DNA from: Syntrophobacterales bacterium
GTDB taxonomy: Bacteria; Desulfobacterota; Desulfobaccia; Desulfobaccales; 0-14-0-80-60-11
Assembly (NCBI GenBank): GCA_037388025.1
Contig: JARRKO010000006.1
Span: 57,067 to 121,066, forward strand
DNA: 64,000 nt
Direction of reading: 5' to 3'
Shown: positions 1-64,000 of the stretch, in pieces
Layout of the letters: each line of letters starts with the position of its first letter
Position numbering within the stretch: position 1 is the first letter of the stretch
Notes under the pieces: model-generated
Told to the model about the DNA's origin: nothing
The model's database searches: none
Seen by the model: the letters and a program-made list of their open reading frames with translations, nothing else
Program-made: the position numbers and the translations under genes

Positions 1-1
1 G

Positions 2-139
2 CGTATCGATTATGGTCCCGGATACCGGGTTTACTTCGTCCAACGTGGGCAGACTTTAGTGATCCTGCTCGCTGGCGGCGACAAGCACACACAAGACCAG
101 GATATCAAGACAGCCCGAGAACTGGCGCAAAAGCTTTAG
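2..139 (+). CDS. Type II TA toxin, RelE/ParE-like addiction module killer protein (5'-truncated)
   Basis: Frame from base 2 reads RIDYGPGYRVYFVQRGQTLVILLAGGDKHTQDQDIKTARELAQKL*, the typical C-terminus of this family; lies directly upstream of the antidote gene. Confidence 0.9.
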   Translation, partial: RIDYGPGYRVYFVQRGQTLVILLAGGDKHTQDQDIKTARELAQKL

Positions 140-148
140 GAGACTGTT

Positions 149-442
149 ATGGCAAAGATTAAAACTCGACCTTGGGACGCAGCGGAACATCTTGAAACCG
201 CTGAGGACATGGCCGCCTATTTGGAAGCCGCCCTGGAAGAAGGCGACCCGGCTTTGGTGGCAGCCGCCTTGGGGGACATTGCCCGCGCCAAGGGAATGGC
301 GCACATCGCCCGAGAGACTGGTTTAGGACGTGAGAGCCTTTACAAGGCGTTGTCGCCCGAAGGCAACCCAGAGTTTGCCACCGTGCTCAAGGTTGTGCGT
401 GCGCTTGGTCTCCGGTTGCGCGCCGCCCCGGGACCTTCGTAA
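149..442 (+). CDS. Addiction module antidote protein (HTH antitoxin)
   Basis: WDAAEHL...ALGDIARAKGM...GRESLYKALSPEGNPEFATV signature; AGGAG RBS. Confidence 0.92.
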   Translation: MAKIKTRPWDAAEHLETAEDMAAYLEAALEEGDPALVAAALGDIARAKGMAHIARETGLGRESLYKALSPEGNPEFATVLKVVRALGLRLRAAPGPS

Positions 443-580
443 ATTGTGCGCCGACGGCCACCGCCAAAGCAGACTGGCGGGATGTGCTTCGCTCAGATTT
501 GACAGAATCCGAATCTTGTGGTTTTGGAACAGTTGCTCATGAGCAGTTGGCTCACCCGAAAATCATGAAAAGCATTTTTA

Positions 581-636
581 TGTAGGGACAGCCGCCCTTG
601 GCTGTCCAGGGGCAGGCGGGGCGCCTGCCCCCTACA
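581..636. repeat. GTAG-headed REP-like inverted pair
   Basis: TGTAGGGACAGCCGCCCTTGGCTGTCC ... GGGGCAGGCGGGGCGCCTGCCCCCTACA; related copies at 38085-38146 and 42379-42405. Confidence 0.75.
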
Positions 637-725
637 TCTGCTTAAAACTTTTCAAGTTAGCTTCTAGAAAAGAAGGTGTGAGATTTGGTTTCTCGTCTTA
701 TCCCACGTTCCTCAGACCCCGAGCC

Positions 726-1127
726 TTATTCCTCAGACGCCGGGGGGACAAAGGGTTTCAGGTCCAGGATGGGGGTGCCGTCCAGCATATCCAGGCCCTT
801 TACCAGGATGACGTTGTCTTTGACTTCCAGGACTTCAACGACGGAGAGCCCCAGGGGATTGGGCCGGAAGGGGGAGCAGATGCTGAAGACCCCGAGATTT
901 TCACTGCGATGGGGCGGTTTTTGCACCAGGCGGTCCGGGGTAAAGGCCGGGCTGCGGTCAAAATGGAAGATTACCACGAGATGCTGGCCCGGCTGGATGT
1001 CCCGCAAGCCTTCCTGGTACTGGGGATCGATGACCAACCTGCCCTCCACGCTGGAGACGCTGCAGTGCCGGGGGACCGACGCGGCCTGATGCTCCACAAA
1101 ACCTATGGGCTTTAGTTCAATGGTCAT
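726..1127 (-). CDS. TsaA/TrmO-like SAM-binding methyltransferase domain protein
   Basis: LKPIGFV, GVFSICSPFRPNPLGLS, GLDMLDGTPILDLKPF motifs. Confidence 0.85.
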   Translation of the reverse strand: MTIELKPIGFVEHQAASVPRHCSVSSVEGRLVIDPQYQEGLRDIQPGQHLVVIFHFDRSPAFTPDRLVQKPPHRSENLGVFSICSPFRPNPLGLSVVEVLEVKDNVILVKGLDMLDGTPILDLKPFVPPASEE

Positions 1128-1204
1128 GCTTCGATCTCCACTATGGCGACTCAGATTTTAAACGGATTTGCTGCAGAATACCAATCTCTAATAACTTTGG
1201 AAGT

Positions 1205-2065
1205 TCAAGACCGCAGGGTCGGTTCGAATTGGCTCTCCAGGCCGAAGCCGATGAGGGCCAGGCTCACTAAGGTAAGACCCAGGGCCAGAGCCGGGGGGAG
1301 CAGCCACCACAACCAGTAATCACCCAGAGCCATAAATTTCATACCATACTGGATCATAATGCCCCAACTTTTATGCTGGGGGTCTGCCAGCCCCAGAAAG
1401 GCCAGCGAGGACTCCAGCAGGATGGCCCTTCTGGTTTGGACGAGAAAGCTCAGGATCAGAAGGTGGTAAAGGCCGGGGAGGAAATGCCGCCTGGCCAGAT
1501 ACGGGGCGGAGGCGCCCATGGCCAGGGCGGCTTCCACATAGAGCTCCCCCTTGATCTCCAAACCCTGGGACCTGAGAATCCGGGTGCTGCTGGCCCAGGA
1601 AAAAAGGCTCAAGGCCAGGATCAACACCGACACCCGGGGCGGCACGAAGGCCACAATGAGCAGCACCAACAGGAGAGGGGGGATGGTCAACCAGGCGTCC
1701 ACCAGGCGCATGAGGGTAAAGTCCCATATCCCCCCTCGCAGCACACTGCTCAAGGAGAGCATCAGGCTGACCAGAACGCCGATGAGGCCCACCGAGAGGC
1801 CAATCACCATGGAGGTTCGCGTCCCGTAAATCAATTCGCTCAGAAGGTCCTGGCCCACGTCGTTGGTGCCGAGGGGGTGCGCCCAAGAGGGTGGCTCCAG
1901 GGGTTTCCCCACATATTCCCAGGGGTTATAGGGATAAAGCCAGGGGCCGGCTAGGGCCAGGAGCACAATAACCGCCAACAGGACGGCCCCGGCGAAAACT
2001 ACGGGATAGCGGCGGATGAGTCCCGGGCGGGAAAATTTGAGCCCTCTATTCCGGCTATTCTCCAT
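1205..2065 (-). CDS. ABC transporter permease (DppC/NikC type)
   Basis: HPLGTNDVGQD, EAALAMGAS (EAA loop), ESSLAFLGL. Confidence 0.92.
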   Translation of the reverse strand: MENSRNRGLKFSRPGLIRRYPVVFAGAVLLAVIVLLALAGPWLYPYNPWEYVGKPLEPPSWAHPLGTNDVGQDLLSELIYGTRTSMVIGLSVGLIGVLVSLMLSLSSVLRGGIWDFTLMRLVDAWLTIPPLLLVLLIVAFVPPRVSVLILALSLFSWASSTRILRSQGLEIKGELYVEAALAMGASAPYLARRHFLPGLYHLLILSFLVQTRRAILLESSLAFLGLADPQHKSWGIMIQYGMKFMALGDYWLWWLLPPALALGLTLVSLALIGFGLESQFEPTLRS

Positions 2066-2079
2066 AGTTACCTCGATTT

Positions 2080-3042
2080 TTAGGCCTGGCTTCTTATCCT
2101 CGGGTCAGCCCACCGGTATCCCCACTCGGCCAGGGCGTTTCCCGCCAGGACCGCCAGGATGCTCACCAGCAGGAGCCCTTGAATAAGGGGGTAATCCCGC
2201 TTCAGGAGGGCCTGAAACAAGAGCTGCCCCGCCCCGGGGTAGGCAAAAACCACTTCCACCGGCAACGCTACGGCCCAGAGAATACCGAAGCGAATTCCCA
2301 GGCGGGTGATGAGAGGCAGCAGGGCGTTGCGGGCCTGGTAGCGATATTTGATCCGGGCCTCCCCCAGACCCCGGGCCCGGGCCGCCAGCACAAAGGGGGC
2401 CTGGAGTACCTTGAGCATGCTGGCCCGGACCAGCAAGGCCACACTCGGGAGCTCGGCCATCATCAGGGTTAAGGTGGGCAGAGCCAGGTGCCAGAGGACA
2501 TCCAACTCAAACCCCCCCGGCCGGCTGACCTGGGGAATAACCTCCAGGGCGCCGAAAAAGGGAAACAAGCCGAGCTTCAGACTGAAAATCAATAACAAGG
2601 CCATCCCCACCAGAAAACCCGGCAAGGATTCCAGGACCAGGCAGCAGCCCACGGCCGCGGCAGCCCAGGACCGGGTGCGCTGAATGGCCAGTTCCACCCC
2701 CAGCCAGACCCCCAAAAAGGTGCTGAGGAGGAAGCTCACGCCACACAGGAGAGCAGTCCAGAGCAGGGCCGGGCCGATGACCGCTGAGACCGGGGCTTGA
2801 TGATAAAACGAATACCCCAGGTCGCCGTGGAGCAGGTGGTCCACATACTGCACGAATTGCTGCGATAAAGGCTGGTCCAAACCGTAACGCTGCCTCAGCT
2901 CCTGGCGATATTCCGGAGTGATAATAAGGTCTTGTTCCCCCACCAGAGCGGTTAAGGGGTCTCCGGGCAGAAGACGCGGCAGCGCGAAATTGAGCCCCAG
3001 GATGAAAATCAGCACAAAGAGATATCCCAGAACGCGACTCAT
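2080..3042 (-). CDS. ABC transporter permease (DppB/NikB type)
   Basis: PGDP, YGLDQPL, GDLGYS, ARARGL, RDYPLIQG. Confidence 0.92.
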   Translation of the reverse strand: MSRVLGYLFVLIFILGLNFALPRLLPGDPLTALVGEQDLIITPEYRQELRQRYGLDQPLSQQFVQYVDHLLHGDLGYSFYHQAPVSAVIGPALLWTALLCGVSFLLSTFLGVWLGVELAIQRTRSWAAAAVGCCLVLESLPGFLVGMALLLIFSLKLGLFPFFGALEVIPQVSRPGGFELDVLWHLALPTLTLMMAELPSVALLVRASMLKVLQAPFVLAARARGLGEARIKYRYQARNALLPLITRLGIRFGILWAVALPVEVVFAYPGAGQLLFQALLKRDYPLIQGLLLVSILAVLAGNALAEWGYRWADPRIRSQA

Positions 3043-4613
3043 GGGGAAGAAGATGCTGCCTTAGGCAGAAGGGCGATCTTATTGAAATATGTGGGAATAC
3101 CCTTGGCGATGCCCCCCTTGGTAAAAAACCAGGGGATGCGGCCGTCGTGACCGAGGTACCAGGTGGGATAGTACAACACCAGATTAGGGAGTTCCTGAGC
3201 CAGTTGCTCCTGGATTTGAGCCACCAGCCGCCGCCGCTCGGCTTGGTCCAAAGTATGAAGCTGGTCCCTCAGCAGTTGGGCTAACTTCGGAGAAGGCTGA
3301 TACCCACCTAAAAACTCCGCGGCCAAAGGCCCAAGGGACATATCATAGATGATCTTGGGGTCGCCACCGAGACCGCCATGCCCGGAGAGGGCCAGGTCAA
3401 ACTGTTGCGTTTTCACCCGTTGATCCAAAATGGAATGATCCACCTGGCGCAGGCGCACGTTTACGCCAATTTTCTGGAAGGCCTTTTTCAAATATTCCGC
3501 CTCCCGCCCGTAACGCGGGCCGCTGAGCAGCTCCAGCTCCAGGATCTGTCCTTGCTGCTCCCATCCCTTTGGGGTCCTTTGATACCCCAGAGAGGCGAGC
3601 AAACGGGCGGCGGCCGCCGGATCAGAAGGGTAGGTCGTCTGGGGAGCAGAATACCAGGGGCTGTCGGGGGGCAGGAGACCGGGGGAACCTGGCTGACCGT
3701 GGCCGCGCAAGGTTTGGGCCACCAATTCCGGCAGATTGAGGGCGTGGGCCAGGGCCTGGCGAAACGCCAGTTTTTGTTGGGGAAATTTGCCGTGATTGAA
3801 CAGCAGCTTCAGGCACCAGAAATGAGGCAGGGAAACCACCGTAAAGCCCTGGGCCTTGAGTTCCGGGACGGCTTCCGGCGGAACGGCCGCAGCCTGCACT
3901 GCTTTGCCCTTCAAGGCCACGAGTTCATTTCCCACCTGGACGAAACTGATTTCCGGCACTACCGGCTTGCCCTGGTAATACTTATCAAAGGCCACAAAGC
4001 GATAAAGGCCGTGTTCCCGGCGGTATTCCGCCAACTTATAGGGACCGCTGCCGATGGTGGCCCGGGCATCATGAAATCGGCGCGGGTCCTGCACCTGCTC
4101 CCAGATGTGCCGGGGCAGGATAAACATGGTGCCAGCGACTTCCTCCAAAAACGGGGCATAAGGCTGACTGAGAACCAGGCGCACGGTATGGGGGTCGAGC
4201 ACCTCCACTTTCTGAATGGGCCGGATGTCCACCCAGGGATGGGGGTGCTTTTTGAGATAATCGATGGTGAAGGCCACATCAACGGCGGTCAGGGGTTTCC
4301 CATCGTGCCAGATTACCCCCGGCCGCAGGTGGAACACGTAGGCCGGAGGAGACTCCTGGTATTCCCAGGTCTCGGCTAAGGCCGGGATGAAGCCCTTGGC
4401 GTCTTTCCAGATCAGGGTGTCGAAGAGAAAGGAAACGCGCAGGTACCCCGGCCCCCGGGGGTTATGGGCAAAGGGAGAGGGAAACCCCCAATCCCCCTGG
4501 GGGTCACCGATGAGATAATGCTGCTGCGGGGGGGTGCCGCCCCCGGCCGAATAGAGACCGATCCCGGCCAAAATCAGGACCAGAGGCACCAGCCAGAGGA
4601 TTTTTTTAGCCAT
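3039..4613 (-). CDS. ABC transporter substrate-binding protein, family 5 (peptide/nickel)
   Basis: N-terminal signal/anchor; PALAETW, WHDGKPLTAVDVAFT, IGSGPYKL. Confidence 0.92.
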   Translation of the reverse strand: MAKKILWLVPLVLILAGIGLYSAGGGTPPQQHYLIGDPQGDWGFPSPFAHNPRGPGYLRVSFLFDTLIWKDAKGFIPALAETWEYQESPPAYVFHLRPGVIWHDGKPLTAVDVAFTIDYLKKHPHPWVDIRPIQKVEVLDPHTVRLVLSQPYAPFLEEVAGTMFILPRHIWEQVQDPRRFHDARATIGSGPYKLAEYRREHGLYRFVAFDKYYQGKPVVPEISFVQVGNELVALKGKAVQAAAVPPEAVPELKAQGFTVVSLPHFWCLKLLFNHGKFPQQKLAFRQALAHALNLPELVAQTLRGHGQPGSPGLLPPDSPWYSAPQTTYPSDPAAAARLLASLGYQRTPKGWEQQGQILELELLSGPRYGREAEYLKKAFQKIGVNVRLRQVDHSILDQRVKTQQFDLALSGHGGLGGDPKIIYDMSLGPLAAEFLGGYQPSPKLAQLLRDQLHTLDQAERRRLVAQIQEQLAQELPNLVLYYPTWYLGHDGRIPWFFTKGGIAKGIPTYFNKIALLPKAASSSP

Positions 4614-5319
4614 GGACGCCGTCCCGAGTCATGGTCATGCCGTGGCCGGTTAACAAAAAATAATCCTCCCCGGCGCAGGTGAGACAATAGGGCTGGCCCT
4701 CACGCAGGCGCACCCGGCTTTCCATGACCGATTCGCCGCACCCGCTGCACACCTGTGAAGCAAAAATGGGGGCATACTCGGGTACCTCTATAGTGAGGCG
4801 GGTGATGGTGAACTGCTCTTCCACAGGCGCGGCCAGCTCTTTGTAGGAAATGCTGTGCCAAACATGCTGGAAGTGATGCTTCTCCTCGGGGGTGCCCTGG
4901 CGCTCCGCCACGATCTTCTGGAAGAGGGGGCCGGCGATGGGGTAGCGGGACATCATTTCCTGGAAATAATCGGGTCTTACCGCCAGGCGCACGGCAAAGC
5001 CATCCTCCCGGCGGGCCATGGTTACGGCCGTCTTCCCCAGGTCCTTATAAATCAAGGCGTTGTTTCCAAAGGTGCAGCCGGTCACCACCTGGATGCCGTC
5101 GGTGAAACAATTATTACACTCCACGATGGCCACGACTTCCTCCATGCCGGTGTTGGGGCGATCCATGGCCTTCATGGCGTAATGCCCGGCCTTCACCCCC
5201 AAACTGACCCCAGGGCACAGGTGGCCGTGGATGTGTTCCACCTGCCTCAGCAGGCCCTCCAGATCATTGCCCCGGATCATGGTCTCCATGACTTCCCGGG
5301 CTTCGGCAAATTCGTGCAT
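4606..5319 (-). CDS. FmdE/FwdE family protein with C-terminal zinc finger
   Basis: HGHLCPG, ECNNCFTDGIQVVTGCTFGN, CSGCGE...CLTC. Confidence 0.9.
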   Translation of the reverse strand: MHEFAEAREVMETMIRGNDLEGLLRQVEHIHGHLCPGVSLGVKAGHYAMKAMDRPNTGMEEVVAIVECNNCFTDGIQVVTGCTFGNNALIYKDLGKTAVTMARREDGFAVRLAVRPDYFQEMMSRYPIAGPLFQKIVAERQGTPEEKHHFQHVWHSISYKELAAPVEEQFTITRLTIEVPEYAPIFASQVCSGCGESVMESRVRLREGQPYCLTCAGEDYFLLTGHGMTMTRDGVHG

Positions 5320-5363
5320 GTCTTTACCTCCCCTTAGGGAACTTTCCTTTAGTCAGGATAGGG

Positions 5364-5972
5364 TTAGTCTTCATATTTTGAGGCCAGGGGGTCTTTGCCA
5401 TCGGGGAACATGGCCCCGAAAGGGTCCAACCGGTGGAGGTCCACCGCCCGGCAGTATTTCATGCCCCGATTGCTGCCCGTCATCATCAGGGGCCGGGCCT
5501 TTTCCAGATTCAAGGAGCCGTCCGGCTGATAGACTTCATCGGCCACTTCCAGGTGCACCACCTGGCCCATAATCAAAACATACTGGGGCTCGGCATACTC
5601 TTTGTAGAGCCGGCACTCCATCCAGGCGTAGCAGCCCATGATGCCGGGGGCCCTGACCTGCACCGAGGGCTTGGCCGTGAGGTCGGCCAACTCGAATTCA
5701 TCAGCTTCCGGCGGGCTAAAGCGGGCGGTGGGGATCACCTTGTCGGCCATGTCGACCCCTGCCAGGTTGATGACAAATTCCCCCGTGGCCCGGATATTGG
5801 CCAGGGTATCCCTTTTCAGGGCCGAAGCCAGACAGACTAGGTCCAGGGGCCGCAGCACCGGCATCACACAGGAATAGGGCGCGATGTTACGAACCCCGGT
5901 CTCGCTGATGGTGGAAATAAAAGTCACCGGCAGGGGAAGGTAGGCTTCTCGTTTAAACGGTTTGAGGATCAT
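5364..5972 (-). CDS. Flavin reductase-like (flavoredoxin) FMN-binding protein
   Basis: NIAPYS, DTLANIRATGEFVIN, WMECRL motifs. Confidence 0.85.
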   Translation of the reverse strand: MILKPFKREAYLPLPVTFISTISETGVRNIAPYSCVMPVLRPLDLVCLASALKRDTLANIRATGEFVINLAGVDMADKVIPTARFSPPEADEFELADLTAKPSVQVRAPGIMGCYAWMECRLYKEYAEPQYVLIMGQVVHLEVADEVYQPDGSLNLEKARPLMMTGSNRGMKYCRAVDLHRLDPFGAMFPDGKDPLASKYED

Positions 5973-5997
5973 CGTCGTCTCCTGATCAGATAGCCCA

Positions 5998-8166
5998 TTA
6001 GTTTCTAATTTGGATGCCGCCGTAGATGGTCTGGATGGGCATCGGAAATCCGGCGGTCTCTTCGTAAAATTCCCCGGTCAGGTTGCTCACGCCGCCGTAA
6101 ACATAGCCGGTAAAGCCCTTCCAGTTGCCCACCGGGTAGCGGCCCTCCAGATTGAGGGTGAAAAAGCCCTTCATGCGCCGCAGGAAGCTGCCGATAACCT
6201 GATTCTGAGAGTTCACCAGCACCTGTGGTTCGTAGCGCTGGGAAACCATACGCACGTAAAGTTTGGCTTCAGCCCCCTTGGGGTTTTGGTATTTCAGGCC
6301 GATATTGGCCTTGTGTTCCGGATATTCCGCCAGCCGGCGGACATTTCCTCCCAAAGGGTCAGGGCTGGTGGTGGTCTGCTGCCAGGTGTAATTGGCAAAG
6401 GCCGTCAGGTTATAAGGCAAGCCGATCTGCCCCTCCACTTCCACGCCTCGGAGTAAGACGAGGTCGATGTTGTACACCACCCGGCTGGGGCGAAAGCCGT
6501 AGACGGTGCGAATGTAATTGTTGATGTCGTAGTAATAGCCCCGTACCCGCAGTTTGCCATTGTAGGGAAATTCTTGGGTGATCCCCGCCTCATACTGCAT
6601 GCCGAATTCCGGCTCCAGCACCGGCCCCCGGTCAGAAGGGATGTAGCCGTTGCCGAACCAATATACCTCCGGGATGGTGGGGAACCGAGACGCGAAGTTG
6701 ATGGAGATAAACCCTTCGGTGGTCTCCGTGGGCCGAATGATGAGGGTGCTTTTGGGGCTGAGGAAATCCCGGCGCAACGGTGGCACCACGGTACCAGTAG
6801 TGCTGATCAGGTACTTATCGGCGAAGTAGTTGTCATAGCGCAGGCCCAGGTAGAGTTCGCACCACTTGGCCAAGAACATTTTGGCATCGATGAAGCCGCC
6901 GTAAATCCGCTCGGCGTTCTTATTGGCGCCGCTGCTGGAGGGAGCAAACCGGAAATAGGCCGGATCATAGAAATCATTGGTCAAGGCACCGTAACCCAAA
7001 TAGTTGCCTTCCAGACCGAAGCCGAGCCGCACCTTGCCGAAGGTTTGGTTGGTCTTGAGATTCCAGCCCCAGGAGTCTTCATCCAGGCTGTGCCGTTCCA
7101 GGATGAGCAGGTCGTTGTTATTTAAGGCATAGAATTTATCTCGCCGGGCCGTCTGAAAGTAGAACAGGTTGCCCTCCACCTCGCCCTTCCAGAGTTTTTG
7201 CTTCACCGCCAGGTCGATTTCGAAGCGCCGGCGATCGACAAAGCTGTTGTCGCCGTAATCATATCCTGGACCGCCTCCTGGACCGGGTTTGAACCCCCAA
7301 AACGGCGGCTCTGGTCCGAAGAGGATATCGCCGTCGCTGCTGGGATGGTCCGGATTGTAGAAGGGCAAAAAGGCCCGGTTGGCCACAATCATGCCGGTGT
7401 TCTGGGCGCTGTATCGAGCCCCCAGGGTAATGCTCATGTCCCAGGGACAGTGGTACGTGAACTTGCCGTTGTAATCCTGGGAAGGACGGACAAAGTTGTT
7501 TCGCAAGTAGCCGGTGGTTCTGCCGAAGTTCCCGGATATGGCGTACTCCAGCGGGCCATGGCTGCCGGTGTGGGCCAAGCGGTAGTTCTGGGTGTCCCAA
7601 CTGCCGTAACTGGCGTCAAAGGCCAACTTCGGCTTTTTACTGCCCTTGACCGTGGTGATATTGACCACTCCCCCCAGGGTGTTGCCGTATTCCGCGGATT
7701 GGGCCCCCCGGATAATCTCCACGCTCTCCAGGCCGGCCAGGGACAGGGTGGACCAGTCCACAAAATAGCCGCCATACACCCCCACACCCTTGATGGAGCG
7801 TCCGTTGAGATAGACCTGATAGCGGGACTCGTCAAACCCCCGAATCACCACCTGCCGGTTTTTTTCCCCCAACAAGGACACCCGGGTCAAATCAATGCCG
7901 GCTTGATTTTCCAAGTAGCCCGGCAGATTCTGATAAGGGGCGAGAGTCATGTCCTCTTGCTTGATCACGGTGCGGGCGGGTCCCGGTTCTATGGGCGCCA
8001 CCACCTCGATGGTGGGCAGTTTCTCCGGTGCTTCCTTGGTAACTGCCGCCGTTTCTTCCTTCCCCAGGGAAGGCTCGGTTTGCTCTTCCCCTGATACCCC
8101 CGAGGCCAAAAATGCCAGCGATAATCCTACCAAAATCGCCAGCCTGCCCCATTTGCTAACCTGCAT
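5998..8166 (-). CDS. TonB-dependent outer membrane receptor
   Basis: Signal peptide; plug motifs IRGFD, VEIIRGAQSAEYG, GGVVNI; barrel LGLRYD; ATG at 8166 preceded by AGGAG. Confidence 0.92.
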   Translation of the reverse strand: MQVSKWGRLAILVGLSLAFLASGVSGEEQTEPSLGKEETAAVTKEAPEKLPTIEVVAPIEPGPARTVIKQEDMTLAPYQNLPGYLENQAGIDLTRVSLLGEKNRQVVIRGFDESRYQVYLNGRSIKGVGVYGGYFVDWSTLSLAGLESVEIIRGAQSAEYGNTLGGVVNITTVKGSKKPKLAFDASYGSWDTQNYRLAHTGSHGPLEYAISGNFGRTTGYLRNNFVRPSQDYNGKFTYHCPWDMSITLGARYSAQNTGMIVANRAFLPFYNPDHPSSDGDILFGPEPPFWGFKPGPGGGPGYDYGDNSFVDRRRFEIDLAVKQKLWKGEVEGNLFYFQTARRDKFYALNNNDLLILERHSLDEDSWGWNLKTNQTFGKVRLGFGLEGNYLGYGALTNDFYDPAYFRFAPSSSGANKNAERIYGGFIDAKMFLAKWCELYLGLRYDNYFADKYLISTTGTVVPPLRRDFLSPKSTLIIRPTETTEGFISINFASRFPTIPEVYWFGNGYIPSDRGPVLEPEFGMQYEAGITQEFPYNGKLRVRGYYYDINNYIRTVYGFRPSRVVYNIDLVLLRGVEVEGQIGLPYNLTAFANYTWQQTTTSPDPLGGNVRRLAEYPEHKANIGLKYQNPKGAEAKLYVRMVSQRYEPQVLVNSQNQVIGSFLRRMKGFFTLNLEGRYPVGNWKGFTGYVYGGVSNLTGEFYEETAGFPMPIQTIYGGIQIRN

Positions 8167-8314
8167 TTGTGTCTCCTTTCCCCCTGGCTGGAGTTTTGAC
8201 AAGGGACCCCGGCTCTGGTAGAAAAGGAGTCGGGGCCGTGGACTTGGTGCTGTGGTCCCAGGGAGAGCGGCTTTTTTCCTGGCCGGGAGGGGCCGCTCTC
8301 TTTTAGCTGGAATT

Positions 8315-8332
8315 TTGTGAAAGATTTCTCAA
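8315..8332. promoter_or_regulatory. Rex-like operator palindrome TTGTGAA-AGAT-TTCTCAA
   Basis: One mismatch to the TTGTGAA-N4-TTCACAA consensus; lies in the leader of the TonB-receptor operon. Confidence 0.5.
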
Positions 8333-8388
8333 AATAGAACCCCAAAAAAATAGAGGGAAGGGGTTCAATCCCCTTTATTTCTAAAAAT

Positions 8389-8418
8389 AATCTAAGCCCG
8401 CTTTAGGCCTATTGTCAA
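8389..8418 (-). promoter_or_regulatory. Putative sigma70 promoter of the TonB-receptor operon
   Basis: TTGACA-N18-TAGATT on the minus strand. Confidence 0.5.
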
Positions 8419-8591
8419 GAATTTTTTCTGCTGATGCGCCTCCGGATGCTTGCCCACCAAGACCTTGGCAGTGAGAACAAGTAAGCTATAGTTCACTGAT
8501 TATCATATCTTGACCCCAGGTCCTCGCCTGAAACATTCCCAAGTTCTCAAAAAGGCCTCGAAAAACTACGACCAAACCCATTTAATGTTCT

Positions 8592-9623
8592 TCAAGGCTT
8601 TGTTAGAGTCACCACACCCACGACGCCTGGCCAAAATCGCTCGCAGACCCAGATGACAACCGGTAATACGGCGACCAGGGAGGCCGTGGTTACAGCAATA
8701 ATACCCGCGGTCTGCTCCACGTAGGTCCCGTGCTCCTCGGCGAGCGGAAGCACCATTTTCGCCGTCGGGAGGCTGAACGAGACGACCAAGGCGATGGCAA
8801 ATACCGGCGAGAGCCTGAACAACTTCGCGACAACAAGCGCCAGAGCCGGCGAAAGGATCACCCGCACCGCTGAGATCCCGGCGATCTCGGCTGCGTTCTC
8901 CCGGATGGAAGGAGCACTGAGCGCCATGCCGACGGCGAAGAGGGCCGACGGGATAGTAGCACTCCCCAATGTCAGCAGCGTCTTATCGAGCCAACCGGGC
9001 AAGACAACCCCCGTACCGGCAAGGAGCAGGCCCAACATGGTTGCGACAACCAGCGGATGAGTAATCATCTTTTTCATAGCGGCCAGGACCACGCCCAAAG
9101 CGGCTTCTCCCGTTAAACTGCCCGATCGTGAGAAGTCTGACAGGATGAGCGTGAGTGGCAGTATTGTGAAGTAGGCGACCACTAGGTTGATAATTGTTGG
9201 AATGATGGCGTGGTGACCGAGATTGGCGAGCAGAACCGGCAAGCCGACGACCACCGTGTTAAATTTGGTTCCGGCAAAGGCAGAAAACGCGCTGACACCA
9301 AGTCCGCGTCTCAGCAGGACCACATTTACCACGAATAGTCCGCCGTAAAGTCCAAGCATCAGGAAAAGGGTCGCAAGGATGAATGAGGTGTCTAAGAGGG
9401 AGGCAAGCTGTTGTTTCGCCAACAGCGAGACAATGAGTGCCGGTGCGAACACGTGAAGAAACAGGGTGGTAAGGACATCGGCGCGCGAGGCCTCCAGAAG
9501 CCGTATCCGCACGATCAACCACCCTACAGCCACCGTCAGCAAGATCGGAACTTGAAGGGTGATGATACCAAGCTCACTCATGAGAGAAATCCAAAAGTTC
9601 GCAGCTCGTCTTTCGAGGATCAA
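8592..9623 (-). CDS. AEC (auxin efflux carrier/malonate) family transporter
   Basis: About 10 hydrophobic segments; NTVVVGLP, HPLVVA, IPSALFAVG, LPTA; start may be 9581. Confidence 0.8.
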   Translation of the reverse strand: MILERRAANFWISLMSELGIITLQVPILLTVAVGWLIVRIRLLEASRADVLTTLFLHVFAPALIVSLLAKQQLASLLDTSFILATLFLMLGLYGGLFVVNVVLLRRGLGVSAFSAFAGTKFNTVVVGLPVLLANLGHHAIIPTIINLVVAYFTILPLTLILSDFSRSGSLTGEAALGVVLAAMKKMITHPLVVATMLGLLLAGTGVVLPGWLDKTLLTLGSATIPSALFAVGMALSAPSIRENAAEIAGISAVRVILSPALALVVAKLFRLSPVFAIALVVSFSLPTAKMVLPLAEEHGTYVEQTAGIIAVTTASLVAVLPVVIWVCERFWPGVVGVVTLTKP

Positions 9624-9794
9624 CCCGAGATTATGCAGTAGGCATGGGCTCCGCAGTCAAAAAATGGTCTTAAGGACCTCTCTTTCCGAGTTAAATCCAG
9701 AAAAGATTCCTCTTTTATCAGCCATATTGCCTTATGGGCGGCATGGTAGCACAAATTTCCCTGGAAAAGTAGGGCAAACTTTGCTAAGATCCGG

Positions 9795-11321
9795 TTATCG
9801 TTTGTTGTGGGCAAAGAATTCTACGATTGCTGTGGCCAAAGCGGGAATGGTATAGTCCTCGGGCTGAATCTGGGGAGTGACGCCGTATTCCTGCAGGGTG
9901 GCGGCGGTGATGGGCCCGATGGCGGCCACTACTGCGGTTTGGGCCAGTTCCTGAAATTTTTCCCGGCCCACCAGCGCGGCAAAATTATGCACCGTGGCGG
10001 AGCTGGCGAAGGTGAGGAGGTCAATCCGGCCGGAGTCGATATCGGGACGGGCCTCGGCGGGGATGCCGGCGGGCTGTCTGGCCTGGTAAACCGGCGCCAC
10101 CTCCACCTGAACCCCGGCCTGGGCCAGGATTTCCGGCAACACCTCGCGCGCGGCCTGGGCCCGAGCCAAGAGCACCCGGGAGCCGGGGGCGATTTGGGGT
10201 AAGAGGGCCGCGGCCAGGTCCTCCGCTTGAAAGCGGGCCGGCACCACGTCGGCCACCAGACCCCGCTCCCGAAGGGCCTGGGCCGTGGCCGGGCCGATGG
10301 CCGCCAGCTTGGCCTTGCCCAGGGCCCGCACATCCAAGCCCTTGTCGAACAGCCTCTGAAAAAAGGCCGCCACGCCGTTGGCGCTGGTGAAAATCACCCA
10401 GGCATAATCGGGCAGGTGCTCCAAGGCCCTATCCCAGGGGCCGAGGTCATCGGGGGGGATGATTTCCAGGGTGGGCACCTCCAAACACCGGGCCCCCGCT
10501 GCGGACAAAAGTTCCACCAAGGCGCTGGCCTGCTCCCGAGTGCGGGTAACCACTACGGTCTTGCCGTACAGGGGACGTTTCTCCCACCAGGCCAGACGCT
10601 CCCGGAGAGCCGCCACGCCCCCCACCACCAAAATGGCCGGGGGCTGAATACCGGCCTCCTGGGCTCTGTCGGCCATGTCCGCCAGTGTTCCCGACACGGT
10701 GCGCTGGGTGGGCAGGGTGCCGGACTGAATCACCGCGGCCGGCGTGTCAGGCGGCCGCCCGGCCTGCACCAGCCTCCGGCAGTTTTCCGCCAGATTCTTG
10801 ACCCCCATGAGAAAGACCAGGGTCCCGGGGTTGGCTCCCAGGTTGTCCCAGGGGATGGTGCTCTCCGGCTTGGTGGGGTCTTCGTGGCCGGTGACGAAGG
10901 TGACCAGGGTGGTGTGGTCCCGGTGGGTCACGGGGATCCCGGCATAGGCCGGCACCGCCACCGCGGAGGTGACCCCGGGCACCACCTCGAAAGGCACCCC
11001 CGCGGCTGCCAGGGCCTCCGCTTCCTCGCCCCCCCGGCCGAAAACAAAGGGGTCGCCGCCTTTGAGGCGCACCACCATGAAGCCGGCCTTGGCCCTGTCC
11101 ACCAAAAGCTCATTGATGCCCCCCTGGGGCAGGGTGTGAGCCCCGGCTTTTTTCCCCACATAAATGATTTCGGCCCCGGGCCGCGCCTGGTGGAGGAGTT
11201 CCGGGCTGGCCAGCTGGTCATAGACGATGACGTCCGCCCGGGCCAGGAGTTTCTGGCCCTTCACGGTCATCAGGCCCGGGTCCCCGGGCCCGGCGCCCAC
11301 CAAGTAGACTTTTCCAGACAT
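9795..11321 (-). CDS. cobA: Uroporphyrinogen-III C-methyltransferase / uroporphyrinogen-III synthase fusion (CobA-HemD)
   Basis: [27 protein letters not shown]; HemD motifs [20 protein letters not shown]. Confidence 0.95.
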
Positions 11322-11389
11322 AGTTTTTGATTATAACAGGATTAAGAGGTAGAATTGAGCAACCTTGAGAAATTTGTGGGAAAAGTTCG

Positions 11390-11869
11390 GTGCACTGTCC
11401 CAAATGCGGCAAAACCCTTGACCCCGCCTGTCACGGCGATCTGGTCTGCGACGGAGACATCTTTTGCGACCAGTGTCACAGGTATGACCGCCGGCTCTTG
11501 GATCTGCAATCCTTGGAGGAAATCGTCCATTGGAACCGCCGTATTTGTCAGGCCTTCGGCTATCCGCCGCCGACCCTGACCACGGCGGCTTCGCCCCCCT
11601 TGGTGGAAGGACCCTTTGACTTCCTAAAGGATAAAAAGCTCCTGATGGCCGAGGCCGACCACCGGGATGGGGTCATCGTGCTCTATGCCTCGGGCCTCCG
11701 TCTCGCCACCCTCTGCCACGAATTGGCCCATCTGATAACCGGTCAGGACCACACCGAGGCTTGGGCCAGGACCTTCGCCCAATTGGTAGCCTGGGTGAAA
11801 GAGCAGCTTCCCCCCGATCACTTTACCGCCGGCATGTTTGTCAATCTGCTGAAGTCTTCGGAGGAGTGA
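11390..11869 (+). CDS. Hypothetical protein: Cys-rich zinc finger plus HExxH metalloprotease-like domain
   Basis: CPKC...CDQCH; LCHELAHLITGQDH; GTG start. Confidence 0.65.
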   Translation: MHCPKCGKTLDPACHGDLVCDGDIFCDQCHRYDRRLLDLQSLEEIVHWNRRICQAFGYPPPTLTTAASPPLVEGPFDFLKDKKLLMAEADHRDGVIVLYASGLRLATLCHELAHLITGQDHTEAWARTFAQLVAWVKEQLPPDHFTAGMFVNLLKSSEE

Positions 11870-11872
11870 GGT

Positions 11873-12454
11873 TTATTTGTGCTCCAGGCCGCAGGCATGG
11901 CGGTTTTCGATGGCCGACACCACCCCTTCATACCTCTCGTGAATCATCCGGCGGTCAAACTCCCACATCTTCGAAAGCATGGCGTCTTTTTCCGGAGCCG
12001 TGAAGTATTCCATGCAAGGAATGAAAAAGTGCTGGTCTTCCGTGATGATGTGCTTGGGATACATGGCGGTGAGCTTGTCCAAATAAGATAAAATCTGATT
12101 CGCCGCGTCCGGTTCCTGCCTGAGATAGTTCTCCTTGGCTTTGACCAGTTCCTTGGTGTATTCCCGGGCTCGGACATGCTCCTCGGTGAGGTCGTCCATG
12201 ATCTTTTTCAGGTCCGGGGCGAGATCCTTGTTGGCCAACTCCGCAAATAGGATTTTCTCTTCCTTCCCATGGTGGCACCTGTGTGCGTAAACCCACAGAA
12301 AATCCACCGCAGTGTCAATAAATATCGGGTCCACAAAGGCGAACTCCGGGTCCACTAAAATGTTCGCCCGGATACGCTCCAGTTCCTGGCGCATGAGGCT
12401 CACCATGCGCTCAATAAGCCGATGCTCCATCATCAACGGGGCAATGGGTTGCAT
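11873..12454 (-). CDS. Hemerythrin (HHE) domain protein
   Basis: EHRLI, HHGKEE, EEH, HIITED motifs. Confidence 0.88.
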   Translation of the reverse strand: MQPIAPLMMEHRLIERMVSLMRQELERIRANILVDPEFAFVDPIFIDTAVDFLWVYAHRCHHGKEEKILFAELANKDLAPDLKKIMDDLTEEHVRAREYTKELVKAKENYLRQEPDAANQILSYLDKLTAMYPKHIITEDQHFFIPCMEYFTAPEKDAMLSKMWEFDRRMIHERYEGVVSAIENRHACGLEHK

Positions 12455-12476
12455 TTGGGGCTCCTATGGGTTTGAG

Positions 12477-12650
12477 GGGAGGGCCGGGGGATCACAAGGC
12501 CCCCCGCCCTCCCCTCCATCCTTTAACCGGGAGCACAGGCGTCTCGCCTGTGTTTCTCCCCCTCCAGCTCCCCTCCCAATCCCCCTTAAGGGATTGGGGG
12601 AGGGGGTTTGGGGGAGGGGGTAAGGGGCCACCGCCCCTTAGCCCCCTCAC
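12477..12650. repeat. Cluster of GC-rich intergenic palindromes (REP-like)
   Basis: GGGGAGGGCCGGGG...CCCCCGCCCTCCCC and CTCCCAATCCCCCTTAAGGGATTGGGGG hairpins. Confidence 0.5.
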
Positions 12651-12659
12651 CCAAGTAAC

Positions 12660-13778
12660 TCATACCTTCTCCAACTCATACTCCCTGGTCCCCAGGCCCA
12701 GGTGTTCGGCGTATTCCAGTTGCAGAGGCCAGTCGATATGGGGGTAAATGTCTTTGAATTTATCCACCCCGGGGGAGAAGTCCTTCAGTCGGGAGCCGTG
12801 GAGGCCGGGGGCCTGGTTCACCAGGTCGACACAGGCCTGGTCAATGGCCACGGGGTCGGTGCCGGCCAGGATGCCGATGTCCCCCACAATGGGGAAATCG
12901 TTGTAGCCGTAGCAGTCGCATTCCGGGGATACCTGGGTGACGAAGTTGATGAACAAGGCCCGGTCCTTTTTACTGAGCATGACCCCGTAAGCGTATTCCA
13001 TCATTTTTTTCAGGAACACCGGGATGGTTTCGTTCCACTGAATCTGGATGTTGCCGTAAGGACACACAGCGATGCACTCGGCGCAACCCACGCAGGTTTT
13101 GGGATCGATGACCGCCCTTTCGGTCTCCGGGTTGATATGAATGGCCTCCACCGCGCAGTGAGCCACGCATTCGCCGCAGCCGGTGCACTTCTTTTCGGTG
13201 ATCACCGGCGAGATGTTGCTGTGTTGGGCCATCTTGCCTTTGCGGGAGGCGCCGCCCATGCAAAGGTTTTTGAGGGCGCCGCCAAAGCCCGCCATTTCGT
13301 GGCCCTTGAAGTGGGTCAGGGCCACCAGACCCTCAGCCTCCCAGAGGGCCTCGGCCAGAAAGACGCTCTTGAACTGCTCCTTGTTGATCTCCACCTCTAC
13401 TTCGGCCTTGCCGGTGAGGCCGTCGGCGATGACTACCGGGGCCCGGGTGACGGCGTAAGCAAAGCCGTTTTCGATGGCGGTGGTGAGATGGCTCACGGCC
13501 TGGGTGCGGGTGCCGATGTACAGGGTGTTGCTGTCCGTGAGAAAGGGGTTGGCCCCGCCGTTCCAAAGCTCATCCACCACCAGGCGCACGAAATTGGGGC
13601 GGATGTAGGAGGTGTTGCCTTTTTCCCCGAAGTGGATCTTCACCGCAATGAGGGGCCGCTTTTTCCGGCGCTGGATAATGCTTTTCACCTCCAGGGCCTT
13701 CAGGAGCTTGCCGAACTTCTGGAAATTGGTTTCCTTGAGGGAAGCTCGAAGGTCCATGAAGTAGATTTTGCTTGGCAC
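12660..13778 (-). CDS. DUF362 domain protein with 2x[4Fe-4S] ferredoxin
   Basis: KIHFGEKGN, THFKGH, GGALKN, CTGCGEC/CVGCAEC, DPVAIDQA. Confidence 0.9.
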   Translation of the reverse strand: MPSKIYFMDLRASLKETNFQKFGKLLKALEVKSIIQRRKKRPLIAVKIHFGEKGNTSYIRPNFVRLVVDELWNGGANPFLTDSNTLYIGTRTQAVSHLTTAIENGFAYAVTRAPVVIADGLTGKAEVEVEINKEQFKSVFLAEALWEAEGLVALTHFKGHEMAGFGGALKNLCMGGASRKGKMAQHSNISPVITEKKCTGCGECVAHCAVEAIHINPETERAVIDPKTCVGCAECIAVCPYGNIQIQWNETIPVFLKKMMEYAYGVMLSKKDRALFINFVTQVSPECDCYGYNDFPIVGDIGILAGTDPVAIDQACVDLVNQAPGLHGSRLKDFSPGVDKFKDIYPHIDWPLQLEYAEHLGLGTREYELEKV

Positions 13779-13906
13779 CGCTGATCATCTTACTTATTTT
13801 AAAATTAATTCCTAAATGAATAGGGATAAAAAAATTTCTTTTGATGAAGAATTGCCGCAGCGAGAGGCAATAAAACTCCCTCTCCAGGGTATTATTTTTT
13901 CTGATC

Positions 13907-15187
13907 TTAAGTCCTTCCACCCATCGCCTTCCCGCCGCATATAGTCATCACCGCCTTACCTTTCAGATTCCACCCCTGAAACGGACAGTTCCTGCTCCTG
14001 GACGCGAAAGTATTGGCGTCCACGGTCCATTCCCGGTTGATATCGATGAGGGTAACGTCAGCGGGGGAGCCGGGCGCCAGGGTCCCCCCGGAGAGGCGCA
14101 GGATGCGGGCCGGGTTGGTGGACATTTTAGCAATGAGCTGGCCCAAGGTCAAAACCCCCTCGTGCACCAGCCTGAGGCTCAAGCCCAGAGAGGTCTCCAG
14201 GCCGATGAGGCCGAAACCCGCCTCGGCAAACTCCACGTCTTTTTCCATGACACTGTGAGGGGCGTGGTCGCAGGCGATGGCATCCAGGGTGCCGTCGGTC
14301 AGGCCCTCCAGGATGGCCATTCTGTCCCACTCGCTCCGCAAGGGCGGATTTACCTTGGCATTGGTGTCATAGCCCTCCACCGCTTCGTCGGTGAGGGTGA
14401 AATGATGGGGTGTGGCCTCCGCGGTGATGCCCATCTCAGACAGCTTGGCTTCCCTGATGATGGCCACGCTGCCGGCGGTGCTGACGTGGGCGATATGCAG
14501 CCGGGACCCGGTGAGCCGGGCCAGGCGAATGTCCCGGTATATCATGATTTCTTCCGCCGCCGCGGGCATGCCCGCCAGCCCCAGGCGCACCGACACCTGG
14601 CCCTCGTGCATCACCCCCTCGCCCCTGAGATTTAAGTCCTCGGCGTGGGAAATCACCAGCAGGCCGAAGGTCTTGGCGTATTCCAGGGCCCGGCGCATGA
14701 GCAGGGCATTCATGACGGGTTGGCCGTCATCCGAGACCGCCACACAACCGGCGTCCCTGAGTTCGCCGTATTCGCTCAAATGGGTCCCCAAAGAGCCCTG
14801 GGAAATGGCCCCCACGGGATGGACCCGGGCCCGCCCGAACTTGGCGGCCTGGTCCAAAATGAAGCGGGTCACCGAGGCGTTGTCGTTGACCGGTTTGGTG
14901 TTGGGCATGCAGGCCACCCCGGTAAAGCCGCCCCGGGCGGCGGCCGCAGTGCCGGTCTCCACGGTCTCTTTATATTCCTCCCCGGGTTCCCGCAAGTGGA
15001 CGTGCATGTCGATGAGGCCGGGGACTACTACCAGATCCCGGGCATCGATGACTTCCCGGCCTTCCACAGGAATGGTCCCCGGAGGTTCCAGAACGGCGAT
15101 CTTGCCGTCCTCGATCAACACGTCCCGTACATCTTCCAGACCCTGAGCCGGGTCCACCACCAGGCCGCCGAAAATAAGAAGACTCAT
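13907..15187 (-). CDS. pyrC: Dihydroorotase
   Basis: PGLIDMHVHLREPG, CMPNT, KVNPPLR, DHAPH. Confidence 0.96.
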   Translation of the reverse strand: MSLLIFGGLVVDPAQGLEDVRDVLIEDGKIAVLEPPGTIPVEGREVIDARDLVVVPGLIDMHVHLREPGEEYKETVETGTAAAARGGFTGVACMPNTKPVNDNASVTRFILDQAAKFGRARVHPVGAISQGSLGTHLSEYGELRDAGCVAVSDDGQPVMNALLMRRALEYAKTFGLLVISHAEDLNLRGEGVMHEGQVSVRLGLAGMPAAAEEIMIYRDIRLARLTGSRLHIAHVSTAGSVAIIREAKLSEMGITAEATPHHFTLTDEAVEGYDTNAKVNPPLRSEWDRMAILEGLTDGTLDAIACDHAPHSVMEKDVEFAEAGFGLIGLETSLGLSLRLVHEGVLTLGQLIAKMSTNPARILRLSGGTLAPGSPADVTLIDINREWTVDANTFASRSRNCPFQGWNLKGKAVMTICGGKAMGGRT

Positions 15188-15248
15188 GGCTGGTTCCGTC
15201 TTTTGGGAAAAATTGATTTTGACAAAGGACGCCGGGGGTAACTGGCTT

Positions 15249-15276
15249 TAAGCTTTAAGCAATAAGCCTTAAGCTT
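15249..15276. repeat. Heptamer tandem repeat (TAAGCNN)x4
   Basis: TAAGCTT TAAGCAA TAAGCCT TAAGCTT in the pyrB-pyrC spacer. Confidence 0.7.
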
Positions 15277-15391
15277 TTTGGGTTACAGCTCAATTACCCT
15301 TACCCCTCTTCCAAGCCCTTACTTATCATCGAGAAACGTAATTGATTGGCCCATTACAGGTAATCAAGCTGATAAATTACCTTAATTAATT

Positions 15392-15419
15392 CTGATCACT
15401 GATCACTGATCACTGGTCA
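15392..15419. repeat. Heptamer tandem repeat (CTGATCA)x4
   Basis: CTGATCA x3 plus CTGGTCA just 3' of pyrB. Confidence 0.8.
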
Positions 15420-15456
15420 TTGCTGGTAGATGTGGTCCCCCGGCCCTCCCCTCAAA

Positions 15457-16383
15457 TTACCCCTTTTCGCCGCCGATGAGCAAAAGGAGCACTGCCATGC
15501 GCACCGCCACGCCGTTGGTCACCTGCTCCAGGATGACGGAGCGGGGGCCGTCGGCCACTTCCGGCGAGATTTCCACCCCTCGGTTCAGCGGCCCCGGGTG
15601 CATGATGATGGCGTCTTCTTTGGCCAATTCCAGATGTCTCAGGGCCAAACCGAAGTGGGTGGCGTACTCCCGCAGGGTGGAAAGATACATCTGCCCCATA
15701 CGCTCGAGTTGGAGGCGCAGCATCATGATGACGTCCGCGTCCTCAACGGCTTCCTCCAAAGAATAGGTCACCCTGGCCCCCAGAGTATCGAGGTAAGGCG
15801 GCATCATGGTGGCAGGGCCGGCCACCACCACCTCGGCGCCCATCTTGGTGAGGCCATGGATATTGGAGCGGGCCACCCGGGAGTGGGCGATATCACCAAT
15901 AATGGCAACCTTCAAGCCGGCAAGCCGGCCCTTGGCATCCAGGATCGTCAGCAGATCGAGGAGCGCCTGGGTGGGGTGTTCGTGGAGGCCGTCTCCGGCG
16001 TTGATAACCCCGCATTTGAGCTTTTTGGCCAGAAAATGCGGCGCGCCCGAGGCCTGATGGCGGATGACCAGCAGGTCCGGTCGCATGGCTTCGAGGTTGT
16101 GGGCCGTATCCGCCAGGACCTCCCCTTTGACCGCGCTGCTGGCGGAAACCGTAAGATTGACGGTGTCGGCGGAGAGGCGCTTGGCGGCAATCTCGAAGGA
16201 CATGCGGGTCCGGGTGCTGGGCTCATAAAAAAGCGTCGCCACGGTTCTGCCTCGGAGGGTGGGGACCTTCTTGATGGTCCGGGCGGAGATCTCCTTCAAA
16301 GAAGAAGCCGTATCCAGGATAAACTGAATCTCCTCGGCGGAGAGGTCAGCCATGCCCAGGAGGTCCTTGTGCCGGAGTTCCAT
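15457..16383 (-). CDS. pyrB: Aspartate carbamoyltransferase catalytic subunit
   Basis: [34 protein letters not shown]. Confidence 0.97.
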
Positions 16384-16528
16384 GTAGTCAACCTGTTGAT
16401 AGAGGGAAGGCCTTGACCCCGAATCTTACGGCGATCATGGCCGGTTCCCCAGGAGATTGGTGCACCAAGTTTTACCATCCCTTGGCGGTGAATTCAAGCA
16501 GAATCTCCTGGAAATTTTCGCGGGCATA

Positions 16529-16557
16529 TTGACAAGGAGGATCAGGATTCTTATCTT
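16529..16557 (+). promoter_or_regulatory. Putative sigma70 promoter of the Hsp20 gene
   Basis: TTGACA-N17-TATCTT. Confidence 0.6.
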
Positions 16558-16605
16558 AAATACTGGAAATTCCAACTAATTTTAAAATATTTAGGAGGTG
16601 GTTGT

Positions 16606-17052
16606 ATGGACCTCATACAATGGAGACCCTTTCGGGAAGTCTCCCGCCTGCGCAATGAAATGGATCGCCTCTGGGATGAATATTTCGGCGCCGGGCGCCG
16701 GGCCTTCCGGTTGGAAGAAGAAGCTTGGCTGCCGGCGGTGGATGTCTCGGAAACCGGCGACAAGATCACGGTCAAAGCCGAAATCCCTGGCATGGAAGCC
16801 AAGGACATCGAGATTTCCATGGTGGGCGACACCCTCACCATTAAGGGAGAGAAAAAGGCCGAGACAGAGGAAAAGGACGAAAACTATCACATGGTGGAGC
16901 GCACCTACGGTTCCTTCAGCCGGGCCATGAAGCTCCCGGCGGTGGTGGACGCGGAAAAAGTGGAAGCTACCTACAAAAATGGGGTGTTGACCGTGGTTCT
17001 TCCCAAGATGGAAGAGGTCAAGCCCAAGGCCATCGAAATCAAAGCTGAGTAA
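16606..17052 (+). CDS. Hsp20/alpha-crystallin small heat shock protein
   Basis: PAVDVSE, ERTYGSFSR, ATYKNGVLTVVLPK; AGGAGG RBS. Confidence 0.96.
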   Translation: MDLIQWRPFREVSRLRNEMDRLWDEYFGAGRRAFRLEEEAWLPAVDVSETGDKITVKAEIPGMEAKDIEISMVGDTLTIKGEKKAETEEKDENYHMVERTYGSFSRAMKLPAVVDAEKVEATYKNGVLTVVLPKMEEVKPKAIEIKAE

Positions 17053-17111
17053 CGATTTTCACGGAAATTCCCCTCAGTTCCTTGTTTCTCCGGAACCGGG
17101 GGCGGAAAAAG

Positions 17112-17140
17112 GAAGGGGGCGCAGGCCCCCTCCTTGTCTT
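17112..17140 (+). terminator. Possible intrinsic terminator after Hsp20
   Basis: GAAGGGGGC-GCAG-GCCCCCTCC hairpin followed by a T-rich tract. Confidence 0.5.
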
Positions 17141-17213
17141 TGGAGCTTGATTCCCCCGCTGCCATGAGTTAACGTTAGAGTCAGGAAACTCAATAAAGAC
17201 GAAGGAAACCTCA

Positions 17214-17663
17214 ATGAACGCTGAATTGAAGCCCCTGATCGAGCAGGCCATCCGTCAAGAAGAGTTGTCCCACGAGTTTTATAACCGCTTGGCCAAGGCT
17301 GTCGCCCATAAGGATACCAAGGAGACCCTGGAATGGCTGGCCAAGGATGAACTGGAGCACAAGGCCTTTTTGGAGTCCTGTCTGACTCCTACGGGTTGCA
17401 CCCTGGTGGGTCAGGCCCAGGATACGCACCTGGCGGAAGTCATGAAAACCCCGGCCATCAATCCTGATATGACGCCCAAGGAGGCCTTGATGGTGGCCAT
17501 GAAGCGGGAGGAAGGCTCCTACCATTTCTACCAGCGGCTGGCCAGCCTTCAGCCTCCCGGGGATGCCAAAGCTTTCCTGGAAAAAATGGCCAAAATGGAG
17601 CTGGGCCACAAGCAAAAGGTGGAATACCTTTACGCCAACGCAGCCTTTCCTGAAGTTTGGTAA
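17214..17663 (+). CDS. Ferritin-like/rubrerythrin family di-iron protein
   Basis: Two E..FY / ExxH repeats (DELEH, MELGH). Confidence 0.88.
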   Translation: MNAELKPLIEQAIRQEELSHEFYNRLAKAVAHKDTKETLEWLAKDELEHKAFLESCLTPTGCTLVGQAQDTHLAEVMKTPAINPDMTPKEALMVAMKREEGSYHFYQRLASLQPPGDAKAFLEKMAKMELGHKQKVEYLYANAAFPEVW

Positions 17664-18304
17664 CCCGATCGGAGATGGGGCGGGGGTATCTCATCGCCCT
17701 GGAGGGCGTGGACGGGGCCGGAAAATCCACTCAGGCCATGAGTCTGGCTGCCACCCTGACTCGGTTCGGGCGCCGGGTGCTCCTTACCCAGGAACCCACG
17801 TTCGGACCCGTCGGGCTCCGGCTGCGGGAATACCTGGCCGGGGGGCGGCGCCATTTGACCCCCACCGAGGAGCTGGATCTCTTCCAGAGTGACCGGCGGG
17901 AGCACGTGGCCAAAACCATCCGACCGGCCCTGGATAAAGGCTGGACGGTTATTACCGACCGGTATTATTATTCTTCTGCGGCTTACCAGGGGGCCCTGGG
18001 GATCGATCCTGCAGAAATCCTGGCGGACAGCGAGCTCTTTGCGCCCCGGCCGGACCTCGTGGTCATTTTTACCTTGCCCCTCGACCTGGCCTTGACCCGC
18101 CGCTTGGAGGCCCGGGGTGAGGCCTCCCAGGTGAGCGAAGTCCCGGCCTATCTGGAAAAGGTGGCCGCGATTTATGATGCTTTCGAGGGGCCCCACCTGA
18201 AACATCTGGATGCTGCCGTTTCGGCTTCCCAGGTGTTGGGAAAGCTTTTCGAGTTATCCATGGATGTCCTGGCGGCTGCCAGGACAGGCCATCCCAGGAC
18301 ATAA
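17657..18304 (+). CDS. tmk: Thymidylate kinase
   Basis: LEGVDGAGKSTQ P-loop, TQEPT, DRYYYSSAAYQG; likely ATG at 17675. Confidence 0.93.
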   Translation: MVTRSEMGRGYLIALEGVDGAGKSTQAMSLAATLTRFGRRVLLTQEPTFGPVGLRLREYLAGGRRHLTPTEELDLFQSDRREHVAKTIRPALDKGWTVITDRYYYSSAAYQGALGIDPAEILADSELFAPRPDLVVIFTLPLDLALTRRLEARGEASQVSEVPAYLEKVAAIYDAFEGPHLKHLDAAVSASQVLGKLFELSMDVLAAARTGHPRT

Positions 18305-18318
18305 CCGGAGGCCGCGCC

Positions 18319-18588
18319 ATGTCCATGTGGTTTTATGATGAAATAAAGGAGATGGAGGAGTATCAGCGTCTCCAGAAAGAAATCCGGGCCGTGGAGGGAG
18401 AATACCTGGAATTGCGGGTAGTGCTGCGGGATGCCCAAGAAAAGCTCAAGGCGGAGCCTGACAGCCGGGAATTTCAGGTAAAGGTTCAATACTTGGAGAA
18501 GCGTCTCCAAGCTTTGGAGAAGAAATATCCCTGGCTCGTTTGGGATTCACCCATAGAAGTGGCCCTGTTCTCCCCGCCCCATGGCTGA
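18319..18588 (+). CDS. Hypothetical coiled-coil protein
   Basis: GGAGG RBS; helical composition; paralogous to the next ORF. Confidence 0.75.
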   Translation: MSMWFYDEIKEMEEYQRLQKEIRAVEGEYLELRVVLRDAQEKLKAEPDSREFQVKVQYLEKRLQALEKKYPWLVWDSPIEVALFSPPHG

Positions 18589-18597
18589 GGGTGGGGT

Positions 18598-18858
18598 TTG
18601 CCGGATGCTCCCCTGTGGCGATTGCTGGCGGGGCTTAAGCGATACGACAAGTTCAAGGAGGGGGACCGACCCCTGGAGTTGGTCCACCTGAAAATTCGCA
18701 CTCTGGTCCGGGATATTACCACCGCTCTGGGGCAGGCGCCGGAGAATCAGGAATTACCGGAGCGCCTCAGGCAATTGCAGGAAGACTTGGCTGACCTCGA
18801 GCCTCGGGCTCCGTGGATTGTGACGGATTTTCCGGTGGAAATGGCCCTGTGGGGCTAG
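18598..18858 (+). CDS. Hypothetical protein, paralogue of 18319-18588
   Basis: Gap-free similarity, e.g. APWIVTDFPVEMALW vs YPWLVWDSPIEVALF; TTG start; same frame as the upstream ORF. Confidence 0.55.
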   Translation: MPDAPLWRLLAGLKRYDKFKEGDRPLELVHLKIRTLVRDITTALGQAPENQELPERLRQLQEDLADLEPRAPWIVTDFPVEMALWG

Positions 18859-18978
18859 AGGGCCGGTTTGCTTTAAGACGAAGGATCCCACAAAGCGGGA
18901 TACCCTTGCTGTAGTTACGGCAGAAAGTGGCCGGTTATCTTGACAAGGGGGCGGGCGAAGGTTACATAAAATATTTAC

Positions 18979-19054
18979 GGGCCGTTAACTCAGTTGGTAG
19001 AGTATCTGCCTTTTAAGCAGAGAGTCGCTGGTTCGAATCCAGCACGGCCCACCA
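18979..19054 (+). tRNA. tRNA-Lys(TTT)
   Basis: GGGCCGT/ACGGCCC acceptor stem, TCTGC-CTTTTAA-GCAGA anticodon arm, GTTCGAATC T-loop, encoded CCA. Confidence 0.97.
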
Positions 19055-19074
19055 GATCCACAAGTTAATTTTGC

Positions 19075-19152
19075 GTCCCCATCGTCTAGCCTGGTCCAGG
19101 ACACCGGCCTTTCACGCCGGCGACACCGGTTCAAATCCGGTTGGGGACGCCA
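19075..19152 (+). tRNA. tRNA-Glu(TTC)
   Basis: GTCCCCA/TGGGGAC acceptor stem, CCGGC-CTTTCAC-GCCGG anticodon arm, GTTCAAATC T-loop, encoded CCA. Confidence 0.97.
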
Positions 19153-19358
19153 TGAAATTTCCAGGGATTAGCCGATTAGTTAATCCCTTGACTTATTTAT
19201 AGCCCACCAATAGTCCCACCAATAAACTGGAAGGCTGCCTGATTTTAACCCAGCTCCCTTTCCTAAAAAGCTAAGACGGCCAGCCTTCTCCCCGGATCTG
19301 AGCCGCGGATTGTGGCTCCCGACGGCCGCGGCTGCAAATCCTGTCGATCACTCTACCC

Positions 19359-19697
19359 TCAATTCAATTCATCTTCTATCTCGTCAAATATGTCTTCGAT
19401 ATTATAAAGAAGCCGGTCAGCCTGAGCGAGATTCCAACTGCCTATATTCTCTTCTATACTTTTATGGAGGCTCAGAAGCTTCTCTCGGTGCGGAAGCAGC
19501 ACCTCCCTGAGCTTGGTACCATCGAAAGCATAAAGGAGCTTATCTAACCGAGTAACCAATCCATAGAGAGAGGGATTGCTTTTCACCAGGGGCGCATCCA
19601 GATAGCTGAGATGACGTGCCAGCTTTGGAAAGGCCTGCTCAAAATCTTCCTGATAAAAAGGATTCACCGTAACCGTGATTTGCATGTGTTTGCTCAT
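19359..19697 (-). CDS. Hypothetical protein
   Basis: 112-aa ORF with GAGG RBS and protein-like helical composition. Confidence 0.7.
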   Translation of the reverse strand: MSKHMQITVTVNPFYQEDFEQAFPKLARHLSYLDAPLVKSNPSLYGLVTRLDKLLYAFDGTKLREVLLPHREKLLSLHKSIEENIGSWNLAQADRLLYNIEDIFDEIEDELN

Positions 19698-19765
19698 GGT
19701 TGATTTCCTCAGGTCAAATCCCCCTGCAAGGTCTAACAGTAATGACTTTATCAGTTAGGGACTGT

Positions 19766-20749
19766 TCAGCCCTCCTCTTTTTTGGATTGAGAGTGGAGCC
19801 AGACACTTAACTCACTAGCTGCCTCATCAGGAGTCAGGCCGCTAAGTACTAAATCGGCTGTGGTCGTAACTGGACTAAGTCTTCCATCACTACTTGTGCT
19901 AAAGCAAACGCGGGTAAGTTTCCGGTTGGGAAATATCTCACCATTCCATTCTCTTAGTGTCCAATTTGCTGCGCTTCCTGGAGACTGAATACCGTATCTC
20001 GCACTATCGATTGCCAGGACACACACACATTGGCCATAACCATATTTAAGGAGGCGTTCGAGTTTTGCCTCGTCTCTTTGTACTAATTTAAGTGCACGCG
20101 ACTTAGGCAAGGCAAGTAAATCCAACCAAGACATCAGCCCGTTTTTGACCAGGGCGTATGCAAGAGATAGTGGTAGGGTTTTGTGGTTGTCCTTCCATTT
20201 CCAACTAATAAAAACGCTCTTTCGAGCAGAATCTGAAAGTTCCTGAAGTGGCGTGGAGTGTATTTCATCTAGCAATGGGCTTCCTTTCGAATGAATATGG
20301 ACTATCGTTGGTCGCTGTAATTTTTTCCCATATTCAGGGTGCCAATCGCTCTGCCGGTCAGTTAAAGTCCAAGTCGAACCAGAAGCTCTCTCGAAGACCG
20401 TGCTGATTAGTGCAGGTCCAGCATCATTGTGGCCAAAGAATGTCGAGTTCGATGTGCCTTTGGCGATCCATTTGAATTCTCGAAAATGGTTCAGTAAGTC
20501 GGGACTTACCTCAAGGTTTGGGTCTTCTCGCTCCCAGACACCTGCCAGTTCCATTCGTGCGACTAGCGCAGGGTTTCTTCCTGGGAGAGACGAAACAACC
20601 CATAAAATGCTTCCTTGGGCTAGTTTTGAAGCAAATACCCTGTCATCATTGCTCCCATAAACGAAAGATGGCTGATCGTGAGTTAAGACCAATCGTTTCC
20701 AATCCGTAACACGCTTACGCTGCACATAACATAAAGCCTGGTTTGCCAT
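19766..20749 (-). CDS. TIR domain protein with an uncharacterised N-terminal domain
   Basis: C-terminal SVFISW...LSLAYAL...SWLD...VLAIDSARY...NWTLREW pattern; visibly lower GC than the flanks. Confidence 0.7.
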   Translation of the reverse strand: MANQALCYVQRKRVTDWKRLVLTHDQPSFVYGSNDDRVFASKLAQGSILWVVSSLPGRNPALVARMELAGVWEREDPNLEVSPDLLNHFREFKWIAKGTSNSTFFGHNDAGPALISTVFERASGSTWTLTDRQSDWHPEYGKKLQRPTIVHIHSKGSPLLDEIHSTPLQELSDSARKSVFISWKWKDNHKTLPLSLAYALVKNGLMSWLDLLALPKSRALKLVQRDEAKLERLLKYGYGQCVCVLAIDSARYGIQSPGSAANWTLREWNGEIFPNRKLTRVCFSTSSDGRLSPVTTTADLVLSGLTPDEAASELSVWLHSQSKKEEG

Positions 20750-20892
20750 AACCTATGAACCTCTGTAATTTATATTGAGCAGATATTTCTCGATCTTCTC
20801 ACATGTTCACATTATATGGTAACCTTGGTGAAAATTCAAAAATTTGAGGCTGTGGTTTCTGGATAAGAGAATTAACACCAGGAGCACAACTC

Positions 20893-21942
20893 TCAGATAT
20901 CCCAAAAGCTCAACTGTCTCTTAGACTTGGGCGCCGGCTCTACCTTCATAAGAAACTTTTCGGCAATCATCTGTGCCAGCAGGGGAGCATTGCCCCCGGC
21001 CCGGTTGTTGATGATGACGTTGGCCATCATTCCCTGGTTAACAGCCTGCCACATAATGTCCAAGGTCTCTAGGATCATCTCCGGCCGCAGCATGCCCTCC
21101 ACTAGCTTGTCGAAGGGGAAGGCATTCACATAGGAGTCCTCATAGCGCATACCCAGAGGTGTGAGGAGCCTGATAACGCATTGCTTGCCTGCATTGAAGA
21201 ACCTGCCCCCGGCCTTGGTTAATTGTTTTCTCAAGGGCGGCAACCACGTCCAGTGGGAGAGAACTTGACCCACCCCGTGCTTCTCCAGCACCTCAAACAT
21301 AGGCTCCCGTAAATACAAATCAGTGCGTGATTCCAGATGATAGCGGCTATCCCTGGGGATCTTTTGGAAGAACTCATCTAAGGCGGCGACCATCTCGGTG
21401 ACCGGAGGTCTACCCTGCTTGGTCAGGTATTCTTGTTCAAATATGAAGCCGGTTAACGCCTGGCCCAGTAGTTCACCAGCCGGCTCATAGAACTGTCGGG
21501 TGAACACATCGCTATCGAGATATGTGGGGTTGTTCCGGTAGCTAGCCCCCCGCCTCAGCTTTGGGGCAGTAGTTATTTGGGGGACTTTAAGCAGGAGCGC
21601 ATCCCCGTCTCGAAGATGCTGTTGATAAGCTTTTAACACCCGATAATTCTGGGTGGGCTGGCCGTTTTCCTCAAGCAAGGGACGATAGAACGTGAAGTCG
21701 ATTTCCAAAATCGGGAAATGCTCAAAGTACTCTGCAACGCTATCTACCGGGAGGACTTTTTCGGTAAAGGTCTGGTCCCTTATCACCTTGGTGCGCTGCC
21801 TGATGCGACCATGATAGCGGTCTTCTGAATAAATCTGTCCCAGCCACCCTGCATACCGGTCACTGGCCGTGCCTATCTTGACTTGAGAGTGGAGGTGGCG
21901 GAACTTGAACTGCTCCCTATCGACGGACGGGGTAAGGGACAT
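20893..21942 (-). CDS. DUF72 domain protein
   Basis: IGTAS..Y.GW.G.IY, YFEHFPILEIDFTFYRP, LKVPQ, INNRAGGNAP; start uncertain (21942 or 21993). Confidence 0.85.
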   Translation of the reverse strand: MSLTPSVDREQFKFRHLHSQVKIGTASDRYAGWLGQIYSEDRYHGRIRQRTKVIRDQTFTEKVLPVDSVAEYFEHFPILEIDFTFYRPLLEENGQPTQNYRVLKAYQQHLRDGDALLLKVPQITTAPKLRRGASYRNNPTYLDSDVFTRQFYEPAGELLGQALTGFIFEQEYLTKQGRPPVTEMVAALDEFFQKIPRDSRYHLESRTDLYLREPMFEVLEKHGVGQVLSHWTWLPPLRKQLTKAGGRFFNAGKQCVIRLLTPLGMRYEDSYVNAFPFDKLVEGMLRPEMILETLDIMWQAVNQGMMANVIINNRAGGNAPLLAQMIAEKFLMKVEPAPKSKRQLSFWDI

Positions 21943-22352
21943 AGTACCAACAATGTAAACCAGGGACGATGGAATGCCAATGGTGGAAGACAAAAGGGAA
22001 CGAAACTGAGCTTAAGGTTCGGATATAAAGACGTTATCTGGAAAAAACGCCAAGGGCGACTAGTGACAAGTTATCGTGCGTTTCAGAATCCGATAATTTC
22101 TTCCTGATTCATGTCCTCTATTCTCCATAGCAGAGGTAGAAGTTGACGGTGTTTGGGCCATTTGTCAATCCCAAAGCAAGGCTAGTTCTTAATAATTTCC
22201 CTGATAAGAATACCATTTTACTCAACAAAGCGGACCATGACTTCAACAAAGCGAGCAATGACTAGTGAGTATAAGTGACCATATAAAAATGATCACTTTT
22301 GTCAATAGAACTATTAATATAAGGATATTATCCTTTATATACTCTATAAAAG

Positions 22353-22385
22353 AAATGTGCACAAAATGTGCACAAAATGTGCACA
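22353..22385. repeat. Three tandem copies of AAATGTGCACA
   Basis: Exact 11-bp unit x3, each containing the palindrome TGTGCACA. Confidence 0.85.
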
Positions 22386-22774
22386 TTTCAAATCCGGAAG
22401 GATATCCCCGGTAGAGCTAACTAAATCCCATCCCCTAAAAAACCTAAAGGCAGGGCCCCAGGGCCCTGCCATGTTATTCAACAAGAATAAAATTACAGAT
22501 GAAAGTAGCTGCTTCTATGTGGGTTCCGTCATAGCACTGCCACTGAATGCGGCCCTCGAAATCCCAGGTCCCGTTGTTAGCCGCCATGAGGGCAGTGGCG
22601 AAGACCTCAAAAGTGTCGGTAGGGGTTATGGGGTCGGTAGCCCAGCGGTTTTCCCTTGACTTTTCTGATAAAACCGGCAAGTTTTATCCTCCAAGAAGGC
22701 TTAGAGTCTGGAGGAAAATCTGGCAAGGAAACTACTTGTTTCTTTACATCAAATAATCAGGCAAAGAGAAATAT

Positions 22775-23032
22775 ATGAAAGATTGTGATGTCAAGCTTTA
22801 TGCCCTGAGCACGTGTATTCATTGTAAGAATGAAAAGGAATTTTTAAATCAATGTGGTATCAAATTCGATTGTGTTGATGTAGATACCATGGAGGTTGAA
22901 CTGAGATAAAAAATTTTGGAAGAAATCCGGAAAATAAATCCTGAGTGTGCTTTTCCAACCCTTGTTATCGGTGACAAGGTCGTCGTTGGTTTTAAGAAAG
23001 ATGAAATTAAGGAGATACTTGATATAAAATGA
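22775..23032 (+). pseudogene. Glutaredoxin-like protein with an internal TAA stop
   Basis: MKDCDVKLYALSTCIHCK...VELR*KILEEIRKINPECAFPTLVIGDKVVVGF; TAA at 22907-22909; ATGA overlap with the FTR gene. Confidence 0.85.
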
Positions 23033-23364
23033 ATGTTGACCAGCTCTATGAATTCTTAAAGGCCAAACAGGAATTGAAGGGCTATTATTTCAATAAAGAT
23101 AAGAAGCGGGTCTTCGATCTCTTAGAAGGTCTGTTGGTTAACAAGGAGCGGTACGGCTACATGTCCTGTCCCTGCAGGCTTTCCGCTGAAGACCCCGATT
23201 GGGATAAAGACATCATTTGCCCTTGTGAGTATCGTGCCGCGGATGTCGCTGAGTATGGCAGTTGTTACTGTAATCTTTATGTGTCTCAGGCCTGGAATGA
23301 AGAAAAGATTCCTCATGGTTATGTGCCGGAGCGGCGGCCTCTAGAAAAAAGATTCCCGCCGTAA
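23029..23364 (+). CDS. Ferredoxin:thioredoxin reductase catalytic-subunit-like protein
   Basis: CPCR, ICPC, CYC cluster/disulfide motifs. Confidence 0.92.
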   Translation: MNVDQLYEFLKAKQELKGYYFNKDKKRVFDLLEGLLVNKERYGYMSCPCRLSAEDPDWDKDIICPCEYRAADVAEYGSCYCNLYVSQAWNEEKIPHGYVPERRPLEKRFPP

Positions 23365-23422
23365 TCTTTCTCCCCGGCAATCTTTTCCAGCAAATCCCCC
23401 CCAGCGGCCTGACCGCGGCAGG

Positions 23423-23698
23423 TCATTCCCCGGGGCAATCATGCTCCAAAGCCTCTCCAAAAATTGCCCCGTGCACCGGGTCAATGCCCACCTTATCCCC
23501 ACAGTGTTGGCATTTGGCAGCCAGGGCCCCCCGAAAGGAGGTGGGGGGATAGCCGGTAACAATACGACTGATGGTAAAGCCCCCCAGGGTATGCCCCTTT
23601 TGGGCCGCAAAGGCCCGGGCCTCCCGGATGAGCTTTGCCCTGTTTTTTCCTAACTGAGACATGGTAATTACTTTCGGCCCTTTCAGAAATCCTGCCAT
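23423..23698 (-). CDS. Small hypothetical protein with a CxxC (zinc-ribbon-like) motif
   Basis: ATG at 23698 after GAGG RBS (MAGFLKGPK...); CQHC and a C-terminal Cys. Confidence 0.6.
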   Translation of the reverse strand: MAGFLKGPKVITMSQLGKNRAKLIREARAFAAQKGHTLGGFTISRIVTGYPPTSFRGALAAKCQHCGDKVGIDPVHGAIFGEALEHDCPGE

Positions 23699-24161
23699 AT
23701 TTTCCTCACCAGAACTGCACACACTTTTTACCAAATTATAACACGTCTTCACCTCTTTTAATCGGCAGAACTCCCGATTAGTAAACCGGGAAGGGGATAG
23801 GGTAGGGGGCCGCGACCAGGCAGCCCGGTCTTCCGGCCCGTGGATCCCTCCCCTGGCTCGACCTGAATGGGCACAGGCTGGCAAAAAATTTTATTTAAGT
23901 TCAGTTAGCTTTGCCTGAATGCTTGTCAGCAAGTATTTGTAAATACAATTATTATTAAGAAGCAGCCCCCATGTTCCGATCCACAGGCCGAGCCCCGTGG
24001 CACTTTCCGAATTGCACTGTGGTTAATGATAGTTACTTTTTGAAAAGGCCTGCGCTCCCCAAAGCCCCGACTCTTTTAGGAAGCCTTACTACCTCCCACG
24101 CAGGGGCCATTTAAGGTCTAGAAAGTGATGGCCGGGTCCTCTTCAGAGGAAGGAGAAACGT

Positions 24162-26474
24162 ATGGACACCTCAAATAACCCCGAAAAGATTCAGCCGGAA
24201 AAGTCTGCGGCCTCTAAACAGGCGACTCCAGAAGGGGAACAGCCCAAAGCCGGCGGCTGGTGGCGTCCGGTAATCCTCCTGGGGCTGGTAATAGCGGTGA
24301 TGGTGCTGGCCTGGGTCTTTGACCTGGGTATGTACTTGGAGTATACCAGGGACTGGATTCGGGGTCTCGGGTCCCTGGGTCCCCTGGTCTTTCTGGTTAT
24401 TTATATCATCGCCGTGGTCACCGCCCTTCCGGGCTCGGTCATCAGCATCGCGGCCGGAGCCCTCTTCGGTTCGGTTCTGGGGGTTATCCTGGTCAGCATC
24501 GGGGCCACCGTCGGCGCCAGTCTGGCTTTTCTGATCTCCCGCTATTTCGCCCGGGAGTCCGTGGTTAACTGGCTGGGGAAGAGCGAGAAATTTCAGCGCC
24601 TGGATCGCCTGACCGAAGAACAAGGCGCCATCATCGTGGCCCTGACGCGGCTGGTCCCTCTTTTTCCTTTTAATCTCCTTAACTACGGTTTCGGGCTGAC
24701 CCGGGTGCCTTTCTGGACCTATGTCTTTTGGTCTTGGTTGTGCATGCTGCCCGGCACCATCCTGTACGTGGTGGGTGCGGACGCGGTGACCAAGGCCCTG
24801 GCCCGACGCCATGTTCCCTGGGTGTTGGTGGTGGCCTTTTTGGCGGCCCTGGTTTTCCTGGTAATCATCGTTAGGTTGGCCAAACGCCGGCTGAGCACCG
24901 CAGAAATGACCGCGGCCACGGCTGGAATGTCTTCCGGTCCAGCAGAGCCCATGACCCTGCCTGAAATGACCCCCCTGGATGAACACAATCAGGAGCTCAT
25001 GGCCAATACTCATCCGGGAGATTGGGTAAATCCGGAGCCCGCGCCGGTCTATAACCTGATGGTCGTCGGGGCCGGCACCGCCGGGCTGGTCTCCGCGGCC
25101 GGGGCCGCCGGCCTGGGGGCCAAGGTGGCCCTGGTGGAACGCCACCTCATGGGCGGCGATTGCCTCAATTACGGCTGCGTGCCTTCCAAGGCGGTTATCC
25201 GCTCCTCCCGGGTGTATGAAGATATTCGTCAGGCCGGCTCTTTGGGCGTGGGGGTGCCGGCAGGGGTGGCGGTGGATTTCCCTGCGGTTATGGCCCGCAT
25301 GCGGCGTCTGCGGGCCGGCATCAGCCACCATGACTCAGCCCAGCGCTTCCGGGACCTGGGGGTGGATGTCTTTTTAGGGCAAGGCCGCTTCACCGGCCCC
25401 GACACCGTGGAGGTGGACGGCAAGACCTTGCGCTTTAAAAAAGCCGTGATCGCCACGGGCGGCAGAGCCGTGCATCCCTCTATCCCAGGTCTGGCCGAGG
25501 CCGGCTACCTCACCAATGAGACGGTGTTTTCCCTGACCGAACGGCCCCGCCGTCTATTGGTCATGGGCGGCGGTCCCCTCGGCTGCGAGTTCGCCCAGGC
25601 CTTTCAGCGTCTGGGCTGCCAGGTGACCCTGCTGCACAAGTACTCCCATATCATGAACCGGGAGGACCCGGACGCCGCCGAAATTATCCAGAATACTTTT
25701 CTCCGGGAAGGCCTCCACCTGATCCTTAACGCCAAGCCCACCCGGGTGGTAAAAACCGAGTCGGGCAAAGCGGTTTCCTATGAGCAGAACGGCACGGAAC
25801 AGGTCATCGAGGTGGACGAGATTTTGATCGGCGCCGGCCGGGCTCCCAACGTGGAGGGCCTCAACCTGGAAGCCGCCGGGGTCAAATATGAAGGGGGCAA
25901 GGGCCGGGGCGTCCTGGTAAACGACAAGCTCCAGACCTCCAACCCCAACATTTACGCAGCCGGGGACATTTGTCTGCCTTACCAGTTCACCCACCTGGCC
26001 GACGCCTCAGCCCGCATCGTCATCCAAAACGCCCTGTTCCTCGGGCGCCGGAAGCTGAGCGCCCTGACCATCCCCTGGTGCACCTATACCGACCCGGAAG
26101 TGGCCCACGTGGGCCTCTCAGAACAAACGGCCCAAAAACAAGGGATTGCTTACCAGGTATTTGTGAAACCTTTGCGGGAAGTGGATCGGGCCATCCTGGA
26201 CGGAGAGGAGGACGGGTTCGTCAAGATCCTGGTCAAAGAAGGCAAGGACCAAATTCTGGGCGCCACCATCGTGGCCCGGCATGCCGGGGAAATGATCAGC
26301 GAGGTGACCTGTGCCATGGCGGGGAAAGTGGGCCTGGGAGCCCTGGCTTACGTTATTCATCCTTACCCGACCCAGGCGGAGGCGATCCGGGCCGTGGGCG
26401 ATCTCTACAACCGCACCCGCCTGACACCCTTCGTGAAAAATCTGTTCACCAAGTTCCTGGCCTGGCGCCGGTGA
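24162..26474 (+). CDS. VTT/SNARE-associated (TVP38/DedA) membrane domain fused to a MerA/Lpd-like FAD-dependent disulfide oxidoreductase
   Basis: N-terminal RLVPLFPFNLLNY; GAGTAG, GGDCLNYGCVPSK, YAAGD, HPYPT. Confidence 0.92.
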   Translation: MDTSNNPEKIQPEKSAASKQATPEGEQPKAGGWWRPVILLGLVIAVMVLAWVFDLGMYLEYTRDWIRGLGSLGPLVFLVIYIIAVVTALPGSVISIAAGALFGSVLGVILVSIGATVGASLAFLISRYFARESVVNWLGKSEKFQRLDRLTEEQGAIIVALTRLVPLFPFNLLNYGFGLTRVPFWTYVFWSWLCMLPGTILYVVGADAVTKALARRHVPWVLVVAFLAALVFLVIIVRLAKRRLSTAEMTAATAGMSSGPAEPMTLPEMTPLDEHNQELMANTHPGDWVNPEPAPVYNLMVVGAGTAGLVSAAGAAGLGAKVALVERHLMGGDCLNYGCVPSKAVIRSSRVYEDIRQAGSLGVGVPAGVAVDFPAVMARMRRLRAGISHHDSAQRFRDLGVDVFLGQGRFTGPDTVEVDGKTLRFKKAVIATGGRAVHPSIPGLAEAGYLTNETVFSLTERPRRLLVMGGGPLGCEFAQAFQRLGCQVTLLHKYSHIMNREDPDAAEIIQNTFLREGLHLILNAKPTRVVKTESGKAVSYEQNGTEQVIEVDEILIGAGRAPNVEGLNLEAAGVKYEGGKGRGVLVNDKLQTSNPNIYAAGDICLPYQFTHLADASARIVIQNALFLGRRKLSALTIPWCTYTDPEVAHVGLSEQTAQKQGIAYQVFVKPLREVDRAILDGEEDGFVKILVKEGKDQILGATIVARHAGEMISEVTCAMAGKVGLGALAYVIHPYPTQAEAIRAVGDLYNRTRLTPFVKNLFTKFLAWRR

Positions 26475-26505
26475 GGGGATCAGTCATCAGTGACCCGCAT
26501 TGATA

Positions 26506-26641
26506 CTAGAAGTCGTTGCCAAATCCTAAAATTTTGGTTTCGGTCATTCTGAGCGAAGCGAAGAATCTCGAATTTTCAATGACTTGAGATCCTTCACTTC
26601 GTTCAGGATGACAGAACCAGAGGTTTTGCAATGGCTTGTAG
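26506..26641. mobile_element. Miniature inverted-repeat element with an internal REP-like pair
   Basis: Ends CTAGAAGTCGTTGCCAAATCC / GGTTTTGCAATGGCTTGTAG are imperfectly inverted; internal GTCATTCTGAGCGAAGCGAAGAATCTC...GAGATCCTTCACTTCGTTCAGGATGAC. Confidence 0.6.
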
Positions 26642-26719
26642 GTTCTTTTTGAAATGACGCATGCGGATGGGCCGACCCAGGTGTCGGCCCAAAAATTAAA
26701 CAGGCGGACACGCGGGTCC

Positions 26720-26803
26720 GCTAACTGCTAACTGCTAACTGCTGACTGCTGACTGCTGACTGTTGACTGTTGACTGCTGATAACTGATCACTGACCACTG
26801 GCC
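26720..26803. repeat. Graded heptamer tandem array (about 12 units)
   Basis: GCTAACT x3, GCTGACT x3, GTTGACT x2, GCTGATA, ACTGATC, ACTGACC, ACTGGCC; runs into the 3' end of the metK-like gene. Confidence 0.88.
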
Positions 26804-27993
26804 TTCAAGAGTTCCACCTTGTCAGTGGCCTCCCAGGGCAAAGAGAGGTCATCCCGCCCCATCTGGCCGTAAACCGCCAGTAGTCGGTAAAATTTGCCCT
26901 GGTGAAGAGACGGCAGGTTGCGGCAGTCAAAGGTCTTGAGAATGCCGGCCAGACGGAAATCGAAATGCTTCTTCACCAAGTCCGTCAGATCTTTATCAGA
27001 GCGGGTGCCGGTACCGAAGGTGTCCACCAGGATGCTCACCGGCCGGGCCAAACCGATGGTGTAGCAGAGCTGCACCTCACACTCCGAAGCCAGGCCGGCG
27101 GCCACTAGATTCTTGGCGGCATAGCGGGCGGCGTAGGCTCCCACCCGGTCGATGCGCAAGGCGTCTTTGCCGCTTAAGGCGCTGCCGCTGTGGCGGCCGA
27201 ATTCCCCGTAGGTGTCCACGTCGCTTTTGCGGCCGGTGAGTCCGGAATGCACTGCCGGCCCGCCCACCAGGAGGTGTTCCACCGGGTTGATGAAGATTTT
27301 GGTCTTTTTGTCCGGTTGCATCTCTCCATCGGCAAACACCGGTTTGATGATGACCTCCATGATGTCATCCTGCACCCGTTTGGAGGACACCGAATTGACT
27401 GTCGCTTTGGTGGAGCTGACAATTACCGTAATGCTGTGGAAACGGTAAGGGCTGCGGTTCCGGTACTCCACGCCCACCTGGGTTTTGGCGTCGGGCGACA
27501 GGTAGGGGATCAGCTTTTCTTTCCTGACCTGATCGATCCGGCGGGCCAGCTTGTGGGCCGTCCAGACGGGCAGGGGCATAAGGCTGGGCGTGTGATTGCA
27601 GGCGAAGCCGAAGACGTTGGCGTGCTGGCGCACATGAATCTTATCGATTTCCTGGTCGGTCAGTTGCTGCTCATTGAAATAGAGGTCCAGATCAGGAGGA
27701 TATTCCTGCAGGCTGGTGAGAATGCTGCAGGTCCGGGCGTCGAAATCCGGCTCCAGATACCCGATTTTACTGATGGTCTTGCGGGCGATATAGGACACAT
27801 CTCCCTTGACTTCCGCCGCAAACCGGGCGGCAATGAACAGAATGGAGGTGGCCACGGCGCACTCAGCCCTCACCCGGGCGTAGGGGTCCAGCTCAAGAAA
27901 ATGGTCGATGATGGCATCGCTCACCTGGTCGCATAGCTTGTCCGGGTGGCCCTCGGTGACGGATTCGGAAGTAAACACATAGTCTTTCTTCAT
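26788..27993 (-). CDS. Divergent methionine adenosyltransferase (MetK) paralogue
   Basis: FTSESVTEGHPDK, PDAK, GLTGRK, SGKD, YAARYAAKN are present; GAGDQG and the GGG signature are altered. Confidence 0.9.
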   Translation of the reverse strand: MKKDYVFTSESVTEGHPDKLCDQVSDAIIDHFLELDPYARVRAECAVATSILFIAARFAAEVKGDVSYIARKTISKIGYLEPDFDARTCSILTSLQEYPPDLDLYFNEQQLTDQEIDKIHVRQHANVFGFACNHTPSLMPLPVWTAHKLARRIDQVRKEKLIPYLSPDAKTQVGVEYRNRSPYRFHSITVIVSSTKATVNSVSSKRVQDDIMEVIIKPVFADGEMQPDKKTKIFINPVEHLLVGGPAVHSGLTGRKSDVDTYGEFGRHSGSALSGKDALRIDRVGAYAARYAAKNLVAAGLASECEVQLCYTIGLARPVSILVDTFGTGTRSDKDLTDLVKKHFDFRLAGILKTFDCRNLPSLHQGKFYRLLAVYGQMGRDDLSLPWEATDKVELLKASGQ

Positions 27994-30900
27994 GAGCTGA
28001 TCCTTGTACTCCGAGGTTCAGGCCTTGCTTCTTCTTGCTCAGCAGGGGGACGTTTGGTAGCCTCATTCACCACCAGGGGCAGGAGACTGCCGGCGGCGAT
28101 GACCAGGCCGTCCACAAGGCCGATGGGGGTGAGGCCCAGAAGACTTCTCAGACCCGGGAGCAGAATGGTCAGCCCCTGCAGGGCCAGGGAGCCACCCACG
28201 GCCCACCTTAGATAGGGATTGGGGGGGAGGCTTTCCTGGCTGAAAAGGCCGAGGTGCTCCGACCGGCAACTCACGGCATGAAGCAGTTGGCCCGTGGTCA
28301 GAGTATGAAACGCCAGGGTGCTGGACTGGGCTCCCAGGCCATAGCGCCAGATCCCGTAACCAAAGGCTCCCATGGACCCGGTGGTCATGACCGTGGATTC
28401 ATAGGCCATGCGCTGGTAGTCCTGTCTGGTGAAAATGGGCGCCTGCGGGTCTCGGGGCGGACGCGCCAAGATATCGGGTTCCGGCTCTTCCAGGGCTAGG
28501 GCCAATCCGGGGAAAATGTCGCTGATCAGGTTGATCCACAGAAGTTGGGCGGCCGTGATGGGGGAGCCCAATCCCACTGCCAGGGCCGTAAAAGTGATCA
28601 TGACTTCGCTCAGATTGGTGGCCAGGAAAAAATGTACTGATTTGCGGATGTTGTTGTATGTAGTGCGTCCGTCCCGGATGGCCACGATGAGAGTGTCCAG
28701 GTTGTCTTCTTCCAGGACCACGTCGGCCACCTCCCGGGCGATATCGGTGCCGGTGCTGCCCATGGCGATGCCCACGTTTGCGGCTTTGAGGGCCGGGCCG
28801 TCATTGATGCCGTCCCCCGTCATGGCGATGACGCGGCCGGATTTCTGGAGAGCCTGCACGATTTCCAGCTTGTGAGAGGGGCTTACCCGGGCAAAGACAT
28901 GAACCCGCTGGGCCAGGGCCCGCAGGGCCTCCGGCTCGATTTGGGACAGGAAAGAGGAATCCAGGATTTCCAGGGGCCGGCCCTGGCTGAGTTGCAATTC
29001 CTTACCAATGGCATAGGCGGTGGGGCCTTGATCCCCGGTGATCATCACGGTGTCGATGCCGGCTCCCTGAATGGCGGCAATGGCTTCTTTCACCCCGTCG
29101 CGAATGGGGTCAATCATACCCACCATGCCCAGCCAGGTGAGGCCGTTGGGCGCCCCAGTCTCTTCCGTGACTTCGCCTTCGCCGTAGGCCACGCCCAGGA
29201 CCCGCTGGGCTTCTCCGGCCATGTGCTCGTTTTCCGCTTCCACGGCCTGCTTTTCCACCTCGGTGAACGGCAGGCGCCGGCCGCCTTTGACATGCCAAGC
29301 GCACAGGGCCAGAACCTCGGTGGGGCTGCCCTTGAGGGCTAAAAAACGCCCTTTCTTGGGGTGTTGGTGCAGGGTGCCCATGTATTGCCGGCCTTCGGCG
29401 CGGTGATTGGTGCGGAGCAGAGGATAACGGCTCCGGAGCTTCTCCACGTCTACCTTCGCCTCCAGCGCCAGTTCCACCAAGGCATTCTCCGTGGGTGTGC
29501 CGCGGAGGGCATAGGTGCCGTTCTCCCGGTAAATCTCGGTTTCATTACATAGTACCGAGACTTCCAGGAGTTGCTTCAACTCCCGGTAGCTGAGAGGGGG
29601 AAGTTTTTCCGGACCCGAGAAATGGCCGTTATCCACCCGGAAGGACTGCATCCCCGCATAGATCTGGACCACGGTCATTTGGTTCCGGGTAATGGTGCCG
29701 GTCTTATCGAGGCAGACGGTTTGCACCGAACCCAGGGTTTCCACGGCGTTAAGGCGGCGGATGAGCACATGGTGGTGGCGCATATCTCGGATGCCCAGAG
29801 CCAGAGTGGTGGTGGCCGCCGCCGGCAGTCCCTCGGGCACCGCCGCGGCGGCCAAGCAGATGGCATTGCGCAGCATGGTCAGGAAGGAAAAACCCCGCCA
29901 CAGGCCGATGACAAACACCACCCCGCAGACACCGCAGCAGACCACCACCAGTTGATCCCCCACCGTGGTGAGTTGTCGCTCCAAGGGCGTTTCCGGAGTG
30001 GCGGCTTCCCCCACCAGGGTTTGGATCAGGCCGATTTCGGTGTAGCTGCCGGTGGCCACCACCACCGCCAGCCCCTCGCCGCCGGTGACCAGGGTCCCCA
30101 TGAAGATCATGTTCAGCCGGTCAGCCAGGGGAATATTGTCCTTCTGGAGAGCCTGGGTGGATTTCAGCACCGGCAGGCTTTCCCCGGTCAAGGCGGATTC
30201 GTCCACGGACAGGTGATGGGCCGACACCAGCCGGGCGTCCGCCGGGACGTAGCTTCCGGGGCGCAGCACCACCAGTTCACCCGGCACCACTTCCTCCGCA
30301 GAAATCTCTTGTAACTTCCCCTCCCGCATCACCAGGGCCACCGGGCGGACCAGGGTCTGGAGGGAGCGGATGATTTTTTCCGACTCAGTTTCGGTCTTGT
30401 AGCCGATGGCGGCGTTGAGCACCACCACTCCCATGATCAGGATGGCGTCCACCAGGCCGCCGGTGACCACCGACAAGCCGGCGGCCGCCCCCAGGAGGGC
30501 CACGGGCAGGGACTTGAACTGGTCAAAGAAAATCTCCCAGCCGGGGCGAGGCTCAGACTCCGGCAGGAGGTTGGGGCCATAGGTTTTCAGGTTGTTTGCC
30601 ACCTGGAAGGCAGTCAGGCCTTGATCCGGGGAAGTTTCCCACCGGGCCAGCACCGCTTCAGGCTCCCACAGGTGCCAGGGTTCCAGGGGTTGGTCTGCGG
30701 CTCCGGCAAACAAATATTTGATACCGCGGCGGGCGAGGGAGGATGGTCCAGAGCCGGCCTCCGGCCTGAGGGTCGGCCGGGCCGGTTCTTCGTGGGGGTC
30801 GTCCTGGCCGAGGTTGGTTTGATACTCGGTGACAATCCCGGTAATCAGGGCGGCAATGGTCTCTGGAGTGTTGTCGGTATTGTAGCACACCAGCAAATTG

Positions 30901-31094
30901 CCGGTGAGGGGGTTGGCCGACACCCGGCTGATATCCTTGATGCGGCCCAGCCGGGATTCCAGCAGCCTCTTGAGGCTTTCAGAGTGGCGTAGTCCGGGTA
31001 CCCGATAACGGGCTCTCCCCGCCACCGCAGTGTGAATCGCCTCAACCATAGAAAAGCTTTCTGAGCACGAGACCCCGCCAGGCGGCGCCCTCAT
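27990..31094 (-). CDS. P2A-type (Ca2+-like) cation-transporting P-type ATPase with an N-terminal HMA_2-like domain
   Basis: TGES, AVPEGL, DKTGT, MITGD, GDGINDGPAL, NLSE, QLLWINLISD; N-terminal HTAVAGRARYRV...SANPLTGNLLVCY; start 31094 or 31049. Confidence 0.93.
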   Translation of the reverse strand: MRAPPGGVSCSESFSMVEAIHTAVAGRARYRVPGLRHSESLKRLLESRLGRIKDISRVSANPLTGNLLVCYNTDNTPETIAALITGIVTEYQTNLGQDDPHEEPARPTLRPEAGSGPSSLARRGIKYLFAGAADQPLEPWHLWEPEAVLARWETSPDQGLTAFQVANNLKTYGPNLLPESEPRPGWEIFFDQFKSLPVALLGAAAGLSVVTGGLVDAILIMGVVVLNAAIGYKTETESEKIIRSLQTLVRPVALVMREGKLQEISAEEVVPGELVVLRPGSYVPADARLVSAHHLSVDESALTGESLPVLKSTQALQKDNIPLADRLNMIFMGTLVTGGEGLAVVVATGSYTEIGLIQTLVGEAATPETPLERQLTTVGDQLVVVCCGVCGVVFVIGLWRGFSFLTMLRNAICLAAAAVPEGLPAAATTTLALGIRDMRHHHVLIRRLNAVETLGSVQTVCLDKTGTITRNQMTVVQIYAGMQSFRVDNGHFSGPEKLPPLSYRELKQLLEVSVLCNETEIYRENGTYALRGTPTENALVELALEAKVDVEKLRSRYPLLRTNHRAEGRQYMGTLHQHPKKGRFLALKGSPTEVLALCAWHVKGGRRLPFTEVEKQAVEAENEHMAGEAQRVLGVAYGEGEVTEETGAPNGLTWLGMVGMIDPIRDGVKEAIAAIQGAGIDTVMITGDQGPTAYAIGKELQLSQGRPLEILDSSFLSQIEPEALRALAQRVHVFARVSPSHKLEIVQALQKSGRVIAMTGDGINDGPALKAANVGIAMGSTGTDIAREVADVVLEEDNLDTLIVAIRDGRTTYNNIRKSVHFFLATNLSEVMITFTALAVGLGSPITAAQLLWINLISDIFPGLALALEEPEPDILARPPRDPQAPIFTRQDYQRMAYESTVMTTGSMGAFGYGIWRYGLGAQSSTLAFHTLTTGQLLHAVSCRSEHLGLFSQESLPPNPYLRWAVGGSLALQGLTILLPGLRSLLGLTPIGLVDGLVIAAGSLLPLVVNEATKRPPAEQEEARPEPRSTRISS

Positions 31095-31113
31095 CTGCTT
31101 CTAATAGTTAGGA

Positions 31114-31776
31114 TTACTCTGATTTACTCTTGGGGGCCTTCTTTTCGGGCGTGGCCTCGGCGCCGGTCCCCGAGGGCCTCTCACCTTTGGGCATCATCGC
31201 GGCGACCACGTCTTTGAGCCCACCCACCGCGGTCACCAGGACATCCCGCACCCCGGTGATGGCGGTCTGGCTCAAGGAGCTAGCCGCTTCCATGGCCCCG
31301 GTTACCGCCGCTTTGGTTGCGCTGCCCACATTGCTGCCGGCCTGGCCGGCTGCCTCCATGACCCCGGAAACCGCGCTCCGGGCCACCAGGGCCACGTCGC
31401 CGCCCACCTCGCTGGCGCCGCGTACCGCGCCCTTCACCAGGTTGGTGGCGGCCTGGTTCACGTCGCCGCCCACGTCGCCCACGGCCAGGAGGATGCCCTT
31501 GGCCACACCTTTGGTGCTTGCCACCACATCGCCCCCCACTTCCTGGGCAGCTTCGATGGCCCCTTTAAACACATCCTTGCTGACGTTGATGGTTTCCGTA
31601 GCCACGGAGCCCGTGGTTTTCAGCGCGTCAGTCACCGTCTGCCGGGTAACATTGACAATCTCGGTTTCAATCTCTTGGATTCCCTTGAGACTGCCGACGA
31701 TGCCGTCTTTGACTTTGGTGCCGGCCTTACCTAAGGATTCCCCGGCCCCGCCTTTTTCTTTGCTTTCAGGTGCCAT
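31114..31776 (-). CDS. Hypothetical protein with 8 x 22-residue Gly/Ala/Val amphipathic repeats
   Basis: GGAGGT RBS before ATG 31776; EVGGDV-type motifs recur every 22 aa. Confidence 0.85.
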   Translation of the reverse strand: MAPESKEKGGAGESLGKAGTKVKDGIVGSLKGIQEIETEIVNVTRQTVTDALKTTGSVATETINVSKDVFKGAIEAAQEVGGDVVASTKGVAKGILLAVGDVGGDVNQAATNLVKGAVRGASEVGGDVALVARSAVSGVMEAAGQAGSNVGSATKAAVTGAMEAASSLSQTAITGVRDVLVTAVGGLKDVVAAMMPKGERPSGTGAEATPEKKAPKSKSE

Positions 31777-31879
31777 TGCGACCTCCCGGACAAATGTTCT
31801 TGCTGCTGAGTGCTCCCCGGTCTGAGGGGCCGAAGCTGGTTCTCCGGCCACCCAGGAACTCTGGGGAAATCTGGTTGGT

Positions 31880-32173
31880 TTACAAGTACTTACCCAAGTA
31901 GGACGCCAACTCCATGGAATTGACTTCCGGGAAAAAAGTACCCATGGCGTCCTTCAGGGCCCACAACGAGCGTAGGGACGTCACCTCCGCTTGGTCAAAA
32001 CGCATCTGCACTGCACCCTGTTGCGGGTCCACCTCGACGCTGGTAATTCCCTGAATTGCCGAAAACCGTGTCTGAAATTCTTCCGCCAGAGATTCATTTC
32101 CTTTGAGCTTGGCCACGGACAAACTCAGATAACCGGGTTCTGCCTGGATAACTTCGATGCCTTCAATGTTCAT
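31880..32173 (-). CDS. Degenerate HMA_2-like domain protein
   Basis: IQAEPGYLSL...IQGITSVEVDPQQGAVQMRFD aligns with neighbouring HMA_2 domains; likely ATG at 32173. Confidence 0.7.
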   Translation of the reverse strand: MNIEGIEVIQAEPGYLSLSVAKLKGNESLAEEFQTRFSAIQGITSVEVDPQQGAVQMRFDQAEVTSLRSLWALKDAMGTFFPEVNSMELASYLGKYL

Positions 32174-32615
32174 GTTCCACCCTGTGTTGAGGTTATGAGG
32201 TTCCGCGTCAGAAACACCAGGGCCGGAAGGCAATCAAGGCAGCGCCGTTGGCAGCTTGATTATACGGGTTTTCCGGCCGGCTCACCACTAACGGTTAGCG
32301 ATATATATTTTAATATATATATGAAATTATACCTTTCCAGAGAGACCAAAACTTTTTGTGTGGAATATGGGTTAAGGGCTACGACCCTGAATAACACGGG
32401 CCTACCTCCCTGTCCCCCTTCTCCGGCGCAGTTGCCTCATGTCCTTTGCGGAGCTAAAGAAGTAACTCGCCTCATTATAACTGCTATCGCAATGGGACCC
32501 CGAAAGGACATTAAAGAGTAAAATTAACAAAAATTTAATAATTACAACATGAACTTATAACTTTCAGGGTTGATCATTAATACTAACAAATTCGTTGGAA
32601 AGGGAACTTCCTCGT

Positions 32616-32987
32616 ATGACTGCCAGTTCCTCTTATGTCCATGCCTTGGAAGGACGGCTGCGCATTAAAATACCCGAAGTAAAAGGCGCTCCCCTCAAAG
32701 CCTGTGAGGTCGAGCGTCATTTGATCCAATCCCCCGGGGTGGATGAGGTTTCAGCCAACCCCACCACCGGCAGTGTTTTAATCCTCTATAATTCCCGCCT
32801 CATCGGCCAAGAAGAACTTCTCTTTGCACTTCAAGAAATCGGCTGTATGCAAGGATGTCAGCCCCAAGCTGCTGGGACCGTCGATACGGCTTCCAGTTCA
32901 GCAGGCACACTTGCCAAAGTGACCACCGCCGTGGCCTCCACCCTGATGGAAGCGGCTCTATCCCGCTTGGTGATCGCCCTTATTTAA
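32616..32987 (+). CDS. HMA_2 domain protein
   Basis: VHALEGRLRIKIP...PGVDEVSANPTTGSVLILYN; hydrophobic C-terminal helix. Confidence 0.85.
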   Translation: MTASSSYVHALEGRLRIKIPEVKGAPLKACEVERHLIQSPGVDEVSANPTTGSVLILYNSRLIGQEELLFALQEIGCMQGCQPQAAGTVDTASSSAGTLAKVTTAVASTLMEAALSRLVIALI

Positions 32988-33293
32988 TATGGCCTGGACC
33001 GCCGATTCCGACATTCTCTATCTGATCTTTCAGGATGTTTGTTTACCCGAGGGAAACCGCGAGGGGGGCAGGACGTGCGCCCCGGAGCCTCGGCTGGCCG
33101 GTCTTCATGGTAATGGTCAGGTAAGATGGTCGCTTTTGCGACATAAACGAGAGATTTTTCGAATGGCTTTTAAAAGAGACTGCTAAGTTAATGCCGGCTC
33201 TGCTTTACCAGGCACAGCCCGGATGTCTTCCTTTCTTTCCCTGCAATTCCCGCTTTAACATCCTCTAGTTAGTCCCACCCGGGGCTCGCCTCA

Positions 33294-33902
33294 TTATGAA
33301 CCAGGCTTGTGTTTGGGTCCCTCTGGCTTCAGGTCTGGCTTGGCCTTGCTATTGCGCAGGTTCAGCATGACGAAAGCGCTGAAACCGAACCACAAGTAAT
33401 CATACCAGGCTGGGAAGGTTCTTTGTTTTGAGGTCCACAGACTGCGAAACCCCAGAAACAGCAGGGCCAAGGGTGCCAGAAGCTTGAGGTCAAGTCCTCC
33501 CGTGAGCTCTGCCACCTTGGCATTAAGAGCTGCCAGGGATTCCACCGAAGAGATGGTGGGCTGGGGCACGCCGCCGGTGGCCTGGGGCACGCCGCCGGTG
33601 GCCAGGTGCCCCATCAGGGACTCGGCTTCCATCTCAAAAGCCTCTTTTTCAATTTCCGGAAACAGGGCGGCAAACCCATCGGTGAGAGCCGTAAAGGCCC
33701 CGGCTGCCAAAAGCTTCGCCAGGTCATAATAGATAAGAACACTGCCGGTAAGCGGTTTGGCTTCCACCCGCTCTATCCCCGACACTTGCCCCAGGATGTC
33801 CTCGGCCTTTTGGGCAAAGACCGGATCACCCTTGACCTTGTCCACCTTCAGACGCAGACGGCCGGGTATCGCATGGACCACAGTAATGCCCTTCACCGCC
33901 AT
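33294..33902 (-). CDS. HMA_2 domain protein with C-terminal membrane segments (FezC-like architecture)
   Basis: VHAIPGRLRLKV...TGSVLIYYD; LDLKLLAPLALLFLG...PAWYDYLWFGF. Confidence 0.85.
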   Translation of the reverse strand: MAVKGITVVHAIPGRLRLKVDKVKGDPVFAQKAEDILGQVSGIERVEAKPLTGSVLIYYDLAKLLAAGAFTALTDGFAALFPEIEKEAFEMEAESLMGHLATGGVPQATGGVPQPTISSVESLAALNAKVAELTGGLDLKLLAPLALLFLGFRSLWTSKQRTFPAWYDYLWFGFSAFVMLNLRNSKAKPDLKPEGPKHKPGS

Positions 33903-33931
33903 TTTCCCCTTCCTGTGGAAACTACTGGAAG

Positions 33932-34207
33932 TTACTGTTTGCCCTTGGCCGCCTTTTCAGCCGCCGCCACTTCAGCGGCATGCTCCGCCTTACATTCGGC
34001 CATGAGATCGCTGATTTGTTCTCCGGCCTCGGCGGCATACTCTTTGGCGGTTTCGGCCAGGGCCAGATAGCCCTTGATAAGGGTCTTGGCCAGCGGACGG
34101 GAGACGGCGGCCACGGCAGGCAGCACGATGGGCGCTGCCAGGGCCACTCCCAAAACTACGAGAATGCTGGGAACTGCACCCTTAAAACCATCGTCGAATG
34201 TTGCCAT
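33932..34207 (-). CDS. DUF5132-like small membrane protein
   Basis: Hydrophobic LAAPIVLP, RPLAKTLIKG, AEAGEQISDLMAE; AGGAGG RBS. Confidence 0.82.
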   Translation of the reverse strand: MATFDDGFKGAVPSILVVLGVALAAPIVLPAVAAVSRPLAKTLIKGYLALAETAKEYAAEAGEQISDLMAECKAEHAAEVAAAEKAAKGKQ

Positions 34208-34318
34208 GGCATTCCTCCTTGGGGGAGATTAGCATAAAGGGGAATATATCAAGTAACCTCATAAAATACTAACAAAATCCTCATTTTTTATTAATGGATA
34301 TATATCATTTTGCGATAA

Positions 34319-34684
34319 ATGGACTTCAAAAAACAAATGCTGCATTCCTTCTGGCAAGGGATTTTAAAAGTATTTGTCCTGCATCAGGCGGCCCAGGGTC
34401 CCATCTATGGCGGTAAATTGAAGAAGCAGTTACAAGACTGGGGCTATGACATCAGTCCGGGCAGCCTGTATCCTTTGCTGCATGCCTTCGAAAAGGGCCA
34501 CCTGTTTCACAGTCGCGTGAAAATTTTTAAAGGCCGGGCCCGCAAGTACTATGAAATCACCGACCAGGGGCGCGCCGTTCTGGCTGAAATGCAACAAGAA
34601 TTGGACGTCATCATGACCAAACTGTTGTCAGCCGGCCGGCAGACCTCTGGTAAAAACCATCCCCAGCCGCGCTCCCACAACTAG
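34319..34684 (+). CDS. PadR family transcriptional regulator
   Basis: SPGSLYPLLH, RKYYEITDQGR; divergent from the DUF5132-like gene. Confidence 0.92.
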   Translation: MDFKKQMLHSFWQGILKVFVLHQAAQGPIYGGKLKKQLQDWGYDISPGSLYPLLHAFEKGHLFHSRVKIFKGRARKYYEITDQGRAVLAEMQQELDVIMTKLLSAGRQTSGKNHPQPRSHN

Positions 34685-34908
34685 TTTTGTGTCCCGGAAG
34701 TAAGGTGATATTTTCCGACATGTTTGCAGGCGCCTAAGGAGCTCAAATTCCCCCTCGGAACGCGACGCTGGTTTATCCCCCCACCAAAACGGTCCGTTTT
34801 GAGAGACTTCCTCTCAGCCCCTCCCCTGACTGGCATAACTTTTTTCCGGTGCGCCATAGTTTGATCGGGAGAAAAACGATAAAATACTGACACCTGTCAT
34901 GAATTTCT

Positions 34909-34937
34909 TTGACAGAGCCGATCTTATAAGGTAATGT
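34909..34937 (+). promoter_or_regulatory. Putative sigma70 promoter of the cold-shock gene (long 5' UTR)
   Basis: TTGACA-N17-TAATGT about 150 nt upstream of the csp start. Confidence 0.6.
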
Positions 34938-35089
34938 TCCCGTAATTTAGCAGATCAGATAGAAAAGCTGGCACGCATAACGTCAGCCTGGGTTGGGCGT
35001 TTCCTGACGGTTTTTCACTGACTGCCTTCCCCTTTCTGATCTTCAGCAGGGGACGAGGAAGCACCATTTCAGGAGGTTTGGTAAAGTTA

Positions 35090-35293
35090 ATGAAGGAAAC
35101 AGGCAAGGTAAAGTGGTTTAATGACGCCAAGGGCTATGGTTTTATCTCCCGGGAAAACGGTCCTGATGTCTTCGTGCATCACACCGCCATCGTGGGGGAA
35201 GGCTTCAAAACCTTGGCGGAAGACCAGGAAGTGGAGTTTGAGGTGGTTCAGGGTCAGAAAGGCCTGCAGGCTCAAAACGTCGTCAAGATTTAA
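35090..35293 (+). CDS. Cold-shock protein (Csp family)
   Basis: [15 protein letters not shown] (RNP1), DVFVHH (RNP2). Confidence 0.96.
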
Positions 35294-35315
35294 TTAACAT
35301 CACAGATTCTACCCA

Positions 35316-35355
35316 CGGAACTCCGGGGCCCAGGCTTCCGGAGTTCTGCTATTTT
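35316..35355 (+). terminator. Probable intrinsic terminator after csp
   Basis: CGGAACTCCGG...CCGGAGTTCTG hairpin followed by CTATTTT. Confidence 0.65.
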
Positions 35356-35484
35356 GAGACCTCTGCGAAAATCCCTTTTCAAACAATAAATTCTCTCAAT
35401 TAATCAATGTGTTGTAGAGTAGGTGCCCTCGCCTGCAAAATATAGCCGGGCGCGGCTGTTCTAGACGATTTTTACAGAGGTCTC
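35356..35484. mobile_element. MITE, copy 1 (18-bp TIR GAGACCTCTGCGAAAATC)
   Basis: Right end GATTTTTACAGAGGTCTC; flanked by a TATTTT direct repeat; homologous copy at 42518-42645. Confidence 0.8.
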
Positions 35485-35790
35485 TATTTTAAGACCGTGC
35501 CCCGAAATGATAGGTCAAAGGCGCCTGGATTCTGACTCAGGGCCCCTCACCCCAGATTTCCCCCTCAATTCCGCAAACCAATAATTCTTGCAACACCCCG
35601 CCTGGTCCGGTGATACTAAGGGGCATGTGGGACCAGGCCCTCTTTGTTATCATCCTTATTTTTTACGGCATCACTATTTATTACGGCGGATTCTGAAATT
35701 AAGCTCCCCAGGCTTGGTCGAAGCCGTTCCCTTTAAAGTGCATCCGGGCGCCGCCACGTGGGGGCCCCGAGCCGACACCCCGGGCAAACT

Positions 35791-37029
35791 ATGGAACCGC
35801 GGCTCATCATCAATATTGTCCTGATCCTCCTGGTAGCCTGGGTGTTGGGGGATCTGTTTCAGCGCATCCGGATGCCGCGCCTGTTGGGGGAATTGCTGGC
35901 CGGTTTGGTTCTGGGGCCGCCCCTCCTTGGTTGGGTCCAACCTCGGGAGGCCATGACCGTCCTGTCGGACTTGGGCATTTTCTTTCTCATGTTTTATTCC
36001 GGCATGGAAATGGACCCCCATGAACTGCTGGAGCATTTCTGGGTGTGTCTGGCCGTGGCGGTGGGTGGGTTTGTGGTGCCCTTTGCTTTGGGCTTTTGGG
36101 TGGCCCGACTGTTCGGCGCCACTGTGCTCCAGTCCCTGTTTATGGCCATGGGCCTGTCGGTGACGGCCCTGGCGGTGGGGGCCCGGGTCCTCCAGGACAT
36201 GGAAATTCACCATTCCAAGGTAGGGCACATCATCATCGGGGCTGCCATCGTGGATGATATCCTGGCTCTGGTCTCCTTTTCGGTGCTGACGGGCCTGGCC
36301 AAAACCGGACAGGTGGATCCCTGGAATATCCTGCTCCTGCTGGGGGAAGTCGGGGCATTTTTCGGCGTCACCATTCTGGTGGGCCATTTCATCCTGCCCA
36401 GATTCACCCGACGTCTCAAGGACGAGGAAGCCAAGGGCTTTACCTTTGCCCTGACCGCTGCGCTGGTCATGGGTTTTTTGGCCGAAATCGTGGGCTTGCA
36501 CCTGATTATCGGGGCTTTTCTGGCCGGTCAGTTTGTCCGCAAAGAGGTGGTGGAGCCGGAATTGTATAATCGCCTGCATGACCGGTTTTTCAATATCATT
36601 TACGGCTTTCTCGGGCCCATTTTCTTCGTCAGCCTGTCCTTCCATGTGGATATACATCTGCCGGCTCAGGACTGGTGGTTTCTGGCGGCCATCATTGCGG
36701 TGGCCTTGGTGGGCAAGGTGGGAGGGTGCGCCTTGCCGGCTTTGATTATGCGCCGCAATTTCTCGGAGGCCGCGGTCATCGGCCTGGGGATGAACGGCCG
36801 TGGCGCGGTTGAGCTCATCGTGGCCAAGGCCGTCCTCTTAATGAGCTACGGCCTTATGGCAGCCCAAACCATTACCGAGCCCCTCCTGACTCAAAGCCAA
36901 TTCACCATTTTGATCTTGATGGCCTTTATCACCACCCTCCTTACTCCCATTTTCCTGAGGGCCGTAGTGCCGCCCCTCTGTGCCGAGTCCGACCGGGATT
37001 TCTGCGAACTCTGGCGCAACGCTCATTAA
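35791..37029 (+). CDS. Cation:proton antiporter (CPA2 family)
   Basis: GELLAGLVLGP, GAAIVDDI, IIGAFLAG, GMNGRGAVE. Confidence 0.92.
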   Translation: MEPRLIINIVLILLVAWVLGDLFQRIRMPRLLGELLAGLVLGPPLLGWVQPREAMTVLSDLGIFFLMFYSGMEMDPHELLEHFWVCLAVAVGGFVVPFALGFWVARLFGATVLQSLFMAMGLSVTALAVGARVLQDMEIHHSKVGHIIIGAAIVDDILALVSFSVLTGLAKTGQVDPWNILLLLGEVGAFFGVTILVGHFILPRFTRRLKDEEAKGFTFALTAALVMGFLAEIVGLHLIIGAFLAGQFVRKEVVEPELYNRLHDRFFNIIYGFLGPIFFVSLSFHVDIHLPAQDWWFLAAIIAVALVGKVGGCALPALIMRRNFSEAAVIGLGMNGRGAVELIVAKAVLLMSYGLMAAQTITEPLLTQSQFTILILMAFITTLLTPIFLRAVVPPLCAESDRDFCELWRNAH

Positions 37030-37234
37030 CCAGGGCGCCCCTCAATCGACCTAATAATTTTCCCTGAACACTGCAACATCTTTATTTGAAATACCAATAG
37101 CTTAGCCTGTACTCTTTGTTTTATAGATAAAATTCTATTTAAAGAGAACAACAAGAGCTTGAAGGGAACAGGGGGATTTGATAAAAATCGCTAACCAGTA
37201 GGCCAATGCGCCCTGGTATCCCGGGAACTGCCTG

Positions 37235-38059
37235 ATGAGGGGGAGATTCAAGATGACTCGCGCAGTCCGTGTTGTCCTATGTATTGTTTTATTGGCCCAG
37301 TTCTTTTGCGGCACGACGACGTGGGCGGCTGAAGAAGTCGCCGTCCCGGTGATCCTCTATCACCGCTTCGGCCCCACCGTGGCTGACAGCATGACCACCA
37401 AGACTTCGGTGTTCGCGGCCCAGATGAAGTGGCTCAAGGACAACGGCTATACCGTTATTCCCATGCGCCAACTGGTGAATTACCTGTTGGGCCAGGGCCC
37501 GCCCCCGCCGCCCAAATCGGTGGTGATCTGCGCCGACGACGGTCACAAGTCCGTCTACACCGATATGCTGCCCATCGTGAAAAAGTACAATTATCCTGTA
37601 ACGCTCTTTATTTATCCCTCCTGCATCTCCAACAAACATGCGCCCTACGCCATGACCTGGGAACAACTGGCAGAGCTCAAGAAAACCGGACTGTTCGACA
37701 TGCAGTCGCACACCTTCTGGCATCCCAATTTCAAAAAAGAAAAGAAAAAGCTCAAACCCGAAGAATATCAAAAGCTGGTGGACACCCAGCTCAAGAAATC
37801 AAAAGCCATTCTGGAAAAAAAGTTTGGCACCACCGTGGATCTGCTGGCTTGGCCTTTCGGCATTTATGACGACGAGCTCGAACAGCACGCGGCCAAAGCC
37901 GGGTACGTCGTGGCCTTCAGCATCGACCGCCGCCATGCCAGCAAATCCGAGAAGAACCTGGCCCAGCCCCGCTATCTGATGACCAACGGCGACGGCATCA
38001 AAAACTTCGCCGCCATCGTCGAAGGCCGGGCCCAGGAAAAGGGACACAAGACCTATTAG
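37235..38059 (+). CDS. Polysaccharide deacetylase (CE4), exported
   Basis: VPVILYHRF, ADDG, SHTFWHP, LAWPFG. Confidence 0.92.
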   Translation: MRGRFKMTRAVRVVLCIVLLAQFFCGTTTWAAEEVAVPVILYHRFGPTVADSMTTKTSVFAAQMKWLKDNGYTVIPMRQLVNYLLGQGPPPPPKSVVICADDGHKSVYTDMLPIVKKYNYPVTLFIYPSCISNKHAPYAMTWEQLAELKKTGLFDMQSHTFWHPNFKKEKKKLKPEEYQKLVDTQLKKSKAILEKKFGTTVDLLAWPFGIYDDELEQHAAKAGYVVAFSIDRRHASKSEKNLAQPRYLMTNGDGIKNFAAIVEGRAQEKGHKTY

Positions 38060-38084
38060 TACCGGTATCTTGGGAAAATTTTCC

Positions 38085-38146
38085 TGTAGGGGCGCACCCC
38101 TGTGTGGGCCCTCTTTTAAGGGCCCACACCTGGGTCGGCCCCTACA
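38085..38146. repeat. GTAG-headed REP-like inverted pair
   Basis: TGTAGGGGCGCACCCCTGTGTGGGCCC...GGGCCCACACCTGGGTCGGCCCCTACA. Confidence 0.75.
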
Positions 38147-38184
38147 TCTAAAGGAGACCCCCAGGCCTAGACAAGGAGGCAGGC

Positions 38185-39774
38185 TTGAAAAAAATTTGTA
38201 TCGCGCTGCTCATCCCCGTGGTGGTGCTGCTTTTTGCCGCCCTGGCGCCGGCCCAGACCGGCAAGTCTGGTGACAAACCTCAGGCTGCCGAGGCGCCAGC
38301 AGCCCCCGCAGCCAAAGCTCTAGAGGCCAAGGCTCCTGAAGGGAAAACCGCAGAAGCCTCCCAGGCACCTGATAGTAAAACCGGGGAAGCCGCGCAGGTT
38401 CCTCAAGAGCAGGGGAAAGAAGCCCCGCCGGCGCCAACCCAGCCGGCCAGCGCTGCAGCCAAGGCCTACACCGGCAAGGTGGTGGACGCCGTCACCAAAA
38501 GGCCCATCGCCAACGCGCCGGTCACCCTGGGGGATAAGATGGTGCGCACCGACCAGGACGGGACCTTCAGCGTCGAGGGCGTTGGTGAGGTTCTCAGGCT
38601 GCGGGCCGCCGGCTATGCCCGGCGGGACGTGCCCCTCTCGGAGTTGGGCGGCTCTAACTCGGAAATAGCCCTTGACCCCCTCAAGGTGAAGGCCCTTTAC
38701 CTCACTGTCTATGGCGCCGCCAGCAAAAAAATTCGGGGAGCCGCGCTCGCGGCCCTGGAGCGCAACAACATGAATGCCCTGGTCATTGACGTCAAGGGCG
38801 ACCGCGGCTTCATCCCCTTCAAGGTTGACATACCCCTGGCCGAGCAGGTCGGCGCTCAAAAAACCATCCTGATAAAGGACTACCCGGCCTTCTTGCAGAA
38901 ATTAAAAGACCAGGGGCTCTATCTCATCGCCCGCATTGTGGTGTTCAAGGATAATCCCCTGGCCACGGCCAAACCCCAGTGGGCCGTCAAGAAAAAGGGT
39001 GGCGGGATTTTTCTGGACCGGGAAAAGCTGCGCTGGACCGACCCCTTTATTAAAGAGGTCTGGGATTACAACATTGCCATCGCCAAAGCCGCTGCGGAGG
39101 TGGGTTTTGACGAAATCCAGTTCGATTACGTCCGCTTCCCCGACAGCCGCAAGACATCCCTCTCCAAACCCGCCAACGTGGAAACCCGCACTAAAGCCAT
39201 CACCGGCTTCCTGGAGGCGGCCTATAAGGCCCTCATACCCTATAACGTTTTTGTGGCCGCCGATATTTTCGGGTATGTCCCCTGGAATGAAAACGACACC
39301 GACATCGGCCAGCAAATCGTGCCGGTCATGAATGCCGTGGACATCGTCTCCCTCATGGTCTATCCCTCCGGCTACCATCTGGGTATCCCCAAATACCGCA
39401 ATCCGGTCCAGCATCCCTATGAAATCGTGTATTTGACCCTCAAGCGGGCCCAGGCGCGCACCAAGGTCTCTCCCTTGCGCTTTCGACCGTGGCTGCAGGC
39501 CTTCCGGGATTATGCCTTCCGGGGCGGCGATTTCACGGAAGCGCGTATGCGCACCCAGATCAAGGCCGCTGACGATTTCGGGGCCAGCGGCTGGATGTTC
39601 TGGAACCCCCGTAACCAATATCCCACCGGCGTTTTCTCTAGCGGCAACGGCACCAAGAAAAAAAGCCGGCCAACGGCTGCCAGCCCCCCATCGGCCGCCA
39701 CTCCAGCTAAGGCCCCGGAGTCCGGTGAACCGGGCCAGGCCGAGGCAACCGAATCCAAACAGAAGGGCAATTAA
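38185..39774 (+). CDS. Putative glycoside hydrolase (DUF4015-like) with a carboxypeptidase-regulatory-like domain
   Basis: VIDVKGDRG, IARIVVFKD, GFDEIQFDYVRFP, MVYPSGY, RPWLQAF. Confidence 0.88.
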   Translation: MKKICIALLIPVVVLLFAALAPAQTGKSGDKPQAAEAPAAPAAKALEAKAPEGKTAEASQAPDSKTGEAAQVPQEQGKEAPPAPTQPASAAAKAYTGKVVDAVTKRPIANAPVTLGDKMVRTDQDGTFSVEGVGEVLRLRAAGYARRDVPLSELGGSNSEIALDPLKVKALYLTVYGAASKKIRGAALAALERNNMNALVIDVKGDRGFIPFKVDIPLAEQVGAQKTILIKDYPAFLQKLKDQGLYLIARIVVFKDNPLATAKPQWAVKKKGGGIFLDREKLRWTDPFIKEVWDYNIAIAKAAAEVGFDEIQFDYVRFPDSRKTSLSKPANVETRTKAITGFLEAAYKALIPYNVFVAADIFGYVPWNENDTDIGQQIVPVMNAVDIVSLMVYPSGYHLGIPKYRNPVQHPYEIVYLTLKRAQARTKVSPLRFRPWLQAFRDYAFRGGDFTEARMRTQIKAADDFGASGWMFWNPRNQYPTGVFSSGNGTKKKSRPTAASPPSAATPAKAPESGEPGQAEATESKQKGN

Positions 39775-39842
39775 GCTTCAGTCAAACACTGAAAAGATGA
39801 TTTACATTCAACGTGGTGGCGACTAAAATGCTGTAACGACAT

Positions 39843-42317
39843 TTGCTAAAACCTTTTGCCATGAGAGGCCCAATGGCTTACCGTAGGTTTTTTGCAGCCC
39901 TTAGTGTGATCGCCGCAGTTGTCGTCCTTTCTTTATTCCCCGCTTGTAGAGCTAGGCCCCCAGTGACGCCGGTGGTGGCGCCGCCGCCAGTTACACCGCC
40001 CAAACCCAAGCTGGCCCGGCCGCCAGTCCCGGAAGCCCCGCCCTTAACCCTAAAGCTGGATCCCCACCTGGCCCGCATCGATGCCGTAGCCCGTCAGGCC
40101 ATCGCCGACGGAGGTTTCCCCGGCGCCGTCATCCTGGTGGGACACCAAGGGAAGATCGTCTATCGCAAGGCCTTCGGCTACCGCTCCCTCCTGCCCCAAC
40201 GGCAGCCCATGAGGGAAGACACCATTTTTGACCTGGCCTCCCTGACCAAGGTGGTGGCCACCACCACGGCCATCATGCAACTTATCGATCAAGGCCGCCT
40301 GCATCTCAATGATCCCGTGGGGAAATATTGGCCGGAGTTCAACAAAAACGGCAAAAGACGCATCACCATCAAGCACCTTCTGACCCACTCCTCCGGCTTG
40401 CGCGCCGAGGTCAATTCCCATGTTCACTGGCGGGGGTACGAGGGTGCTATTGTCGCCATTGCCGCCGATCATCCGGTCAATCCGCCGGGAACCACCTTCA
40501 AGTACAGTGACGCCAATTTCATTGCTTTAGGTGAGATAGTCCATCTAGTCTCCGGTTTGCCCCTTAACGTTTACTGTCAAAAAAACATCTTTAAACCTTT
40601 GGGCCTGCGCCACACCACTTTTCGGCCCCCGGGAAGCTGGCAGCCGCGCATTGCGCCGGCCGATGTTTGGGGGGATCGATTGCGCTGGGGGGAAGTCCAA
40701 GATCCCACCGCGAACCGCATGGGCGGTGTGGCCGGGAATGCAGGCTTGTTTTCCACGGCCGACGACCTGGCCATCTTCGTGCAGATGCTCCTGGACGGCG
40801 GCGTCAGCCGGGGGAAGCGCCTGCTCAGCGCCCATGCAGTGGCCGCTATGACCAGGCCTTACCACCTGCCGGCAAGTTCGGTTCAGCGCGGCCTCGGCTG
40901 GGATATCCAGTCGCCTTACAGCAAAGAGCATAATGCCTCGTTTCCGAGGGGCTCCTTTGGGCATACCGGTTATACCGGCACCTCCATCTGGGTTGACCCC
41001 CACTCCCAGACTTTCTTGATCATTCTCACCAACCGCTTACATCCTGACGGCAGGGGGCGGGTCAAGCCCCTGAGGGCTCGGGTGGCCAATGCGGTGGCTG
41101 CCGCCCTTCACCTGGGACCCCCGGCTCGGGTCGCGGTTTGGGCCCCTTCGGAATTAGCCAGGGCGGGTCATGGCCAAAGTGACGTCCTCCACCGGGTCCG
41201 ACCGGGCCTGGAGGTGCTGGCCTCCTCCGGCTATGCCCCCCTGCAGGGCAAAAGAGTGGGGGTGATTACCAACCACTCGGGTATTGACGCCACTCGGCGC
41301 TCCACCGTGCTGCTCCTCCGACAGGCCCCGGGCGTCAAACTGCGGGCCATTTTCAGCCCGGAACATGGACTGCGCGGTGTTCTCGATGAAAAAGTCGCTT
41401 CGGGCGCTGATCCCCTCACCGGTCTGCCGGTCTATAGTTTATACGGCAAGGTGAAGAAGCCCACCGCGAGGATGCTTCGGGGATTGGACGTGCTGGTGTA
41501 CGACGTTCAGGACGTGGGCGCCCGCTACTATACCTATATCACCACCATGGCCTATGCCATGGAGGCCGCAGCGGACGCCGGCCTCGAGTTCATTGTGCTG
41601 GACCGGCCCAACCCCATCACCGCGTCCTCGGTCCAGGGACCGGTGATGGACCGCAATTTGAAGTCCTTCATCGGTTTCTACCCTTTGCCCCTGCGCTACG
41701 GCATGACTCCCGGGGAGGTGGCCCGGCTCTTCAACCGGGAAGCCGGCATCGGCGTCAGATTGCAAGTGGTGCCCATGAAAGGATATCGTCGGGAGGTCTG
41801 GTTCGATGAGACCGGTTTGCCCTGGGTCAATCCGTCACCCAACCTCAGGTCCCTGGCCCAAGCCATTCTCTATTGTGGCGTGGGTGCGGTGGAATCCGCC
41901 AACGTCAGCGTCGGCCGGGGCACCGACACGCCCTTTGAGGTCCTGGGTGCCCCTTGGATCAACGGCAAGCGGCTGGCCAACTATTTGGAAAAGCGAAATA
42001 TACCCGGGGTGGAATTCCAACCCGTTACCTTCGTCCCCCGGTCTAGCCGCTACCATGGACGAAGTTGCCAGGGGGTGCGGGTGTTACTGGTGGATCGCCA
42101 AAAATTTAACGGCCCGCTTCTGGGGGTGGAACTGGCTGCAGCTTTAAACCGCCTCTATCCGGGAAAGCTTGCCTTGGGCAATACCTTGAGCATGATCGGC
42201 TCCCGGCAAGTCCTGCAGGCCATCAAAAACGGCGACGATCCCCGTCAAATTCGCCGCCGGTGGCAGCCGCAATTGTCTGATTTCCTTCGGAAGCGCGCCA
42301 AATATCTGCTTTATTAA
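39843..42317 (+). CDS. Beta-lactamase-fold serine hydrolase fused to a NamZ/DUF1343 exo-beta-N-acetylmuramidase domain
   Basis: ASLTK (SxxK), YSD, GHTGYTG; FSPEHG, YDVQDVGARYYTY, DRPNP, PSPNL. Confidence 0.9.
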   Translation: MLKPFAMRGPMAYRRFFAALSVIAAVVVLSLFPACRARPPVTPVVAPPPVTPPKPKLARPPVPEAPPLTLKLDPHLARIDAVARQAIADGGFPGAVILVGHQGKIVYRKAFGYRSLLPQRQPMREDTIFDLASLTKVVATTTAIMQLIDQGRLHLNDPVGKYWPEFNKNGKRRITIKHLLTHSSGLRAEVNSHVHWRGYEGAIVAIAADHPVNPPGTTFKYSDANFIALGEIVHLVSGLPLNVYCQKNIFKPLGLRHTTFRPPGSWQPRIAPADVWGDRLRWGEVQDPTANRMGGVAGNAGLFSTADDLAIFVQMLLDGGVSRGKRLLSAHAVAAMTRPYHLPASSVQRGLGWDIQSPYSKEHNASFPRGSFGHTGYTGTSIWVDPHSQTFLIILTNRLHPDGRGRVKPLRARVANAVAAALHLGPPARVAVWAPSELARAGHGQSDVLHRVRPGLEVLASSGYAPLQGKRVGVITNHSGIDATRRSTVLLLRQAPGVKLRAIFSPEHGLRGVLDEKVASGADPLTGLPVYSLYGKVKKPTARMLRGLDVLVYDVQDVGARYYTYITTMAYAMEAAADAGLEFIVLDRPNPITASSVQGPVMDRNLKSFIGFYPLPLRYGMTPGEVARLFNREAGIGVRLQVVPMKGYRREVWFDETGLPWVNPSPNLRSLAQAILYCGVGAVESANVSVGRGTDTPFEVLGAPWINGKRLANYLEKRNIPGVEFQPVTFVPRSSRYHGRSCQGVRVLLVDRQKFNGPLLGVELAAALNRLYPGKLALGNTLSMIGSRQVLQAIKNGDDPRQIRRRWQPQLSDFLRKRAKYLLY

Positions 42318-42517
42318 GCCATTCCCCGGTTGAATTCTCTGGTGAGTTGGTGTCTTAAGGTCCCCGGCCCGTTTTTCATGTAGGGACAGCCGCCCCTGGC
42401 TGTTCTTTTGGCTCGCCCTAAGCCTTGAAGGTAGCGCCGTCGCAGTCGGCGGTGTAAACTCTCTCCACTTCATGCCGTTTTTCGAAGTACTTTTAAATGG
42501 GCTGCAATTTACAAACT

Positions 42518-42645
42518 GATACCTCTGCGAAAATCTTTCGTTAACCCAGGGTTCTCTTAGCTAATCAATATGTTGTGGAGCAGGCGCCCTCGACTGCAAT
42601 ATACAGCCGAGAGCGGCTATGCTATATGATTTTCGCAGAAGTCTC
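42518..42645. mobile_element. MITE, copy 2
   Basis: GATACCTCTGCGAAAATC ... GATTTTCGCAGAAGTCTC; interior similar to 35356-35484. Confidence 0.78.
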
Positions 42646-42917
42646 AAACGCGAAATCAAATAATCTGATTTTTGGGGTAAGACAATATGAAAAATTATTG
42701 AATCTTAAAAAACATTACTTGAATTTTTTGGATAATTGCAGGATGATAGAATAGTGTATCAAAATTGTTTGAATTCAGTGAGTAATTGGTGAACCTCAAA
42801 TTTTGGGTTGGATTGGGCTTAACGGGAAAATACAGTTGGAATACGTGAGGCAAAGGCTTTTATAGCCGGCCAATCGTTATACAAACTTTAGAAAATGGAA
42901 AAGAGGGAACCCGGGAA

Positions 42918-44522
42918 GTGAACTACAACTCATTTTTTAGTTTTTCAGAATCACCTTTTCTTGAAGTTCTGGACCAGAGATTCCTGTTCCTTTCGAAGCA
43001 GTTTGAATTGTTCTTGGTGCAACTCACCAAGTTTGTCAGCCAGTGCCAAGGGATCGCCGTGTTAAGCGGAGAGGAGGGCGTCGGCAAGACCTTGTTGGTT
43101 CAGACTCTGCTGCAAAGATTACCCTCGTCCTTCCAAACGCTCATCATCAGCCACCCGGAGGCTGAACCGCTGGCCATCACGGTCAAGATTGCCCAGGCGC
43201 TGGGCGTTACTTTTAGGCAAAGCAATCTGGTGAATCTCACTCATTTGGCAGAGGCTCTTCAGAGCGCGGCCCAGCAAGAAAAAATTTTTTTCTTGGTCCT
43301 GGACGACGCTCATGCTCTGACGGACCAACACCTGGAGGAGATTTATGTCCTCTCTCAAATGGAAGACCAGGGCCGGCAACTCTTGCCCATCTTGTTGGTG
43401 GGCCGCAAAGGCCTGGTGCAAAAGCTGGCCGGCCAAACGAACCAGCGCCTCCAGAAGCTCATCCGCCACCAGTTCGGCCTTACCGGCTTAACTTTTCAAG
43501 AAACCCCTCAATATATTGATCACCGCCTGCAACAGGTTGGGTCGAGTTTTAAGGCCTGCTTCGCGGAAGGGTGTTCCGGACAGTTGTTTTCCAGAACCGG
43601 GGGCATACCCCGTCGCATCAACCAGGTTTGCGACCAGGCCTTGAACCGAGCCTGGCAAGAGAATCGAAGCCGAGTGACCCGGGACCTCATCGGGGAGGCG
43701 TCGACCACTGATTATAAGCCCCTGGTCCCCCCGCCCAAGTATAGCTCCCTGACCAAATTCGGCTCATTGGCCGCGGCAGTGCTGCTGTCGGGCCTGATCG
43801 GGTATGTCATCTATAATAATTATTATAGCCTGCCCCTTGAGACCTCCCCTCCGGTGGCCTCCAGGGCCGCTCCTCCTGCGGAGACCTTGCCCGGCCCCCG
43901 TCCGGAGCCCTCTCCCGTGGCCCCGGAGGCTGTCACCCAGGTCCAGCCCGAAGTCCAACCCAAAGACCAGACCGAAGCAGGGACGGTCGCTCGTCAGGAG
44001 ATTCCCCCTCCTGAACCCCAGGTCTCCCAGGAACCAACGCCTTCCCCGGTATCGCCCCCCGCCGAAGCCTCCATGGCTCCCCCGCAGGAAACCCCTGCCG
44101 TGGAGGCGGAGACCACCAGACCGGCGACGCATCGGGTGGCGCCCGAGGACGGTGGCCTCCTCAAAATCGTCGCCGACTATTACCCTGACGAGCAAGAAAT
44201 TGGCTATGGCGCGGTCATCCTTGCCAATCCCGAAATTAAAAATGAAGATATTATTTATCCAGGACAAAAATTAATGCTACCGAAAATAGAAAACCATACA
44301 ATGATAACGTTAAATAATCATCAACATTATTGTTTGTATAAACTTTTCTATAATTCCACTCAAGTGGAACAAACTACAGCCAAGCTCAAAGAGCATGATA
44401 TCCATTATCTTGTCAGAGAAACCTGGCTTCCGGATGCCGGCCACATCTACCGTATCTTTTTGGGAGGTTATGAAGACAAAGCAAAATTGGAAGAAGCCAT
44501 GGTTATGGCGGAAAAGGGTTGA
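42918..44522 (+). CDS. ExeA/GspA-like AAA ATPase with TM helix, Pro-rich linker and LysM-like/SPOR-like C-terminus
   Basis: GEEGVGKT, VLDDAH, YIDHRL, GIPRRINQVCD; ANPEIKNEDIIYPGQKL; YRIFLGGY. Confidence 0.85.
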   Translation: MNYNSFFSFSESPFLEVLDQRFLFLSKQFELFLVQLTKFVSQCQGIAVLSGEEGVGKTLLVQTLLQRLPSSFQTLIISHPEAEPLAITVKIAQALGVTFRQSNLVNLTHLAEALQSAAQQEKIFFLVLDDAHALTDQHLEEIYVLSQMEDQGRQLLPILLVGRKGLVQKLAGQTNQRLQKLIRHQFGLTGLTFQETPQYIDHRLQQVGSSFKACFAEGCSGQLFSRTGGIPRRINQVCDQALNRAWQENRSRVTRDLIGEASTTDYKPLVPPPKYSSLTKFGSLAAAVLLSGLIGYVIYNNYYSLPLETSPPVASRAAPPAETLPGPRPEPSPVAPEAVTQVQPEVQPKDQTEAGTVARQEIPPPEPQVSQEPTPSPVSPPAEASMAPPQETPAVEAETTRPATHRVAPEDGGLLKIVADYYPDEQEIGYGAVILANPEIKNEDIIYPGQKLMLPKIENHTMITLNNHQHYCLYKLFYNSTQVEQTTAKLKEHDIHYLVRETWLPDAGHIYRIFLGGYEDKAKLEEAMVMAEKG

Positions 44523-44702
44523 TAAATTCCCGATTACACCATTCTTGATATCTCATTTAATATAGTTAACCGACTCTAATTCTTATATCTTCATATATTG
44601 GGGTCTCCGTCGGCGCCGTAACGCGGCTGCTCATGGATACGACCAGCAGCTGGACCGACATCTAAGGGTTTCCGCATCGACACGTACACGAGGGAGGACC
44701 AG

Positions 44703-45554
44703 TTGGTGGCCAAGCTTTTGAGAATTAGTGGTTGGGTAATTCTTTTCTGGACAGTTTTTCTGTCAGGTCTTGTCGGGCCGGCCGTAGCAGAAGCCTCTTC
44801 TTACGACGACTATGGCGCGGTGTTGCAGGAGTTCGTCAATCAAGAAGGCCTGGTCAATTATCGCGGTTTGAAGGCCGACCCCCAAAAATTGGAAAACTTT
44901 TTGCACGCCCTGGCTCAGGTCCACCCGGAGGATTATAAGAAATGGCCAGTTCCCCAACAGATCGCCTTTTGGATCAATGCCTATAATGCCCTGACCTTGA
45001 AAGCCATCATTGATCACTACCCGATTAAGGCCTCTTTCTGGCGTTCCCTGAAATTCCCCCGTAATAGCATCCGTCAGATACCAGGGGTGTGGACGGATTT
45101 GCGGTTCCCCGTCATGGGCCGGCGGATGACGCTGGACGAAATCGAGCACGGCATCTTGCGCCGGCAATTTAATGAACCCCGCATTCACATGGCCCTGGTG
45201 TGCGCCGCCCTGGGATGTCCGCCGTTGCGCCCCGAACCCTATGTGGGGGATAAACTGAATGACCAACTGAATGATCAGGCCCGCCACTTCCTGGCCAATC
45301 CGAAAAAATTCAAAATAGACCGCCAGGAAGGACAGGTTTACCTTTCCCCCATTTTCAAGTGGTTCGGTGAGGATTTTATCAGAATCTATGGCACCAACGC
45401 CAGGTTCAGTCGGTTCCAGCCCAAAGAAAGGGCGGTACTGAATTTCATCCAGAATTATCTCTCCAAGGCGGACCAGGAATATCTCTTCAAAGGAGATTAT
45501 GTCATTTCTTATCTGGATTACGACTGGTCGTTGAATGAAAGGCCAGACCAGTAG
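44703..45554 (+). CDS. DUF547 domain protein, exported
   Basis: AFWINAYNA, LDEIEH, PRIHMALVCAALGCP, YDWSLN. Confidence 0.9.
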   Translation: MVAKLLRISGWVILFWTVFLSGLVGPAVAEASSYDDYGAVLQEFVNQEGLVNYRGLKADPQKLENFLHALAQVHPEDYKKWPVPQQIAFWINAYNALTLKAIIDHYPIKASFWRSLKFPRNSIRQIPGVWTDLRFPVMGRRMTLDEIEHGILRRQFNEPRIHMALVCAALGCPPLRPEPYVGDKLNDQLNDQARHFLANPKKFKIDRQEGQVYLSPIFKWFGEDFIRIYGTNARFSRFQPKERAVLNFIQNYLSKADQEYLFKGDYVISYLDYDWSLNERPDQ

Positions 45555-46991
45555 GTGGAACCGCAGGGTAAAGACATTGGCAATAACCAGGAAGCCCTGG
45601 AAACCCCAGGCCGAGTGATATTGTTTTTCGGTTTGGGCCTGGTAGTTCTCCAGGTACTGCTGGCCTGGGTTTCCCACTACCTGGCCCGAGAGGTGGAGCC
45701 GGGTTTGCTTATCCTTCTGCCCGCGGCCTTGGGGGTGACCGCCGGGGTGGTCTATCTGCTGGCGGTATCCCGGATACTTCGCCTGCCGGATAGCACCCGC
45801 TTGGTGGTCTTCGTGCTTGTCGCCGGAGCCCTCATGCGCCTGGTGCTGTTTTTTTCCACCCCCATCCTGGAGGATGATTTCTATCGGTACCTCTGGGACG
45901 GCGCGGTCACGGCCCAGGGCATCAATCCCTATGTTCATGCTCCTGAGGACTTTTTAGCCGAGCCCGAGTCCCAACGCCCGGGTCCCCCCGTTTTGCGCCG
46001 GTTGTCCCGGGAGGGTGCCCAGGTTCTGGCTCGCATCAACCACCCCCATCTCACCACCATATATCCGCCGGTGAGCCAGTTGGCCTTTGCCCTGGCCTAC
46101 AGGTTGGCCCCCTTCAGCCTGACGGCCTGGCGCCTGGTGTTAACTGCCTTTGACCTGGCGACCCTAGCTCTCCTCTTCGTCATTCTCCGCACCCTGAACC
46201 TGCCGCTGCTCCTCCTGACCATTTATTGGTGGAACCCGCTTTTCCTGAAAGAAATAGTCAACTCCGCCCACCTGGACGTGCTGGCTCTGCCTTTTGCCCT
46301 CGGGGCCGTGCTGCTGGCCCTTAAGGGGCGCCCTGTGTTGGCCTTGGCGCCGCTGGCCGGGGGCATCGGGGCCAAACTCTGGCCCGTGGTCCTGGCGCCC
46401 CTGGTCCTTCGCCCCCTTTTTTCCCAACCCCGGCGCTTAGCCCTGGGAGTCTTTTTATTGGGGACTCTGTTGGTGCTCTTGTTTCTGCCGGTTCTGACCG
46501 CCGGGGGTGGCGAACCTGCCGGTTTTTGGGCCTACGCCCGTCAATGGGAAATGAACGATGCCTTCTTTAAGGGGCTCCACTGGGGGGTGCTGGCGGTCCT
46601 GGGCCTTTTCGGGGTTTACGCGGCGGCTCCGGCCATCACCCGAGTTTTGGTCCTGGGACTTTTGACTATCTGGATCTTTTGGCAGGTGCGCCCACCCCTG
46701 GAAGATGGGTCAGATTTTTGCGAACGGGCTCTTTTGCTGTTGGCGGCTCTCTTTCTTTTGAGTCCCACCCAGTTTCCCTGGTATTATGTCATGATAATTC
46801 CTTTTGTAACGCTCAGGCCCCGGTGGTCGCTGCTGCTCCTCACCGCGCTGCTGCCCCTGTATTATCTGCGCTATTATTTTCTGGCCCGGGGGCAGGCGGC
46901 CTGGTTTGATTATGGTGTGGTGTGGCTGGAGTATGTGCCGGTATGGCTGCTTCTGCTCAAAGAGGGCCTGGCCCCCCGCCGTGCGATATGA
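45555..46991 (+). CDS. GT-C fold membrane glycosyltransferase (GT87-like)
   Basis: EDDFYRYLWDG, TIYPP, WWNPL, AHLD, FPWY. Confidence 0.82.
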   Translation: MEPQGKDIGNNQEALETPGRVILFFGLGLVVLQVLLAWVSHYLAREVEPGLLILLPAALGVTAGVVYLLAVSRILRLPDSTRLVVFVLVAGALMRLVLFFSTPILEDDFYRYLWDGAVTAQGINPYVHAPEDFLAEPESQRPGPPVLRRLSREGAQVLARINHPHLTTIYPPVSQLAFALAYRLAPFSLTAWRLVLTAFDLATLALLFVILRTLNLPLLLLTIYWWNPLFLKEIVNSAHLDVLALPFALGAVLLALKGRPVLALAPLAGGIGAKLWPVVLAPLVLRPLFSQPRRLALGVFLLGTLLVLLFLPVLTAGGGEPAGFWAYARQWEMNDAFFKGLHWGVLAVLGLFGVYAAAPAITRVLVLGLLTIWIFWQVRPPLEDGSDFCERALLLLAALFLLSPTQFPWYYVMIIPFVTLRPRWSLLLLTALLPLYYLRYYFLARGQAAWFDYGVVWLEYVPVWLLLLKEGLAPRRAI

Positions 46992-47683
46992 GAGGCAAAA
47001 ACCGCATTACCGTTATCATTCCGGCTTTGAACGAAGAGGCCGCCATCGGTCTGGTCCTGGCGGCCATTCCCCCTTGGGTGGATGAGGTGGTGGTGGTGGA
47101 CAATGGCTCCACCGACGCCACCCCCGAGGTGGCTCGGGAAAAGGGCGCCCGTGTGGTCCGGGAGCCCCAAAGAGGCTATGGGGCTGCGTGTCTGGCCGGG
47201 ATCGAGGCCTTGCACCATCCGGACCTCGTGGTCTTCCTGGACGGCGATTTCAGCGACCACCCTGAAGAGATGGACCGGTTGATTGATCCCTTGGTGGCCC
47301 ACCAGGCGGACTTGGTGATCGGCTCCCGGGTTCTGGGTCACCGGCAGCCCGGGGCCCTCACCCCCCAGGCCCGCTTCGGCAACTGGCTGGCCTGCCTGCT
47401 CATCCGGCTGTTCTGGCAGGTAACCTATACCGACCTGGGCCCCTTCCGGGCCATACGGTTCCCGGCCCTCCAAGGACTCAACCTGGAGGACCGTAATTAT
47501 GGCTGGACCGTGGAAATGCAGATCAAGGCCGCGGCGCAGGGCCTCCGGGTCCTGGAGATACCGGTGAGCTATCGCCGGCGGGTGGGGCAATCCAAGATTT
47601 CCGGCACCATCAGAGGAATTGTCGGGGCCGGCACCAAGATCCTGGCCACCATCGGCAAAGAGGCTTACCGCGCTAAGCTGTGA
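46988..47683 (+). CDS. GT2 glycosyltransferase (Dol-P-Man synthase-like)
   Basis: VIIPALNEE, VDNGSTD, FLDGD, GWTVEMQ; ATGA overlap with the upstream gene. Confidence 0.92.
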   Translation: MRGKNRITVIIPALNEEAAIGLVLAAIPPWVDEVVVVDNGSTDATPEVAREKGARVVREPQRGYGAACLAGIEALHHPDLVVFLDGDFSDHPEEMDRLIDPLVAHQADLVIGSRVLGHRQPGALTPQARFGNWLACLLIRLFWQVTYTDLGPFRAIRFPALQGLNLEDRNYGWTVEMQIKAAAQGLRVLEIPVSYRRRVGQSKISGTIRGIVGAGTKILATIGKEAYRAKL

Positions 47684-47838
47684 AGTTTTTCCGGTAAGGT
47701 CTAATTTCCCTAACTTGACGTCACTATTTGGGAAGGCGGCAGTTCCTGAAAATATACACTGCCTCTTACCGGATTCCCTTTCGTATCGTTAAATTGTATA
47801 TTAAGTAAAATTCAAGTTAAGCAAGTTGCAGAGGTGAG

Positions 47839-48729
47839 GTGACAAGTATGCCAAAGAGATTATTAGAACGGTTCATCTCTCATTCACAACACCTAACAAC
47901 TTTGTTGGAAGAGACGTATGAGGAGTGGAGCAAAGATAACGCCTCACAATTAGGCGCAGCCTTGGCTTTTTACACCATATTTTCTCTAGCTCCTATATTG
48001 ATCATTGTTGTTGCTGTGGTCGGAATTGTCTTGGGAAAAGCATCGGTGCAGACTTATATTCTGGCTGAATTGGCTAAGATCATCGGCCAGGATAATGGGG
48101 CCTACGTTATGAGTGTAATTCAAAATAGATATCAGGCTGCCTCCGGCTTAAAAGCTACTTTAATAGCCGTTGCATTGATACTTGTCGGCTCTACGACAGT
48201 CTGTGTGACATTAAAAAATGCTCTTAATACCATGTGGGGAGTAGATGGCAGACCCTCAGGGTTATTAAATTATATTAAAGAGCGTATTACGTCTTCTTTA
48301 TTAATTTTGGTTGCTGGTGCTTTTCTGTTGTTGTCAATGCTAGTAAGTTCATTTATTTCCACCATAAGTAATTTTATTACTATTCCCTTTATCCTCTTTA
48401 CTACAATTGACAACATCGTCTCAATTTGTCTCCTTACTTTATTATTTTCCATGTTATACAAGGTGTTGCCGGATGTGAAAATCTCTTGGGGGGACGTCTG
48501 GGTCGGGGGGGCGGTCACTGCGGCATTGTATACTCTCGGGAAATTTCTCTTGGGGCTGTATTTGGCTCGGAGCACCGTAAGTTCGGCCTACGGCGCCGCC
48601 GGCTCCCTGGTCGTTTTGCTACTCTGGGTCTATTATTCCGCCCAAATAATCTTTTTGGGCGCGGAATTTACTCAGGTCTATGCCAGAAGATATGGCTCCG
48701 AGATCGTACCCAAAAAGCGAAAGCAATGA
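47839..48729 (+). CDS. YihY/BrkB family membrane protein
   Basis: AALAFYTIFSLAP, YGAAGSLVVLLLWVYYSAQI. Confidence 0.92.
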   Translation: MTSMPKRLLERFISHSQHLTTLLEETYEEWSKDNASQLGAALAFYTIFSLAPILIIVVAVVGIVLGKASVQTYILAELAKIIGQDNGAYVMSVIQNRYQAASGLKATLIAVALILVGSTTVCVTLKNALNTMWGVDGRPSGLLNYIKERITSSLLILVAGAFLLLSMLVSSFISTISNFITIPFILFTTIDNIVSICLLTLLFSMLYKVLPDVKISWGDVWVGGAVTAALYTLGKFLLGLYLARSTVSSAYGAAGSLVVLLLWVYYSAQIIFLGAEFTQVYARRYGSEIVPKKRKQ

Positions 48730-48738
48730 GTCGTTTGT

Positions 48739-51700
48739 TCAAAAATCTTGATTGAAGAGCACGTCTCCGCCGGTGTTGCGCCCGCCCACTTGGGATTGGA
48801 CACTAAAGCGCTTGTTGAACCGGTACTGAACTACCACCTGGTAAGGGTCATTCCGATACAAGGGATCGGTCCGTCGCTGGTAGGAAACAGAAAACCCTTT
48901 GGGGAAGGGGCGGGACATTCCCAGGAAATCCTGAAGGATCACCCGGGTAGCTAAGCCACCGAAGGTCTCGGCGGCCACCGCACCATACTGTTCCTGACTA
49001 AGAGCACCGGTAGGCTTGCCGAACAACAGGTAAGACATCCAATCGGTTTCGGAGATGGCCGGATCGCCCCCCAGAGTGACCTTGAAGTCGCTCACCGGAC
49101 CCGAGGCCTCGGCGTACAGGGTAACATCGGTCATCTCATAGGCGATGCGGGCATCCAGGAAAGGCTCTTGTCCAGGTTTTTCGGGTAGGTCCACAATCCC
49201 CTTGGTCACCTGAAACTCATGGCCCACGATGAAAACGTGCCCCTCCAGGGACCGCACCTTGCCGTGATAAGTCAATTCCTTGCCTCGTTCTTTTCGGACG
49301 AAGATATTTACGGATGCCTCAATCTTGGCAATCCGGTCATTCACCCAGACATTGTCGGGAGCTTTAACATCCAGTTTAACCGCAAGATTTTTCCATACTT
49401 CCGGTTCACCTGGAGGTTTTTTACCCTTTTGGGCTTTGGCTTTGGCGGCAGCTTGCTCCCGCACCAGGATAACGTCTTTGTTGACGGTGTTGCCGCCTAA
49501 ATGGAAAAAACTGAGGCGGAATGATGCTCGGGGGATTCCCAGGTCACCCTGCACAGACAGATTCGGCCACCGGCCATCCAAGGCGATGGCGCCGTTAATA
49601 AAAGCTTCGGAACCGAGTTTGTCGATGGCCTTGAAATTATTCAGTTGGAGTCTGGCCCTCACCTCGTCAGGCAGAAATTCCTTCAAGGTAATATTGCTGG
49701 TCAGAGTGGCGGTACCCTCACTCTGTAAAGTGAATTGCGGAATGGTCAATTTATTGCCTTGCAGCCGCATTTCTCCCGGTTGCAATTGATAGGAGGCCCC
49801 GGTTTGACGGAGCTTGATAAAACCTGAACCCCACCTTACCTGGCCGGATATCTCGGGCCGGTTTACGGTACCCTCGATCTTGGCTTGAAGCGTAACAGCA
49901 CCCTTGGCATCCTCCACTTCAGTGGTAAGAGAAGGCAGCATGGACAGATTAACATTATCCCCCTGCACTCGAACCTGCATATTTCCTTGGCCCAGGCCGT
50001 AACTAAAGGGCATGAGGGAAAGACGCACGGGCACCTGGCCGCCCCAGGTCAGTGTCGGTCCCCTCTTCTCGGTTATCAGCTTGCCGGACAGATTGAGAAG
50101 ATTGCCCTGGTAGTTGAAAGAGGTGGTTATGGACTGAAAATCAACGTTCTGGTAGCGTGCCGCCTCCAAGCTGATTTTACCCTGAATATTCGGGGAACGG
50201 GGCTGACCGGACAAGCTGACCTGACCGGAGATCTTTCCTTTCAAGGGAACACTCTGAGGGGCGAACCATTCCGCCGCCAAATTCTGTACGGTGAGGCTGC
50301 CGGATACTTGCTGTCCAGTAATCCTGGCTTGCAGACTGATTCTCCCCTTGTTTACCTGGAAAGTAGCCGGCTCCACCTCGATGCCGGGGGAAAGCCTGAC
50401 CACCACAGGCCTGAGGTTCCTGACCGTCACCTTCTGGAGGCGGACATAAGCTCGGTCTAAAGAAAAGGAGAGCCGGCCGAGATCAGTGGCTCCCTGTAAG
50501 TCAATCTTGACACCTTTGGGACCCGAAGCTCTCAAAGCAAAGTTCCAGAGGCGGTCCCTCCCATCACCCTGAAAAGTGGCCTGGGAGAAGACCCCGGCCG
50601 GGGTTCTGACGCCGCTGGCCTGCACATTTATTCGGCCTTTGGACGGCGGCGCCCCGGAACCTTCGGCATTCACGGTTACACCTTGAACTCCGAAGCTTTC
50701 GTAAGAAAGATTCCGGCCTCTAGCCCTGAGGGCAATTTGAGGCTCGCTCAAGGTGCCTTTCAGAGTGCCCTCCCAGGATAACTGGCCCCCGACTTCAGCA
50801 GGAATGGGCCAATTCCCTCCTGAGGCTGATTTCCCCTCATGGGAGAAGTTTAATTTATCTCCCACCAAGGTGCCTTTGAGCTGGGCCATCAGGTTCCCCA
50901 ACTGGACATTGGCCTGGAAGATTTCCAACTTGGTCTTGTCCCAGGCCAGGCGCACCTGCAACTTTTCCAGGGGATGGGCCCCTACCTTGCCGCTGGCCTC
51001 AATCTGACCGGTCACCTTGACGCGATCAACGGCTTCCACCCCGGGGGCGCTGAATTTGCCGTCGAGCTTGGCGTTGATGACAGTTCCCTCAGGCGCCCCC
51101 AACGCCAGCGGCGCAGGGTTCAAGCCATCCACCTTGATGTTAAACTGCCCATCAGGCCTCCCCAAAAGAGAACCCGCGGCCTTAAGATCAATCTGACCGA
51201 TATTGCCCTTGAGGGATCCCTGGAACTGCTGCTTCTGTTGGTCTCCGGTCAGGGAAACGTTGAACCGGTCCACCTTGGCCGACCCATATTGCAGGCCTTG
51301 GCCCTCCAGGCTCCAGGAAAGTTGGGCCGGAGGGAAGTTGAGCCCCCTTCCCTGCACGTGAAATTTTACGGAGAACGGGCTGAGCTGACTGACTTTTTTC
51401 ACCAGGGATTTATCATAAAGGGCCAGAAGGCCGGGTTTCAGATCCTTTAGGTTCCCCTGGAGATCATAATTCCAGATGTCGTTTTGTTGGCCCAGCGTGC
51501 CGGCTACGTCAAAGCTGGTTTGTTGTATTCTTCCGGTCAGGGAAACCTGCATCTTGGACGGTGTTCCCTGCACCGTAAATTTGGCTCCTGCGTTCCAGTC
51601 AGCCGGCCACTGGTCCCAAAACAGGTGAATCTCTTTCGGCGGCAGGGCCAATTCCCCTTGCATGTGGACCTGGCCACCTTCACTTAAATCAGCCTTTCCA

Positions 51701-52312
51701 GCCACGGAGAGCACGGTCTGGTCCCCGGATTTGAGGTCGAGAAGAGGAATATCCAATAAATTCTTTTTGTAGGTGAGGCGGCTGGTCAGACTGATCCGAC
51801 CATAGGGGGACGAAACCGCGGTCACCACTTTACCCACCTGGATGCTCCGCTCCGGCGTCAGCGGGTCATCGATGTTTACGGCCAAATCCAGGTCCAGGTT
51901 CTTGAACTGTTGCGTTTGCCCCGCTTTAGTGACCTTCACATCTCCGTCTATGATGAGTATTTGCGAAAATCTCACCGAACGGATAGGCAAGGTAAGCTGT
52001 GAAGGTTTCTCGGAAGGCACGTAAATTCGAGAAATATTCCATTGTCCCTGCTCATCTTGAGCAAGGGATAGATGGGGTTTTATGAGGGCCACCTTACTGA
52101 TGACCGGCTTGAGCTCCAGCAAAGACCAAAAGGATAACTTGATTTCCAGACTGCGGGCGCCAAACACCTCCTCCTCGGGAGTGGTCAGGACAATATCTTT
52201 GAAAAAAAGCCCAGCGCCAGAAAAAATTCGAGTGCAACACCACCCAGAGCGAAAAAATACCGAGCAGGAGAATTATTATCAGGTAAAAGAAGATTCGACG
52301 AATGAGACTCAT
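48739..52312 (-). pseudogene. tamB: TamB (translocation and assembly module), frameshifted near the N-terminus
   Basis: TM anchor ORF starts at 52312 and changes frame at a T7 run (52202-52208); the beta-rich body with DUF490-like C-terminus continues to 48739; lies downstream of tamA. Confidence 0.72.
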
Positions 52313-52376
52313 AAATTTATCTTACGCTATTCTTATTCCCTGAACATGTCCGCAAAATCAGCCCCAAAGAACCATG

Positions 52377-54251
52377 TTAAAAAGACGGTCCAATGGTGAA
52401 GTGCACCCGAAAGGTGTCTACGCTGGGATCAATGGGATTAAGGGGCCAGGCAAAATAAATACCCACAGGACCGATGGGGGTAACGTAGGTAAAACCAAAC
52501 CCCGCAGCATATTTTAACTGGCCGAGGTCGATGTCAGCGGCGGTGAAATAAACGTTGCCAAAATCCATGAAACCCACCGCCCGGAATTGCTTATAAACCG
52601 GCACCCGGCCCTGCAGGTTGCCTTCTATCACCGCATCGCCTCCCAGCGGGTCCCCATTGGGCGTTCTCGGACCCAAATAATCCAGACGATATCCCCTGAC
52701 GCTGTTATAGCCGCCACTAAAAAAACGTCGTTGGATGGGGATCTGGATGGTCGATTGGATAGGTTGGATAATGCCGAATTTCAGACGGCCGGATAACACC
52801 ACTTTCTTGGTGATGCTCTGGTAGCGCCGGACCTCGGCGATGGTGCGGTAAAATTCCAGATTGGAGCCGAGAAAGTCCAGAGCGCTCTCTCCCCCTAAGG
52901 TGATTTTCCCTCCTCCGGTGGGATCGCTCGGGTTGACGGTGGTATCCTGGCTCACACCAAAGATGATCATGGAGGATTTGTAGAGACGGCCCGGCTCAGT
53001 TTCCTGAAGCAAGATCAGGGTGGACAGGGGCACATCAAAGGGCCGGGCGTATTCAAAAGCGTGTCCGAAATAACCGCGAAATTTCCAGGGAAGATCATGT
53101 TCCAGGCGAGCCTGGGAATAATAAGACCGGTCGGTGAAGCTGGGCAAATCCCGCCGGATGACCCCGGCCAGGGCCACGAAGTCGAAATAACTTTTGAAAA
53201 TTTGTGGGGAAGTGAAGGTTCCTATGATATGGGAATCAATACTGGAGTATTTGGTATCCAGATCCAGCATCCGGCCGCCCCCGGCCACATTCCTGATGCG
53301 CAACCCCAGGCGGGCCCTGAGAAGCTCTTCATCACCATATCCCAGCCCCACCCTGAGGGACCTTCTTTTCTTTTCCTGGACCTGTACCGTAATGGGAATG
53401 GCAATCAGGTCCTTGGGCTCATCCTCCGGGGTAACCGTGGCGCTGCGGAATAAATCGGTGTCATAGAGATTTTTCTGGCTCTCGAAGATCTTTTTTAAAG
53501 AAAAGATTTCTCCCGTCTTAAAGGCTAATTTCCGCAAAATTAGATAATTCGGCGTTTTCACCGCGCCTTTCACCGTGGTCTTCCCGAAATAACAGAGCGG
53601 TCCGGGATGTATGTTAAAAACTATTTTGGCGGTATTTTTCTGGTCATCCAAGTAGACCTTGCCGGTCACCTTGCCCCGGAAATAGCCATGATTCTGGAGA
53701 TAATTGATGTAATTTGTCTTCAGTTGCGCATAACTGCTATCACTATAGCGATCCCCCACCGCCAGAGGGCTCTCGATTTTCGCCAACTCCCCTGCGTAGA
53801 TAACCTCAGCGCCTTTTACCTCAATCCCGGTCACCTTTATGGGGGGACCCTCCTGAATGTATAAGATCACATCCACCTTGCCGTTATGCTGATGAATGTC
53901 ATAGGTAATCTGGGCGTGATAAAATCCTTCGGTGCGGTAAAAAGCTTTGAGTTGAGCAATGTCAGCTTCCAGGTTGTCCTTTCTGAACTCCGGCTTTTTT
54001 CTCCAGGGCCAGATGGAAGGCAAGGGCATGGTCATTTGTTTCTTAAGCTTCCTGGCGTTGATGGTTTCCGCCCCTACTATCTCGAAAGATTGTAAAATAA
54101 GGGGTGTCCGCTTTGAGGCAGTCTCCTGAGCCAGCAGCCAAATCCAGCCCAATATCAGTGCCCCCACCCAGCAGGACGGGGATTTGGAACTTATTTTAGC
54201 AACTCTCGGCGTTATCATTCCATGAATCTCACCAGAGGATGAATTCTCCAA
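52377..54251 (-). CDS. tamA: TamA/BamA (Omp85) family outer membrane protein
   Basis: POTRA-like repeats; FFSGGYNSVRGY, FMDFGNV, TPIGP, C-terminal F. Confidence 0.85.
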   Translation of the reverse strand: MENSSSGEIHGMITPRVAKISSKSPSCWVGALILGWIWLLAQETASKRTPLILQSFEIVGAETINARKLKKQMTMPLPSIWPWRKKPEFRKDNLEADIAQLKAFYRTEGFYHAQITYDIHQHNGKVDVILYIQEGPPIKVTGIEVKGAEVIYAGELAKIESPLAVGDRYSDSSYAQLKTNYINYLQNHGYFRGKVTGKVYLDDQKNTAKIVFNIHPGPLCYFGKTTVKGAVKTPNYLILRKLAFKTGEIFSLKKIFESQKNLYDTDLFRSATVTPEDEPKDLIAIPITVQVQEKKRRSLRVGLGYGDEELLRARLGLRIRNVAGGGRMLDLDTKYSSIDSHIIGTFTSPQIFKSYFDFVALAGVIRRDLPSFTDRSYYSQARLEHDLPWKFRGYFGHAFEYARPFDVPLSTLILLQETEPGRLYKSSMIIFGVSQDTTVNPSDPTGGGKITLGGESALDFLGSNLEFYRTIAEVRRYQSITKKVVLSGRLKFGIIQPIQSTIQIPIQRRFFSGGYNSVRGYRLDYLGPRTPNGDPLGGDAVIEGNLQGRVPVYKQFRAVGFMDFGNVYFTAADIDLGQLKYAAGFGFTYVTPIGPVGIYFAWPLNPIDPSVDTFRVHFTIGPSF

Positions 54252-54806
54252 ACCTTCTGCACACAGGTTCCCCAGAGTAACATCTTATTCTTGCCAATGA
54301 TGGATCGGTGGGGAGGGTGTGATTTTGTCGGTCTTTAGGTGCAACCGCAAAGATTTTTGCTTCAGTCCCGCAAAAATTGTTAAACCGTTTGGGCCTGGTG
54401 AGAATCTCAACAAAACTCTTCTGGTTGCCGACCTTTTGAATTTATAATCTTATTGATTTTTGGGGTCCAGGTCAATTATGGACCTTAAATTCGTCACCCC
54501 AGGCTTTGATAAAAATAATTTGATGGCTAACATATGGAAACCATTTCTCGTATAATGACTAAGCCTCCGGTTGCCTGGGGCCCTCTCCGGCGGATGAGGC
54601 TCAGTCGGGACCAGGTTTCCGAAATTTCCGATAAAATACTATATTTGGACGTCTGAAACTGGTGCCGGTGACTCCTGGCTCCTAACTTTTTCGGGGGAAA
54701 GGAGGTCAGAATCAGGGGAAGGCGGTGCCCAGCCAAGTTTGCTGTGCCTTTTCCGGGTTTACCGGAATATCCATTTAACGCGAAGGGAAGATTGAAGGGT
54801 CAAATC

Positions 54807-55313
54807 ATGAATCTTAAGAATTTTGTCACTGCCCTTATAGTGATCTGCTTGTGGTTTCCTGCCACATCTCAGGCGTATGACCAAAAGGAAGCCCTTCGTG
54901 GTTTAAAAGGAGTCAAAGTTACTGTTGAGTATTTGAATCCGATGATTGGAAGGCTTGGGTTGTCTAAGACTCAAGTTAAAACTGAAGTTGAGAAGCAGTT
55001 GAAAAAGCTTGGCGTGCATGTCTTCAACGAAGCCAAACCTCCTGCCATGTCTACTCTCTATGTTGTTGTCAATGGCCTTCAAACAAAGTCTAAAGCAACG
55101 CTTATTTATTCCATCAGCGTAAATTTAGTGGAGTGGGCTTATCTGAAAAGAGGGATCGGCCTTGTGGGTGACCTCCAGGAGGTGCATGCCATAAACTGGT
55201 ATAAAGGGAATATCGGATATATGCCAAGTGACTCTATAAAAATGCTTATGAAACCGTTACAGCAACTGGTGGATAAATTTATCTTGGATTACTTGGCGGT
55301 GAATCAAAGCTAA
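54807..55313 (+). CDS. Exported hypothetical protein
   Basis: Signal peptide ending SQA; LRGLKGVKV; C-terminal FILDYLAVN. Confidence 0.7.
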   Translation: MNLKNFVTALIVICLWFPATSQAYDQKEALRGLKGVKVTVEYLNPMIGRLGLSKTQVKTEVEKQLKKLGVHVFNEAKPPAMSTLYVVVNGLQTKSKATLIYSISVNLVEWAYLKRGIGLVGDLQEVHAINWYKGNIGYMPSDSIKMLMKPLQQLVDKFILDYLAVNQS

Positions 55314-55454
55314 ACCTTAAAAAGCCCACCCGGTGATCCTTTTTAAAAACATAAAACATAAGCTTTATTAATAACTTAATGAAATAATGTATACACTCGT
55401 TGAAAATTTCTAAGTTGTTAAAAAAACTGCAGCAACTACCTGAAGGAGGACATT

Positions 55455-56615
55455 ATGCACCAAGTATTTCGGGTTCTAGCTGTATTGGCCATCATCACTT
55501 TAAGTCCGGTGATTGGTTTATCCAAGAAAGCCCCGGGGAAAAATGCTAAGCACTATAATGCTTTGGGCCTCCAAGATATCAAAAAAGGTCAATACGACCA
55601 AGCTATCAGAGATCTTAATAAAGCCCTGAAATTAAAATCTGACTATGCTGTAGCCTATAACAATCGGGGTTATGCTTATTATAGTAAGCGGCTTTTTGAT
55701 AAGGCCCTAGCTGATTATAATCAGGCTATCAAACTAAATACCATGTTTGCGGTGGCTTATAGTAATAGAGGGTTAAATTATCTAGCTCAAGGGAAATTTG
55801 ATAAAGCTCTCGAGGATTACAACACGGCTATTAAATTAAATCCCCAATTAGCTGTTGCCTATAATTATCGAGGCTTGGTTTACTTCCTTCAAAAGGACTA
55901 CGATAAGGCTATGACCGATTTCAATAAAGCTATAAAAATTAACCCAAAACTTGCCTTGGCTTATAACAATCAGGGCTATATTTATTATTTGCTAGGCAGT
56001 ACCGATAAAGCAATCTCAGATTTTAATAAAGCTTTAAGTTTGAACCCCAAACTCATTTTCCCCTATAATAATCGAGGATTAGCATATTACGATAAGGGAG
56101 ATCTCAGTAAGGCTTTAGCCGATTACAATCAGACTATCAAGTTAAATCCTAAATACGCAGGTGCTTACAATAAACGAGGGTTAATCCTATATGACCAAAA
56201 AGATTACAACAAGGCAATAGCTGATTATAATAAAGCTATCCAATTGCGACCTGGAAACCCCATTACTTGGAATAATCGAGGCTTGGCCTATTTTCAAAAG
56301 AAGTCATATAGTAGAGCTCTTTCTGACTTTAACAAGGCGATTAAGTTGGACCCTAAATATGCCAATGCCTATAACAACCGAGGTTTAACTTATCTTCATA
56401 AAAAAGATTATAACAAAGCCATTGCTGATTTCAACAAGGCTGTTCAATTAAATCCTGATCTTGCCGTCGCCTATAACAATCGGGCCCATGCTTATTATCA
56501 AAAGAAGGCCTACGCCCAGGCCAGGGAGGACGTGCAGCGGGCTCAAAAACTGAAATTTCCTGTTAATCAGGAACTAACGGAGAATCTGAAAAAGCTATCC
56601 GCCAAGAAAAAATAA
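55455..56615 (+). CDS. Exported tetratricopeptide repeat protein (about 10 TPRs)
   Basis: Repeated AYNNRG...KAIADFNKAIKLNP 34-aa units; AT-rich. Confidence 0.95.
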   Translation: MHQVFRVLAVLAIITLSPVIGLSKKAPGKNAKHYNALGLQDIKKGQYDQAIRDLNKALKLKSDYAVAYNNRGYAYYSKRLFDKALADYNQAIKLNTMFAVAYSNRGLNYLAQGKFDKALEDYNTAIKLNPQLAVAYNYRGLVYFLQKDYDKAMTDFNKAIKINPKLALAYNNQGYIYYLLGSTDKAISDFNKALSLNPKLIFPYNNRGLAYYDKGDLSKALADYNQTIKLNPKYAGAYNKRGLILYDQKDYNKAIADYNKAIQLRPGNPITWNNRGLAYFQKKSYSRALSDFNKAIKLDPKYANAYNNRGLTYLHKKDYNKAIADFNKAVQLNPDLAVAYNNRAHAYYQKKAYAQAREDVQRAQKLKFPVNQELTENLKKLSAKKK

Positions 56616-56796
56616 AGCTGATGATCCTCCGGGCCGGAGAAGGGAGCCCACGCCGCCCCGGACGACGCCGGCCGGGCGGGACGGTTCAGGGGAAAACGCC
56701 GGACAGGAAGCCACCAGCTGGCGTCCCCCCTGGAATATATTCTGCGGGGCGCCCCCCAAGCAGGTCATCGAAAAAGGGAGGCGGCGACCCTTGCTT

Positions 56797-57090
56797 TTAA
56801 GGAAGGGAGGATATAATCTCCCGAAGTTCATTCTCGGAGAAAGCCCGTAAGGTTTCGGTCCGATAGTTGCCTTGCAAGTTAATGCTCAACATTGCCTGGG
56901 CTATGGTTTCCTCATCCGGTGCCTCCATCATCATCACAAAATCATACTGTCCCAGCACCAGGAAAACCCCTTTGATTTGAACGCCGAGTTGGGGGGCGAG
57001 TTGTCTCCAGAAGTCAACCCGAGCCGGAAATTCCCTAATGGTTTCCGCCCCTGGTTGGGTAAACCGCCCCAGAATGATGTAAGTCGCCAT
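56797..57090 (-). CDS. GYD domain protein
   Basis: MATYIILGRFT, LGQYDFV, RTETLRAF. Confidence 0.88.
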   Translation of the reverse strand: MATYIILGRFTQPGAETIREFPARVDFWRQLAPQLGVQIKGVFLVLGQYDFVMMMEAPDEETIAQAMLSINLQGNYRTETLRAFSENELREIISSLP

Positions 57091-57180
57091 CAGCTCCACT
57101 CCTTGGGTACCAAGCTGAGGAAAAGTGTGCACCCCAAACCAAGCTTTTCCTCAAAGCCCTAAAGTCCGGATCAAAGAAAA

Positions 57181-58575
57181 TCACCCCTGGAGGGGATATC
57201 GCCGTCCTTTTTGGGTGCCTTCCATGTTGATCTCGTTCGCTTTATGAGTTTTAGGACAATAATTCTTGGCAGTGAAATAATCGTATATGATCTGCGCGAT
57301 GAGTCTGTTGCCCTCTTTATTGAAATGAAAATATTTTTCCCCTAAAAATAGTTCCATATAGTTTTTCCCATCAAATCGCTTTAGAATCCCGGAACCAAGG
57401 TCAATATATTCGATATGCTCCTTTTTGAGCTCATGAATTAAAGGTTGGTACACAAACTTATGGTTTTGATAATAGTAACGAAAGTCTTCATCGGTTGGAA
57501 AGATTAACAGGATGGGATGCTTACCTCTATTCTTAGCCTCCAGGAGAAATTGCTTGATAATGGCCATGTTCAAAGGAAATGCATGGGAAGGGTGATCAAG
57601 TTTATAGAATTGCAAATAGGATTTATAACCCTTAACATAGCGATCATAAAAAAATTTATACGCCTTTATTATGGACCAACTATAGGGAAATTCCAACTTT
57701 TGGGCTCCGGATGGGCCCCCTGGCGCAAAATAATCATTGGTAAGAAAACGCTCCGGGTTCTTGATAAACTCTTTATAATTTTTCTCGGATAATTTAGGTA
57801 TGGGCACCAAGTCCAATTGTCCTTTTTCATCTAGAACAAATCTCGGCTTGGTCTGGCACTGGGAAACGGGAGCTAAAAAGTTCCTGAGTTGATTAACATT
57901 TCTTTGAATGTTTTCGCTTAACTGGCCAAAGAGGACGATTTTGGCATTATCCTTCGTATTATAATGAAATCTCAGATAGGATTGATCAGTGCCGTACCCG
58001 GGCACGCCATAATTCTTTATAGGGCAGCCCAGCATCTTGCCCAAGACATTACTCCAGGCATATTGGGGCTTGACCCCAAAGCCGGCCGTAAATGAATCAC
58101 CATAAGCCGAGATGGGAAACTCCTGGGTTACGTATTTCGGGTTTGAAGCCGTGGTCCCGGTTCCCGCCATGCCATCGGGCTTTTGTTGCATGGCCTGTGG
58201 CGACGGCCACCCCAGCAAGGGGTTAACCCTGGCGGCATAGGTAGCATAGCTCTCGGTGATATGCGGCAAATAAAAGAGGATACCGTATCTTTTGGCCAGA
58301 TAGGTGGTATAAAAATAAGCCGATATTTCCACAGTGGCGATTAGCACCACCGCGATCAGGGCTACTCCGGTGAAAGTTGCCAGGCGGTTGTGCCTGCCGT
58401 TCCCTATCTCCTCCTGAGGCTGACTTTTCCCGTCCACCGCCAGGGTTCCATCCTCGCCGTGGCGCGCCTCAGCTGCAGAAGGAGCGCCCCGCCTGCCAAA
58501 GGGCAGCCACTGCCGCGGGCGGCTGGCCTGGCTCCATGAAAAAAGGGTCTTTAGATTACGGATGAGGGGGTTCAT
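57181..58575 (-). CDS. SGNH/GDSL-like membrane-anchored protein
   Basis: GDSFT, NYGVPGYGTDQ, HFNKEGN; start uncertain. Confidence 0.8.
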   Translation of the reverse strand: MNPLIRNLKTLFSWSQASRPRQWLPFGRRGAPSAAEARHGEDGTLAVDGKSQPQEEIGNGRHNRLATFTGVALIAVVLIATVEISAYFYTTYLAKRYGILFYLPHITESYATYAARVNPLLGWPSPQAMQQKPDGMAGTGTTASNPKYVTQEFPISAYGDSFTAGFGVKPQYAWSNVLGKMLGCPIKNYGVPGYGTDQSYLRFHYNTKDNAKIVLFGQLSENIQRNVNQLRNFLAPVSQCQTKPRFVLDEKGQLDLVPIPKLSEKNYKEFIKNPERFLTNDYFAPGGPSGAQKLEFPYSWSIIKAYKFFYDRYVKGYKSYLQFYKLDHPSHAFPLNMAIIKQFLLEAKNRGKHPILLIFPTDEDFRYYYQNHKFVYQPLIHELKKEHIEYIDLGSGILKRFDGKNYMELFLGEKYFHFNKEGNRLIAQIIYDYFTAKNYCPKTHKANEINMEGTQKGRRYPLQG

Positions 58576-58966
58576 GAGGATACTTGGGATATTCAGCTAT
58601 AGCCTGGAATCCGGCAAGGGAAGCGAGAGATGGAATTGACCAAAACAGCCTCACAAGAACCCTGGAGTCGCCGCAGTTTAGCAGATTAATGGTACCGCAG
58701 CAGATTTTTAAGAGCAGGACCAACTCTGGGTTTGCGACAGAAATTTATATTTTACAAGAATTTCAATTTTGGATAATATAGCCGGAAATCCTGTGGTAGT
58801 AAAGAGCTCACGTTTTAATGGAGCACGTCTCGAGGCCACGGTGGCTGGGGGGATGTTGCTCCAAATTTTTCGCCTCAGGTGGCAGGGAAGCTAACCTTTC
58901 ATCTCACAGCTTTTTCCCACCCGGAAGCTTGGCGTCAAATTCCTAAGATAAGACGAAGGACTGCGA

Positions 58967-60160
58967 TTGACCCCTAAAGATCAAAGATATCGGATTTTGC
59001 ATGTTATCGACCACCTCGGAAGCGGCGGGGCCCAGGAGACGGTCTGCCAACTGGTTAAGTATGGCCAAAAGCAGCGTTTTCAGCAAGAGGTGGTGGCATT
59101 GCATGGGTTTGGCCATTATTGGGAAGTTTTGCGCGCCGAGGGTGTCCCGGTCCATAGCCTGGTTCCCTATGCCTTTGCCCGTGCCGCCGTTCCCTTCATT
59201 TTCCTTCGGCTTTTCCGGTTTTTGGCCCGCCACCGTTACGATGTGGTGCACTCCCATCTTATCGGCGCCAATGTTCTGGCTGCCCCCCTGGCGGCCCTGT
59301 TCCGGGTGCCGGTGCGCTTTACCCATGACCAGACCAATGACGATGTCCGTCATCGTTCCTTCATCCATCGTTATCTGGATACCCTGGCCAATCGGCTGAA
59401 TCATCATGTGATTGCGGTGTCCTCCTCCATCCGTACCTTTCTCTGCCGGCAAGAAGGGGTATCCTCCCAAAAAGTGTCTGTAATTTATAATTCCGTTGAT
59501 TTACAACGATTTTCTCCCCTCAAGGGCCCAAAGGTCAAGGAGCGGCTCCGGCAGAAATTGGGCTTGCCGGCAGATGCCCTAATCGTGGGAGGGGTGGGGC
59601 GGTTACACTATCAGAAAAATTATCCTCTCTTTTTAGAGGTGGCGGCCGAAGTGTGTGCCCGGGTGCCCCAGGCGTTCTTTGTTATTGCCGGGGAGGGGCC
59701 GGAACGGGCTGCTTTAGAGGACATGAGCCAGAAGTTGGGCATCGCGTCCCGGGTGCGATTCCAGGGGTTTGTCAAAGAGATGCCGGAGTTGTACCAAACC
59801 CTAGATCTCCAGCTGCTCACTTCACATTTTGAGGGGACGCCCCTGACGGTTCTGGAAGCCATGGCCATGGGTCTGCCCGTCGTGGCCTCGCAAGTGGACG
59901 GGGTGGCGGAAGTTTTAGTAAACCGCGAGGATGGCATTCTTGTGCCCCCTGGCCGCAGGGACCTCTTTGTCGAGGGCGTCTGCCAGGTGCTCCAGGACCA
60001 GAGCCTCTGGAAGCAGCTATCCCGGGCCGGCCGGGAAAAGGCTCGGCAACGCTACTCGGCGGAAGCTATGGTTCGACAGGTGGAAGCCCTTTACCTGCAA
60101 TATCTGGAAGATAAGCGGCTTCCTGTTCAAGACGGCTGCGTTTGGGCTAGACCCCTATGA
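58967..60160 (+). CDS. GT4 glycosyltransferase
   Basis: GGAQ, GRLHYQKN, EGTPLTVLEAMA. Confidence 0.92.
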   Translation: MTPKDQRYRILHVIDHLGSGGAQETVCQLVKYGQKQRFQQEVVALHGFGHYWEVLRAEGVPVHSLVPYAFARAAVPFIFLRLFRFLARHRYDVVHSHLIGANVLAAPLAALFRVPVRFTHDQTNDDVRHRSFIHRYLDTLANRLNHHVIAVSSSIRTFLCRQEGVSSQKVSVIYNSVDLQRFSPLKGPKVKERLRQKLGLPADALIVGGVGRLHYQKNYPLFLEVAAEVCARVPQAFFVIAGEGPERAALEDMSQKLGIASRVRFQGFVKEMPELYQTLDLQLLTSHFEGTPLTVLEAMAMGLPVVASQVDGVAEVLVNREDGILVPPGRRDLFVEGVCQVLQDQSLWKQLSRAGREKARQRYSAEAMVRQVEALYLQYLEDKRLPVQDGCVWARPL

Positions 60161-60240
60161 TCAGGGAGCCCCAAACCTGGAGGGGCGAGCCCTTGGAGTG
60201 GTAAAGAGAAATTTCAGATAAACAGGATCTCCGGTCGCCG

Positions 60241-61422
60241 ATGAAACAGTGGCAAATGAAAGTCTTGGTGGTTTTTGCCAGTATAGTAATCGGCTTGGTT
60301 TTAGCTGAGGTGGGATTACGATTTTTAGGCATCGAGTATCCCAATTTTTATGATTTTGACCCCTACCTCGGGTATGCTTTGCGGCCCGGAACCAAAGGCT
60401 ACTATCTGAAAGAAGGGGGAGGGTACGTCAGCATCAACAGTGACGGCTTGCGAGACCGGGAGCATGCCATCAAGAAGCCGCCGAACACCTTGAGGATTGC
60501 AGTTCTGGGCGACTCTTATGCCGAAGCCATGCAGGTTAATCGGGAGGACACCTTCTGGGCGATTATGGCAAAGCAACTTCAAAGCTGTCAGAACCTGCGG
60601 GGACGCAATATTGAGGTGATAAACTTCGGCATTTCAGGTTTTAGTACCACGCAGGAATTATTAATGCTTCGTCATAAAGTATGGAAATATTCACCAGATA
60701 TAGTCCTGTTGGCGTTTCATACCGGTAATGACGTGGCCGACAACTCCTTAGCCCTGAAGAAAAAAGAGTATGATCCATATTATACTCTGGTAAATGGTAA
60801 GTTGATTCTGAATGATCTGCCCACCCGCCAGAGATACGAAGAAAAGGTTGAAAAAAATTATTTGACTAGGCCATTGTATCTGTGGTTAAGTCAGTTTCGA
60901 GTTTGTCAGGTTTTGCATTATGGGCAGCAAATAATCAGGGAAAGTTGGTTTAAAAATCAAGCTGTTGCCAACTCATCTGCCCCTGGAAAACAAAGCGAAC
61001 CTGGAATACTAAAACCCATTTTCTCGGAGCCTACAGAAGATGCCTGGAAAAAGGCCTGGAAAGTTACGGAAAGTGTCCTATTGCAGATGCAGGATGAAAT
61101 TCATCAGAAAGGAGCCCAGTTTGTCATAGTGGTCCTAACCAATGGCATTCAAGTGCACCCAGATGTCACAGTGCGAACTGCATTTGTCAGAAACCTGAAG
61201 CTGAAGGAGCTCTTTTATCCGGATCACCGGGTGGAAAGGTTTTGCCAGAGCCACGGTATTCCCGTACTACTTTTAGCGCCACTCTTCCAAGAATACGCCA
61301 CCCGGCACCACGTCTTTTTGCATGGCTTTGGAGATAAACTCGGGGAAGGTCATTGGAATCAACGCGGCCACCGACTGGCCGGGCAGACCATCGCCAAGTG
61401 GCTGTGCCCCCTACTCCACTAA
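60241..61422 (+). CDS. SGNH/GDSL hydrolase family protein
   Basis: LGDSYAE, NFGISGF, GND, GHWNQRGH. Confidence 0.88.
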   Translation: MKQWQMKVLVVFASIVIGLVLAEVGLRFLGIEYPNFYDFDPYLGYALRPGTKGYYLKEGGGYVSINSDGLRDREHAIKKPPNTLRIAVLGDSYAEAMQVNREDTFWAIMAKQLQSCQNLRGRNIEVINFGISGFSTTQELLMLRHKVWKYSPDIVLLAFHTGNDVADNSLALKKKEYDPYYTLVNGKLILNDLPTRQRYEEKVEKNYLTRPLYLWLSQFRVCQVLHYGQQIIRESWFKNQAVANSSAPGKQSEPGILKPIFSEPTEDAWKKAWKVTESVLLQMQDEIHQKGAQFVIVVLTNGIQVHPDVTVRTAFVRNLKLKELFYPDHRVERFCQSHGIPVLLLAPLFQEYATRHHVFLHGFGDKLGEGHWNQRGHRLAGQTIAKWLCPLLH

Positions 61423-61540
61423 TCCTTCCGCACGATTCTTCGGACCTTTCATAAAGTGAGATTGTGGCAAAATGCAGCCCCGCCACCCCACGGTGGCAGT
61501 GGCGAGTTCCTAAGCTTCACCAGAACTTTTCGAGTACCTT

Positions 61541-62576
61541 ATGAAGTTTAAGAGAGTCTGTTTCTTTTTGCCTTCGGCCCACAGGGATGGAGCCGAATTA
61601 TCCGCGCTGGAATGTATGGAGGCGCTGCAAGCGCTGGGGATGCAATGCCATGTGGTCCTACCCCAGAAAGGACCTTTAATTGATGAACTGAAAGCCAGGC
61701 AGCTGCCCTATAAACTTATTCCCTACAAGGTCTGGATAGAACCGCCGGCGCCTGTCTGGAAAAGCCTCCTGGTCACTCTCTGGAACCTGGGCATGACCTA
61801 TGTTGCCACCCTGCTGGTGGGCCGCTGGCAGTGCGACCTCGTCATCACCAATACCATTAACATTTGTGTCGGGGCTTTAGTGGCCAAACTTCGGGGACTC
61901 CCCCACATCTGGTACCTGCGCGAGTTTGGCTTCGAAGATCATGGCTGGCGATTTCACCTGGGCGAGAAGCCTTCCCTCTGGATCATGAATCGTCTTTCCG
62001 TGCTTTGTCTGGCGGTTTCCCGGGCTGTGGCCCAAAAATATCAAGCCGGTATGACTCCCTCCAAGGTGCATCATGTATATCAGCCCATCGAGGTGGATTT
62101 AACCCCTCGCTCCCAGGTTGTATTGGAGCCTGCCGGTGCAATTATGGCTGGTGGGGGGTGGAGATCAGGATTATTGCAGCTTTTTGGAGACATTGGTTCG
62201 TGAGAAAAGCTTGACTGAACATGTCCAATTCTTCGGGCAGGTAGACAACGCCTTCCCCTACATTAAGAAAGCTAACGTCCTCCTCCTGTGTTCCCGCTGT
62301 GAGGCGTTTGCCAGGGTGGTGGTGGAGGCGATGAAAGCTGGCAAACCGGTTCTGGGCACCAGAAGTGGGGGGACCGTGGAGCAAATCGAGGCAGGCTTTA
62401 ATGGTTTCCTGTACGAACCGGGGGATTTTAAGGAACTGGCCGCAAAAATAAGATATCTCCAGGAACATCCAGATAAAGCCAAAGAAATGGGGAAAAATGC
62501 CAAAAATTGGGCCAGGAAGACCTTCAACCGGAAACACTACCAGGAGAAAATAAAAGAGATTATGAGTAAACTATGA
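61541..62576 (+). pseudogene. GT4 glycosyltransferase split by a frameshift/internal deletion
   Basis: N-half 61541 to about 62130 and C-half (LPVQLWLVG...EAFARVVVEAM) are in different frames; the GRL..K segment is missing. Confidence 0.78.
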
Positions 62577-62894
62577 ACAACACCGAACGTATACTGAGAC
62601 TGTTGTAAAGAAATTATTTCCTGGCCTCTTGTGCTGGCTGAGGCGCTCCTGCTTGGCTGAATCACAGAGTTTTTCTTTTACGTTAAGTGTCGCTCAAGCT
62701 GCGAAGTCCGGCCTTATCCTGAAAATAGACAGCTTAATTCTTAAAAACCCGCTACTAACGTGGAGGGGCTATCCTGATGATTATGGCTTCGACAGTCTAT
62801 CCCTTTAAAAAATCTTGACAAGGAAACCCATTTCGAATACTAAGTTTTCAGCGCTAAGAGATACCTCATAAAATTTGTTTCTCCATAAAATTCC

Positions 62895-63765
62895 TTGAAT
62901 AAAACTTCTGAAGTCAAAAGTAGTGTTCCCCCCAAAAAGCTGACCTGGTCCTGGAGTTGGTGGCAGCTAAAGCTCGTCATTGCTGGAGTTTTATTATATT
63001 ATTTGTTTTCCTCGGGAAAGCTTTCGCTATCGATATTTCAGCACGCTTTCTCCTGGGACAGTATTGTTAAGTTAATTTTTGCAGGTTTATCAATTTTTTT
63101 AGCCACGAAATCGTCGACTAAGGCAGTGTACAACTATTACTGGTTCACCTAATATAGTATACGATCGCCTGTTAGGTTTAACGGGTCTCCTTTTGCTGTT
63201 ATTCACCGGTTTGAGTTTGGCCTGGGTTTTCGATTTAGGTTTTGTTTGGACCAAGGAATTTTACTGGGTATTTTGGGGAATTGTCATTGCTTTGGTCACC
63301 TTAGGTTTCATCTACGGCCTGAGCTGTTGGCCACGTTTCCTGGACCTGGTGGAAAGGTATATTGTCAAACTTCCTCTGGGCGAAGCTATTTCCCGCTTTA
63401 TCAGCAGCGTGGCCGGCCTGAGTAAATATGGTCTCTTGATCCTTGCCCTTGTGGGGATTTCTTTGGGGCCCCACATCTCCTATGCCCTCGCCATATATTT
63501 CGTCGGCCAGGCTTTTGGGCTGGGCGCTAACTTCTGGATAACTCTCATCCTGTCGCCGTTGACTTTCCTAAGCGGCATACTGCCACTCTCTCCCAATAAC
63601 ATCGGTTGGACCGAGTATTTGGGCTCTCTGATCTGGGCGTCCCAGGGTATTAGCCAGGGTGGCGATTTGTGGATGGCGTATCGCCTGATGTATGTACTGG
63701 TTAGTCTGAGCGGTTTATTGTTCTATCTACGTTTACGGGCAGGAGCTCTACCACATGAAAATTGA
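62895..63765 (+). pseudogene. Lysylphosphatidylglycerol synthase TM (UPF0104)-like flippase, disrupted
   Basis: Two frames join near 63105; the second carries VYDRLLG, PLSPNNIGWTE, YRL motifs. Confidence 0.7.
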
Positions 63766-64000
63766 ATTTTACCGCCATCAACTAGGAGAAGCGAATCTGA
63801 ATCGCTTCACCCGAGTAATGAATTCCATCTTCCTGACCACGGGGGAGGAAGTCGCCCTTTTTGAGAGAAAGTTCGCCGATTTTTTGGGCGAAGATTTTGT
63901 CATAGGGTTGATGAGCGCTACGGCCGGTTTGCAACTTTCCTTGTTAGCCCTGGGAATTGAACCCGGCGATGAAGTGATTACCACACCCATGACTTTTGTA
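63755..64000 (+). CDS. DegT/DnrJ/EryC1/StrS aminotransferase (3'-truncated)
   Basis: MKIEFYRH...LTTGEEVALFERKFA...SATAGLQLSLLALGIEPGDEVITTPMTF. Confidence 0.9.
   Translation, partial: MKIEFYRHQLGEANLNRFTRVMNSIFLTTGEEVALFERKFADFLGEDFVIGLMSATAGLQLSLLALGIEPGDEVITTPMTFV

What the first reader, a model, noticed from the sequence alone, without database searches (positions are those of the whole stretch)
26788..34684. Ferrosome-like cluster rebuilt around a Ca-type pump, an amphipathic repeat protein and a repurposed MetK: candidate new metal-storage organelle system
Seen: PadR, a DUF5132-like membrane protein, three stand-alone HMA_2-like proteins (one with FezC-like TM segments), an 8x22-aa amphipathic protein, an HMA_2-P2A ATPase, and a MetK paralogue overlapping the ATPase stop (ATGA). 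Established: ferrosome (fez) clusters combine small membrane proteins and HMA-like FezC with a P1B-6 ATPase to build iron-phosphate compartments; cyanobacterial calcyanin joins a basic HMA-like (CoBaHMA) domain to Gly-rich helices and marks intracellular CaCO3 formation. Neither, as far as I know, includes a P2A pump or MetK. Inference: a lipid-bounded compartment loaded with Ca/Mn/Mg or Fe, with phosphate supplied by the MetK-like enzyme.
Basis: partly seen in the sequence, partly recalled or inferred. Interest (0 to 1): 0.9.

Follow-up and report, generated by a model that had tools for sequence, protein, structure and literature searches.

The report
Calcium-type pump paired with remodelled MetK
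A calcium-type membrane pump with an unusual basic "HMA-like" head is encoded, in bacteria of many phyla, directly before a copy of the SAM-synthetase gene that has lost its methionine-binding residues, together with small membrane proteins also seen beside iron- and calcium-mineral genes; this looks like an undescribed calcium/phosphate-handling module.

Summary
All eight genes are at the stated coordinates, and the ATPase stop overlaps the MetK-like start in ATGA.

The cluster is not a chance neighbourhood:
- Of 49 related loci whose ATPase carries the N-terminal HMA_2/CoBaHMA domain and that have at least 1.3 kb downstream, 45 have the MetK paralogue next, always on the same strand. Of 12 control loci without that domain, 0 do.
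- Among 41 relatives, the same 24 genomes hold both genes and 17 hold neither.

The MetK paralogues form their own clade (58 of 58). They keep the catalytic His and the triphosphate/metal ligands. All four methionine ligands are replaced in 55 of 55: E55 to R/H/T, Q98 to hydrophobic residues, D238 to H, K269 to R.

The pump has SERCA-like Ca-site residues. pstSCAB-phoU abuts the cluster in 7 loci and a Na/Ca-exchanger gene in 6.

It is not a fez cluster, because it has no P1B-6 pump, but its accessory architecture parallels fez and the Microcystis ccyA neighbourhood. My best reading is a Ca2+/(poly)phosphate-handling membrane module. Whether it builds a closed compartment is untested.

The parts
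26788..27993 (-). MetK-derived paralogue (401 aa): triphosphate/metal ligands kept, methionine ligands replaced
   Evidence: Pfam and TIGR01034 matches. A housekeeping metK lies elsewhere in the genome. Residue comparison with solved MetK and with 55 paralogues plus 5 housekeeping copies. Separate clade.
27990..31094 (-). P2A-type (Ca2+-type) P-type ATPase with an N-terminal CoBaHMA/HMA_2 domain (residues about 13-89)
   Evidence: Ion-site and H/R-x-R signature conservation. 4-nt ATGA overlap with the next gene.
31114..31776 (-). Helical 22-residue repeat protein (220 aa from the probable start; the ORF is open up to 31851)
   Evidence: Periodicity. AF2 model of 8 helices, pLDDT 79.9. Foldseek finds only designed helical repeat proteins. 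39 homologue clusters. Start.
31880..32233 (-). 117-aa HMA_2 protein without the His/Arg signature
   Evidence: Pfam 31.8 bits. Sequence read. Found by tblastn in only 2 of 80 other loci (L003, L045).
32595..32987 (+). 130-aa CoBaHMA protein with a hydrophobic C-terminal tail, on the opposite strand
   Evidence: Pfam 41.1 bits. Hydrophobic segment 112-130. A counterpart of about 123 aa lies convergent to the MetK-like gene in many loci.
33294..33902 (-). 202-aa CoBaHMA + C-terminal helical hairpin protein (full PF19991 architecture)
   Evidence: Pfam 66 bits in two stretches. AF2 model. HMA-fold matches. The hairpin module is present in 29 of 33 well-flanked loci.
33932..34207 (-). DUF5132 small membrane protein (N-terminal hydrophobic segment, then an amphipathic helix)
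   Evidence: Pfam 39.2 bits. Hydrophobic segment 7-40. Present in 32 of 33 well-flanked loci.
34319..34684 (+). PadR-family regulator, divergent; local to this lineage and not a conserved part
   Evidence: Pfam 61.5 bits. Found in 2 of 33 well-flanked loci. No inverted repeat in the intergenic region.
26704..26721 (-). Terminator-like hairpin just after the MetK-like stop
   Evidence: Consensus scan. The overall count of such sites is not above the shuffles, so only the position is suggestive.

Best explanation
This is a conserved, multi-phylum operon. Its core is a P2A (Ca2+-type) P-type ATPase with an N-terminal CoBaHMA domain. That domain is an HMA-like fold in which the metal-binding cysteines are replaced by a His + R-x-R-x-R/K basic face. 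The pump gene is translationally coupled to a MetK-derived enzyme.

Shown:
- The pump keeps the SERCA-like Ca-site residues.
- The MetK-like protein keeps the catalytic His, the Mg/K ligands and the triphosphate-binding Lys/Arg residues.
- The MetK-like protein has swapped every methionine ligand, and the two acidic ones have become Arg and His.
- DUF5132 and CoBaHMA-hairpin membrane proteins almost always accompany the pair.
- Phosphate-uptake (pstSCAB-phoU) and Na/Ca-exchanger genes repeatedly sit beside the cluster.

Inferred:
- The pump moves Ca2+ (possibly Mn2+) out of the cytoplasm, across the cell membrane or into an internal membrane compartment.
- The MetK-like enzyme no longer makes SAM. 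It acts on ATP/tripolyphosphate or a longer or other anionic phospho-ligand at an enlarged basic pocket.
- The basic CoBaHMA faces and the small membrane proteins bind an anionic partner (polyphosphate, phosphate mineral or anionic lipid) and so place or gate the pump.

Taken together it is a Ca2+/(poly)phosphate-handling module. It is a calcium-side sibling of the fez (iron-phosphate) and ccyA-neighbourhood (Ca-carbonate) gene sets.
For: Gene content.

Co-occurrence anchored on the pump:
- 60 of 79 scored loci have the HMA_2 head.
- 45 of the 49 with at least 1.3 kb downstream have the MetK paralogue next; 47 of 47 are on the same strand; 18 have a 4-nt overlap.
- In the 33 well-flanked loci, DUF5132 is present in 32 and the hairpin module in 29.
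- In 12 control loci without the head, 0 of 12 have any of these.

Co-occurrence anchored on both genes in relatives: 24 of 41 genomes have both and 17 have neither; the genes are adjacent in 23 of the 24. A duplicated pair exists in Chlorogloeopsis.

Paralogy: 8 of 10 genomes reached through loci hold a 540-628-bit metK plus paralogue(s) of 364-404 bits. The clade holds 58 of 58 paralogues, support 0.81.

Residues (n = 55): H14 51, D16 54, E42 54, R244 55, K245 55, K265 55, D271 54. Changed: E55 to R 47/H 7, Q98 kept in 0, D238 to H 55, K269 to R 55. The roles of these residues come from passages of PMC1282579, PMC3853416 and PMC7271947.

Pump: SPCA1/LMCA1 are the best solved relatives (481 bits). 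E421 54/55, N827 54, E830 54, N855 54, S/T858 55, D859 55; head H21 52, R27 54, R29 55.

Context: pst/phoU in 7 loci in different orientations, CaCA in 6, PhoH2 in 4, and none in the 12 controls.

A second DUF5132 x2 + CoBaHMA-P1B ATPase cluster in the same genome shows that these accessory parts are pump adaptors.
Against: - No biochemical or expression data: no RNA run was listed.
- Ion specificity rests on residues only, and the pump scores below the NCBIfam Ca-ATPase equivalog cut-offs.
- The pst/phoU and CaCA neighbours occur in only 7 and 6 of about 60 loci, and not in this window, whose neighbour is a Na/H exchanger.
- Four distant CoBaHMA pumps (38-43% identity) lack the MetK-like gene, so it is an add-on rather than part of the minimal system.
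- Adenine contacts in the MetK-like protein are only partly kept (F230 in 22 of 55), so even ATP binding is not certain.
- The loci are related genomes and are not independent. ORFs were called mechanically.
- The CoBaHMA paper (Gaschignard 2024) could not be read and may already list the pump fusion.
Confidence: 0.5

Rival explanations
1. Ferrosome-like organelle. The cluster builds a lipid-bounded intracellular compartment that is loaded with Ca (plus phosphate) by the pump. DUF5132, the CoBaHMA-hairpin protein and the repeat protein act as membrane-shaping or coat proteins.
For: Parallels with fez parts: an R-rich head on the pump, an HMA + 2-helix membrane protein, and a small hydrophobic protein whose family consensus carries GxxxGxG. 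The same trio lies next to calcyanin in Microcystis. There are phosphate and Ca neighbours, and PHA_gran_rgn genes in 5 gammaproteobacterial loci. Chlorogloeopsis, which carries two copies of the pair, is described with Ca-rich polyphosphate inclusions and iACC (passages).
Against: Nothing here shows a compartment. P2A pumps normally act in the cell membrane. No homology to FezA/FezC themselves was tested. The cluster is not next to ccyA in Chlorogloeopsis as far as the ORF list shows. The repeat protein is predicted soluble and is present in only 16 of 33 well-flanked loci.
Confidence: 0.2
2. Ordinary Ca2+/Mn2+ efflux at the cell membrane. The CoBaHMA head and small proteins only regulate the pump through anionic lipids. 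The MetK-like protein is a regulatory or sensor subunit (binding ATP, SAM or K+) rather than an enzyme of phosphate chemistry.
For: The ion site is identical to that of plain P2A relatives without the head. Every relative also has ordinary P2 pumps. CoBaHMA has been proposed to interact with anionic lipids (passage; abstract of Gaschignard 2024 recalled). Translational coupling fits a stoichiometric partner.
Against: A mere sensor would not need to keep the catalytic His and all triphosphate/metal ligands at 51-55 of 55. This reading does not explain the repeated, independently arranged pstSCAB-phoU adjacency.
Confidence: 0.22
3. The paralogue is simply a second, working SAM synthetase that supplies SAM locally.
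For: It scores above the TIGR01034 equivalog cut-off. All sources name the clade methionine adenosyltransferase.
Against: All four methionine ligands and the side-chain contact I102 are replaced in 55 of 55 paralogues, and the GAGDQG motif is lost. These ligands are reported as conserved across 2963 MATs (passage). No methyltransferase or radical-SAM gene is among the conserved neighbours.
Confidence: 0.05

Closest known systems
Ferrosome (fez) gene clusters (FezB P1B-6 ATPase, FezC, FezA); passages of bioRxiv 10.1101/2020.01.10.902569 read
   Same: A P-type ATPase with an N-terminal R-x-R(-x-R) motif. A protein with an HMA-like domain plus two membrane helices. Small hydrophobic proteins. The described cargo is an iron-phosphate mineral, and here there are phosphate-gene neighbours.
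   Different: The pump here is P2A with Ca-type residues and 10-TM N/C modules, not P1B-6 (no D[Y/F]SCA or HNxxT motifs). A MetK-derived enzyme and a 22-mer helical repeat protein are added. No FeoA, DUF2202 or DUF4405 genes were seen. Homology of DUF5132 to FezA, or of the 202-aa protein to FezC, was not tested.
Genomic neighbourhood of ccyA (calcyanin) in Microcystis aeruginosa PCC 7806; passages of bioRxiv 10.1101/2024.07.07.602159 read
   Same: DUF5132 protein, stand-alone CoBaHMA protein and CoBaHMA + C-terminal helical hairpin protein encoded side by side. A Ca-related context.
   Different: No calcyanin (GlyZip x3) was recognised here. That neighbourhood is described with a Ca2+/H+ exchanger, not with a CoBaHMA-headed P2A pump or a MetK paralogue.
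Bacterial/Golgi P2A Ca2+ pumps LMCA1 (Listeria) and SPCA1 (solved structures 6zhf, 8iwp)
   Same: Best solved relatives (481 bits). DKTGT, PEGL, and M5/M6 Asn/Glu/Asp ligands are conserved.
   Different: There is an extra N-terminal CoBaHMA domain and linker of about 140 residues. M5 keeps the SERCA-like N and E that SPCA1 lacks in the alignment. The gene is always coupled to accessory genes.
Methionine adenosyltransferase MetK (E. coli 1RG9/1P7L; human MAT2A)
   Same: Three-domain fold signatures. GHPDK with the catalytic His. Mg/K ligands, the R244-E42 pair, and K245, K265 and D271.
   Different: E55, Q98, D238, K269 and I102 are replaced and GAGDQG is lost. There is a 7-residue insertion (query 360-366). 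Two clade-specific invariant Cys (C21, C45). The genes form a separate clade with a stem of 0.66 substitutions per site.

Membership tests
Ferrosome (fez) cluster | FezB: P1B-6 ATPase with D[Y/F]SCA and HNxxT transmembrane motifs | tested here: not met
   The pump is P2A-type (Cation_ATPase_N/C, PEGL). Seven further CoBaHMA-headed ATPases were scanned (six in the fetched loci, one in the own genome). Three carry CPC, none carries D[Y/F]SCA, and the single HNxxT string lies just after DKTGT rather than in a TM motif.
Ferrosome (fez) cluster | R-rich motif (RxR / RxRxR) at the N-terminus of the pump and of accessory proteins | tested here: met
   R27 in 54/55 and R29 in 55/55 of the pumps. R15 in 146/148 and R17 in 147/148 of all HMA_2 domains collected.
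Ferrosome (fez) cluster | FezC-like protein: HMA domain + two membrane helices; FezA-like hydrophobic GxxxG protein | tested here: inconclusive
   The architecture matches. The DUF5132 family consensus has GxxxGxG but the window's copy does not. No Fez sequence was available for a direct comparison.
Ferrosome (fez) cluster | Makes membrane-bounded iron-phosphate granules | not testable with these tools
   Needs microscopy and genetics.
P2A Ca2+-ATPase (SERCA/PMR1/LMCA1 kind) | DKTGT, PEGL in M4, N/E in M5, N/(S,T)/D in M6 | tested here: met
   Conserved in 54-55 of 55 orthologues. Best solved relatives are SPCA1 and LMCA1.
P2A Ca2+-ATPase (SERCA/PMR1/LMCA1 kind) | Score above the NCBIfam equivalog cut-off | tested here: not met
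   TIGR01522 601.3 against 798.3; TIGR01116 529.9 against 703.4.
Methionine adenosyltransferase (MetK) | Three MetK domains, GHPD catalytic His, triphosphate/metal ligands | tested here: met
Methionine adenosyltransferase (MetK) | Methionine ligands E55, Q98, D238, K269 (E. coli numbering; roles from PMC3853416 and PMC1282579 passages) | tested here: not met
   All four are replaced in 55 of 55 paralogues. The same is seen in the alignment to solved MetK.
CoBaHMA / Pfam HMA_2 (PF19991) | Pfam match over cut-off; conserved His before strand beta1 and basic residues in beta1; extra strand beta0 | tested here: met
   Four matches of 31.8-66 bits. The H-x4-R-x-R-x-K/R signature is present in three of the four (the 117-aa protein lacks it). 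The AF2 model has beta0 before the HMA core, and the best folds are MerP, CopZ and KipI 2kwa.
Calcyanin (ccyA) system | Protein with a triplicated GlyZip C-terminal domain | not tested
   No profile for calcyanin was run. None was recognised by eye in the window or in L019.

The most novel reading that the evidence does not exclude
A widespread, so far unrecognised bacterial calcium-(poly)phosphate storage or mobilisation system. In it, a duplicated SAM synthetase has been converted into a tri/polyphosphate-processing enzyme that works hand in hand with a CoBaHMA-gated Ca2+ pump. CoBaHMA domains would be (poly)phosphate-binding modules that tie P-type pumps to mineral or polyphosphate bodies. 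That would be a common principle behind ferrosomes, cyanobacterial Ca-carbonate inclusions and this system.
Probability: 0.2. Interest if true: 0.9.

Novelty: new variant of a known kind. Interest (0 to 1): 0.78.

Why it matters
- It gives the orphan CoBaHMA and DUF5132 families a firm, testable partner: P-type pumps of two different classes, found in one genome.
- It links the ferrosome and calcyanin gene sets through shared parts.
- It exposes a large clade of 'methionine adenosyltransferases' in public databases that almost certainly do not bind methionine. At least 120 clusters lie at 64% identity or more, and every source name given calls them SAM synthetase.
- A MetK fold retooled for another substrate and welded to a cation pump would be new enzymology.
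- If the phosphate link holds, it opens a handle on how bacteria co-manage Ca2+ and polyphosphate or phosphate minerals.
- Cultured carriers exist for experiments: Chlorogloeopsis fritschii PCC 6912, Nitrosospira sp. Nsp14, Rivularia sp. UHCC 0363 and Vacuolonema iberomarrocanum LEGE 07170 (record titles), and probably Hydrococcus rivularis NIES-593 (paralogue-like hit only).

Tried and rejected
1. Pump-MetK fusion proteins. Long ORFs in L038 and L067 looked like fusions but lie in a different frame from the ATPase ORF. L066 holds an odd truncated ATPase+MetK ORF that I did not resolve. I claim no Rosetta-stone fusion.

2. Selenocysteine. '1 TGA inside' was flagged for the paralogues of G013 and G025. 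Translation showed it is only the terminal stop.

3. Complex prediction of the MetK paralogue with residues 1-100 of the pump returned 'no answer'. This is evidence neither way.

4. Expression. The look-up of sequencing runs listed no RNA holder.

5. Riboswitches. An Rfam gathering search of the whole window found only two tRNAs.

6. PadR operator. No inverted repeat was found in 34190-34330. The promoter and terminator scans are at chance level overall.

7. Fold of the repeat protein. Foldseek against the PDB gave only de novo designed helical repeats, so there is no functional lead. Pfam 'Senescence' at E 0.0036 is below its cut-off. The Atlas gave unnamed clusters only.

8. A replacement enzyme in the four distant loci without the MetK-like gene: none was recognised in the ORF lists.

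9. ccyA next to the cluster in Chlorogloeopsis: not seen in the ORF list, but no profile was run.

10. Literature:
- CoBaHMA: 5 papers.
- DUF5132: 1 paper.
- PF19991/HMA_2: only the Microcystis preprint is relevant.
- 'methionine adenosyltransferase / paralog / P-type ATPase / gene neighborhood': 18 papers, none relevant by listing.
- 'metK / Ca2+-ATPase / gene cluster / biomineralization': 13 papers, none relevant by listing.
- The Aravind-group preprint on bacterial P-type ATPase neighbourhoods mentions antiporters and permeases but not MetK in the passages seen. Its supplementary figure could not be seen.
- Gaschignard et al. 2024 is not held. I only recall its abstract, so the pump fusion itself may be in print.

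Full report
**What is there.** The minus strand of window 26788-34207 encodes, in transcription order:
- a DUF5132 protein (33932-34207);
- a 202-aa HMA_2 protein (33294-33902);
- a 117-aa HMA_2 protein (31880-32233);
- a repeat protein (31114-31851);
- a 1034-aa P-type ATPase (27990-31094);
- a 401-aa MetK-like protein (26788-27993).

A 130-aa HMA_2 protein (32595-32987) and a PadR regulator (34319-34684) lie on the plus strand.

The ATPase carries HMA_2 at residues 13-89, in front of a complete P2-type body (Cation_ATPase_N, E1-E2_ATPase, Hydrolase, Cation_ATPase_C). It scores best against the PMR1-type and SERCA-type Ca-ATPase models, 601 and 530 bits, both under their equivalog cut-offs. 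The ATPase stop and the MetK-like start share ATGA. A terminator-like hairpin follows the MetK-like stop (suggestive by position only). No Rfam family other than two distant tRNAs is present.

**The MetK is a paralogue with a rebuilt pocket.** The genome holds a second metK on another contig, at 563 bits against TIGR01034; this copy scores 375. The same two-level pattern appears in 8 of 10 other genomes reached through related loci: 540-628 bits for one copy and 364-404 for the other(s). Two metagenome-assembled genomes showed only a low-scoring copy, at 367 and 313.5 bits.

In a tree of 58 paralogues and 9 housekeeping copies, all 58 paralogues form one clade. Its support is 0.81 and its stem is 0.66 substitutions per site.

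I compared 55 paralogues with 5 housekeeping copies and with solved MetK structures. Numbers are E. coli positions.

| Kept in the paralogues (of 55) | Count |
|---|---|
| Catalytic His14 | 51 |
| Asp16 | 54 |
| Glu42 | 54 |
| Lys165 | 44 |
| Arg244, Lys245, Lys265 | 55 each |
| Asp271 | 54 |

| Changed in the paralogues (of 55) | Result |
|---|---|
| Glu55 | Arg 47, His 7, Thr 1 |
| Gln98 | kept in 0 (Leu/Met/His/Tyr and others) |
| Asp238 | His 55 |
| Lys269 | Arg 55 |
| Ile102 | variable polar residues |
| GAGDQG motif | lost |
| Insertion | 7 residues at query 360-366 |

Passages of PMC3853416 and PMC1282579 assign Glu55 and Asp238 to the methionine amino group, Gln98 and Lys269 to its carboxylate, Ile102 to its side chain, and His14 to catalysis. 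A passage of PMC7271947 lists the human equivalents among 12 catalytic residues conserved over 2963 MAT sequences.

So the clade keeps the triphosphate/metal half of the active site and has replaced the whole methionine half. The two acidic ligands have been turned into basic ones. Two cysteines (query 21 and 45, beside the metal ligands) are invariant in the clade but not in housekeeping MetK; I cannot explain them. Public sources name these proteins methionine adenosyltransferase.

**The pump.** The best solved relatives are human SPCA1 and Listeria LMCA1 (481 bits); SERCA1a follows at 391 bits. In 55 orthologues with the N-terminal head, the ion-site positions are held: Glu in PEGL (54), Asn and Glu in M5 (54 each), Asn (54), Ser/Thr (55) and Asp (55) in M6, and Gln in M8 (47). 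They are the same as in 14 relatives aligned without that head. That is a Ca2+-type site; Mn2+ cannot be excluded.

The head carries His21 (52 of 55), Arg27 (54) and Arg29 (55). Across 148 HMA_2 domains collected from the loci, the pattern H-x3-G-R-x-R-x-K/R is nearly invariant. This is the CoBaHMA signature of a conserved His in an extra strand beta0 plus basic residues in beta1/beta2 (passages of PMC8890360). It is also the 'R-rich motif' reported for FezB and FezC (passages).

An AF2 model of the 202-aa protein (pLDDT 79.5) shows beta0-beta1-alpha-beta-beta-alpha, followed by helices and a terminal helical hairpin. Its N-terminal domain matches MerP, CopZ, pump metal-binding domains and KipI 2kwa (TM-score on target 0.5-0.7, E 0.01-0.1).

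**The repeat protein.** The 22-residue period is clear. With 26 homologues, AF2 predicts eight helices of 19-25 residues at pLDDT 79.9 and pTM 0.70. Foldseek finds only designed helical repeat proteins. The helices are amphipathic and no membrane segment is predicted. The family is small: 39 clusters among 5.8 billion proteins, three of them fused to a ROS/MucR domain. The Atlas holds the protein from its second Met.

**Is the neighbourhood conserved?** A scan of one genome per species with the pump kept the best 80 loci. One locus (L077) had no scorable ATPase ORF. Results:
- Of the other 79 loci, 60 have the HMA_2 head on the ATPase ORF.
- Of the 49 of these with at least 1.3 kb downstream, 45 have the MetK paralogue as the next gene.
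- The four exceptions are the most distant pumps (38-43% identity).
- The MetK paralogue is on the pump's strand in 47 of 47 loci, and 18 share the 4-nt overlap.
- In the 33 loci with at least 3 kb upstream and 5 kb downstream: DUF5132 in 32, a separate HMA_2 protein in 26, the hairpin module in 29, the repeat protein in 16, PadR in 2.
- Twelve loci whose pump lacks the head have none of these (0 of 12 each).

By record titles, the carriers include Desulfobacterota families, Nitrospirota, many cyanobacteria, Gamma-, Beta- and Alphaproteobacteria and Binatia. In cyanobacteria, DUF5132 is fused to the hairpin module in one protein. This ties those two parts together.

A test anchored on both genes in 41 relatives of this genome gave a perfect match. 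The same 24 genomes hold a paralogue (59-100% identity) and an orthologous pump (56-100%), and 17 hold neither. The two genes are adjacent on one contig and strand in 23; in the last genome they sit at two contig ends. These genomes are kin and not independent. Chlorogloeopsis fritschii PCC 6912 has two paralogues, each next to its own headed pump.

**Hints to function from wider context.** The full pstS-pstC-pstA-pstB-phoU phosphate-uptake set, or part of it, directly abuts the cluster in 7 loci (L008, L009, L012, L023, L047, L050, L056). They come from Nitrospirota, three Desulfobacterota families and Gammaproteobacteria. The set lies upstream and divergent in some, downstream on the same strand in one, and upstream on the same strand in others, which argues for repeated recruitment.

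A Na_Ca_ex (CaCA) gene lies beside the cluster in 6 loci, PIN-PhoH in 4, and PHA_gran_rgn in 5 gammaproteobacterial loci. None of these is in the 12 control loci. In this window the neighbours are instead a DedA/VTT-fused flavoprotein oxidoreductase, a cold-shock-like protein (read from its sequence) and a Na/H exchanger; phoU lies on other contigs.

**A second cluster in the same genome.** Contig C24 holds two DUF5132 genes next to a 737-aa P1B-type (CPC) ATPase with the same CoBaHMA head. So DUF5132 and CoBaHMA accompany pumps of different classes. They look like general pump adaptors rather than parts tied to one metal.

**Comparison with what is known.** Fez clusters are defined by a P1B-6 pump; that feature was tested and not met. 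The shared features are the R-rich head, an HMA+hairpin membrane protein and small hydrophobic proteins. The DUF5132 family consensus has GxxxGxG, but the window's copy does not.

The closest published neighbourhood by parts is that of ccyA in Microcystis: CoBaHMA with a DUF454-like hairpin, CoBaHMA, and DUF5132, at positions -3, -2 and -1 (passages). Neither description, in the passages I saw, includes a P2A pump with a CoBaHMA head or a MetK paralogue. Five full-text searches found no paper on that pairing. The paper that defines CoBaHMA is not held. From its abstract, which I only recall, fusions to membrane transport proteins are mentioned, so the headed pump may be known. The obligatory MetK-like partner, as far as I could search, is not.

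**Most likely mechanism.**
- Shown: a Ca-type pump, a MetK-derived protein with an intact triphosphate/metal site and a basic, methionine-free pocket, basic-faced CoBaHMA domains on the pump and on membrane-anchored partners, and recurrent phosphate and Ca neighbours.
- Inferred: the pump exports Ca2+ from the cytoplasm. The MetK-like enzyme acts on ATP-derived tripolyphosphate or a longer or other anionic phospho-compound. CoBaHMA faces bind an anionic partner and thereby position or gate the pump.

Two physiological versions fit. The other is removal of Ca2+ released when polyphosphate is mobilised under phosphate limitation. I cannot separate them here. I rate the general Ca/(poly)phosphate-module reading at about 0.5, a true membrane-bounded compartment at about 0.2, plain regulated efflux with a non-catalytic MetK-like subunit at about 0.2, and a normal second SAM synthetase at about 0.05.

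**Limits.** There are no expression data and the complex prediction gave no answer. ORFs were called mechanically and families assigned by profiles built here. Ion and substrate specificities are read from residues. Supplementary files of papers were closed and may hold neighbourhood figures that bear on novelty.

**Verdict.** This is a new variant of the pump-plus-CoBaHMA cluster kind, with an unexpected neofunctionalised MetK. Interest 0.78.

Noticed in passing
G000 contig C24 (locus L093 6230-9223): A second cluster in the same genome: two DUF5132 genes (103 and 81 aa) next to a 737-aa P1B-type ATPase with a CPC motif and the same CoBaHMA head. A pyridine-nucleotide-disulfide oxidoreductase and a Na/H-exchanger-like gene lie nearby.
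   Followed up: partly
G000 contigs C9 and C26 (L094 5071-5820; L095 3862-4881): Two further proteins (249 and 339 aa) with a C-terminal HMA_2 domain and no other recognised family.
   Followed up: no
window 24162-26474 (+): A 770-aa fusion of a VTT/DedA membrane domain with a pyridine-nucleotide-disulfide oxidoreductase, directly beside the cluster. tblastn finds similar sequence in L014 (42%) and L016 (23%) only.
   Followed up: partly
proteins P0004, P0018, P0031: Some homologues of the 22-mer repeat protein are fused to a ROS/MucR zinc-finger domain (PF05443). This is odd for a presumed scaffold protein.
   Followed up: no
MetK paralogue residues 21 and 45 (window 26788-27993): Two cysteines beside the metal ligands are invariant in 33 of 33 aligned paralogues (54 and 53 of 55 in the larger set) but are Ala/Thr in most housekeeping MetK. 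This could be a new metal site or a redox switch.
   Followed up: no
L044, L046, L048, L058, L064 (gammaproteobacterial loci): A PHA_gran_rgn (putative polyhydroxyalkanoate-granule) gene lies within the cluster neighbourhood in 5 loci, and universal stress protein genes in 7.
   Followed up: partly
L006-L051 (12 loci), e.g. L047 7178-7501: A roughly 105-aa double zinc-ribbon protein (InsA-like ribbon) recurs next to the convergent small CoBaHMA gene. DUF3562 recurs after the MetK-like gene in 7 loci.
   Followed up: partly
L066 10010-12664: In a Richelia MAG, one 884-aa ORF joins a truncated pump to part of the MetK paralogue. It could be a decayed copy or an assembly artefact.
   Followed up: no
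window 39843-42317 (+): An 824-aa fusion of a beta-lactamase-family domain with exo-beta-N-acetylmuramidase NamZ. It lies next to a DUF4015 glycosyl hydrolase and a polysaccharide deacetylase, which looks like a cell-wall recycling block.
   Followed up: no
window 20001-24000 and 54001-58000: Two stretches of low G+C (0.42-0.49 against 0.50-0.64 elsewhere). Two tRNA genes at 18979-19149 precede the first, which could mark an island.
   Followed up: no

Follow-up and report, generated by a model that had tools for sequence, protein, structure and literature searches.

The locus described here raises the question of what a protein with the appearance of an S-adenosylmethionine (SAM) synthetase, MetK, is doing in the operon of a P-type ATPase. 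The window, which is the whole 64,000-nucleotide stretch of Syntrophobacterales DNA that was analysed, contains the operon and the elements around it (Table 1). The MetK-like reading frame has no internal stops, and a Pfam scan found all three MetK domains (PF00438, PF02772 and PF02773) and no others, a CYTH-type domain included. Its product is 42% identical to E. coli MetK (158 of 380 aligned residues). The AF2 model has a pLDDT of 91.3 and a pTM of 0.92, and its top Foldseek match is to MetK structures (TM 0.88/0.95, rmsd 1.6 Å); the protein is intact and is confidently predicted to adopt the three-domain MAT fold. On TIGR01034 it scores 375.9 bits against a curated cut-off of 309.4, so pipelines would label the gene metK, as had been expected from the sequence alone. 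The homologues are indeed named ‘S-adenosylmethionine synthetase’ or ‘methionine adenosyltransferase’ in their source records, and 6 of the 7 family members scored (307-404 bits) pass the cut-off.

Table 1. Features of the MetK-like operon and its surroundings, in window coordinates
Feature	Position	Strand	Evidence
Terminator-like hairpin at operon end, after MetK-like gene	26704..26721	-	6-pair stem, 5 G-C, T-rich tail; consensus match only
MetK-like protein, His238/Arg269 family, 401 aa	26788..27993	-	Pfam, TIGR01034, residue alignment, AF2, Foldseek
P2-type (Ca2+/Mn2+-like) P-type ATPase, 1034 aa, N-terminal CoBaHMA (Pfam HMA_2) head	27990..31094	-	Pfam, NCBIfam, structure search
Ala/Gly/Val-rich repeat protein, 245 aa, operon member	31114..31851	-	No Pfam family
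Small CoBaHMA (HMA_2) protein, 117 aa	31880..32233	-	PF19991, 31.8 bits
Small CoBaHMA (HMA_2) protein, 130 aa, opposite strand within cluster	32595..32987	+	PF19991, 41.1 bits
CoBaHMA (HMA_2) protein, 202 aa	33294..33902	-	PF19991, 66 bits
DUF5132 protein, 91 aa, first gene of operon	33932..34207	-	PF17195, 39.2 bits
Perfect palindrome GATATATATC, candidate operator, between PadR gene and operon	34297..34306	.	Read in the sequence
PadR-family regulator, divergent from operon	34319..34684	+	PF03551, 61.5 bits

The residues of the active site were compared with those of E. coli metK, taken from the public record (L229:586-1740), in an alignment which includes 57 members of the family and 103 canonical MetKs; E. 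coli numbering is used below. In MetK, H14 is the acid catalyst of C5'-O5' cleavage, K165 is reported from mutagenesis of the E. coli enzyme to be required for SAM formation and dispensable for tripolyphosphatase activity, and K269 is a methionine contact. All of the Mg2+/K+/triphosphate ligands are found in the window protein (H14, D16, K17, E42, K165, R244, K245, K265 and D271), and D163 is also kept. The changed residues are G54-E55 to A-R, Q98 to Y, S99 to P, the GAGDQG loop (G115-A-G-D-Q-G120) to H-V-R-Q-H-A, T227 to V, R229-F230 to H-L, D238 to H, H-G-G-G(257-260) to H-S-G-S, F262 to L and K269 to R; positions 55, 238 and 269 are R57, H249 and R280 in the protein's own numbering. The available part of PMC1282579 gives Q98, D238 and E55 as methionine contacts and D163, R229, F230 and S99 as adenosine contacts, and that of PMC8715544 describes F230 as stacking on adenine and T227 as bonding N1. 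The adenine/adenosine contacts S99, T227 and F230 and the GAGDQG loop are all changed in the window protein, with D163 kept. The methionine-binding set E55/Q98/D238/K269 reads R/Y/H/R, unlike that of canonical MetK.

The same positions are altered in 57 members from at least seven named phyla. The family set was defined by D238H and K269R, so that 57/57 at these two positions holds by definition; position 55 is basic in 56/57 (49 R, 6 H and 1 K), and position 98 is L, M, Y, H or F in place of Q. G117 has become R or K in 39/57, G258 S in 55/57, F262 L in 56/57, and G260 A, S or N. The 103 canonical MetKs drawn from the same scans are unaltered, with Q98, G117, G258, F262, D238 and K269 kept in every one and position 55 being E in 96 and Q in 7. 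Within the family H14, D16, K17, E42, R244, K245 and K265 are kept in 57/57, and D163 and D271 each in 56/57. The alignment shows that, position by position, the methionine site and part of the adenosine site have been replaced by a conserved and more basic set of residues, and that the Mg2+/K+/triphosphate ligands other than K165 are invariant or almost so across phyla. Every residue called as retained or replaced in an earlier, sequence-only reading proved correct against the E. coli metK alignment. Its claim that methionine and adenosine contacts are lost while the triphosphate site is kept stands for the window protein; across phyla it stands in part, since F230 is kept in 22 of the 57 and is L in another 22, position 118 has N in 25, Q in 12 and the original D in 13, and K165 is not universal (K in 41/57, T in 9/57; T, E, Q or S in 14/57).

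The housekeeping SAM role belongs not to this gene but to a canonical metK, which was sought elsewhere in the genome as the same reading had proposed and was found, followed by ahcY, on another contig (563 bits on TIGR01034). This rules out the MetK-like gene as the sole metK. A canonical-type MetK match is likewise present in 41/41 related genomes and in 5/5 cultured carriers checked. The MetK-like protein could still form SAM as a specialised second isozyme, as might be supposed from its overall fold and from a score that exceeds the curated cut-off. This is very improbable: Q98, D238 and K269, and with them E55, which canonical enzymes keep or change only to Q, are all altered throughout the family; the canonical copy is kept in every carrier examined; and, whereas that copy lies beside ahcY, there is no SAM riboswitch or any other Rfam family near the operon and no methionine-cycle gene around the MetK-like gene in the window. 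Judging from the roles of the residues, the protein would make no SAM.

That the gene is a decaying, functionless duplicate is scarcely credible. One relative (G038) does have it in two pieces, with a TAG, but of the 24 carriers found in the search of 41 related genomes the remaining 23 all have an unbroken frame; close relatives give a dN/dS of 0.13-0.18 (5 pairs), and no gene-breaking stops were found in the frames read from 56 loci in at least seven named phyla. The substitutions, which had been flagged as possible unconserved decay, are shared across phyla in the 57 members, and this conservation, together with dN/dS, rules out a pseudogene.

In a tree of 69 rows a single branch (SH-aLRT 100, length 0.51) parts 29 canonical MetKs from 40 MetK-like rows, which is the distinct clade that the check by tree had been meant to look for; the window protein groups with those of loci L003 and L005 (values of 100 and 98, both starred) within the 19-row starred set. 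The family ranges over cyanobacteria, sulfate-reducer lineages, Nitrospirota, Proteobacteria and others, and its cultured carriers include Chlorogloeopsis fritschii PCC 6912, Nitrosospira sp. Nsp14, Methylocystis sp. L43, Rivularia sp. UHCC 0363, Vacuolonema LEGE 07170 and Hydrococcus rivularis NIES-593. A contig scan seeded with an alignment of the family's most divergent sequences (P0131 among them; K165 is Q in many) returned the same loci again and no close kin; gene context for this divergent wing comes from L132 only, where the pump lies upstream. Among the sequencing runs listed for the locus, twenty DNA runs carry it, from metagenomes of mangrove, marine sediment, salt marsh and marsh, and no RNA run does. 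No published description of a pump-linked MetK-like family was found in the literature searched, and these proteins apparently form an undescribed sister family of canonical MetK.

The gene directly upstream encodes an ATPase with the Pfam domains E1-E2_ATPase, Cation_ATPase_N/C, Hydrolase and HMA_2; its best NCBIfam match is PMR1-type (601 bits, under the cut-off of 798), and the solved structures closest to it are SPCA1 (8iwp) and Listeria LMCA1 (6zhf). The ATPase stop overlaps the MetK-like start by 4 nt (ATGA), and an AAGGA is read 9 nt upstream at this junction. In 56/56 species-level loci of the His238/Arg269 type the gene immediately before the MetK-like one, on the same strand, encodes a CoBaHMA-headed P2 ATPase, as against 0/102 canonical loci; the automated count was 55, the miss at L116 being an artefact of ORF merging. 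The gap between the two genes ranges from -53 to +531 nt and is -4 in about one third of the rows listed. Of the 41 related genomes, 24 have both the MetK-like gene and the orthologous pump and 17 have neither, and the motif H21/G26/R27/R29 of the CoBaHMA head is invariant in the 46/46 partner ATPases aligned. No locus or genome examined has the MetK-like gene without the pump, and the link to the adjacent ATPase is far stronger than could be suspected from the window. What defines the family is the pair of changes Asp238 to His and Lys269 to Arg, usually accompanied by Glu55 to Arg, and it is co-inherited and co-translated with this ATPase. Compared with canonical MetK (EC 2.5.1.6; E. coli PDB 1FUG/1RG9/7R2W; L. 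plantarum 7R3B), it shares the MAT fold and the metal/K+/triphosphate ligands, but differs in its replaced methionine contacts and GAGDQG/HGGG loops, its separate branch and its obligate pairing with a P-type ATPase.

The best explanation of these data, tentatively held, is that the protein is not a SAM synthetase but a neofunctionalised MetK fold serving as an accessory of the pump, which would bind tri- or polyphosphate or NTP and probably hydrolyse it. The metal-triphosphate moiety would still be bound, and the rebuilt cationic half-pocket, as its positions map to published contacts, may accept a further anionic group; in the window protein R57, R122, H249 and R280 would line the former methionine/adenosine pocket. 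The most likely activity would be hydrolysis of tripolyphosphate, short polyphosphate or NTP, as an elaboration of MetK's own tripolyphosphatase half-reaction, and it would serve the pump and the small CoBaHMA/DUF5132 membrane partners, possibly by coupling the release or removal of (poly)phosphate to the movement of polyphosphate-bound Ca2+. Near-invariant metal and triphosphate ligands are not expected of a mere scaffold, and the variability of K165 would fit hydrolysis given the need for this lysine in SAM formation and not in tripolyphosphatase activity. The same hydrolysis of PPPi or short polyphosphate is known from the CYTH/triphosphate tunnel metalloenzymes, which have an unrelated fold and are likened here by predicted activity only.

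The main rival to hydrolysis is that the protein is a non-catalytic, ligand-sensing subunit, which would take up triphosphate, ATP or a similar metabolite at the kept site and tune the pump by touching its cytoplasmic domains or CoBaHMA head. The complete synteny and co-occurrence with the pump and the overlapping codons are as expected for subunits in fixed ratio, and the altered glycines of the catalytic loop at 258 and 260 and the dispensability of K165 across the family point the same way; the invariance of H14, D16 and K17, and the near-invariance of D271, do not, as these residues of metal binding and acid catalysis exceed the usual needs of binding, and a sensor appears somewhat unlikely. 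A complex prediction of ATPase residues 1-215 and 455-790 with the MetK-like protein gave a median of 0.39, one unrelated control having scored 0.53, and counts neither for nor against binding. MAT2B with MAT2A and the small regulators of SERCA-type pumps are dedicated accessories of a catalytic partner; they are alike by concept only, the MetK fold being here the accessory and the pump the partner.

Alternatively, ATP may still be cut at C5' and its nucleoside (adenosyl) group transferred to an anionic acceptor other than methionine. The invariance of H14 would also fit a retained transfer reaction, and to this extent counts against hydrolysis. Furthermore, F230 is kept in over a third of the family and D163, a ribose contact, in nearly all of it, so a nucleoside may still bind, which would speak for a transferase or for NTP as the substrate rather than inorganic polyphosphate; the replacement of the amino-group binders E55 and D238 by R and H is as if the acceptor were negative where methionine has its amine. 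Transfer is nonetheless improbable, as the adenine contacts are variable or lost across the family, the window protein included, K165, which is essential for transfer, is replaced in a quarter of the members (14/57), and no downstream enzyme for such a product recurs in the flanks of the family loci.

HMA_2 is found on the ATPase and on three small ORFs and DUF5132 on the first gene, which marks this as a CoBaHMA/DUF5132 cation-pump operon. The C-terminal stretch of the largest of the small CoBaHMA proteins is apparently hydrophobic, judged by eye, and the inverted small CoBaHMA gene is an arrangement repeated in loci L004-L008. The repeat protein has a weak match to the Senescence domain, below cut-off, and a homologue of it immediately precedes the ATPase in many related loci. 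A divergent PadR gene is present in all five Desulfobaccales-type loci with enough upstream sequence (L004-L008); GA(T/C)ATATATC is conserved at the equal place in the window, L004, L006, L007 and L008 and was not seen in L005, and the palindrome is a candidate for the operator.

Phosphate-starvation control of the operon is not supported in this window. A GTTA-N7-GTTAA direct repeat stands upstream in L005, L006 and L008, with a TTGA variant in L007; it is missing upstream of the window operon, shows no enrichment across this genome (33 copies, about 56 being expected) and does not occur near the phoU loci. TTGTTA words precede one pstS gene and also lie in the cluster, which is too weak to count. 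Pfam scans of the ORFs found no pst/pho or other phosphate-metabolism genes near the operon within the window, and PstS-like genes flank just 4/56 family loci; this scarcity counts against hydrolysis of (poly)phosphate.

The nearest likeness to the small proteins is in the neighbourhood of ccyA, the calcyanin gene, where, in the available parts of bioRxiv 10.1101/2024.07.07.602159 and PMC8890360, CoBaHMA and DUF5132 small proteins are described beside a Ca2+ transporter in Microcystis aeruginosa PCC 7806. These families are shared with the window operon, but the papers, as far as available, deal with a Ca2+/H+ exchanger and calcyanin, where the window has a P-type ATPase and the MetK-like protein. 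The available text of the former contains 0 mentions of ‘P-type’, ‘MetK’ or ‘adenosylmethionine’; that of the latter contains 0 mentions of ‘adenosylmethionine’ and refers to ATPases in passing only. No calcyanin gene was identified among the window ORFs scanned against Pfam, which have other families or none. A wider proposal, which goes beyond the hydrolase and is quite unlikely as it stands, is that the MetK fold has become the enzyme that handles (poly)phosphate in a multi-phylum Ca2+ machine which builds or dismantles Ca-rich polyphosphate or carbonate inclusions. The parts of such a machine would be an amphipathic repeat protein, CoBaHMA and DUF5132 proteins anchored in the membrane and, as the pump, the CoBaHMA-headed P-type ATPase.

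MetK is usually regarded as a universally conserved protein with a single function, and is used as a marker. Most members of this family are annotated as metK and almost certainly are not; they corrupt metabolic reconstructions, for instance by giving a genome two apparent SAM synthetases, and behind the label lies a partner of a calcium-type pump that has gone unstudied. As the family is present in cultured strains, its function is directly testable. Should the Ca2+ machine prove real, it would represent a new activity on an ancient fold supposed to have only one function, and would provide a handle on calcium and polyphosphate storage in bacteria.

P0001, the MetK-like protein of the window, was aligned with E. 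coli MetK (locus L229:586-1740) and with the MetK homologues of 158 public loci; positions are given in mature E. coli numbering. It keeps H14, D16, K17, E42, D163, K165, R244, K245, K265 and D271, and carries the following replacements: G54-E55 to A-R, Q98 to Y, S99 to P, GAGDQG (115-120) to HVRQHA, T227 to V, R229-F230 to H-L, D238 to H, HGGG (257-260) to HSGS, F262 to L and K269 to R. The residues called as kept or replaced in the sequence-only reading are all correct against the fetched E. coli gene, and the same picture was obtained independently from the alignment returned by a PDB search. For K269, H14 and K165 we assume the roles that they have in the E. coli enzyme. In PMC1282579 methionine is contacted by Q98, D238 and E55, and adenosine by D163, R229, F230 and S99; in PMC8715544 F230 stacks on the adenine and T227 bonds its N1. 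The earlier assignment of E55, Q98 and D238 to methionine and of F230 to adenine agrees with these sources.

The family of pump-associated MetK-like proteins was defined by H238 and R269, which are hence present in 57/57 rows by construction. Among these 57 rows position 55 is R in 49, H in 6, K in 1 and Q in 1, and the other recurrent changes are G54 to A (45), G117 to R or K (39), G120 to V or A (54), E129 to Q (52), G258 to S (55), F262 to L (56), A274 to G (55) and L335 to F (56). At each of positions 54, 55, 117, 120, 129, 258, 262, 274 and 335 the ancestral residue is 90-100% invariant in 103 rows of canonical, that is ordinary, MetK. F230 is L in 22 rows and F in 22, D118 is N in 25, D in 13 and Q in 12, and K165 is K in 41, T in 9, E in 2, Q in 2 and S in 1. 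It had been claimed that some contacts are lost and others kept; this stands for P0001, but across the family the loss is only partial at F230 and D118, and K165 is not kept universally. A divergent wing of the family (P0131, P0133, P0137, P0142, P0161 and L132) mostly has Q for K165 and more loop residues replaced; its sole genomic example found, L132, has the pump gene upstream.

All three MetK Pfam domains (N-terminal, central and C-terminal) are present in P0001, and its fold is intact (AF2 pLDDT 91.3, pTM 0.92, from a 44-row alignment); the top Foldseek matches of the model are MetK structures (TM 0.88/0.95, rmsd 1.6 Å). It scores 375.9 bits against the NCBIfam metK model TIGR01034, above the curated cut-off of 309.4, and its best 120 database relatives (64-94% identity) are, where named, called “S-adenosylmethionine synthetase” or “methionine adenosyltransferase”; the prediction that automated pipelines would call such a gene metK is therefore verified.

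A canonical metK was sought elsewhere in the window's genome (123 contigs, 92% complete) and is present on contig C37, as a second TIGR01034 match of 563 bits with all the canonical motifs, followed by an adenosylhomocysteinase-like ORF. A canonical-type match (39-44% identity to P0001) occurs in 41/41 related genomes, three of them as fragments at contig ends, and a paralogue-type match (62-100% identity, 510-908 bits) in 23/41 and, split, in G038. Both types are present in 5/5 cultured carriers from other phyla. In Chlorogloeopsis fritschii PCC 6912 (G041) there are three TIGR01034 matches, one canonical (541 bits), one pump-linked (404 bits, L083) and one sub-canonical (386 bits, C1:1588354-1589532). 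That the family protein is a working SAM synthetase is very improbable. Decay is scarcely credible, since dN/dS is 0.13-0.18 in five pairs of close family members and the same positions are changed across the 57 rows. The gene is neither the housekeeping enzyme nor a decaying one. In G038 (C15:21396-25289) a TAG accompanies a split of the MetK-like gene into two parts, and an in-frame TAA occurs in the ATPase match next to it; either loss of the operon or an assembly error may be the cause.

The question of a distinct clade was answered with a quick, unrooted IQ-TREE phylogeny (LG+G4) of 69 rows, made up of P0001 and the proteins of 24 family loci (25 of the family's 57 rows), 15 cluster representatives and 29 canonical MetKs, all other rows being omitted. 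One branch (SH-aLRT 100, length 0.51) parts the 29 canonical proteins, which cover Cyanobacteria, Bacillota, Chloroflexota, Pseudomonadota and others, from all 40 MetK-like rows. Cyanobacterial members nest within those of Thermodesulfobacteriota and Nitrospirota (98*), which suggests that the family spread horizontally. The 50 of 56 family loci with a phylum in the record belong to Thermodesulfobacteriota (22), Pseudomonadota (10), Nitrospirota (8), Cyanobacteriota (7), Myxococcota (1), Binatota (1) and Acidobacteriota (1).

The MetK-like gene is tied to the P-type ATPase gene. In the window the pump TGA overlaps the MetK-like ATG (ATGA), with AAGGA 9 nt upstream. A MetK homologue was found at 158 loci in two scans of contigs from one genome per species; the pump lies immediately upstream on the same strand in 56/56 H238/R269 loci (including L116, where the ATPase ends at 8004 and the MetK-like match is at 8001) as against 0/102 canonical loci. 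Furthermore, the 24/41 related genomes with the paralogue are precisely those with a pump orthologue (at least 56% identity), and the other 17 have neither. An ordinary P2 ATPase of 37-41% identity to the pump is found in most genomes, including the window's own (contig C7); its match begins around query residue 100-190, so it lacks the head formed by CoBaHMA (Pfam HMA_2), and in the window's genome and the others listed it does not adjoin the MetK-like gene, being on another contig or at a great distance on the same one. The top NCBIfam model for the pump is the PMR1-type Ca2+ ATPase, with a score below cut-off, and the nearest solved structures are SPCA1 and Listeria LMCA1. The PEGL glutamate, the TM5 Asn/Glu pair and the TM6 Asn/Asp pair, which together form the Ca2+-ATPase pattern, are invariant in 46/46 orthologues.

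Features of the operon and its surroundings in the window
Feature	Position	Strand	Remarks
Two adjacent tRNA genes	18979-19149	+	
VTT/DedA membrane domain fused to pyridine nucleotide-disulfide oxidoreductase	24162-26474	+	770 aa; convergent with operon
Terminator-like hairpin	26704-26721		after MetK-like gene
7-bp tandem repeat	26720-26780		GCTGACT (+ strand consensus); 8.7 copies, 94% matches
MetK-like ORF	26788-27993	-	401 residues, uninterrupted
P-type ATPase	27990-31094	-	1034 residues; E1-E2, Cation_ATPase_N/C and hydrolase domains, N-terminal HMA_2 (CoBaHMA)
Ala/Gly/Val-rich repeat protein	31114-31851	-	followed by ATPase, then MetK-like gene
Third CoBaHMA protein	31880-32233	-	
CoBaHMA protein	32595-32987		opposite strand to operon
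CoBaHMA protein	33294-33902	-	C-terminal stretch hydrophobic-looking
21-bp tandem repeat	33555-33603		2.3 copies; inside 202-aa CoBaHMA gene
DUF5132 protein	33932-34207	-	first gene in operon order
PadR-family gene	34319-34684		divergent from operon
Cold-shock-like ORF	35078-35293	+	71 aa, read by eye; just past PadR gene
Na+/H+ exchanger family gene	35758-37029	+	PF00999; just past PadR gene

The region between the PadR gene and the operon contains a perfect palindrome, GATATATATC, kept as GA(T/C)ATATATC in the same place in 4/5 related Desulfobaccales-type loci; it is a candidate PadR operator. The GCTGACT repeat fills the gap from the MetK-like stop codon to the terminator-like hairpin, and the 21-bp repeat is translated as a doubled GGVPQ(A/P)T stretch in the linker that follows the CoBaHMA domain. 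L086 and L123 have weaker relatives of the VTT/DedA-oxidoreductase fusion close to the operon. Of the 56 family loci, 4 are flanked by PstS-like genes, 5 by ABC ATPases and 12 by histidine kinases. A small protein of about 100 aa with double zinc-ribbon motifs is found in 12 (L009, L084, L089, L091, L094, L096, L098, L101, L103, L109, L111 and L113), usually beside an inverted CoBaHMA gene; none like it was noticed in the window. The window has no phosphate gene near the operon, and a search for a Pho box at this operon gave no support.

The invariant part of the active site is the one that in MetK binds two Mg2+, one K+ and the triphosphate chain and performs the intrinsic tripolyphosphatase step, and the rebuilt part is the seat of methionine and the base. 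In the rebuilt part no family member retains the acidic E55 or D238 (almost always Arg/His instead of the former, His instead of the latter), D118 is changed in 44/57 (mostly to Asn/Gln), and Arg/Lys is gained at G117 (39/57) along with the change of K269 to Arg; from the alignment, the P0001 pocket is at least 4 charge units more positive. As the pocket is rebuilt towards positive charge around an invariant triphosphate part, a ligand with negative charge beyond the triphosphate would be favoured. We lean, tentatively, towards a hydrolase that serves the pump by cleaving tripolyphosphate, short polyphosphate or an NTP. A nucleoside-bearing substrate is possible, since H14 and D163 are kept and F230 is kept in 22/57. 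Alternatively, the protein, with its strict pairing, could be a non-catalytic sensor subunit of the pump, a somewhat unlikely arrangement, or the altered pocket could serve a transferase using another acceptor, which we consider improbable. A link of the operon to calcium/polyphosphate chemistry is circumstantial: bioRxiv 10.1101/2024.07.07.602159 and PMC8890360 discuss CoBaHMA and DUF5132 genes as neighbours of Ca2+ transporters in carbonate-forming cyanobacteria, and PMC8890360 notes that Chlorogloeopsis fritschii PCC 9212 has Ca-rich inclusions of polyphosphate; its sister strain PCC 6912 carries the pump/MetK-like operon (L083).

In the main texts covered by a full-text literature search there was no account of a P-type ATPase with a MetK-like protein as its partner; in three CoBaHMA papers “adenosylmethionine” has 0 occurrences, and in the two searched for “MetK” that word also has 0. 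The observation made in the sequence-only reading is confirmed, and its interpretation is supported within the reach of computation. The MetK-like family is a predicted functional variant of a known fold, not in print within the literature searched; it is widely distributed and systematically mis-annotated, and its putative function is directly testable.
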